The notes under the pieces were generated by a model. That model saw only the letters and a program-made list of their open reading frames with translations, was not told the origin of the DNA and ran no database searches. A stretch of 46,719 bases of DNA, filler included, from Jimgerdemannia flammicorona (taxonomy: Eukaryota): the NCBI GenBank assembly GCA_003990765.1. It is 2 parts of 2 records of this genome, joined end to end, with 100 filler letters (N's around TTAATTAATTAA, not from the genome) between each part and the next. Parts side by side here need not be neighbours in the genome. Positions count along the whole stretch, not along the records: positions 1 to 23,312 come from RBNJ01001120.1; 1 more part is not named here. One strand, 5' to 3'. A program made the translations under genes and the position numbers. The first letter of the stretch is position 1. Each line of letters opens with the position of its first letter. Below, piece after piece: positions 1-46,719 of the stretch.

Positions 1-61
1 TAGTCCCTTGAACTCTGTCTTTATTACCAGTCTATGAATAAGTATACAATATCACCACCCA

Positions 62-3000
62 CTATCCAATCCCCATCGGGGGGCCCCTCCCCACCTCTTC
101 ACATATAAAGACCACCCTCTCACCAACCACTCCAACTCTCCCACCACTCTGACCACATATTTTCACCACCAAGCAGCACCTCTGACTCTCCTGCAGCCCC
201 CAACCAAGCCACCAGCCTGTCAAGATATCCTCCATAAGGCACTGCCAATGTGATAACCTGCTCCCCAAGCTCTGTCATCTCTCCTCCTCAAATACAAATA
301 GCCAGTGACTGGCCAGCCCAACCCAAATAGCCAATGCCCAGCCTAGAGTAATCCACTCCTCCCCTACCCCTCCTATCAGTCGATCCCTCAGGTCCTCCCA
401 CCTCCTCTGTACACCATCACCCCTATGCCTTACCCCCAAGCAGTCCCCAATGGCCTGCCAAAAGTCTCCCAACACCTCACACTCCCCTAGCCAATGTTCC
501 GGCATCTGTACAAATCTCCCTTCCTGCCCTACATTATGGCACTCCTCGCAGTCAAAGCAGCCCCCTACAACAAGGTGTCCTGAGCGGAAGTTAAGTATCA
601 CATTTCTCCTCAGCACATGCCACCAGACCACCCAGTACTTCAGTGGCATCTAATTTTTCACTGTGACACTCCAGGTCCAAACCCCATGTCAGTCCTACTC
701 CTCACCAATTCCTACTCCTTGCCACCTGCTAGGTCACAGGTCCTGGCCTGGTCCCCTTTGGCATTCAATTCCATCACCAATGTCGAACTCAAGTAAAGAC
801 ATGCCTCCCAGAAGAATGCCATTCCATCTCCACATCATCGGGCCCCAAGCCCTCTCCCCCTCATCCCCTTGCCAGCGAATACCAATGCAGTGAGCTCCCT
901 TGGCTATCTCCTACCAGAAGCCTTTATATCTCAGTTGTGTAGTGTTCTGAAGCCCAACTAATGAAAGAAGATCCCCAGTCAAGCCTCTTGGAGATGTCTG
1001 CCTCTCCCAAACCTTCTGCAGCAGGGGAACCCAGCCCTCTCCACCCAACTCCACTGCCCTCCAAAGCCACCATGCCCTCAAGCAGTGTAGTCATTTGGAG
1101 AAGTCCACCAGCCCAAGACCACCTCTTGCCACCAGTAGGGACAAAGTCTCCCAATCAATCTGACTCCGTCTACCAGCCCAGATCCATCTCTTGGCCACCT
1201 TCACCAGTCTCTTCACTACCCAGGCCGGGAAGTCCAGATGATAAGCCAAGTACTACAGCTTTGGCAGCCAGTATACATTCAAAATCGAGATCCTTCCTGC
1301 CAGAGAGAAGTGTCTTCCCCCCCAACCCTGCAGGGCCTCCTCCCAAATTCCAATCCTCTGCTCCCACCACAGCCTGGGCAGAATAGACCCAAAGACTGAC
1401 AAATAGATGCCCAAGTACTGCACTGTCTCTCTGGTGGGGACAATTGTTCCAATAACTTCTCCACCCACCAGGCTGTTGCCCAGCACCATTGTTTCACACT
1501 TGTGCCAATTCAAGTTCACCCCAGAGTTCTCCTCATACCACTCCACTGTCTTCTTGAGCTCCTCAACATCTGCAGTCACTCCTAAACCAACTACCATGTC
1601 ATCTGCAAAGGCACCAACTTTCCAGCCAATGCTATAAATAGAGAGCCCCACTATCTTCTACCGAATCCTGTCCATTAGAGGCTCCAAGGAAAGAGCATAC
1701 AAAATGGGGGACAATGGGTCCCCCTGGGGCACTCCCCTACCCAGAGGGAATGCTACCCCTCTATGCCCATTATACACAAGTGCAGCTCTACTCCTTTCCA
1801 GTAAGCTGACCATTGCCAACCGAAATGGGACTGGAACCCCAATTCTATCTAATACTTTTGCCAGCCAGACTCGCCACACCTGGTCATAAGCCTTCTTCTG
1901 GTCCAAGAAGACAAGATGCCCATCCAGTCCACAGGCTCGAGCACCTTCAATAACTCCATGTACCCAGGCTGTGCCATCTCTAATAAGCTGACCCCCTATG
2001 AAGCCCCTCTGCTCAATACCCACAATTTGCTGGGCCACCTTCTGTAGCCTTGCGACCACCACCTTAGTCACCAACTTTCTGTCTATATCTAGCAATATTA
2101 TTGGCTGCCAGTTCTTCCAATCCTCTCACCTTCCTTTGTTCTTATAAAGCAGCATCACCAGCCCAAGATCCTGCTCCCCCACCCATCTCCCTGATTGCAA
2201 TATAGAGTCACACAGTGCTGTCAACTCTCCCAACATGCCCGGGACTCCAACCATTCACTTCCAGAAGTCCCAGGGGAGGCCATCCTCCCCAGGCGCCATA
2301 CTCGAGGCTGTCACAGCAAGAACCTGGTGGATCTCTTTCTCTGTTACAGACATCACCAGGTCACCCAATCCCTCAGCTTATGGTGGGTGCCAATCTTCTA
2401 ATGTTTGGTCAATAGCTGTAGCATCTGCCCCACCCTCCTCCTCACTCCACAATCCACTCTATCATGCCTTCAGCATTCTAAGGATATCCTGTATACTATA
2501 CACTAGTATATCATCTGAGTCAAGTACCCCTTCCCACTGCTGCTGCACCCTTCTCGCTCAAAGTGTCCTTATGAGAAACTTGGAAGACCTCTCCCCTTCC
2601 TTCAGCCCCTGCCAGCGAAGCTGTACCACCAGGCCTTGCATCCTTAACTCTTCCTCTTCCCACAGCACCTGTTGTAGTTCCCCAACCTCCATCTTCACCC
2701 TCATCAATCTCCAATCCTCTACTCCCTCCACTACTGCCAGTCTTGCCCACTCCTCCAGGAGCCTAGCCAATCTAGTAGAAGCCCAATGCACTCTCTGCCT
2801 TCGCTGCTTCCCAGCCACTCTGCTAGCCTCACTCTAATATATCCTAGCCATCTCTTTCATTCTCATCCACTGAACCCCAATTTCGGCCCCTTCCTGCCAC
2901 CAATTCACCACCTTCAGCTGAATGTCTCTCACCCACTCCTCCCACCAGGACTCATCATCCAACAAGGAGGAATTTAGGCACCAATGTCCAGGCCCATCAC

Positions 3001-3718
3001 CACTTCCCCCAAAACACCCCTGTTCCAAAAGGCCCCAATGATCTGACTATGGACACTATTCTACCTCTAGCACCTTTCAAACATCACAGCCCCAACAGTC
3101 GGCTATCAGAATCCAGTCAATTCTTGTCCCCAGACCTCCAGCCCAATGCATATAGACCCTTCTGTTCCCCTAGTACTCTCTACCAGTATCCACCAGTGCT
3201 CCTAGCCTCTCGACCTCCTCCCATATTGCCAGCCCCCCACTCCTGCTCTCAACACCCTGTCCTCCATCAGTTCTATCCAGCTGTACATCCCGAACCATAT
3301 TGAAATCGCCTCCAAGTATATCCAACCCAGCTTCAGCAAGGATCCCACTCTCCAGGAGTCTTGTCACCCACTCCACATGCTCTCCCCATACAGCAGGGCA
3401 GTAACAAGAGCCAACTGTAACTGGCTCCCATCCTGCACGAATCCACTCACCCCAGACCAGTCTCTCCCCCCAGCTCCTCACATCCCTTATCTCCCCTCTG
3501 CCTTTCTGAACCAGAATCCTGACCTTGCTGTTCCAAATCGCCATGCCACCCCATTCCTTAGACCATTCCATTCTATTAGAATCATCCTCACACCTGACAT
3601 CCTGCAAGAGGAAGAGATCAGCCTCCAATCTCTTCAACCAGAAAAAAATGTTCCTGCATCTAACTGCACCCCTCAGCCCATTTACATTCAAAGAAAAAAT
3701 GTTGGTTGTACTGTTCAT
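62..3718 (-). pseudogene. LINE ORF2 (APE endonuclease, reverse transcriptase, C-terminal Cys/His motif), broken by stops and frameshifts
   Basis: APE motifs SLNVNGL, LQDVR, GGDFN (3170-3718). RT motifs EQRGF, FLDQKKAYD, GVPQGDPLSP, FADD, YLG (1253-2095). C-terminal CEEC...EHWLGEC (275-649). Confidence 0.93.
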
Positions 3719-3749
3719 ATTGAAATACAGTTTGTTCTCAATCAATCCC

Positions 3750-5779
3750 TACTACTCCATGCCCATCTCCTCCTATACCATGTCCAGATTATGTTCAGCC
3801 ATCACCTCCTCCTCTTCAGCTCTCTGAGCCTCCAGTCCAGCTAGCAGCTCATTCATCTCCTCATCAGCCTTCTCCTCAAACTCCTCCCTGTACTCAATGC
3901 AAGCCTTCTGTCAAAGCTGCAATCCATGATGCCTGTTCCAACAGTACTCAGCCTTCTCCCCAGTGACCACTGCCAGCTCTGCCTCTCTCTCCTTGTCTAC
4001 CTCATACCCTTCCTCCTCTAGATACACCATGAGAATTTCTGCCTTCAGCGCCATCACCACTCCTTCCCCCTGCAAAATTCTCATCCAGTGCTCATCACTC
4101 ATCCCATGCAAGTCCACCTCCCCCAGCTCTTCTGCCACCAGGTTATTCATCATCCAGCACATCCAAAGTAGGTTTCCCACCTCCTTTCCACCAGGGGTCG
4201 CCAGCCTCCCTCTGTCCAGCATTGTGGTGTCAGCTCCAGCACTTGTATCCTCATCCCATATCTCCAGGACATCCACCAGTTCCTCCTCCCCAGCCACCAC
4301 AACTTGGTCTCTATCCATTACCTCCAGAATGCCGAATTTCACCCACTGGGTCCCCAGCATCATCACATCCTCCCCAGACTTATGCCTGGAAGCTGGGCCA
4401 CACCTGATAAGAGGGGAAGGGGTGGGGGAATTCTCCCAGACTTCTTCCCAAACCTCCAAGGTGCCATCAGTATATGGGTCGCTAATCTTCACCTCCTTCA
4501 CCTTCCCTGACTTTGCCCCATCATTCCCACTCCTCTCACCAGTCCAGACACTCGCTCCGGCCCCTTCTACACCCATCTTCATGCTTACATCCTTCTGTGG
4601 TCCACCCTCCAGTTGAGCCAGCGGATCCCTCTGCCTCTTCCACCCCTGAGCCCTTTCCCACTGTATCTTGTCCACTCGAATCCTCTTTCCATCCACTACC
4701 TCCAGGTGCGTCGACTTCTCAAAAGTCTTCCAGGCCTTAGCTCACCTTTCCACAGCCCCATCCAGCTCCTCCAGCACTTCCAATAAATCTTCCTCCTCTT
4801 CTTCACTTCCTTTCACCTGCATCACCTTGCACAGGAATACTCCCCAAACCATCACCAAAGGCCAGTCCCTTGTCTTCCCAGTAGTCTCCTTCCCAGCCAG
4901 CCAAATCCTCACATCCATGTCCCCAGTCCTGAGCATGGTCTCTTCCCAGACCCAGAATCCAATATCCACCACCTCTCTGTACTCCGCCATGACATCCTCC
5001 ACTCTCTTCCTCATCTCCATTGCTGTCACTATGGGTACCCCTTTCACCAGTAGTTGAACCACCCTTGGATCCCATTTCAGACACCTCGCCATCAGAACAC
5101 ACACCTCCCCAACCACCAACCTAACCTTCAGTGCCTCCTCTAGCAGTTCAACCTCCTCAAAACCCACCTCCACCCCCTCCAACCCCTTCAGAAACTTCAC
5201 TGAAGCTGCTCCTGCCACCTGCTTAGTGATAAGTCCCAACACCATTTTTGCTGTCACCGCCAAGCCCCGGAAGCACAGCATGACTGTGAATGCCGAGATC
5301 GACTTCTTGAGTAACAGAGCCACCACCAGTCCTGTTACACCATCCACCAGGTTCCCGGGCCTTATGCCCTTCCCACTGCTCAGCTCACCATCAGCAGTCC
5401 CATCTAGATTTTTTTCTAGATCACCTGTCACACCCCCATCAGCAGTCCCCGCCCCAGCCACAACCCCCCCAGCTCCACTCCTATGGCCCTCCAGAGAGGA
5501 ACCCCCAAGAGGTTGCTGCCTGGTAGCCTTCAATGGTACCTTCCCCCCTCTCAGCCAGCTCTCCAGTCCAGCTCCTTGCCAACCCCCCTTCACCTTCTCC
5601 GCAAAGCTCACCCTGTCAGATTCTTGCCCTCCAGCTCCTCCCCCTCCTCCACTGTGGCCTCCTGCCAGCAGGCCCCTCATACTTCCCCCCAAGCTGGAGC
5701 CTCTCCCCACTTGCTGCCATTCAAATGCTCCAGGGCCACCCTGCCCAGTATGCACCTCTGGATGTTTGTTGGTCACCAT
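3750..5779 (-). pseudogene. LINE ORF1 (Gly-rich N-terminus, putative RRM-like core, acidic C-terminus), broken
   Basis: ORF pieces 4742-5779 and 3911-4696 lie directly upstream of ORF2 and are homologous to ORF1 of family B (VEVGF/VEIGF, MARCLKWD/MARCLRWD). Confidence 0.85.
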
Positions 5780-5861
5780 GATACTAGTAGCTTTTCTCCA
5801 GAAACTGTATTGAAAGTATTGCCGAAAGATTGTGTAACCTAAATGTTATTGGAGAAAGATG

Positions 5862-6836
5862 TCTTATAGGGTTCTTTGTGAGCATCCTTCTTGGTGGTCT
5901 GAGCAGGATAGGCCTCCCATTCTTCTTTATCAGAATCTCCAATCTCCTCAAAGGTAATTGTATTGACCTGCTCCTTGTTTCATGTAGCATTGCTTGGTTA
6001 AGCCTTGCACTTGGTTTCACTCATGTATTCTTAGGAGTAGTAGTTTTCTTCTCCACAAGTATAGTAGGTACCTTTCTTCTTATCTGAGGTAGTGGCAAAC
6101 TTCTGAACAGGGCAGCAGTCTCTTCCTCGAATTTCCTTTACCATGTCTCCCAGGTGGGTAGTCATTTCAGCAAACCTTTTAGTGAGTTCCTCCATAGGGT
6201 CACTGTTCTTTTACTGCTCTGTAGCTTTTGGCTGAGGTGTGTTTTGATTGATCATTGTGGTAGGGATCACACTGGTTGCCTTGGGTGCCTCAATTCTGAC
6301 TCCTGTGACCCTTTCCATTGTATGGTCTTATGGATGTCTGACTATCCAGTATCACTGAGCATAGGTGACCTTCTGTGGTAGATCCAGAATTACTGGTGAT
6401 GAGCGGATGGCCATGGCTATTTCTGGATGGACTCCTTTCATGAAGGTTGCTTTGGCTACTTGATCTCGGATAGCAGCAGCATAATCTACAAGAATTATCT
6501 GATATCGAATTCTGGTATAGAATGTGTTGGATCCTCGCTCATTCCTTGGTATGTTGTATTGAGCTGATCCTTCAGAGCTTGCTTGATCTCATCTGTGTAA
6601 TATGTATTTCAGAGCCAGGTCTTCTGTGCTGTCAGTATAGCATCAGCATCATTTCCTGCATGAGTTGCAGCTGTGAATGCTGCTCTGGCAGGGCCTTGTA
6701 GACTGAAGGGCATGAGGGCTACTTGCTGTGCTGCTGTCAGGGTTCTTACAGCGGCATACTGCTCGAAATCATCAATGAAGGTGATGATTGACTCATCTGA
6801 GGTATATCTATGGAATACTGGTGGTCTCATATCCAT
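5862..6836 (-). pseudogene. Ty3/Gypsy gag fragment (capsid region plus decayed CCHC knuckle), truncated by LINE A1
   Basis: MRPPVF...FIDDFEQYA...SLQGPARAAF capsid-like segment. The decayed knuckle YYTCGEENYYS*EY (~6024-6065) is consistent with C-x2-C-x4-H-x4-C after G>A/C>T changes. It lies downstream of a PBS and an LTR. Confidence 0.8.
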
Positions 6837-6930
6837 CTTGTCTGGGTATTGGGGCTCGGTTTATATGGTTGTTCGGGTAGTGGTGGTTGTTTATTGTTCA
6901 GCTTGAAAGTGAGGGATTCATCTTGAATCA

Positions 6931-6947
6931 CCAGCCAATGGACACCA
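6931..6947 (-). promoter_or_regulatory. Putative tRNA primer-binding site
   Basis: TGGTGTCCATTGGCTGG begins 3 nt after the LTR end (...TGTTACA act TGG). The cognate tRNA was not identified. Confidence 0.65.
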
Positions 6948-6950
6948 AGT

Positions 6951-7417
6951 TGTAACATAGCAGATGCTTACTCTTGAAAGTACATCAGATTTCTATATCT
7001 TGAAAACTTGACTGTTCTGACTCTCGCAGAGTCTCTTGAAATTACAGGGGAGAGTGGGTGAGTTTGAAGTGTATCTGCCTACAGACTTACTAGTTCCTTT
7101 GCTATCTCTTTGCTTTGAACTATTTTGATCTGAGGTTTATTCACTCGAAGATACTGGGTTATTTATACAAGTTTGCTAGCTATGAGATGGTTACTGGGTT
7201 ACGTGGTTAAGTTATGAGTCATTTAACACTTTGCAAAATGTTTTGCCAGTTGCAAAATGCTATACTATATCGGGAAGCTTGATCTTATACTTTGTGAAAT
7301 ATTTAGCAAATTGTGAAATTGAGGACTGTTAACTATGTGGCTATACTACTTTGGGACTGGGTGCAATCAAGTGTCTGTTCCCTATTTCCTTCTTCCAAAT
7401 CTGGCTATACTGTCACA
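6951..7417 (-). repeat. 5' LTR (467 bp) of the Gypsy gag fragment
   Basis: Ends TGTGACA...TGTTACA. TATAAAT (7161-7167) is followed by AATAAA (7136-7141). A PBS and gag follow. Confidence 0.85.
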
Positions 7418-7519
7418 ATATATAAAATATTGGTTTATTTTATTAATAAAAATTCTCTAATAAAAAAACTCTATAATTAATAGAATAATATTAATTTATA
7501 GATATATTATAATATCTAT

Positions 7520-9086
7520 TATAATAGTGACCCCAGAATAATGACATTAGTATAAGAGACAGTCTTTCCTTGCAAGCCACCAGATTGGAGTACAAGAAGA
7601 TCATATAGTATACAAGATGAGCAATGATAACTAACTGTGAGTCATTGTGACCACAATATGAGTATCTTAAGGAATATAAAAGAAGGATCAAAGAACCATA
7701 GTAGCAGTAACCAACAAGACCCACCAATTCCAAAATAGCTCAAAGACTTACTACAAACAAAATACCTGCTGCTCACCAAACCTCAAGGTCAAGGAATCAC
7801 CAAGATACCTCAGTTGAAGAAAGAATATTCCAAGACATCAGAAGAGCCATGAGAACCCATATAAGAAGGACTCCTAGTGTTAACCTGGGTATTAGTGACC
7901 CTTATCATTATATTCTCTACCACTGTGAAATGGAAACAAGGATCACTATTGCTACCAAATATCTCCAAATATGGCAGGAGTATGAAATAGAAAACTTTCT
8001 CTACTGGAAGTTCCCACAGGCCAGCCCCCAATAGTTATAAGATGCCACTCCCATGGATATATATGAAGCAAGAACAGCTAAGAAGATCCATCAGATCTTC
8101 AGGCATGTACCATGGTTGATCTCCAACTTGGAGTATGTTAGAGTCTCAGACTTCAGAGACCTGTCAGTCTGCCATATCAATACACTAGAAGCCAGGGTAG
8201 CTACAGAAGCCCAGTCCACTATTACTCTCAATAGTGATAAAGTAGAAGACTTCTGGTATCCCATCCTTCAGAACAACCCAGATCAATTCCTGCAAGAATT
8301 GATCTCAGTATTCCAAGGTCTAAGTATCTAGGTTAGACCTCTTCAAAACTCTACATTTGTTCTCTATTTTGTAAAAGAGAACCTCATAGATTGGAGAGCC
8401 TCTAATTTTCCCACTAAACATGATGATATCATTGGCAATGACATTATCCTACATGATATATGCAAAATGCACAACCTATGTAATGATGATAAGATGGATG
8501 AGATGTTCATAGATCTCATCTCCTTCAAAGACATCCTGACCTCTAATAAAGATAAAACTTTTATGGTTCTAAACATTCTGCTCTAAGTCTCTTGGTTACA
8601 CTGAATTATGCCAACACTCTTTTTCTGTATAACAGCTATTTCTCTACTGGCATTCTGATGTGACTTAGAATTATTCCAGTACCATTTTCCTATATTACTA
8701 AAATTATACTAGTATCCTGAACCTGTGCAACCATCTGTGCTGACCCTAAAACTTGACAGTTTTCTCTGTTCTAGCATTTTTATTTGGTTATTGGAATTTA
8801 TATTTAGCTTTATATCTTAGTAACTATTGAATTATATTTTGTATAAATACCCTTCTTATTTCCTTCAAAATAAAGTCAGTTCCTCTCAGTACAATATATA
8901 CAATTTCTTGCAAATAATCTAAGAGATAACAAGACAGTTTAAAGATAAGAAGTTTGAGGACTATAAGACCTTAGGAAGGCACTCTAATAAGGACTTACTT
9001 ACATATAACAAACTTGAGTTAGTCTAAGAGATATACTTTGAAGAGAATCTGATATATTTGAAGGACTCAGCAACTACTATATAATA
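7520..9086 (+). repeat. Solo LTR (~1.57 kb), decayed copy of the LTR at 20123-21662
   Basis: Colinear with the reverse complement of 20123-21662. Termini TATAATA...ATAATA are transition-mutated TGTAACA...GTGACA. A 4-bp TSD CTAT flanks it (7516-7519 and 9087-9090). Confidence 0.92.
7762..8586 (+). pseudogene. LTR(U3)-embedded ORF of unknown function, copy A (275 codons)
   Basis: Single frame from ATA (ATG in the sister copy) to TAA, with 3 internal stops (8032, 8038, 8329). Motif RTAKKIHQIFRHVPWLISNLEYV. Confidence 0.8.
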
Positions 9087-12000
9087 CTATATATGTTTTT
9101 AAATATACATTTTCTAATAATATTTTTATTTTTAATATTTATAAAATATAAATATAATAATAATAATAGATATAGTACTCACCTCTCTCTACTACAATTT
9201 ATATTACACAAACTTCTGATAATACTTTTGATATAGTATTTAGAGAAAAGATAATAATAACATAGTAAAAAGTAAGAGTTCTGATAGATATACTGGGTCT
9301 GATAAGCCTGGGGCCTTTGGGTGACAGTATATTGAGAGAGATTATAATCTGAGAATGAGTACTTTCAGTAGTATAAGTGGTCAGAGAGATAACTAGTATT
9401 AGAGGAGAGTAGGGTAGAAGAGGAACTATAAGCTTTATAGATAAGATGAAGATGGGAGGTTGGCTGGTGAGTACTTGGACTGGTGAGGTAGACAGTAGAG
9501 ATAGACTAGACCAAGAGAGGGCTAGAGAGTCTTTGCCTAGAGGAGTGAGCATAAAGGCAGGAGGGGCTAGGACTGAGAGAGGAGGAGTGACTGCTGATAG
9601 TAGTGTAACTGAGAATTTAGAAAAAAATCCAGATATGATAACTGATAGCAGAGCTAGACAGAGGAGCTGAGAAAGAGCAAGAGACCTGATAGATAGTGTG
9701 ACAGAACTGATAGTAATACTATTACTCAAGAAGTTGATCTCAGAATTTATAATCATATTGTACTTCTAGGGGCTAGTAGTGACTATAAGGATGGTTCTGG
9801 AGTTAATCTCAAAACAGCTGTCTAGAGTAGCTTCTATGAAGTTCCTATATAGACTAGAAGAGGTTAAGATAGACTTTGAGAAGACATTCTACTGGAGGAG
9901 GCTTTGAAGACTAGGTTGATATTTGGTGAGATAGTTATACTAATAGTAAGATACTTAAGATGAGATCTCAGAGTAGTATAGCTCTTAGTAAAGGAGATAT
10001 CTATAGTAATGACTACTGAGATAAGACAGAGGGTAGAGGAGATGATAGTAGAGTATGGAGATGTGATAGATATTGGATTTCAAGTCTAAGAGAAGATATT
10101 CTTCAGAACTAGAAATGTGGATATTTAACTTTAACTTGCAGAGAAGGAGATTACAGAGAAGTCTTGAGATTGGTCTTTAGTAATGATGTGGAGAGCTTTT
10201 ATCTGTAAGGTAATAAGGATGAAGAGGAACAAGATAGAGAAGGAGAATCTGCTAGAAATACTGAAGGACTTGAGTGGGGCAGTAGAATATTAAGCTGGAG
10301 TATAGAGAGAGTATGTTGTCTCTACCTACTTAAAGATAGTAAATAGGAAGTATATGTAGATAGACAAGGTACTATGAGAGAAGACTCATGAGAGAAAGAG
10401 ACAGAGAGACCTGCTGGCAGAGTTGAAGGCAGTGCCTGTTGCAGGATTGGAGGAGAGCTTCAAGGGGGCACTGGTGAGTAACTGAGCTGCAGATAGAGTA
10501 GAGAGATTAGTGGTGGGAGAGAGAGTGAGTAGGGAAATAAGATATCAGTAGCTCTATGATGATGACATATTGGAAGTATAGAAGAGAGTGACAGAAGGGC
10601 TACTGTTCCAAGATAGAGTATAGGTAATGATATTGAGATAAGAGGTACTTATAGGATTTAATTTGGAGTATCAGATGTTGCAAAAGAGGGATAGATAGTT
10701 GATATCAAAGAGGAGGAGTTGGTGGATATCTCTGAGAAGAGGTGGGATGAGTCTGCTAGTATTGGAGCTAATATTACAATATTGGATAGAAGGCAGCTAG
10801 ATACTTCTAAGAGAAAAAATGTTAGAGACTTATAATAGATATATATAATAATATATAATTTGATAGTAGAGAAGTTGGGAGAAGTGGACTTAAGAGTAAT
10901 CAGTGAAGATTACTAGAAGAGGATCCTGAGAAGAGATGGCATAGTAGAGGTTCTGAAATCTGAGGTGTTGGCAGTTTATCTAGAAGAGGAGAGTTATGAG
11001 ATAAATACTGCTAGAGAGATAGAGCTGGCTACAGTTGCAGGGGACAGTACTGCCTTTTGATAGAAGAAGTGAGATAGGAGAATGCTATAGTAGGAGCTTA
11101 TCTAGTATATAGAGAGAAAATAGAGAAGAAGAATAATGCAGTAATTTCTGAGATCCTAACTAGAATAGAGATGAGAGAAGCTGAAAGAGTTGAAGTAAAG
11201 ATAGAGTATAGCCTGAACTTGAATTATAAGGTAATAAGTATGGAGCTATGAGAAGTTGGGTCTACTTTATAATATTATTTCCTTATGAATAGTATAACTA
11301 ATATTTTCTCACTAAATGTGAATAGTCTGAGGGACTCTATGAGATATTGAAATATTTTCTCTTAGCTAAAAGAGTTGAAGACTAATCTTTTTCTTTTGCA
11401 GAATGTACATTGGAAGGAGAAATTAAATAGATAGAATTGGATGACAGAATGAGAGAGTGGCAGTTTAGAGGAATAAGATTGGGATACTTATATAGAGTAA
11501 TAAAGGGGAGATCTGTGAAGTTGGCAGCTAGAGCAGCTATTTAGTATGAGGTGAGTAATATAGACCAGAGTGGCTCATACTACTGTCTAGTAGTACAATG
11601 TGAGTAGATTGAATAGCTAGAAGAACTTCTGGATTATAGAGTATTGGTAAAGACAGAGGTTGATATTCTTGAGAGAGACTTCAATATAGTTCATAATATA
11701 GTAATAGATAGGACTGATAAGAGAAAAAGTATTAGAGGCTGTAGTGGTGGTCTGGAGATATGAGAGGAGATAGAGAGACTAGGCTCTTTAGTAGATATAG
11801 GTAGGATATTATAGAGAGATCAGAGAGTATATATCCACTAAGTGAATAGACTTAGAATAGAGATTGACTGAATGTTGATAGCTAATTACTAGAGATAGAT
11901 ATTTGGAGGTAATTAGAGATAGAGTGGTACTTATGGTCTGACTACTGGAGATTAATAGAGCATAGTTGGTTTGGGAGGTGAGGATAAACCTAAACATTGG

Positions 12001-13870
12001 TGCCTCAATTCCTCCTTACTGGCTGAGCAGGAGTTATAAGATGTATAGGTGGAGAATATTAACTGAAAGATTATTTGTTAGACTGAGGAGGGGTGCCTAA
12101 TTGGGGTCTGTTAAACAAGACTGAAGGAGGCTACTAGGGTGTACTGGGGAGAGGCTGGCAGACTGGCTGGTGAGTGGTATCATAAAGAGTAAGGTGGGCT
12201 TCTATATACATAACTGGTCCAGCTTCAGAGGGCTTGGACTAATCTATTGGGGCTAGAGTCAGGAGAAGATTAAAGGCTAGAAAGAGTTAAGATAGAGGTG
12301 GAAGAGTTGTAAAAGATATTGAGAGAGGAGGAGGAGGTTTGTATAAAGAGAATGTCTGCTTGGTTAAGATAACAGTAGCTTGGGGAAAGTGAAAGATCTT
12401 CAAAATATTTGTTATAGTATCTTTAGACAAGGAGGGTATAATAGAGATAAAATAGTATTCTTGATGAGAAGGGCTTGCTGATGAGTAGAACCTAGCAAAT
12501 CTTGGGCTCTCTGAAGAAGGTAGGGGGGTTTGTAGAGTAAGAAGGAGAGAGATACTAATATAGAGACTATTGAGCAGATACTGGAAGATTGGCAACTTCC
12601 ATCAGTAGAAGGTCTGAATGATTTAACTCTACCAGTTCAGATAGAGGAAATCTGATAAATAATTATAGCAATATTAGTAGACATTATACCAGGAGAGAAT
12701 AGTTTGCCTTGAGACTTTAAAAAGAAGATGATGAGAGTCCTGGAGATACTAGGAGAGATGACAGCACTGTGTGACTTTATACTCCTATCTGGAAAGTGAG
12801 TTGAGGAACAGGATCTTGGCCTAGTAGTACTTCTGTTCAAAAATAAGGATAGATATAAGAATTAGAAGAACTGGAGGCCAATTATACTTCTGGATATAGA
12901 AGAAAGTTGATTACAAAAGTGATTATTATGAGGTTGTAGAAAGTGGCCCAATAAGTACTAGATAAGAAGCAGAGAGACTTTATTGGAGGCCATCTAATCT
13001 GAGATAGGATAGTATAGGTATATGATATCATTAAAGGAGTGAGGGCTAGTAAACTAGATAGAAGGTTGGTCTTTCTAGACCAGGAGAAAGCCTATGATTA
13101 AGTAAGGAGAGTATGGCTAGGAAAGGTATTGGATAGGATTGGTCTTCTCTAGCAGTTTTGGGTTTTAATAATTAGTCTGTTGGAGAGTAGTAGAGCAGTA
13201 CTTATATATAATAGTAACTATAGCATAGCCTTTTCTCTAGAGAGAGAGGTGTCTCAGAGAGATCTGTTGTCTCTGATTCTGTATACTCTATCATTAGAGC
13301 TATTGATAGATAGAATTAGGTATACTGTAGATGAGCTCTCAATCCATAGAATTGCTTAGAAGGTTGGAGTATTTATAGATAATATAGTAGTTGGCCTTAG
13401 ATCTATCATAGATGTAGAGGTATTGTAAGATACTATGGAATAGTATAAGAGATACTCTGGAGTGAAGCTCAACTAATATAAGTATGAGATAATAGTATTA
13501 GATAATAGTTTGGTGAGAGAGAATATCATTAGAACAATTATCTCTGCTGAAGAGATAATATAGTATCTGGATATCTTTCTTTCAGTATATAGATCTATCT
13601 TATTAAGAATTTAGTAGAAGAAGAAGGTGATTATTTGGGAGAAGATCCTTCAGAGTTGAAGAGAGCATTACATCTCCCTGACTGAGTGGGTGGTAATCCT
13701 GAATATTTACTAGCTATCAAAGCTGTGATATTTGGTATACCATTTGGATTTTCTAGTCTAAGTAGTAAAGAGGCTAGTGAAATTAGCCAGAGATTGAATT
13801 TGGGCTAGAAGACAGTATTAAATAGGATGAGAGGTTTTAATATTACTAGTAAATAGAGGTAATCTTGATT

Positions 13871-14060
13871 ATAAAGGAAGAATTGGGGTAGCTGGGGAAA
13901 TAGTGGTATTCTAGAGAGATAGAGAGAGGGGAGAGGGCCCCTCAGGAGATTGGATGAGAGGGGGGGGGGTCTGTATTGATATATGTAATATAGGTTGGTA
14001 ATTGGGTAATAAAATAGAAGTCCAAGTGACTATAAATAAAATAAAAAAATAAAAAAAAAA
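13871..14060 (+). mobile_element. 5'-truncated LINE 3' end (~190 bp) nested in A2
   Basis: Ends AAGTCCAAGTGACTATAAA plus an A-rich tail. TSD AGAGGTAATCTTGATT (13855-13870) / GGAGGTGGTCTTGATC (14061-14076) differs only by transitions. Confidence 0.85.
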
Positions 14061-14339
14061 GGAGGTGGTCTTGATCTGGTAGACTTCTCTAGAAGATTAT
14101 ATTACTTAAGAACTTAGTGATTGAAGTGTACTTTTAAGCTACATGGGAGTGGATGGGTGCCACTGCTATAGAAGGTTTGAGAGATGAGATTTTCTCTAAA
14201 GAGTTCTTTAGAAGATCTGCTGTTAATGATAGAACTGGGTAATAGCTGGTGCTTGTGGTTTTGGGGCTTTTGATAGGGAGTGAGAGATGATACTCATTAT
14301 ATTAGACTATATTGATATAGTGGTAAGAGGAAAGCTGAT

Positions 14340-14833
14340 GACTTTTGGTTAGTAGTTGGAGATAGATTGAATGTTGTGAGGAGGAAAGATGTTAAGAGGA
14401 GACACTGGGAGGATTTAAGAGATAGATTGATAGGTGGGTTTGAGAATGAGTGGCTTACTATTGTATGGGTTTTGATTATATAGATGGGATTGGCTAGATA
14501 CTGATTGTTTGTTTTTGAGGAAGAGTAGTAGTTGAGTTTGAGTGAGTGATTACTGAGATAGGAGGAATTGATGGGGAATATCTTGATAGGTTGATGGCTG
14601 AGATGGGGTTTACAAGAAGGTTGCTATCACCAACTAGTAGAGAAGATATATAGACAGAGTAGGGGGAGAGTTGTAGTAAGAAATGGTAAAGTAGTATTTA
14701 ATTATAAAGGTATAGGGAGAGAAGGGGTCCTTCTTAAGAGATTGAGTAGTAGGCTGAGATATTGTGGTTGATGGAACAGTAAATTATATATTGTTTTTAT
14801 AGAATCTGTTAATAATAAAAGAGTCTAAGTAAC

Positions 14834-14892
<59 letters not shown>
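14340..14892 (+). mobile_element. 5'-truncated LINE family A 3' end (~550 bp) nested in A2
   Basis: Encodes WEDLRDRLIGG and ends GAGTCTAAGTAACTAT plus poly(A) (14837-14892). Exact TSD GGAAAGCTGAT at 14329-14339 and 14893-14903. Confidence 0.9.
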
Positions 14893-14894
<2 letters not shown>

Positions 14895-15067
14895 AAAGCT
14901 GATTAGAGCCCTAGTATATAGTAATGAGATTGACTTCTGCTGAGAGTTTCTTAGCTGGTAGACTTTAATCTTGGTGCTGGAGTAAAGTACCAGTGAGATA
15001 GACCAGAATTTGTGACCAGTGAGGTGATAGATGGCTGAGATTGGTGAGGAGTGAGACTGGGCAGATA

Positions 15068-16279
15068 AGTCCTTCTTATAGCCCCTTTCTCTACTATCTT
15101 ACTAGTCATAAGGTTTAGTAGACAATCTTTTAAGTTCCTTTTCCCCTATTATTACTCTCTCTATCTTGGATTAGTTGCTGTACCTGTAAAGGCATAGTGG
15201 GAGAAGAGCAATAGTGATGAGTTATCTCTTTATTGGTATCAGATCAGTATCTTCTCTACTTTTTCATGGTTTCTAGTACCTTTAGATATATCTGGAGTAT
15301 ACTTGTTTTGGTGTGATGCCTTCTTCCTTTTGCTATTACCAATAAGGTATCATCTTAGTATATTATAAGTTATATAAAGAGTCAGCTAATCTTGAGTATT
15401 AAGTACCCAGTGTAGATTACCTATAGGTCCTCAGTGCTTATAGTAGGGCTCTCTGGCTTTGGCAAGCTTTCTGGTGAGCATGGTTCTGGCATAGGTGACT
15501 GTTTTTCAGGTGGGATCAGGATGGGAGAGGAGATAGTCATTATAGATAAGAGGAAGGGTGATAATGGTAAACCAGTAGGGTACCAGACTGGGGGCAGTCA
15601 TTGGGGCTGGGGCTGGTGCTACTTCAGTGGGGTCTTTTGATTAGTATGGAGTAGTTAGGTAGTAGGTATTACTTATAGCTTTTTTTGACAATTTGTAAGA
15701 TTGGACTCTGGTCATTAGAAGGAGTCAGGGGGCTCAAGGCTACCTATTTCAGATGTCTTGGCTGCACTCAACTGGAACTGAGAGCTGACATGACAATGTA
15801 ATTGAGACCTATAGACTTGAGTAGTAGAGTATTAGGGGTCTCCTCCTACCTTACATATAAGTTCTTTACTCATCTCATCTGAGAGAACTAGGCCTTATTC
15901 ACCATGATATACTTTGATAAGGGTTTTTTTTTTATCAGTCATCCTTCTTGGAGTGGCAGAGGTTATTTTATTTGACTCAAGCATAGCCTTATATGTATAT
16001 GTTGGGGTTTTAGGCATGTACTTTCAGTTATTAGCATATAGCTGAGTTCTCCCTAGTAGTAGGGAGAGCATAGTATATAGAATGAAGTATAGGTTACTAT
16101 AGGCCCTACTGTGTCTGGTATAGTTGAGCTGCTGGACAATAGCTAGTCTAAGTTAATAAGGAGGCAGTGCTTGATGGGTGGTGAGAGAGGGTTTTAGCCT
16201 TTATAGTCTAGGTTCTCTTTCAATAAAAATCTGCAGGACTCTGAGTCTGTAAAACAAAAGAAAAAAAAAAAAAAAAAAA
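15068..16279 (+). mobile_element. Poly(A)-tailed retroposed insert (~1.2 kb) without visible LINE A/B homology, nested in A2
   Basis: AATAAA at ~16222 and an A tail to 16279. TSD GAGACTGGGCAGATA (15053-15067) / GAGACTAGGTAGGCA (16280-16294) differs only by transitions. Host ORF2 continues across it. Confidence 0.75.
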
Positions 16280-16983
16280 GAGACTAGGTAGGCATCTAGT
16301 ACTGAAATATAGAGATATAGAGATAGCTCCTCTCAAAGTTCTGGATAGTGTAGTGGTGTTTTTTATAGAGAAATATCATACTGAACTTTAGATCAGAATA
16401 TTTAGTAATAGATAGTATCTTTAAATATAAAGAGTATTTGAATGTAGAATAAGAGAGGAGATTTGTACAGATACCTAAATATTAGCTAAAGAAGTATGAG
16501 ATTCTTAGTGACTTCTAAATTATAATTAGAGATCACTTCAGAATAGTGTAAGGAGTAGTTAGAGTACAGGATTGATGGGAGAATCTGAGGGTATATCTAA
16601 TAAGTTGTATTGATAATAAGTGGCTTACTATTGAATAAGTTTTGGTAGTATAGATAAGATTGACAGACTACTAGTTATATATATATATTTAAGGAGAGTA
16701 GGAGATTGAGCTTAAAAGAGTATCTATTGTAATAGAAGGATTTAATGGGAAATGTTTTATTTGGCTGATAGACAGATTAGAGCCCTCAGAGAAATTACTA
16801 TTATTAACTAGTAGAGAAAATTTATAAGAAGAGTAGAGAGAGGGTTATAGTGATTAATAGTATAGTAGTCTTTAATTGAAAAGAAGTAAGAGAAAGCTCT
16901 TCTAGAGAGATTATATAAAGTTGAGATTTTTGTATTATATTGAGTTAGATTAGTATAATAATAAATATAGAAGTCTGAGTGAC

Positions 16984-17015
<32 letters not shown>

Positions 17016-17020
<5 letters not shown>

Positions 17021-17326
17021 TACTTTTAATAAATTAAATCAGATTTAATTTAAATTTAAATTAATTTTAGAAATTTGACTTAATTTTCAAAATTTAATTA
17101 CTTAATAAAAATATATTCAAATTTAATAATTTACTTTATTTAATTTTCCATATATAAATCTAATAAAATAAAAATTATTAAATTTATAAATATATTTTTA
17201 TTAAGTAATTATATTTCAAAGTTCAAATTTAAATTTTGAATCAAATTAGATATCAATTTAATTTAAATCAGATCTTAATTTAATTTGATTTAATTTAACT
17301 CCAATTTAATTCAAATTGATATATTA
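17016..17326. mobile_element. Highly decayed MITE related to the element at 46113-46536
   Basis: CTTAATTTTCAAAATTTAATTACTTAATAAAAATATATTCAAATTTAA aligns with CTTAATTTTCAAAATGTAATAACTCGACGAAATCCCATCCAAATTTAA. The internal inverted arm is present and TTCGA pentamers have decayed to TTTAA/TTCAA. Boundaries are approximate. Confidence 0.6.
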
Positions 17327-17564
17327 TTTAAAAATACTAATCATATTAATAGTGATGAATTTCTAACCATAATAACTAGTAAATATCAATTAGCAAAAAG
17401 GCAAAAGTAGTTAATATATTATAGAATTTATTAGGTATGATTGCAAATTTGCTATTAGTATAATGAGACTCTAGCTCTAGGGTGATGATACTGTTTATAT
17501 ATTGGGAATTAATAATGTGAATCCAGTTAATAGTTACTTAGTTAGAGAATATAGTTAGATCTAA

Positions 17565-18060
17565 AACAGAATTCAGATGAGAGATATATAGTAAGGAGTA
17601 TATAAAAGAGAATTCAGATAAGAAATATATTGAGAAAACTCAGTTGAGCTGAACTCAGACAATAAGCAGAATATATTGAGCTTAGAGATAAAACTCAGAA
17701 TCAAAATGGGATTCAGATGGTAAAACAGAATTTGGATATAGATAAGAGATATAGATGATAGATATATATGTTGAAAAGAATTCAGATAATAGATACAAAA
17801 GAAATCCAGATAAGGAGTATAGAATTTGAAGAAGAAACAAGAGACAGAAAGTTTATATGAGAGATATATATATAAAAGAGAATTCAGATAAGAGATAGAA
17901 AGGGGGTTCAGATAAAGAGAATTCAGATAAAGAGTAATTTAGACAACAGAAAATCAGAAGAAAAATAAAATTCAGACAATGGAAAGTTGAAGAGAAAATA
18001 GAATTCAGATAAAGATATACATATTAAGAGAGATAGGAAGAAGATCCAGATGAGAGATAT
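17565..18060. repeat. Degenerate purine-rich minisatellite-like tract (AGAATTCAGATA core)
   Basis: Many irregularly spaced GAATTCAGAT/AATTCAGAC/GATCCAGAT variants, e.g. near 17569, 17610, 17778, 17879, 17918, 18001. Confidence 0.6.
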
Positions 18061-18504
18061 ATTATAAGAAATTTAGTTGACAGATGTGAAAATAGTGGTA
18101 AATCTTTTTAACCTTATAATCTAAGCTGTTAGTCACTGTGTAAAACCTCTATCTAGCACAGATTTTGGATGTAAGTATTTTCACCTATATATATAAAATC
18201 TATCACTACAGATATTAGGATTTATTTATATATATACTTCTTTGGGTTCTTAGTATAGCTATTGATTGGTATAATTATTACACATTATATATTAGATAGA
18301 TGAGTATTCTATAAACTAGAAATATAAATAAAATCTATCAAAAAATATCACTGTTCTCACTTATCTATATCAGGTTTGTTAAAATAACTTTTTAATTTTT
18401 TATATCAATTTATCAAATATATAAAAAAGGAGATTTGAGAGTTAATACAATATACTTAATCAGAGAACTATTAAATTCCACAACCACCAGCCAACATTAC
18501 AATC

Positions 18505-19578
18505 TCAAGGCTGCAGTCCAAGTTCAATGAGCTCCTTATACTCAATGATGTTGAACGCGGTTCCATTCCCCTTTGTCTTCTTAATCACCCCCATTTTCTC
18601 CGGAATCTCGCCAAGCGCGGCTCTGCGCATCCCCCTCGCGAGCACGGCAACCGGCGCGGACATTTTGAACTCCAACCAATTCAGCGGCCTATTGACGTAA
18701 TCGAACATACCAATAGGTGCCGCGTGGGCGTTCCTCCTCGACGTCCAGACCTGTCGGACGAACGGTCGTGACGCGCGAGAGATTGCAGACTCGGCTAGAG
18801 CATTCTCTGTCTCGCCCTTGGATTGTAATTATGTAGAGGAAGTGTGATCTGGCATTGGCACCCTGGATAGTTGAGGCGAATAAAGAGGAAGCGGCGTGAG
18901 ATGTAAGCCGTTGGTCGTTGGTCGATGCAGGACCAAGATTTTGACGCTTATCGGAGATGAGGCCGTACGTACTATAGAGGAGCAGTATATGTAGTGGACC
19001 GGAGATAAGGCGTTTTCACCCTGGCCCGGATTCTCCTCGGCTGCAATTTTAGCGGTTTTCACAATATAACCTTGGTCGATTCTCTTGAAGTTCTCGGGCG
19101 AACCGGCTGCTTTGCGTGCGATTCCCAAAGCGCCGAAGACATAACTGTTTTCGGCAGCATTTTGCGGTAAGAAAATGCGATGACAAAACACAAGCAGCTG
19201 GGCATCTATTGACTTACTCCACACCACGGAAAGCCTCGCGATGGGCATCGAGATTCTCGAAATCTACAATCACTTGAACCTGTAATGTTTACACCGGCCA
19301 AATCATGAGCTTAGCGAATTTTTCATTCTCAATAGCTCATAAAAATGTTCTGTCGGCACGGGGAAATTCCACCGGGCGCCGGCCGATGGTTATCACGCGA
19401 CGAAACAAATCTGTCTGCAGCAGGTCACGGGTTAGCGCCTTGCCCAAGGCGCCTGAGTAGGTGTGAGATATGAGGCGACGGAAGCCATGAATTAAACAAC
19501 ACAGAATATGCTAAAGATGCGATTATGAAGCTCACCGGTTGCGCCAACGACGAGAGCAGTGGGTTTCTGGGAGGTCAT
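18505..19578 (-). pseudogene. FMP52: FMP52/HTATIP2(TIP30)-like NAD(P)-binding atypical SDR, 5 exons, frameshifted
   Basis: Exons: 19578-19536 (MTSQKPTALVVGATG), 19452-~19345 (ALGKALTRDLL...VITIGRRP), 19279-19218 (VQVIVDFENLDAHREAFRGV), 19144-18973 (DYVFGALG...AAGSPENFKRIDQGY...YCSS), 18862-18505 (GANARSHFLY, QSKGETENAL, VRP). Introns 1, 3 and 4 are GT-AG. Exon 2 runs into TGA without a good donor. QSKGETEN and the C-terminus are in shifted frames. Confidence 0.85.
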
Positions 19579-19708
19579 TCTGCGATGGTTGACTGAGGTG
19601 CTTATTATAACCATCTACGAACCAGGTACATACGTCATCCAAGGCGATGACGCATGCTAAAACGGGCAACACAGCAAACCAAGACGAGAATGGAGCAGAA
19701 GGAATAGG

Positions 19709-20073
19709 TTACCACCTACCGATGTAGTTCAAAATGGTTCGCAGATAAGCTTTAATCAAATTGCCGGGAGCGTCGGATTTTTCCGACATTTTCATCATGA
19801 CCAATTTAATTTTCCATGTTTTTGTCGAGGGGGCTGGAGTTTGCATGTCGTCACCATTCGCACAATATGCTTTTGAGTTTTTTTCTATTAGGTGACGCAA
19901 CCGGATGGAAGGCCGTCGCCGAGGTGAACGTCGGGGTGCCGGTTGAGCACTGAATATCGACGGTATATTTGAACTATGTGAATTGCTGTTTGCAGCTGCG
20001 TGATGGGTTCTAGCTTCACATTCACTGTGTGTTTGCTCATCCATCCACCTCTTCAGACAATAAGATCGGCTCT
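19709..20073 (-). other. Possible orphan exon or fragment of a second host gene
   Basis: CpG-rich, non-repetitive 111-aa ORF preceded by a branch-point/acceptor-like CTCACCTGTCCTCCCTCAG. The sequence just upstream is an LTR. No recognisable domain. Confidence 0.25.
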
Positions 20074-20429
20074 GAGGGAGGACAGGTGAGCATTGTTAAT
20101 AGTTTGTCTTTAATATATATATTGTCACGTAGTGGTCGCTGAGTCCTTCAAATATGCCAGATTCTCTTCAAGGTGTATCTCTTAGATTAACTCAAGTTTG
20201 TTATAAGCAAGTTCTTATTGGAGTGCCTTCCCAAGGTCTTATAGTTTTCAAACTTCTTATCTTTAACTGTCTTGTTATCTCTTAGATTGCTTGCAAGGAA
20301 GTGTGTGTAAGTGAAACCAGAACTGACTTTATTTCAGAGGAAATAAGAGAGGCATTTATACAAAATATAATTCAATGGTTGCTAAGATATAAAGCTAAAT
20401 ATAAATTCCAATAACTAAAACTACTAAGT

Positions 20430-20557
20430 TCCAGGGTTGGCATTATTTAGTGTCACATCAAAATACCAGTGCTGGAATAATTTTGCATCATCTCAGAATG
20501 CCAGTGCTGGCATTATCCAGTATTACATAAGAATACCAGTGCTGGAATTATCCAGTG
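20430..20557 (-). promoter_or_regulatory. U3 tandem quasi-palindromic repeats (CCAGTGCTGG(A/C)AT), enhancer-like
   Basis: CCAGTGCTGG occurs three times (~20466, 20501, 20536) plus a variant at ~20431, between the LTR ORF stop and the TATA box. Confidence 0.55.
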
Positions 20558-20568
20558 TAACAAAGAAC

Positions 20569-21420
20569 TTAGAGCAGAAAGTTCAGGACCATGAGAGCTT
20601 TATCATCATCATTATTGAAGGAGATGAGGTCCGTGAATTTGTCATACAGGCTGTGCATCTCGCATACTTCATTGTCACATATTTCATATACTTCGTGTGC
20701 TTTGGGTATATCATGCAGAATGACATCATCGATGACATCATCATGTTCAGCTGTGGTGGGGAAATCAGAAACAAGGTCTGGAGCTCTCCAGTCTATGAGG
20801 TTTTCTTCCACAAAATAAGAAACAAACGTGGGGTCTTGTGGAGATCTAACCTAGATGCTTGGGCCTTGGAATACTGAGATTAATTCTTGCAGGAATTGAT
20901 CTGGGTTATTCTGAAGGATAGGGTGTCAGAAGTCTTCTACTTCTTCACTGTTGAGGGTGATAGTGGACCAGGCTTCTGTAGCCACCCTGGCTTCTAGTGC
21001 ATTGATATAGCAGAATGATAGGTCTCTGAAATCTGAGACTCTAACATACTCCAAGTTGGGGATCGACCATGGTGCATGCCTGAAGATCTGATGGATCTTC
21101 CTAGCTGTCCTTGTTTCGTGTATGTCCATGGAAGTAGTATCTTGTAGCTCTTGGGTGCTGGCCTGTGGGAACTCCTGGCAGAGGAGGTTTCCTATTTCAT
21201 ACTCCTGCCACATTTGGAGGCATTCAGTAGCAATGGTGATCCTTGTTTCCATTTCATGGCAATAGAGGATAAAGTGATAAGGGTCTGCAGTATCCAGGTT
21301 GACACTAGGAGTCCTTCTTGAGCAGGTCTTCATGGCTCTTCTGATATCTTGGAACATCCTTTCCTCGACCGAGATATCTTGGTGATTCCTTAACCTTGAG
21401 GTTTGGCAGGCAGCAGGCAT
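20569..21420 (-). pseudogene. LTR(U3)-embedded ORF of unknown function, copy B (284 codons, 2 internal stops)
   Basis: ORFs 20926-21420 and 20569-20811 share one frame. Stops are at 20926-20928 (TGA; TGG in copy A) and 20851-20853 (TAG). The start context is CAAAATG. Confidence 0.85.
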
Positions 21421-21662
21421 TTTGTTTGTGGTAAGTCTTTGAGCTATTTTGGAATTGGTGGTTCTTGTTGGTTGCTGCTACTGTAGTTCCTTGATTCTTC
21501 TTTTATATTCTTCAGGATGCTTGTACTGTGGTCACAATGACTCACAGTTGGTCATCATTGCTCATCTCATATACCATATAATCTTCTTGTACTCCAATCT
21601 GGTGGCTTGTAAAGAAAGGCTGTCTCCTGTGCTGATGTCATCATTCTGGGATCACTGTTACA

Positions 21663-21674
21663 TCTTCCTCCTAA
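21663..21674 (-). promoter_or_regulatory. Polypurine tract
   Basis: TTAGGAGGAAGA immediately precedes the TGTAACA start of the 3' LTR. Confidence 0.8.
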
Positions 21675-22012
21675 ATAAGGATCTTCCTGAGTATCCTTAT
21701 TTATTGGTCCAGTCCTGAAAAATTTGCTGATCCCATAACCTCTGGCAAGGGGTCAAAAACTGGTGTTTATGGACTGGCATCTTCCCTTTGTATTTTGGCA
21801 TAATGGTGAAGGGTTGCTCCCTTCATATAGAGCAAGGGCCTGATTCTGATCTTGACCAATCAGTTGATGGTTCAAACTTCTCTGACTGCGAAAGTCTTCA
21901 TGGATGAGTAGTTGCCAGTGCCGTATCTCTTAGAGAATGGTCCAGACAGATAGCCTGCTGGTCACAGAACATGCTGTTATAATTCATGGACTAGAACCTC
22001 ATGGGCAGTCAT

Positions 22013-23312
22013 TATGTTTTGCTTCTCTTGTATAGGTTCGTGGTACTTCTTGGGTCTGTTCCTATGTACTGTGGTGGGCAGTATGGTTCCTGAGATTTTT
22101 CTAAGCCAGAAGGTAGTTCTCTTGATATCTTGCACATAGAAGGGTCCTTCCCATTTGGGCTCCAGTTTTTGTGACTATGAGGCTTCTACCATATTTTGAT
22201 ACAGTAGAACCTTTTCTCCAATTCAGATGAGTTCTAGGGCCTTGTGATTCTTTTCCACATTCTTCCTTGTCAGTGCTTGTGACTTGGTGATGTAATCTTT
22301 AGCCTTCTTCCTGATTTGGTATAGTCTCTGGATTTCTGCATCAACCCATCTCCAAGTTAGGTCTAGATTTGTGGCTGAGGTTCCATTAGAATCTTCTTCT
22401 CTGAAGAGCAGCTCTCTTGGGGTAAAATGTGTGCTCTGTGATCATATGTCTCATAGGATGGAGAGGGCAGTTGGGAGATAGTTATCCCAATTCTCATATA
22501 TCTCTGAGATCTTTGCTAGGATATTCTTGAGGGTCTTGTTGGTTCTCTCTGTCTGTCCATTTTCTTGAGGGTGGTATGCAGTGGTCTTGATGTGCTGGAT
22601 CTTGTATTTCTGGTACATTATTTCGTGGAATCTATTGACAAATTCTATGCCGCAGTCTGTTGTAATTTGCTTTGGTGTCTTGTAGCAGCAGATGATTTCT
22701 TGGTATAGGAAATCAGCTATAGAGAGGGCATTGGCTTCTTGTAATACTCCTGCCTCTATCCATTTGATGAAGAGGTCTACAATAACTATAATGTAGCAGT
22801 TTCCTGATAGTGTTACTAGTAGTGGTCCAATGATATCCATTGTGATGTAGTAGAAGGGAATAGGCTCAATTCTTGATGATCCAGATATCTGGTCTTGCTG
22901 ATCTTGTTTCTGTTTTTGATACTTGTCACACTCTTTGACAAATTGGTGCAGGTCTTCTTCTATCTTGAGCCACCACATGGTTCTTCTTGCCTTGTTATAT
23001 GTGTTGGTTCCTCCTAAGTGTCCTTGCTCATGTACTTCCTTCATTACTTGATACTTCTTGTGTTCAGGTATTACTAGCTTTCCTCCTTTTCTGAGTGTAG
23101 TGTTGTCTAATTCAAACTGTTTCTAAGTCCAGTTGATGATGGTGATTGTCCAGGGTTCAAGGTGGTTAGGCATCTTCCACTGCTTAAGATAGCTGATTAA
23201 TCCATAGTATAGCTCCTTATTCATGTTGAATAGTCTTGATGGGGATGTTTTGGGGTGTCCTTGAGAGTGCATCGGCGTTGGTGTTGGTCTTTCCTGAGCG
23301 GTGCTTGACAGT
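22013..23312 (-). pseudogene. Ty3/Gypsy pol C-terminus (end of RNase H, integrase, GPY/F module)
   Basis: HRSGKTNTNADALSR (RNase H end), HEQGHLG...CDKYQ (HHCC), MDIIGPL / TDCGIEF / YHPQENGQTER (DDE core), KLEPKWEGPF. Cut by the assembly gap. Confidence 0.92.
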
Positions 23313-23412
23313 NNNNNNNNNNNNNNNNNNNNNNNNNNNNNNNNNNNNNNNNNNNNTTAATTAATTAANNNNNNNNNNNNNNNNNNNNNNNNNNNNNNNN
23401 NNNNNNNNNNNN
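23313..23412. other. Artificial contig spacer: 44 N + TTAATTAATTAA + 44 N
   Basis: Symmetric 100-bp gap carrying a six-frame stop linker. Confidence 0.97.
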
Positions 23413-23544
23413 TTATAGTCACTTGGACTCTTTTATTCCACTAGTCTAGAAAGAGAACACTATCCATGTATCTCTACGATTACCTTTTAAACAGCAATGA
23501 ACCCAACCCACAACTATTTACAATAATACAAAGAAGGTCCATTC

Positions 23545-26500
23545 AGCCCACCCCTTCTTTCCACCTCACCCCCTTCTCACCAAGTACAAGATGTTCCCGA
23601 CTTCGCTGAATAATATCTAACACCTTCTTCATGGCCCCCAACTAGTGCCTCTTCCCCTGATACCACCACCCTTGCACCGCTTCTAAGAGCAACCCCTTCC
23701 ACTGCTCCACCAATTCTCCAATTCCCATCCAGGGATCCCTCTCGAACACCCATTGCCAGTGCACCGCCATCAGTATCCAGATGCCGATAATTCGACCCAG
23801 GCCTCCCCAGATGTCCCCAATTTCTCCCACCAGGTGACGCTTGATCACCCGACAAGTGGGGCCCCCTGCCCGCTCACTCTCCTCCCCCCAATAACCTTCC
23901 AATGTCTGCCAAAATCCTTCAACCTCTGGACAGGCTGCCAGAACATGCTCCGGAGTTTGCACTACTCCCCCATCCAGCTCACAACACCACTCACATTCCC
24001 TTACACCTTCTTCTACCATCCACTCTGTCCTGTACCCCATCATGATGTTCCTCCACAGAAATTGCCACCATACCACCCAGAACTTGTGTGGGGCAATCTT
24101 GAGAAGCGAGGTCCCCCAGCCCCAAACCTGACCCCACTCCCATTCTTCTCCAAACCCAGCCTTCTGCCAACCAACTGGCCACCTCTCAAGCAGACCCATC
24201 TAGATCTACTCCATCACCCCAGACAAAGAGTATTCCACCAACAGGCGGCCACCAATACAAATCACACCAAATTGCCACCATCGTCAATCCAGGTCCTCCT
24301 CCTCTTTGCTAGGTTCTGGGCCCATGAGACCCATTGCCAGCCAAGCTTCTACAATACCCCACCAAAATCTCCTATAATGTAACCTGCTAACCCTTCCAAC
24401 CTGGAGCAAACCTTGCATGTTCTTCCAAGCCTCGCTCTGGGGGCAGAACTGAACTTCCCAATTGTCCATAGCCAGTTTGCTCCAACCCTCTCCTCCTAAT
24501 TCTGCCATTTGACAACCCCACCAGCCTCGAAGTACCTTTAGCCGCCTTCTGAAGTCCACCAACCCCAGACCACCATCTGCCTTTGCCATCACCATAATTT
24601 CCCAGCTAATCTGTAATCTCCTTCCCTGCCACAGCCATCCTTTGACCACCTTCTTCAGCTTTTGAACCACCCATCCTGGAAAGTCCAGGTGGTACCCCAA
24701 GTACCACAGCTTCGGAAACCAATATACATTCAAAACGACAATTCTCCCAACCAAGGAGAAGCCCCTCCCAGACCAGCCCACCAAGGCATTCTCCCACTTC
24801 TGTATCATTCCACACCACCAGTCTTTTGGCAGCACCGTCCCATAAACTAAGAACCAGATGCCCAGATATCGAACTGCTTCCCCAGGTCTAACCAATTGTC
24901 CAAAATGTCCATGCTCCCCCAATCCAGCTCCAAGCTCCATAGTCTCGCACTTGCCCCAGTTCAGCTTCGCTCCTGCCAGCATCTCATACTGTCCTACCCC
25001 TTCCTGTAAGCTTGCCACATCTTCCACACTGTCTAACCCTACTACCATATCATCTGCAAAGGCCCCCATCTTCCAGACCATATCCCCCATTTTCAATCCA
25101 GTAAGCCTCCCCTTCAACCACGCCAACAAGGGCTCCAAAGATAAAATGTAAAGCAGGGGTGAGAGAGGATCTCCCTGTGGCACACCTCGCCCTAAGTGGA
25201 ACTCTGGGCCACTCCACCCATTCATCAACACTGCAGCCCGGCAACCTCACACCAGACCCATCAGCTTTTGAGCCTCTCCCATATCAAACCCAGCCTTCCA
25301 TAGAACTGCCTCCAAGTAGTTCCACCGCACCCTGTTGTAAGCCTTCTCCTGGTCCAAAAACACCATCCTTCCATCTACTTGCCGGCTTCAACAACCTTCT
25401 AAAACATTTTGCACCCATGCTGTACTGTCTCTAATCTGCCTCTCCTTCACAAACCCTCGCTGTTCATCACCCACCAATCGGCCAATCCATTGTTGCATTC
25501 TCCCTGCCAGAATCTTGGAGACCAACTTCCTATCCACATTCAGTAACATGATGGGTCTCCAGTTCCGCCACACATGTCTGTCTCCTTTCTCCTTATATAG
25601 TAAAGAGACTAGCCCTAAGGAGCCATTACCAATCCAGCAGCCTTCCCCCAGTGTAAAGTTCGCCATTTCCACAAGCCATTCCCCAAGCTCAGTTTGAAAC
25701 TCCTTCCAGAACTCCCAAGGCAGTCCATCTTCCCCTGGCGATGAACCAGTCTGCGCTTTCCTCAGAACCTCTAACACTTCTTCAAGGGACACCCTACCCA
25801 TTACTGCCCCACCAATTGCCGGCTCTGCCACCACTGGCCAGCTGCCAACCAAATTGTTATTGTCCTCCAGTGCTGCCTCTCCCTCTACCAGCCCTCTATC
25901 ATCCTGCTATAGGGTGCACCATCGAGCAGAAATCTCCCCAAGCATGTCTGTGATATCGGTCACCTCAGTACCATCCTCCCGCAACACGGAAGCCCAGCTG
26001 TGCCTCACCCTCCTGGCCTTCAAGATGCTGGACAAGTATTTGGTGGGTTGCTCTCCTTCTTCCAACTGCTTGGCTCGCAATCTTGCTAGCAACCCATCCA
26101 CCACCCTATCTTCTGCAGCCTTCAAATCCGACCGCAACTCTGCCACCTCCTTGATCAACAGGGAGCGCCATTCCCCTGAGGGGTTCTCTCCCTCTAAAAG
26201 TCTCAACCGCCAGTGCAGCCCCTGCTCTACTCTCCTCTCTCTGTCCTTCTGCTCCCTTCCCGCTACCTCTCCTACATCATGCCAGTATGCACCTGCCAGA
26301 TGTTTAAATTTCCCCCACCACTGTGCTATCGACTGGCCACTATTCTTCCACCATGCCACTTCCTGTCTTGCAATTTTAACAAACTGGTCCCACTCCACCT
26401 GTCTCTTGAGTAGTACCACATTCAGTTGCCATCTGCCTCCACCACCACTGGCCGCCTGGAATCTCCCACACACCTCTACACCCCAGTGATCTGACCAGTG

Positions 26501-27178
26501 ACACCACCATACCTTAGTTGAATCCAAAACATTACCCCAGCATTCTGCCACCAGAACCCAGTCAATCCTTATACCAACCAAATCCTCACCAACCGGATGC
26601 CACCTAGTAAATGGCCCTGACTTCTCACCTTGACATTATTGTACTCCATCAACCAATTCCATTTCCTTCTCAACTTGCAGCCATCATGAGAGCCCTGTAG
26701 AAACCACCATGCTGACTCCACCATCAGACCTATCTAATGTCCTGTCATGAACCATGTTGAAGTCTCCTCCCAAAATGTCCAGCCCAATCTCCTCTCGGCC
26801 TTCCCAATTCAGCCAACCTTCCACCCATTGGTTTTGCTCTCTGCCAACCGCTGGCAGATATACTGAGCCAACTACAAGCCCATTGCCTGCTCCTCCTTTC
26901 AGTCTCCCCCAGACCAATCGATCACCATACCTCTCGACCTCCATCAACTCTCCTCTCCCCAGGCCAACCAGAACGCCCACCTGCTCATTCCACCCTATGC
27001 TACCATACCATTCCTTGCTCCACTCCTCATAATCTTGCTCCCCATAGGCCCGAACGTCCCGCAGAAATATCAAATCATACCTCCTGTTCTTCAGCCACTG
27101 AAACAAACGCCTTCGCTTCACTCCATCACGCAAACCATTGATATTGAGAGATAATATATGTAGACTGTTCATCATCAT
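23545..27178 (-). pseudogene. LINE B1 ORF2 (APE-RT-Cys/His motif), several stops
   Basis: SLNINGLRD, GGDFN, RIDW, WSDH (APE); SSPGEDG, NWRPIMLLNVDRK, EQRGF, PQGDPLSP, FADD, YLG (RT); CEWC...EHVLAAC. Confidence 0.93.
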
Positions 27179-27190
27179 GAATGTAAATGT

Positions 27191-29035
27191 TTAAATTTCC
27201 ACCTGATTCACCGCCACCTTCTCAGCCCTACTGCAAATAATAGCCTTCCGTTCCTCACAGATACCTCTCCAGATGCATGCTCCATTCACCCCATTGCAAA
27301 AGACTGCCACTCGCTCAGATGCCACCTTCCTGATTTCAGCCATACAGTTCTCATCAATCTCATATTCTTCATCATCCAAAAGGGCCACCACTATTGCTGT
27401 CACCAACTTCAGCCCCTGCAATGCCACGTTGAGAAACCCTTCCCAGGCCTCCTGCGATCTATTAAACACATCCACTTCCTTGATATCCTCCTCCGCGAGT
27501 TCCTCGAGCACTGCCTGATACCAGTCATCTGCTGTCATCACCATGGGCCCTGGGGTGGCAGGCCTTGGAGTCCTGCTCAGCTCCTGCAGCATCTCTCAAT
27601 CTGTCGACACATCAGAAGCCACATCTACCAGATCGTCCTCCTCAGTGCCCTTCTCCAGCTGAACCACTTCGCCTGCCTCTGGGCATTCCCAATGCACATT
27701 CACCACTCCCGCCATGCGAACATCCTCCAACTGGGTCTCTGGTACCATCTTGACAACCTCCTCAAAGCCCCCAGTAGTTGCCTCCTCCTTATCTGCCCAC
27801 TTCCCTGTCACTGGTGCATGAGTAGAATCCGCCACACCCCCTAGTTGTGCAAAGGACACTTCAGCCATCTCCACCTCTTCCATTTGATTTTTGGCCATCT
27901 CCACCTTTTCCTCCTCCTCCCTTTTCAAGCCCTGGAGGACTGTCTGCAGATGCTCCCAGTTTGCCCTTCACCACCTCTTCCTCTTCCCATTGGTCGGAAT
28001 CCAGATCCAATCCTTGGCAAACTCCTCCCATTTCCTCTTCCGCAATTCCTTCACAGCCTCTCTCTCCTCTAGGGCAACTAGCAATTCCTCCTCCTCCTGT
28101 TCCGAGCCCTTCCTTCTCCACACTTTGCACTCCTGCCCTCCAATGTGAACTACTTCTGACCAGTCTCTCTCTTGCCCCATGGCCTCCTTGCCTTCCAGCT
28201 TCACCATCACCTCGCAGTTGCCATTCCTCAACTTGGTCCCCTCCCAAGACATAAACCCGAAGTCAACCTTCTCACCAAATGCCCCTAGTGCCTCTGCCAC
28301 CATTTCTTTGGTCTCCTGTCTCCCCAGTATCAGCAGCCCTTCAATCACCAGTTGCACTGCCTGCAGGTCCCACCTCAGGCACCTCGCCATGCCAACCTTG
28401 ATGCTCTTGATGACCAGCCCTTTCTCCAAGGCCTTCACCATCTCCTCCTCCTTGACGAATCCTATCTCAACTGCCTCAGCTGATGGGATGAACTTCAGCA
28501 ACTCCACCCCTGCAATCTCCTCTCCAACTAGCCACAAGACCTCCCTCGCCGACATCCCCAGCCTCAAAAAATTCACTGATATGGCCCACGTCGACACCGA
28601 TTTGTGGAAGAAGGGACGCACCACCAGTTCACTAGATCCAGCTGCCATCATTGCCTTCTTCTTGTTCTCTGATACTCCAGCAGTCACCCCAGCCACCGGC
28701 CCAGCCCCAGGAATACCAGTCCCAGCCACACTACTTCCGGACCCCTGGCCCCTAGCAGGCATCTGACCAGTCACCTGACCCATCACCTGGCCGGTCACCT
28801 GACTCCTCCCCCTGTCAACACTACCCCCCCCCTGCCCTACCCCCATAGGCCTAGTAGCCACCCTCCTGCCCCCCATCACTGTGTGCCAACTCATAATGCC
28901 AGCCTGCCTCCCCTGACCACCTACTCCTCCTGCCCCTACACCTGCTCCAACTGTCACCGCGAAACTCTTGGGGAGACCCAGACCAGGCCTCCTTCTCTCT
29001 AAACGCTCAGAGCTTGATGAACCCTGGGTCGCTAT
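27191..29035 (-). pseudogene. LINE B1 ORF1, start mutated to ATA, broken
   Basis: ATA at 29035 is in frame with ORF 27968-28957. It continues in pieces 27596-27928 and 27191-27592 and ends 12 nt before ORF2. Confidence 0.85.
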
Positions 29036-29203
29036 TTGACGAAAACTCCACCAAAATAGACGAGACTTATTGTATGCTGTAGCTAGACTCCTGCCGCACC
29101 TTGTACACCAGAATAGATGACAGGAAAACTTGAAAATGTGTTGCTTATCATGAAAAGATGTCTGTGTGGCTTAGCTTGCTCTGAATGGTTCGAGCAAAAA
29201 GCT

Positions 29204-32200
29204 CTCCCATCCAGCTCACAACACCACTCACATTTCTTTACACCTTCTTCCACCATCCACCCTATCCTGTACCCCAGCATAATGTTCCTCCGCAGAAATT
29301 GCCACCATACCACCCAGAACTTGGGCGGGGCAATCTTGAGTAGCGAGGTCCCCCAACCCCAAACCCGGCCCCACTCCCATTCTTCTCCAAACCCAGCCTT
29401 CTGCCATCCAACCAGCTACCTCTCAAGTGGACCCATCCGGATCCACTCCATTGCCCCAGACAAAGAGTATTCCACCAATGGGTGGCCGCCAATACGAATC
29501 ACACCAAATTGCCACCATCACCATTCTGAGTCCTCCTCTTCTTCACCAGGTTCTGGGCCCATGAGTCCCATCGCTAACCAAGCTTCTACAATACCCCACC
29601 AGAACCCCCTATAACACAACCTGCCAACCCTTCCAACCTGGAGCAAACCCCACATGTCCTTTCGAACCTCACTCTGGGGGCAGAATCTATCTTCCCAGTT
29701 GTCCATAGCCAGTTTGCTCCAACCCTCCCCTCCTAATTCTGCCATTCGACAACCCCACCAGCCTCGAAGTACCCTCAGCCGCCTTCTGAAGTCCACCAGC
29801 CCCAGACCTCCATCTGCCTTTGGCATCACCATAATTTCCCAGCTAATCTGTGATCTCCTTCCCTGCCACAACCATCCTTCAACCACCTTCTTCAATTTCT
29901 GTACCACCCATCCTGGAAAGTCCAGGTGGTACCCCAAGTACCACAGCTTCGGTAACCAATATACATTTAAAACTACAATTCTCCCAACTAAGGAGAAGCC
30001 CCTCCCAGACCAGCCCACCAAGGCATTCTCCCACTTCTGTATCAATCCACACTACCACTCTTTCAGCAGCACCATCCCATAGACTGAAAACCAGATACCC
30101 AGATAACAAACTGCTTTCCCAGGACTAACTAATTGTCCAAAATGTCCATGCTCCCCCAAACTAGCTCCAAGCTCCATAGTCTCACACTTGCCCCAGTTCA
30201 GCTTCACTCCTGCCAGCATCTCATACTGTCCTACCCCTTCCTGCAAGCTCGCCACATCTTCCACACTGCCTAACCCTACTACCATATCATCTGCAAAAGC
30301 CCCCAACTTCCAGACCACATCCCCCATCTTCAATCTGATAAGCCTCCCCTTCAACCATGCCAATAAGGGCTCCAAAGATAAAATGTAAAGCAGGGGTGAG
30401 AGAGGATCCCCTTGTGGCACACCTTGCCCTAAGAGGAACTCTGGGCCACTCCACCCATTCATCAACACTGTAGCCCAGCAACCTTGCACCAGACCCATCA
30501 GCTTTCGAGCCTCCCCTATGCCAAACCCGGCCTTCCATAGAACCGCCTCCAAGTAGTTCCACTGCACCCTGTTATAAGCCTTTTTCTGGTCCAAGAACAC
30601 CATCCTTCCATCTACTTGCCAGCTTCGACAACCTTCCAAAACATTTTGCACCCATGCTGTGCTGTCTCTAATCTGTCTCCTCTTCACAAACCCTTGCTGT
30701 CTATCACCCACCAATCAGCCAATCCATTGTTGCATTCTCTCTGCCAGAATCTTGGAGACCAACTTCCTATCCACATTCAGTAACATGATGGGCCTCCAGT
30801 TCCGCCACACCCATCTGTCCCCTTTCTCCTTATAGAGCAGAGAGACCAGCCCTAAGGAGCTATTGCCAATCCAGCAGCCTTCCCCAGTGTAAAGTTCGCT
30901 ATTTCTATGAGCCATGCCCCAAGCTCAGTTTGAAACTCCTTCCAGAACTCCCAAGACAGTCCATCCTCCCCTGGTGATGAACCAGTCTGTGCTTTCCTCA
31001 GAACCTCCAATACTTCTTCAAGGGACACCCTACCCATTACTGCCCCACCAATTGCTGGCTCTGCCACCACTGGCCAGCTGCCAACTAAATTGTTATTGTC
31101 CTCCAGTGCTGCCTCTCCCTCCACCAGCCCTCCATCATCCTGCCATAGGGTGCACCATCAACCAGAAACCTCCCCAAGCATATCTGTGATATCAGTCACC
31201 TCAGTTCCATCCTCTCGCAGCACCAAAGCCCAGCTGTGCCACACCCTCCTAGCCTTCAAGATGCTGGACAAGTATTTGGTGGGTCACTCTCCTTCTTCCA
31301 ACCGCTTGGCTCGCAATCTAGCCAGCAACCCATCCACCACCCTATCTTCTGCAGTCTTCAAATCCGACCACAACTCTGCCACCTCCTTGATCAACAGAGA
31401 GCATCGTACCCCTAAGGAGTTCTCTCCCTCTAAAAGTCTCAGCCGCCAGTGCAGCCCCTGCTCTACTCTCCTCTCTCTATCCTTCTGCTCCCTTCCAACT
31501 ACCTCTCCTACATCATGCCAATATGTACCTACCAGATGTTTAAATTTCCCCCACCACTGTGCTATTGACTGGCCACTGTCCTTCCACCATGCCACTTCCT
31601 GTCTTGCGATTTTAACAAACTGGTCCCACTCCACTTGTCTCTTAAGCAGTGCCACATTAAGTCGCCATCTGCCTCTACCACCACTGGCCACTTGGAATCT
31701 CCCACACACCTCTACACCCCAGTGATCTGACCAGGGACACCACCACACCTCTGTTGAATCCAAAACATTACCCCAGTGTTCTGCCACCAAGATCCAGTCA
31801 ATCCTTGTGCAAACCAAATTCTCACCAACCAGATGACACCTAGTAAATGGCCCTGACTTCTCACCCTTACATTGTCATACTCCATCAACCAATTCCATCT
31901 CCCTCTCAACTTGAAGCCATCGCATGAGCCCTATAGAAACTGCCATGCTGACTCTACCATCAGACCTATCTAGTATCCTGTCATGAACCATATTGAAGTC
32001 TCCTCCCAAAATGTCCAGCCCAATCTCCTCTCAGCCTTCCCAGTCCAGCCAACCTTCCACCCATTGGTTTCGCTCTCTGCCAACTGCTGGCAGATACACA
32101 GAGCCAACTACAAGCCCATCACCTGTTCCTCCTTTCAGCCTCCCCCAGACCAATTGATCACCATACACCTCGACCTCCTTCAGCTCTCCTCTCTCCAAGC

Positions 32201-33358
32201 CAACCAGGATGCCCACCTGCTCATTCCACCCTGTACTACCATACCATTTCTTGCTCCACTCCTCATAATCTTGCTCCCCATAGGCCCAAACATCTTGCAG
32301 AAATATCAAGTCATACCTCCTGTTCTTCAACCACCGAAATAAATGCCTGTGCTTCACTCCATCACGCAAACCATTGACATTTAGTGATAATATATGTAGA
32401 CTATTCATCATCATTAATATAAATGTTTAAATTTCCACCGGATTTGCCACCACCTTCTCAGCCCTACCACAAATAATAGCCTTCTGTTCCTCGCAGATAT
32501 CTCTCCAGATACAAGCTCCATTCACACTACTGCAAAAGACCACCACTCACTCTGATGCTACCTTCCTAATGTCAGCCATACGGTCCTCATCAACCTCATA
32601 TCCTTCATCATCCAGAAGCACCGCTACCATCGCTGTCACCAACTTTAGCCCTTGTATTGCCACATTGAGAAACCCTTCCCAGGCCTCCTGTGATCCATTA
32701 AACACATCCACTTCCTTGATATCCTCCTCCGCAAGCTCCTTGAGCACTGCCTGATACCAGTCATCTGCCGTCATCACCATGGGCCCAGGGGTGGCAGGCC
32801 TCGGGGTCCTACTCAGCTCTTACAGCATCTCTCTATCCGCCAACACATCAGAAGCCACATCCACCAGATCATCCTCCTCAGTGCCCTTCTCCAGCTGAAC
32901 CACTTTGCCTGCCTCTGGGCATTCCCAATGCACATTTGCTGCTCCCACCATGCGAAAATCCTCCAACTGGGTCTCTGGTACTACCTTGACAACCTCCTCA
33001 AAGCCCCCTGTGGTTGCCTCCTCCTTATCAGCCCACTTCCCTGCTACTGGTACATGAGTGGAATTCTCCACACCCCCTAGTTGCGAAAAGGACACCTCAG
33101 CCATCTCCACCTCTTCTATCTGACTTTTGGCCATCTTGGCTTTTTCCTCCTCCTCCCTTTTCAAGCCCTGGAGGACTGTCTGCAGGTGCTCCCAGTTTGC
33201 CCTACGTCACCTCTTCCTCTTCCCATCAGTTGGAATCCAGATCCAATCTTTGGCAAACTCCTCCCATTTCCTCTTCCTCAATTCCTTTGCAGCCTCTCTC
33301 TCCTCTAGGGCGACTAGCAATTCCTCCTCCTCCTGTTCAGAGCCCTTCTTTCTCCACA
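29204..33358 (-). mobile_element. LINE family B, copy B2: 5'-truncated within ORF1, 3' part displaced by B1
   Basis: Closely similar, colinear copy of ~23965-28123 (ORF2 from 32414, ORF1 tail 32427-33358). It abuts the chromovirus at ~33360. Confidence 0.92.
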
Positions 33359-34609
33359 TCAGACCCCAGAACCAACTTAGATATCTATATAGAGGTTTGA
33401 TTTATCTACTCTTACAGGACTTTTTAATCTAATCTCTTGGAATTAAGTAACCCCAAGTCACTCTGTACCACAACTTCATCAGACTGAACAGTTTGTAGGA
33501 GAATTTACCCCTATAGACCCACTACCAGCAGTCAACACAATGATAGATATATATCAAAATTCAGACCCTAACTGTCCAACTAGCCATACTAGCAGAAATA
33601 GTAGAACAAATTACTAAACAAAACAAACTAACCAAGATCTTGAAAATCTCTATTTTTAGTAGAAAGAATAGTAATATCGAAATATTCATTGATGCAGTAG
33701 ATACAGGATACTGAGCAAATCAATGGAATAATAACTGAGTATCTACAGAAATACTTACCAATAACAGAGATAATACTCTTCAATAGTTATTTGCTATATT
33801 AGTAGTATAAGTAGAAACAGTAGCAATATTCTTCACTGAAATAGTAGCTAAGTTCTAGCATACTCTAGAGAAACACCCAGTAACCTAGGAAGGCCACCCT
33901 TAAGTTAATAGACAAGTAGCTGGCTAAGCCAGATCAGGTTAGAATAACTACATAATAGGTTCAGGACTTAAGACTCTACTACTGATCAAATTTAGAAATA
34001 TAGCCTATATATAAGAAACTTAGAATAAACTAGCCCAGATGAAGTTCTACAAGAATAGTAAGAAGGACCTAGAAATCTTTACTATCAAAATAAATATCTA
34101 CCTCAAAACCATGAGACTTATTTACTAGGAAAAAAATTTGACCATCAATAGTATCAAGGTCAACCATCTCTTTATAGTCCTATCAGACTGACTCACCTAG
34201 AAGATTAAAGAACAAGGTCTCTCCCAAGGATATCTCCACTACTTATAGTACTTTACCTAGATACAAAGTTGAGTATATGAAATTCTTACTGTATAGGTCC
34301 TATAAAATTCAGAATATAAGAAGAATAACTAAGATAGAAAAAGTTCTCCCAGAAAAAATGACCAAAGAAATGACTAGAGAAATCAACAAAATCTCAAAGG
34401 ATCCAGGCCCCTCAATGAGGATGAAAAGAAGCAGCTTTATAAAAAAAAATTATGCTTATTTGTAAGAAAGCAGAACATATCTCCTTCAGATGCTCTGAAA
34501 AGAGAAACAGATCAGATGAATCCAATAACCAGAACATTACTATTATTAGAAAAGGACTATAAAAAAAGAATTCTAAGAATATTATCAAAGTATAGAAAAT
34601 ATGATATAT

Positions 34610-35003
34610 ATAAGATTACTATCTCTACTAAGACCCACTTTACTGATATAGAATATAATCTCTACAGTAGCCAGAATCTCACTATTCCACTAAGTACTAA
34701 TGCTATAGTGTATACTGAAATTATAATACAAGCTCCCAAAGGAACATATATATACTTTGCTAAACAAAGCAGTCTGGTCAAAGAATTCAATATTGGGCTA
34801 AGAGGAGGAGTGGTTGACTAAGGTTTTATTAGTAAAATCTATGTTATTTTGTGAAATTTTGGAGATACTACATTTGAAGTCAAAGTAGGCCAAAGGATTG
34901 CTCAGACAATTATTGAAGAAATTCATCAAGATCTCACTATTGAAGAAGTTCCCAAGCTCTCTCAGACAGACTGTAGCAAGAAAGAGTTTAGATCAACCAA
35001 TAA
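34610..35003 (+). pseudogene. dut: Trimeric dUTPase domain within the Gypsy polyprotein
   Basis: All five motifs in one frame, in decayed form: TDIEYNLYS (AGYDL), KQSSL (RSSL), GGVVD*GF (GVVDxxY/F), GQRIAQ, TDCSKKEFRST (RGxxGFGST). Confidence 0.9.
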
Positions 35004-37880
35004 ACTCCCTAGTCAAAAGATTACCACTATGAAGGAAGATGATGAAAACTGATACAAGAGAATGGTAGATAGTTATGCACTATATAGACAATACTTTTAT
35101 TCTATTCAAATATACTATATGAAACATATTGATAAATGCCATACATGTCTCTCCAAGGATTTCAAAATCTAATCCAAAAGATACTAAGCCCAATAGACTG
35201 AGAAATCCAAACCAGACCACCCTTCTTGTAAAGAATGGAGAGAGACTAACTTCAAGCAGACTGACAGCAATTGGGATAATGATATAAAGAACTCAACATC
35301 ATTAAGAAAGAGGACAGTTGCATCAAGTTTACAGGCTAAGTTTATAGATAGAATGTCAATATCTTACTAGATAGTAATACTACTGAAAACTATATTAGCA
35401 CTAAGACTACCAAGAGGATTAAAGCCTAAAGCTGACCAGCTACTGGGAAAAGATATATTACCTTTGGTAATAGTAAGACTGCTCCTTTGACCAAAATCTG
35501 TAAAGACTTATTACTTAAGATTGAAAAATACTAAGAGAAGTTGGATTTCAGTATCATAGATCTTTCAGAATAAGATATTATCTTAAGAAAGGCCTGGTTG
35601 ACCTAGTATAATTCAGATATCAATTGGAGGACACCTAACTCATAAAGGTAGAAAGATCACTCTGATATCTCAAAATGCAATTCAGATGAAGAAACTCTCT
35701 TATAAAAAAGAAAACACATACTTCATCTGTATAGTACAAAAAGTCACTGAAACTCTAAGTAACTCAGTTCTATCAGAAGCTCAAGAACTATTTGAGAAAT
35801 TCTAAGATACATATATATTGATAATATACCTATAGTGAAACAGTAGAACTATACTACACCTACCTCAGACAGGTACTGACTCTTCTGTGAGAATACCAGC
35901 TCTATGCTAAGATGAGTAAGTACAAGTTCTATTAAGATCAGATTAAGTATCTAGGATATATCATCTCTACTAAAGATATCAATATGGACCTTCAAAAGAT
36001 ATCAGCTCTCTAAAATATTCCCATCTCCACTATCTTCAAGTTACTCTAGTACTTTCTGAATATTGTAGATTACTATCAAAGGTTTATTCAAAGATACTCT
36101 GCTATTACAGTCCCACTGATCAGTCTGACCTACAAAGGAGTAAACATTAAAACTGAATAGACCTCTAAGTATATTCAGATCATGGACCATCTCAAGAGAC
36201 TTCTTACTAAGACCCCTGTGCTAATTGTATCTGATGCTACTAGGCTATTTACTCTGACCACAGATGTCTCTGATATTGTCATTGGGGTAGTACTTAGTCA
36301 GAAAGATTGTCTAGTGGTCTATCTCTCCCAAAAGCTTAAGCCAGCTGAGATCTAATATACTATCTATGAGAAAAAACTTCTGGCCATTATTACTATACTC
36401 TAGGAGTAGTGCTATTTCCTCTTAGAACAACCATTCATGACCTATACTAATCACTATGCCTTATAGTATATTTATATATAGCTTATACTGATCTATAGAT
36501 AAGTCCATTGGATGGAAATCATTACTAACTTTAATATGGAAATCAAGTATATTTCAGACAAAACCAACTATATGGCTGATGATTTCTCCAGATATATAAA
36601 AGATAAACTTGTCTTCATAGTTAAGATAATTCAAGAATAGCTACCAACAAGATAGCTCTCTGGTGAAATTTCTTCAATTCTGTTAAGATCCTGAGGCTGA
36701 GGTCTCAGAATCTATAAGACAAATATTCAAAAGATTTACTTACTATAATGGACTTATCTATAGGGACTATGACCAAGTAGTTATACTCAATAATGATACT
36801 CTGTGACTCAAGATAATGTAGGAACTCTATAACACTCCTACAGTAAAATATTTTGGTTTTGAAAAGACCTACAATCTCCTCTCAAGAGAGTTCTACTGAC
36901 TAAAAATGACCAAGGACATCAAAGATTTCATGGTCTCATGTGAGATATATCAGAAATTCAAAAGTAATAATAAGCTATCAGTAGGACTTCTGCACCCTCT
37001 GCTCATCCCTAGCTATAACTGAGATCAGATTGCAATAGACTTCATTGTTCAGCTTCTTAAGACCAAGGCAGAATGAGATATCATTATAGTATTCATAGAC
37101 TACCTAAGCAGATAAGCCCATTTTGCACCCACTAAGACCACTGCTATAGCTTCTGAGATTGCTGAGATTTTTCTCAACCAAGTCTTCAGACTATATAATA
37201 TATCTAGTACCATCATATCTAACCATGATACCAAGTTCACAAGCAACTTCTAGAAGGCATTTTTCTCCCTCTATGATACCAAACTGAAATTCTCTACTGT
37301 CTACTACTCCTAGACTAATAGTCAGACTGAATGAACTAATAGAAATCTCAAGCAGATGCTCAGTATTTTCTATTGTTACAAGTAAAATAATTGAGACAAG
37401 TATCTGGCCTATACCAGGTTTACCTATAATAATAGTAAGTAAATCTCTATGAAGAAAACTCAGAACCCTAAGTACTGCTGCAAAATCAGTAGTCTCTACA
37501 GCCCAAATTTGGCTGAGACTATTTTTGATCTTATATAAATGATAAGAGATATCCTTATAGAAGTTCAAGACTATCAGACCAAGTATACCAACTTGAAGTA
37601 AAGGAAAGTCTCTTATAATATTACTAAATGGTTATGCTTAGAACAGACCATCTCTACCCAAATACTTTAGTTCAGCAACTATCTAAGAAACTCTATACCA
37701 GAAGAATTGGACTATATAAATTGTAAAAAAAGTCAGTCAAGTCAACTATAAGCTGCAACTCCTCTATAATATTTGAGTTTATCTAGTATTCTATATCAGT
37801 CAACTGGTAGACTATTTTGTGAATCTATTCTCTAAGCATACAGTTCCACCACTATCTCTAATTAGGATCAGTAATTATAA

Positions 37881-38040
37881 GAAATTCAAAATTGAGAAAG
37901 TACTTGACCACAAGATCCACAAATATGCTAAAATAGTCAAGCAGTTCTTTTTCATTAAGTAAAAGAGTTACCCCATCCATAATACTATCTGAAAAAAAGA
38001 AGAAGTACTGGAGAATATATATAAAACTCTTCAGAACTAT
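37881..38040 (+). pseudogene. Chromodomain at the integrase C-terminus
   Basis: EFKIEKVLDHK...FFIK*KSYPIHNTI*KKEEVLEN matches (Y/F)EVEKILD...Y(L/F)VKWKGY...TWE, with Trp codons mutated to stops. Confidence 0.85.
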
Positions 38041-38310
38041 ATAGAAATACTCACTCTATAGTAGAGAAAGAAACTGTAGCTCTAAACTTAAAGTACATAG
38101 TGAATAAAAAGATAATATATATTTATCTAAGATATATAATATCAAACATTATAAGAAAGGGAATACTATAATTAGTCAATAAGATAAAAGATTGTTCTGT
38201 TAAAGAACTCCTCTAAATCTCTCACATATAGTTAAACCAGAAGAACTATACAGAATTAGCTCAATATATAATAACTATACTAGTATGATATAGTACTTAT
38301 CAGTAGCTAC

Positions 38311-38390
38311 AAAAAGTCATCTGATTGAGTTTAAACCTCCAGTCTACAGTCTGGAGGACAATGCCTTAACAGAGAGACCAACTCCTTATT
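38311..38390 (-). other. Decayed tRNA-like / SINE-head sequence
   Basis: On the minus strand: A-box-like TGGTCTCTCTGTTAAGGC, hairpin CCTCCAG/CTGGAGG, B-box-like GGTTTAAACTC (GGTTCGAACCC after transitions), then TTTTT. No complete cloverleaf. Confidence 0.3.
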
Positions 38391-38903
38391 TAAAGTCAAA
38401 AGAAGAAAATTTCAAACTAGTGAAATATAGTAATTTTCATATAATCAACATATACTCTACTTCTAGCAATAGATCATATGTTTCCCTAGAAATGTAATTG
38501 AAATAAAGTCATATCAGACAGGTGAATAAGTATAATACCCAGGTCAGAAACACACTACAACTCTCATTCCTCTCTCCTCTCTCCAAAGAAAAAACAATAC
38601 AAAAATATCTACTATCTACTATCAAATAGCTCACCATAGTCAACTCCTCCTAAGCCAAGTTGACCATCTTTTTAGACACATCCAGATCACTATCCAAGGA
38701 AGAAACTACTGCTCTGAGACCCCTAATCTTACCAGCCAGGACCTAGGATACTATGTTCTCAACTGCTAAGAAGTTATAGACAGAGCTTACCTTGCTATCA
38801 GCTACTTAGAAATCTAATATAAATATGAAATTAGATACCAACTTCTCTAGTAGATCAAAGACCAAACTGCTAACCAGATCATAGACTGGGTCTACTTAGA
38901 CAG

Positions 38904-41223
38904 TGTGGCATTCGTTATGTATAATGAACTTCGACTATATGGCTCAATGTGTGCCACTGGTGAAGCACGCGATGGATAACTGAAGGCATTGATAATGTTC
39001 GCAGGTCAATGGTCATGTGACAGGTTGTTCGATTTGTGTGGTAATTGATAATAGTGGGACTTCGATTGTTCAATGATGGTGGGCTCAGGACATTGATGGC
39101 TCAATTGTTTAGTAGAAAAGGGCGGCGAATAACTTGGTGGCAAACTTGAATTTATGCAGCGACCTTGAATTTATGCGGCAACAGTCTTGACGGTCTTGCT
39201 CTTTATGTGGTCAATTAAAGCGGTCCATGGCACAGTAGGTTGGGGAAAAAACGGAGGTTGACGGCTCGCTCGTCCATCTTGACTTGTTAACTTGGAAGGT
39301 TCCTGGTAGTCATTTGAGTCTTTGGCAGCAGTCTTGTATCCTTTGGCTGGGTATCCTTGGGTTTCCGGGTCTTGAATCTCGAATGGCAGTCGAATGCATG
39401 GTCCGAATGGCAGTCTGAATGCGTGGCAGTTGTAGTCTTGAATCCTTGGCTGGGTCTCAGGTCTCGAATAGCAGTTGAATATACAGTCCAAATGGTGTGG
39501 TCAGGTAACGTTTTCTTTTTGTGGCAAGAGAAAATTCTTTAACTCAAACTTCCAAGCAATCTGTTGCTCTAGGTTGTTATCTTGTTCTCAGAATTTATCC
39601 AGTCTCTTGGAGGCAGTGGTTTCTTTATAATCCTTTTTACTTTTAAACACAAGCTGACTGAGGTTTATTCACTCTAAGAATATGGGTTATTTATACAAGC
39701 TTGCTAGCTATGGGCATGGCTAAGGTATACTACATTGTGGCGAACATTCGCTATGCTATTGGCTTGCACAATGCAAGATACAGGCTATTGTTTACTATGG
39801 ATTAGGTTGTAGGAGATAGCAACGCTGAATTCAGATGAGCAGACAGGAATGCTGATTGTTGCCAGAAATGGTTGTGGAGGGTGGCAACGCTGAATTCGGA
39901 CCTGCTGACAATATGCTGAAAATGGTGGTACTGGGTAGCAATGCTGGAAATGGTTGTGCTGGGTAGCAATGCTGGATTCGGACTTACTGACTTGCTGACA
40001 TGAAGGCTGCACAATTCTCATGGCTGATGGGTGGTGCTTCTAGAGGAAATAGTACCCTTTGTCCACGGCAGACAAATCTTGCTGGGTTAAGATTTCTTCT
40101 TCATCATACCTCTCCTCAAAAGGGGGAAGTACCAGCCAAGAGGTGAGGGGGTAGAAAAGTGGCCAGTCATCTTCAACAACATTCTCCAACCCTTAATGCG
40201 GACAGAGGACTGGTAGACTCTCTGTTGCTCCTCTTCTTCTTCTGAAAGCTCGTCAGTTTCAGTGTCAGAGGGGGTTTCTTCAGGGGCAGGGTCTTGGAGT
40301 TCTTGGGCTTCCTCTTCAAAGACAGGGACCTCTTGGGCTTCTTCTTGATTCGGTTCCCAAATGATGAGATGTGAATTGTGGCTGACAGAGTGGTGGGTGG
40401 TTGGGGTAGCTCTAACAGGTACTTCTATGGTAATGGGTGGTCCTTCAAATATCTCCATAAGACTCATTAGGTGACCTTGATGGTTGTCTTAGAGTGGGGT
40501 GGTGTGGAAACCTGGCTGAGTAGGTTCGGTTTGTTGGCTTCCTACAGTGACCCGGTTGCTACCAGTAGAGTTGGCTACTTCTAATTCTATCCAGTCTGCA
40601 TCTTCAGTTGAGAGATGGGCAAGACTGCCAGCCATTACTCCTTGCAAGTGTACTATGGCCCAGAGGATGTGGCAGAATATCTGATGAATGTGGAGAGCTC
40701 TCTTGATCAGCTGGCTGGTGGTTATCAATTTGGTAATGAGGTCTTCCCGGTCGTCTTCTTGAGTCTCATTGTGAAGGTGGTGTCTGATTTTGTAATCATA
40801 CCAGAGGGTCATTCGTTCAGTAGTGTCTTTGAGCTGTTGGGTCATTATATACTGGTAGTTGATGAAGTATCCAAGGTTCTTGGTGTAGAAGTTCAAGTGT
40901 TCAGAAGTATCTAGGCACCAGATGGCCTTCTTGATAGCTTCAAAGATCAGGGTCTTTGGGCCAGGCAAAGGGGTAGAGCGGCGGGAGGTCTGGTTGGATT
41001 GGCGAATAGGAGGCATTGTGTGGTGGGTACTTGGTTCTTTGGTACTGATTCCTGAGGCAGAGTATGGTTCCTTAAATAACATGGTCTTCATTTTGGCTCG
41101 GATCATCTTGTCTTCTTTTGGGATGATCACCTAATGGGTCAGGCTGTCTATTTGATTGTCATGCCATTATGTTATCTAATTTTAGCAGTCACCGGTACTC
41201 TGTTGTCAATTGTGTACGTCACA
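38904..41223 (-). repeat. Long (2320 bp) LTR of a further Gypsy-type family, without internal region
   Basis: Ends TGTGACG...TGCCACA with a sharp composition change at both ends. The TATAAAT (39689-39695) / AATAAA (39664-39669) core closely matches 7131-7190. It carries the U3 ORF homologue. No TSD (ACAG / CTAT). Confidence 0.75.
40040..41016 (-). pseudogene. LTR(U3)-embedded ORF, divergent homologue C
   Basis: MPPIRQSNQTSR start at 41016. One in-frame TAA at 40489-40491 aligns to Q of PILQNN. A probable frameshift near 40200 leads to ...VVEDDWP...DKGYYFL* (40040). Motif RALHIHQIFCHILWAIVHLQGV. Confidence 0.8.
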
Positions 41224-43644
41224 CTATATCAGTACTAGTACTAGTATAATTCATATATATACTAACAAGACTATCAGAACCAAAAATTATAGAAATTATG
41301 AATAAAGATAATAATGAGAATATCTCTTTAAAGGATAAGAAAAAGTGCAAATTTAGACTATAAAATGAAGTTGAAGCAGATTTAAGAGATTATTGAAATC
41401 AATCTAAGATATCTCATTATAAACATTATATAAATTATATATATCTATAAGTATACCTATATAGTAATAACTAATAAGCTAGTAAACTATGATGAAGCTA
41501 TATACTTAGATGATAAAAAGAAGTAAAAAAAGATTATAGATAAAAAATACAATTTACTCATTAAGAATAATATATGAGATTTAGTCTCTCTTCTAATAAA
41601 TAGATAAGCTATAGGATCAAAATAGGTCTATAAGATCAAACATAAAGCTAATAGAATAGTAGAGTAGTATAAAGCCTAATTTGTAATAAAGAGGTATTTA
41701 TAAGGATATGGTATAGACTATGATAAGACCTTCTCTCTGATATTTAAACTTACTTTGCCTAAAATACTTCTTGCAATCAGAGCCAAATATAATTATAAAA
41801 TTTATTAAATAGATATTAAGACAGTCTTCTTAAATGGTAATATAGATATAAAGCTATATATTTATTAATTATAAGAATATGAACTATACAATGATGAAAA
41901 TGAGCTCATATATAAGTTGTATAAAGGTCTCTATAATATCAAATAAGCAGTAAGACTATAGAACTAAAATATTGATACATATCTCTTAGATAATAGATTT
42001 AAGTATTATAAGGCTGATATATATATATATATCTGATATATATTCTCAGGAATAGTATATTTAGAAATTTGAATCAATAATATTATTCTGGTTAGAATAA
42101 TAAATAAGATTAATGATATAAAGATAATACTATATCAGAAATTTAAGATAATAGATATGGATAATATATTCTATCTTCTTGGAATATTGATAATATATAA
42201 TAGATACAAATATACTATATATCTATTATAAGCTATATATATTCAGACTATACTTAAACAATTCAGTATAAGCAAATATAAATCTGTTAGAACACTTATA
42301 GAGATATTTATAAGACTAAATAAATCTGATAATATGTCCAAAGATAATAATATTTCCTATTAACAAGCTGTGAGATCTCTTATATATCTTATGTTCAAGA
42401 TGAGATCTAATATATTATATGTACTCAATAAAGTAGTGCAGTACTCATCTTACTATGACAATTTATATTAGATAACAATCAAGTATATTTTTAGATATAT
42501 TAAAGATATAGCATATTATATACTCAATTTAGAAGATAGTGATGATAAGAGATAAAGTGAGAGTAGTATGATACAATTATCTAATATATATAATGTAAAC
42601 TAGGCCAGAGATCTCAATGATCAGTACTCTATAACTAGATACCTTTTTAAAATCAATAAAAACAGAGTCATTTTATAGCAAACACATAAGCAAATCTTTA
42701 GTAGTAATATTATCTATATAAGTAGAGTATCAGTATTATCTATAATGATAAAGAAAGCTATAAGACTTTGGAAACTACTAAAGAAGTTGAGATTTTCTTA
42801 AGAATAGCACTCTATACTACTTTAATAAAATAATCAATCTATTATTGTTATGGCAAAGAACTCTATACATTATACTAAAATAAAATATATTGAGATATAG
42901 CATTATTTTATATAGAAATATATAAAACATAGTACTATATATCTAAAATATACTCTCATAAAGTATATGATACCAGATTCATTAACTAAAGCTCTTTTAA
43001 AGATAAAGTTTGATTTATATATAAAAGAAATGAGACTTATAGATAACTTTATAATAATAGATAACTCTATATTAATAAGAACTATATATACCAATAAGTA
43101 GCAATTCTATAACAGTAAGTAATAAGTAATAGCAATAATGATAATATAGATATAATAAGAAGTTTTTCAGAGTACTAAAAGTATTCTATTATATCTTATA
43201 TATATCTCATCAATATTGCTTATATTCCTTTATTTGTGAATAGATCTGGATCTATATTATTAATATTATTTAGAGTTACTAATCTTTCACTATATTCTTT
43301 ACCTATTTTTATACTTATAAATAGAGAATTTTGACCTTTTTCAGTCATCTAAATAGTAATCAGTTGGTCATATTTAGTTAGTCTTTTATTCTATATATTC
43401 TAGAATATATCTCAATAAGTGAGAGTATTGAAATATCTTAGTTATAGCAACTTGATATAGTAGTATAGTCTGACTATATTATTATTATAAATATCATCAA
43501 TATATATAAAAGTACATAAGTTAGTATTAATAAACAACTACCTCTCTTCTCTCCACTCTTCTAAGTATTTTGTAATAATATATATTTGAGGCTATAAATA
43601 TGATATATTAGATATATTTATATATATTTATACTATTTTGAATA
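41224..43644 (+). mobile_element. Extremely decayed Ty1/Copia 3' half (RT, RNase H, PPT, 3' LTR from ~43426)
   Basis: LIKNNI*DLV, YKA*FV..RY..GYGIDYDKTFS (~41670-41740), DIKTVFLNG (~41812), YQQAVRSLIYL-like (~42358), KIKYIEI*HYFI (~42880; TKHIDIRYHF). RT and RH are last in the order, as in Copia. Right end approximate. Confidence 0.88.
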
Positions 43645-44068
43645 ACTATAACTACTAGTTAAAAATTATATAAAAATTTTTATAGAAATTTCTGTCAGAA
43701 TTTTCAGTAGCTTATAGATATGTAAAAATTTATTATATTCTTCTCTTCTTTATCTGAGCCTACTTATTGAACTCAGTACTAAACTCTAGATACTTATCAA
43801 ACTGAAGAGTAGTATATTACTCTATTATTCATTACTCAAATTAATAATGTTCTCAGAAGATACTCTATAGAGATAGTTGAGAACTTAGAATTAGATATAG
43901 AAAAAGATATAGAGTCTTTTGGTAATAATATAGATATAGTTATTAATAAAAAGGCAGGCTTATTATTTAGTAGTACTGAGAGTAGCTTATTGACAGATGA
44001 GGCATCCTATCTTATAGTACTCTAAAGAAGAAAAGAAAGGTATACTAGGAGTTAAGAAAAGAGAGAAG

Positions 44069-45438
44069 AGTCAGAAGATCTAGGAGTAAAGCTTGAGCCA
44101 AAGTTAAAAGAGATGTAAGGAAGTTGAGATATAGGAAAGATAGTAAAAAGAACAAAATAAAGAATAAGTCAGAAATTGCATCTGTAATTTATTGTTACAA
44201 AAATATAGTCCTTATATATAAAAACAAAGTCTTAAAAGAAATAATATTCCACAATATAGAGTTAATTATATTAGGAACCAAATGTTATATAAGATTATAT
44301 AAAGAGTTAATTCTAGAGTGAGAATAGAAATCAAAACAAAACAAATCCAAATTGAGATTAAAATACATTCTGGTCCTCTCTGGAGTCTTATATTTACTCT
44401 GGAGTCTTTAGTCTTCACTTTACTCCTCTCTGCTATCTTTGGTCTCTCAGCTTCATCTTGGGCTTACTATAGCTCACTTTGCTTAATCTCTACCCCTCAC
44501 TCTTACTCATCTCTCTAGAGTCAGCAGATATTTTTTAATCTCAATTTGAATTTGTTTTGTTTTGATTTCTATTTTTGTTCTAAAATTAGCTCCTTATATG
44601 ATCTTATATAATATTTGATTTTTAATATAGTTAACTCTATATATACTTGCTTCTATTGAATGATCTGTTATTTACTCTATCCTTCTCTCTCTCTTTTACC
44701 CTCTATCTCTTCCCTCTCTCCTCCTTTACTCACTCTGTATTCTCTCTTCCTTCCTACTTCTAATTCTTATTATACTATTTAATTAAGCTCATTAGATTAT
44801 ACAATACTCTAATGCTGTTCTATACTCTTCTCTTTTATGTCATAGTCTATTATCTCTTTTCCAATACTCTCTTATTGCTAGATCATATCTTTCTTCTATT
44901 TCTTTCCTAATCCATCACTCTTATTTTACATTTTTATTATTTTCTGATATCTTCAGCTCTACTAGAGAAGATTAAAAAACTCCTGGTCCTCTCTGGGGTC
45001 TTATATTCACTTCAGAGTCTTCAGTCTTCACTCTGCTTCCCTCTGCTATCTTCAGCTTCTTGGCTTTACCTCAGACTCACTATAGCTTACTTTACTCAAT
45101 TTCTACTCCTCACTCTTGCTTATTCCTCTAGAATCTATAGATGTTTTTTAATCTTAATTTGAATTTAGTTTGTTTTGATTTCTATTCTCACTCTAAGATT
45201 AGCTTCTTATATAATCTTATATGACATTTGGTTTCTAATGTAGTTTACTCTATATTGTGATAAATTATTTCTTTTTGAGACTTTATTTTTATATATAAGA
45301 ACTATATTTTCATAACAATAAACTGTGAATATAATTTCTGTCTTATTTTTTGTTTTATTCTTTTTACTGTCTTCCCCATGTCTTGCCTTTCTTATATTAC
45401 TTTTAACTTTAACTTAGACTTTACTCCTGGACCTTCTT

Positions 45439-45442
<4 letters not shown>
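44069..45442. repeat. Compound inverted plus direct repeat
   Basis: 44069-44368 is the reverse complement of ~45140-45442 and partly of ~44529-44642. 44370-44642 is directly repeated at ~44982-45255. Confidence 0.85.
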
Positions 45443-45494
<52 letters not shown>

Positions 45495-46719
45495 GTCACT
45501 TGGACTCTTTCTTTATTACACTCATCTATCCTATATAAGTACAGTGAACCCACCCCCTATCCAATCCCCCTAGGGGGGCCCCTCTCCCCTACCCCTTCTT
45601 GATGAAACACCACTCTATCAAATACAATTTCCACCCTCCTACTACTCTGTTCATATATCCTTGCCACCAAACCTCACTGTCACCCTCCTAAAAGACCTCA
45701 ACCTATCTACTATCCAGTCATCAAATCCCCCAACAGCTTCTCTCACCTTAAAACCTTCTTCTGTAGTCTCATCTGCCACCTCTCCTCAAATACAAAAAGC
45801 CAATGTCCTGCCAAACCCACCGAAATTGCTAACACTCACTCAATAGTAAGCCAACTATCACCCATCCCCCCCACTAGCCAAGACCTCAAGTCCTCCCAGC
45901 GATCCCCCCCACCTGCCGGCCTGCACTCCACACCCCATCTATTCTCTATTTCAACCCAAAAGTCCCTCAAAACCTCACACTCTCCCAACCAATGTTCCAG
46001 CATCTGCACCAAACCCCCAGCTTGCCCTATATTGTAACACTCCTCACAATCGAAACAGCCACCATCCACCAGATGCTCAGTGTAGAAATTCAGCATGACA
46101 TTCCTCTGCAGCTAGTGCTCCCAATGAATCGAATCAAATCGAATTTGGCCCAAACTCGATTCGATTTGATCAAATCAAGGGTCCAATTTGATTCGATTTG
46201 AATCAAATCAAAGGTCCAATTCGATTTGAAGTTCGATTCGAACCTTAATTTTCAAAATGTAATAACTCGACGAAATCCCATCCAAATTTAACGTATTTTA
46301 GCTTGTTAGATACACCATATTAATGTGATTCTAACAAGCTAAAGTACATTAGATTTGGATGAGTTTACGCTGAGTTATTACATTTTGAAAATTAGTATTC
46401 GAATCAGACCCTCAATTTGATTCGACTTTTGATTCGATTTGAATTGATTTGAATTGAAGAATCCCCAATTCAATTCGACTCATTTAACCCTCAATTCGAT
46501 TCGATTCGAATTGATTCAACTCATTTGGGAGCACTATCTGCAGCATTTGCCACTACACCACCCAGAACTTGGAGGGAAGCCACTGCTATATCTCAGCACT
46601 CTAAGACCAGATATCTGCCCTGTCTCACCCCTCACCAATCCCGACTGCCTGCCAACCACTTGGCCAAAGATCCTGGCCAAGACTCTGCTGATACTCCACT
46701 CCATCCCCAATATTTTTTT
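45443..46719 (-). mobile_element. LINE family A-like 3' portion, interrupted by a MITE, running off the window
   Basis: Poly(T) 45443-45491, then TATAGTCACTTGGACTC (3' terminus). ORF2 C-terminus CFDCEEC...EHWLGEC, WEDLRSWLVGG. Confidence 0.92.
46113..46536. mobile_element. hAT-type MITE (424 bp)
   Basis: Perfect 11-bp TIR TAGTGCTCCCA/TGGGAGCACTA, perfect 8-bp TSD TCTGCAGC (46105-46112, 46537-46544), subterminal TTCGA/TCGAA arrays, non-coding. Confidence 0.93.

Follow-up and report, generated by a model that had tools for sequence, protein, structure and literature searches.

The long terminal repeats (LTRs) of Ty3/Gypsy elements are regarded as control regions devoid of coding sequence, and annotation pipelines mask them. 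Three LTR blocks in a stretch of 46,719 nucleotides of Jimgerdemannia flammicorona DNA, filler included (hereafter the window), nevertheless contain one reading frame apiece, about 275-310 codons long and on the sense strand. Are these frames chance or relic open stretches, or do they belong to a gene, and in the latter case from which signals would it be expressed and what could its product do?

LTR blocks and the elements that carry them

The three blocks are A (7520-9086, plus strand), B (20123-21662, minus strand) and C (38904-41223, minus strand). BLASTN aligned A (7522-9097) with B (21660-20112) at 77.7% identity over 1618 columns, and MAFFT yielded 82.8% identity over 1490 aligned bases; the homology stops at the TG..CA termini. 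Since A and B are opposite in orientation, they are not the LTR pair of a single element.

B is the 3' LTR of a minus-strand Ty3/Gypsy remnant. It runs from TGTAACAG to ACGTGACA, with termini of the TG...CA type (TGTAACAG...GTGACA), and a polypurine tract, AGGAGGAAGA (21663..21672, minus strand, identified directly in the sequence), abuts the 5' side of its start TGTAACAG. The integrase of the element (21980..23269, minus strand) was detected by tblastn with 85% identity to P0011 over 430 residues. On the same strand and upstream of B, Pfam recognised the Integrase_H2C2 (5.5e-15) and rve (2.2e-9) domains at 22454-23122. The upstream H2C2 and rve integrase, the TG...CA ends and the adjoining polypurine tract are all those of a Ty3/Gypsy (Metaviridae) element. 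The nearest named relatives of this integrase are metazoan Ty3-type Gag-Pol polyproteins, with about 33% identity.

Block A is probably a solo LTR of the B family, heavily decayed by C>T changes. Its flanks consist of unrelated AT-rich DNA with CTAT on both sides, a possible 4-bp duplication that is a weak sign in AT-rich sequence. Block C belongs to a divergent family (TGTGACG...GCCACA), with about 240 nt followed by the frame, tandem repeats and a TATA/AATAAA core at 39664-39695. We count it as an LTR on its TG..CA ends and on the architecture common to A and B; it has neither a partner LTR nor a polypurine tract nor a target duplication in the window. No element with both LTRs is present in the window, so that none of the gene copies could be observed within a 5' LTR.

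Coding potential of the frames

The frame in A (7762..8586, plus strand) has lost its start codon and contains 3 internal stops, and its translation matches residues 1-271 of P0002 with 62% identity (tblastn, E 2e-107). The frame in B (20569..21420, minus strand) is 283 codons long and interrupted by two in-frame stops, at 20926-20928 and at 20851-20853. Its identity to P0001 reaches 80.5% over 247 residues, and that to the intact P0002 is 65%. The frame in C (40087..41016, minus strand), 309 codons long, is interrupted by a single in-frame stop (40489-40491); it shares 77% identity with P0004 over 200 residues and matches P0006, P0007 and P0010 with E-values of 2e-24 to 7e-22.

B and C have no BLASTN match as DNA, whereas their proteins align by BLASTP with 46.2 bits and an E-value of 2e-11 (27% identity over 142 residues). 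Between A and B, the MAFFT alignment contains 6 indels inside the frame (12, 6, 3, 6, 18 and 12 nt), all of them multiples of three, against 1 of the 9 located downstream of it. Over the core of the protein, dN/dS was 0.28 for B versus A and 0.12 for B versus the metagenomic locus L001, the latter being a rough value because dS (2.1) is near saturation. For this same B-L001 pair, pN and pS were 0.22 and 0.705, and the differences were distributed as 63, 42 and 98 over the first, second and third codon positions. The stop-to-stop frames of L001 and L002, of 343 and 308 codons respectively, were reached in none of 2000 shuffles (maxima of 193 and 227 codons).

Judged from sequence comparison, the LTR frame is thus a real protein-coding gene family that has been under past purifying selection inside Ty3/Gypsy-type LTRs. 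The initial annotation had described sense frames of about 275-325 codons in three LTRs, a TATA box downstream of the frame, frame-keeping indels between A and B, and proteins of B and C that align where their DNA does not, and had concluded that the gene was selected. All of this is borne out by the lengths, alignments, dN/dS values well below 1 and intact relatives reported here; the downstream TATA box is present and conserved, and every B/C peptide match that had been quoted occurs in the translations.

A fourth copy, a gene-less LTR and neighbouring remnants

A fourth family member, D (38605..38901, plus strand), consists of the decayed N-terminal 99 codons and ends where C begins. By tblastn it matches residues 4-102 of P0010 with 46% identity (E 1e-18) and P0007 with 48% identity (E 2e-19). 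The B frame has no direct match to D at E ≤ 10, because D is short and decayed. None of the 4 copies in the window (A, B, C and D) is intact.

D sits downstream of a plus-strand integrase that is part of a Ty3/Gypsy remnant (34378..37466, plus strand; Pfam and tblastn) comprising a dUTPase (34378-35049), an RT/RNase H (35831-36637) and the integrase itself (36699-37466), all on the plus strand. The latter is 28% identical to the integrase of B's element over 173 residues. C was considered as the 3' LTR of this left-hand element and rejected, as its frame lies on the opposite strand and no polypurine tract precedes it; the truncated D (38605-38901, plus strand) fits that role instead. As for C, no partner LTR was found for D in the window.

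A probable short LTR of about 475 bp, E (about 6943..7418, minus strand), lacks the gene and retains the same TATA/AATAAA core, with 88% identity to C over a 65-nt core. Remnants of open frames follow it. No second copy of E was found in the window, and its frames had no Pfam support. We also discarded a minus-strand frame of 146 aa (37194-37631), which is hydrophobic and antisense to the decayed plus-strand integrase and was not treated as a gene. Exchange of the gene between lineages, suggested by a gene better conserved than the integrase, was dropped as well, the B frame having no direct match on D. The window further contains a LINE reverse transcriptase whose nearest named relatives are from a lycophyte and an oomycete (29%), and no Rfam family or tRNA (ARAGORN) was detected in it.

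Relatives in public data

Intact relatives of 271 to 342 aa were found in public metagenome data: P0002 (271 aa), P0006 (342 aa), L001 (323 aa) and L002 (291 aa). The family is small there, with 3 + 6 protein matches and 2 loci. Among 1.84 billion protein representatives, only 6 proteins were retrieved at E ≤ 0.001, and C used as query against the same set reached other lineages at 1e-13, 2.5e-12 and 4e-4. The metagenome scan recovered two short loci only (1345 and 1535 bp) and the viral contig scan no relative. The sole match of the prokaryote genome scan (L003) covers 15 residues and is spurious. No homologue of any length was found outside this small family among the 1.84 billion representatives, and its members include neither fusions with cellular proteins nor entries annotated as such. 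The likeness to an abundant hypothetical Glomeromycotina family, put forward in the initial annotation, is not supported by these counts, and 0 of the 3 relatives with a recorded source carries an organism name. Masking of LTRs may account for the near-absence of the gene family from protein databases.

High copy numbers of the LTR were seen in one soil metagenome run and among the runs of two coded organisms, A and B (4 runs, two of which are only guessed to be RNA). Coverage extends to the parts of the LTR located upstream of the upstream TATA box described below, and no transcript start, end or splice was discernible in the contigs from these runs. The gaps in coverage (20619-20735, and the internal region in X15) are evidence of nothing.

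Features of the predicted protein

The models predicted with AlphaFold2 are all-helical and weak (pLDDT of 46.1 for P0002; pLDDT of 58.9 and pTM of 0.53 for P0007), the alignment of 10 sequences being too shallow for a better prediction of the core domain. The C-terminal tails have net charges of -15 to -25, and 6 of the 7 tail-bearing members contain a hydrophobic-LNF motif, the exception being P0004 of the C lineage. The helical N-terminal domain and acidic tail that had been proposed from the sequence were thereby recovered. The likeness to DUF3102/DUF1016 was not: none of the 10 family members matches any Pfam model at E ≤ 10, which also leaves all 10 outside the Sag and Nef families, and the pieces in the window gave no real Pfam match at E ≤ 1. 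A sequence profile search of the PDB returned nothing at E ≤ 10. Structural comparisons were equally negative, with a best feature score of 0.83 and a best TM of 0.33 in the ESM Atlas, both under the tool's own bar, a best E-value of 0.61 for Foldseek against the PDB, and a best Z of 4.6 in the wide VIA-align search, where no chain reached Z ≥ 5.

Because no family or fold was matched and the models are weak, any function proposed for the product is based on composition and short motifs only. As a guess, the product may regulate the element in trans, likeliest as an activator of LTR transcription and next as an anti-silencing factor. The acidic transcriptional activator serves here as a working analogy only, drawn from composition and motifs.

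Promoter-like and poly(A) motifs

A conserved TATAAAAG precedes the start codon by 65-87 nt. In B it occupies 21500..21507 (minus strand), 87 nt ahead of the start codon. Together with GACTTACCACAAACAA just before the ATG, this upstream TATA box is maintained across A, B, L001 and L002, among which protein identity is only 43-62%. C displays TATTTAAG 62 nt upstream of its start codon.

The frame is followed by a conserved TGTATAAATA-N-AATAAA-TCAG core. In B, a tandem repeat (35 nt x 3.1; 20462..20567, minus strand) separates the stop codon from the downstream TATA box in an enhancer-like position, and C contains an analogous array (28 nt x 2.3; 39913-39976), both detected with Tandem Repeats Finder. 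The core of B (20320..20363, minus strand) consists of TGTATAAAT, a spacing of 26-27 nt, AATAAA (20328-20333) and an initiator-like GTCAGTTC. The same arrangement, TGTATAAAT-N-AATAAA with a constant spacing of 26-27 nt and then TCAG(T/A), was observed in A, B, C, L001 and the gene-less E. L002 has no recognisable TATA box ahead of its AATAAT-type signal, which weakens the downstream TATA box as a universal promoter of genomic RNA. TGTA and AATAAA could alternatively represent a bipartite poly(A) signal rather than a promoter. As sequence motifs, the upstream TATAAAAG and the downstream core are new here.

The conservation of TATAAAAG before the start codon suggests that the gene is equipped with a promoter of its own in each LTR, including solo ones. 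The initial annotation had tentatively placed expression in the 3' LTR; with this predicted promoter, dependence on that LTR, or on splicing, would no longer be needed.

Interpretation of the LTR gene

We somewhat favour, as the best explanation of these observations, a self-contained gene located inside the U3 of at least three Ty3/Gypsy-type lineages, with its own promoter, the poly(A) signal of the LTR and possibly a regulatory role in trans. As the conserved motifs suggest, transcription would start from a TATA box that belongs to the gene and precedes its start codon by 62-87 nt, and would end at the poly(A) signal of the LTR. A message of about 1.15 kb could thus be produced from every LTR, whether 5', 3' or solo. 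The TATA-(26-27 nt)-AATAAA-initiator core would be the promoter of genomic RNA, which would start just after AATAAA and therefore carry the signal only at its 3' end. The product is speculatively described as a helical core of about 210 aa followed by a fast-evolving, strongly acidic tail that contains short hydrophobic motifs (F-x-D-L-I-x-F, hydrophobic-L-N-F).

The signals could also be distributed in another manner, which we find rather unlikely as a whole: the upstream TATA box would be the sole promoter, the frame would lie in R and U3 would be reduced to about 180 nt. The genomic RNA would then begin with the frame as its first cistron and carry it again at the 3' end; TGTATAAAT...AATAAA would act as a two-part poly(A) signal at which most transcripts of the 5' LTR stop, yielding the mRNA, while read-through would yield the genomic RNA. 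UGUA-type and AAUAAA elements are a common layout of poly(A) signals, which agrees with such an arrangement, as do the status of the upstream TATA box as the best-conserved promoter-like motif, its presence in L002 with no TATA box before the poly(A)-like signal, and the lack of any ATG between it and the start codon of B. However, an R of about 1.15 kb would make gag translation pass an upstream frame of 270-340 codons, and the 5' LTR would contain an active poly(A) signal at a long distance from the cap. The constant 26-27 nt between TATA and AATAAA followed by TCAG(T/A) rather fits a TATA-plus-initiator promoter, the tandem repeats lie just upstream of the core in the fashion of an enhancer, and the gene-less E retains that core. 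E also has a second bearing: an LTR with the same core and no gene speaks for a passenger, a captured host gene or a small separate mobile cassette that entered an ancestral short LTR, is replicated with it and is selected for itself or for the host with no benefit to the retrotransposon. Promoter-like signals belonging to the gene, and its occurrence beside two integrases only 28% identical, point in the same direction. We nonetheless regard such a capture as improbable, given that no homologue of any length was found outside the family among the proteins searched, that fusions to cellular proteins and cellular protein names are both absent from its members, that position and orientation in the LTR are alike in A, B and C despite protein identities down to 27%, and that purifying selection persisted while the LTRs diversified. 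As for chance or relic open frames without function, with a B/C likeness due to DNA ancestry only, the disruption of all 4 window copies speaks for them, as does the fact that their expression is so far a prediction. They are already very unlikely in view of the frame lengths of L001 and L002 relative to the shuffles, the excess of third-position differences and the low dN/dS, the 6 frame-keeping indels and a protein similarity that outlasts the alignability of the DNA.

The preferred reading of a self-contained U3 gene can be extended, more doubtfully. Each LTR may be an autonomous Pol II gene whose diffusible product, an LTR activator or a silencing blocker, would serve the whole family in trans as a 'public good'. 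If so, each insertion would deposit two copies and each solo LTR would keep one, the gene being encoded in the only portion that LTR-LTR recombination leaves behind. Ty3/Gypsy lineages with integrases of only about 28% identity would also have kept the gene or handed it on from one to another.

A conserved and selected gene that lies wholly in the LTR and has promoter-like signals would matter in several respects. Solo LTRs could stay active sources of protein long after the loss of their element, and the system would offer a tractable case for the self-regulation of retrotransposons or for the countering of host silencing. It also provides a concrete orphan protein to test, with its core of about 210 aa and its acidic tail.

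Comparison with known systems

Searches of the full-text literature, most subscription journals being outside their reach, returned no account of a protein-coding gene located within a Ty3/Gypsy LTR. The additional ORFs known from plant LTR retrotransposons (Ogre ORF1, ORF0 of Retrosat2, RIRE3 and RIRE8, Retand, and the antisense ORFs of Tat) are lineage-specific orphans of Ty3/Gypsy elements with long LTRs, have no assigned function and evolve faster than pol (PMC3485330, PMC7264820). The LTR gene resembles them as a lineage-specific orphan of long-LTR Ty3/Gypsy elements. They are set apart by their described internal location, as in the passages on Retrosat2, whose ORF0 is placed in the internal region (PMC3485330), whereas the LTR gene lies inside the LTR itself. 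Phrases for a location in, within or inside the LTR have 0 occurrences in the review PMC7264820. Cassandra TRIMs, with 5S rRNA gene copies in their LTRs, are similar in that each LTR houses an independent transcription unit together with a promoter, as proposed for the LTR gene; theirs is a fragment of a Pol III RNA gene, and the elements are non-autonomous, whereas the LTR gene is a protein gene of predicted Pol II type in LTRs next to integrase-bearing elements.

Among retroviruses, nef of HIV/SIV and tas/bet of spumaviruses are 3' accessory genes overlapping U3, and foamy viruses use an internal promoter. They are accessory regulators encoded at the 3' end and extending into U3, a position that is proposed and a role that is a guess for the LTR gene, and the internal promoter of foamy viruses is the nearest analogue of its putative dedicated second promoter. 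They begin in the internal region and only overlap U3, whereas the LTR gene is wholly inside the LTR and is consequently kept by solo LTRs; Pfam, PDB and fold searches revealed no sequence or fold similarity between them. With a gene of this kind in Ty3/Gypsy LTRs, U3 accessory genes would not be confined to complex vertebrate retroviruses. The sag gene of MMTV encodes a superantigen and is situated in the U3 of a betaretrovirus LTR, upstream of the LTR core promoter. Like the LTR gene, it is a complete sense-strand frame of about 300 codons in the LTR upstream of the core promoter, which is putative for the LTR gene, and as a result of this position both would be duplicated in the two LTRs. 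The two are unrelated in sequence (no Pfam match). Sag is a type II membrane glycoprotein, while the product of the LTR gene is predicted to be helical and acidic, with no hydrophobic anchor noticed by eye. MMTV is a vertebrate retrovirus, whereas the carriers of the LTR gene are Ty3/Gypsy-type elements without env, in which, unlike in MMTV, a conserved TATA box stands directly upstream of the gene.

LTR blocks carrying a long reading frame

The window is almost wholly made of decayed retroelements in eukaryotic DNA, and remnants represent at least three LTR retrotransposons. Three LTR blocks, A (7520-9086, plus strand), B (20123-21662, minus strand) and C (38904-41223, minus strand), each contain one long frame on the LTR sense strand, starting about 240 nt into the LTR. 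The frame lies at 7762-8586 (plus strand) in A, with its start codon lost and 3 internal stops, at 20569-21420 (minus strand) in B, with 2 internal stops, and at 40087-41016 (minus strand) in C, with 1 internal stop. The initial annotation had described these frames and quoted peptides matching between the proteins; all the quoted matches were found in the sequence, and the observation was extended by a fourth, truncated copy, D.

Block B is the 3' LTR of its element: the minus strand carries, in order, an integrase (23269-21980; Integrase_H2C2 5.5e-15 and rve 2.2e-9 with Pfam, 85% identity to its relative P0011 with tblastn), the polypurine tract AGGAGGAAGA (21663-21672) and, directly after the tract, the LTR, which starts with TGTAACAG and ends with GTGACA at 20123. 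A (7522-9097) and B (21660-20112) were aligned by BLASTN within the window at 77.7% identity over 1618 columns; being opposite in orientation, they are not two ends of one element. A is isolated in unrelated, AT-rich DNA with CTAT flanking both sides, and is thus probably a solo LTR. C has TG..CA ends, and no partner LTR, polypurine tract or target duplication was found for it in the window.

The closest relatives of the B integrase (P0011-P0016), located on short metagenome contigs, are separate frames of 410-435 aa and not segments of Gag-Pol polyproteins; this may reflect either an artefact of gene calling or an integrase encoded on its own. Just upstream of the B integrase, two 44-N runs (23313-23356 and 23369-23412), read as a gap or masked stretch, fall in the filler joining the two records. 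The 3' flank of LTR B (19800-20033) reaches a word depth of 570-1470 in runs X12 and X15; it is thus high-copy and belongs to a separate repeat family.

Evidence for a selected gene

Five independent lines of sequence evidence (protein match between B and C, intact relatives, indels, dN/dS and invariant columns) make it well supported, and very probable, that the LTR frame is a coding gene under selection. The B and C proteins, already aligned end to end in the initial annotation, match significantly over 142 residues (27% identity, 46.2 bits, E 2e-11), and BLASTN gave no match between their DNA. A word-indexed search with B matched 3 proteins, among them the full-length P0002 (271 aa). With C as the query, an exhaustive phmmer search of 1.84 billion representatives matched 6 proteins at E <= 0.001, including P0006 (342 aa, 1e-13), P0007 (2.5e-12) and P0001 of the A/B lineage (4e-4); so small a number lends no support to the abundant Glomeromycotina family suggested in the initial annotation. 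Uninterrupted frames were found in two metagenome loci, L001 (323 aa) and L002 (291 aa), whose stop-to-stop spans of 343 and 308 codons were reached by none of 2000 shuffles per locus (maxima 193 and 227).

In the global alignment of A and B (1490 aligned bases, 82.8% identity), the six indels that fall inside the frame all have lengths divisible by three (12, 6, 3, 6, 18 and 12), in line with the frame-keeping indels noted in the initial annotation, against only one of nine downstream of the frame. Over the first ~210 codons, the Nei-Gojobori method gave for B and L001 a pN of 0.22, a pS of 0.705 and a dN/dS of 0.12, with 63/42/98 differences per codon position, and for B and A a dN/dS of 0.28, although both are decaying pseudogenes; the core ratios are thus well below 1, with dS saturated in deeper pairs. 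The C-terminal tail is hard to align and evolves under much weaker constraint (dN/dS 0.3 to above 1). Finally, 13 columns of the family alignment are invariant (for instance W71, Y74, H110, Q111 and H115 in P0002 numbering), and hold across lineages with identity down to 27-28%.

Putative promoter and polyadenylation signals

Upstream of the frame, TATAAAAG precedes the ATG by 87 nt in A and B, 65 nt in L001 and 80 nt in L002, and is followed by GACTTACCACAAACAA, conserved immediately 5' of the start codon. In C the counterpart of this upstream TATA is TATTTAAG, 62 nt before the ATG. These motifs are kept although the proteins share only 43-62% identity. Downstream of the frame, a conserved core comprises TGTATAAAT, an AATAAA whose distance from the TATA stays at 26-27 nt, and a TCAG(T/A) 3-8 nt further on; it was found in A, B, C, L001 and the short LTR-like block E. 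Tandem repeats also lie downstream of the frame in B (20462-20567, 35 nt x 3.1) and C (39913-39976, 28 nt x 2.3).

Two readings of this arrangement were weighed. On balance we favour a frame located in U3, as the initial annotation had it, with its own promoter, following established promoter geometry: the TCAG, about 36 nt from the TATA, fits an initiator, and genomic RNA starting just past the AATAAA would have this signal at its 3' end and not at its 5' end. Alternatively, R would be long and contain the frame, the upstream TATA being the sole promoter and the downstream block a two-part poly(A) signal. L002 speaks for such a long R, with an upstream TATA yet none before its AATAAT-like signal, but we regard it as rather unlikely. 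With the frame within U3, the gene would have its own TATA box and a poly(A) signal common with the LTR, and each LTR, solo LTRs included, would form a complete transcription unit of ~1.15 kb.

In L002, GTCAGGCGGAAC occurs in similar context at 171-182, upstream of the gene, and at 1480-1491, near the contig end, ~1310 nt apart; the pair could reflect a repeat within one LTR or two LTR copies side by side.

Further copies and a block without the gene

Copy D (38605-38901, plus strand) was detected by tblastn with family queries, and corresponds to residues 4-102 of P0010 (46% identity, E 1e-18) and of P0007 (48% identity, E 2e-19). A Ty3/Gypsy remnant lies upstream on the same strand, identified with Pfam and tblastn: RT/RNase H (35831-36637), integrase (36699-37466) and, upstream of RT, a dUTPase domain in two pieces (34378-35049; Pfam 1.9e-6 and 2.8e-4). 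This integrase shares only 28% identity over 173 residues with that of B. D ends exactly where C starts, so C abuts or interrupted the 3' region of this plus-strand element; the LTR start of D could not be located in its decayed sequence. At least three protein lineages carry the gene (A/B/L001, L002/P0006/P0007/D and C/P0004), which accompanies two deeply divergent integrases, in sense orientation every time.

Block E (~6943-7418, minus strand) has the LTR-like ends TGTGACAG...TGTTACA, a 65-nt core that is 88% identical to that of C, and no LTR-gene frame; it is probably a gene-less relative of the gene-bearing LTRs. The initial annotation would have counted against the gene a full-length element whose 5' LTR lacks the frame; E is not the 5' LTR of an element with a gene-bearing 3' LTR, and so is no such case. 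The open-frame remnants after E (5850-6870, minus strand) were not recognised by Pfam or tblastn; they include a degenerate zinc-knuckle-like stretch.

The encoded protein

The protein, of ~270-340 aa, matched no known family: none of ten members matched Pfam at E <= 10, leaving the suggested likeness to DUF3102/DUF1016 unsupported, the PDB yielded no sequence at the same threshold (E <= 10), and no ESM Atlas match rose above noise level. AlphaFold2 models were weak (pLDDT 46.1 for P0002; 58.9 with pTM 0.53 for P0007); both agree on a predicted all-helical core of about seven helices, for which neither Foldseek (best E 0.61) nor VIA-align (best Z 4.6) detected a similar fold. The tail has a net charge of -15 to -25 (D+E 21-37%) and bears F-x-D-L-I-x-F-like motifs, and a hydrophobic-L-N-F motif lies near the C-terminus in 6 of the 7 members with a tail, being absent from P0004 of the C lineage. 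Acidic activators combine a structured domain with an acidic tail bearing hydrophobic motifs; with this likeness as its sole basis, a transactivator role would be a guess.

Retroelement setting and decay

L1-like LINEs (Exo_endo_phos and RVT_1) occupy ~389-5845 and 23882-33400 on the minus strand (Pfam, tblastn and BLASTN), the second region being a 5.2-kb tandem duplication (23965-28122 and 29202-33358, 90.6% identity). A decayed plus-strand LINE ends in A56 at 14837-14892, and a T49 run at 45443-45491 marks the poly(A) tail of a further LINE on the minus strand; 1-614 matches 45493-46112 at 67% identity. Strand asymmetry is very strong in the LINEs (1-5845, 9589-14892 and 23882-33400): minus-strand copies (~52% GC) have a plus-strand GC skew of ~-0.44, so their sense strand is rich in G and poor in C, and an older plus-strand copy falls to 36% GC with a CpG observed/expected of 0.0.

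A and B differ by 218 transitions and 39 transversions, with C>T rates per available site, sorted by 3' neighbour, of 0.62 (CpG), 0.36 (CpA), 0.18 (CpC) and 0.13 (CpT), and CpG observed/expected is 0.0-0.5 in every element. The C>T pattern fits methylation-linked or RIP-like decay. Such context-dependent decay and the low CpG ratio are suggestive of a fungal host. Parts of the window recur in metagenome runs from soil and rhizosphere, as well as in runs of two coded organisms, and the LTR is high-copy in contigs from four of those runs.

Comparison with known systems

Accessory genes in U3 are already known. MMTV sag is located there and is the closest analogue by position; foamy virus tas/bet, a 3'-end accessory unit with its own promoter, is the closest in logic. 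The additional ORFs of plant Ty3/Gypsy elements sit in the internal region in the part of the literature covered (PMC3485330), whereas the present gene is inside the LTR. The phrases 'in the LTR' and 'within the LTR' are absent from the covered text of a review of plant additional ORFs (PMC7264820), and that of a study of bdelloid rotifers (PMC5408684) has a single, unrelated occurrence of LTR-location phrases. More generally, no description of a protein gene in a Ty3/Gypsy LTR was found in the main text of the articles searched, largely open-access ones. What appears new here is a putative U3 accessory gene in env-less Ty3/Gypsy elements, contained entirely in the LTR, together with dedicated promoter-like signals.
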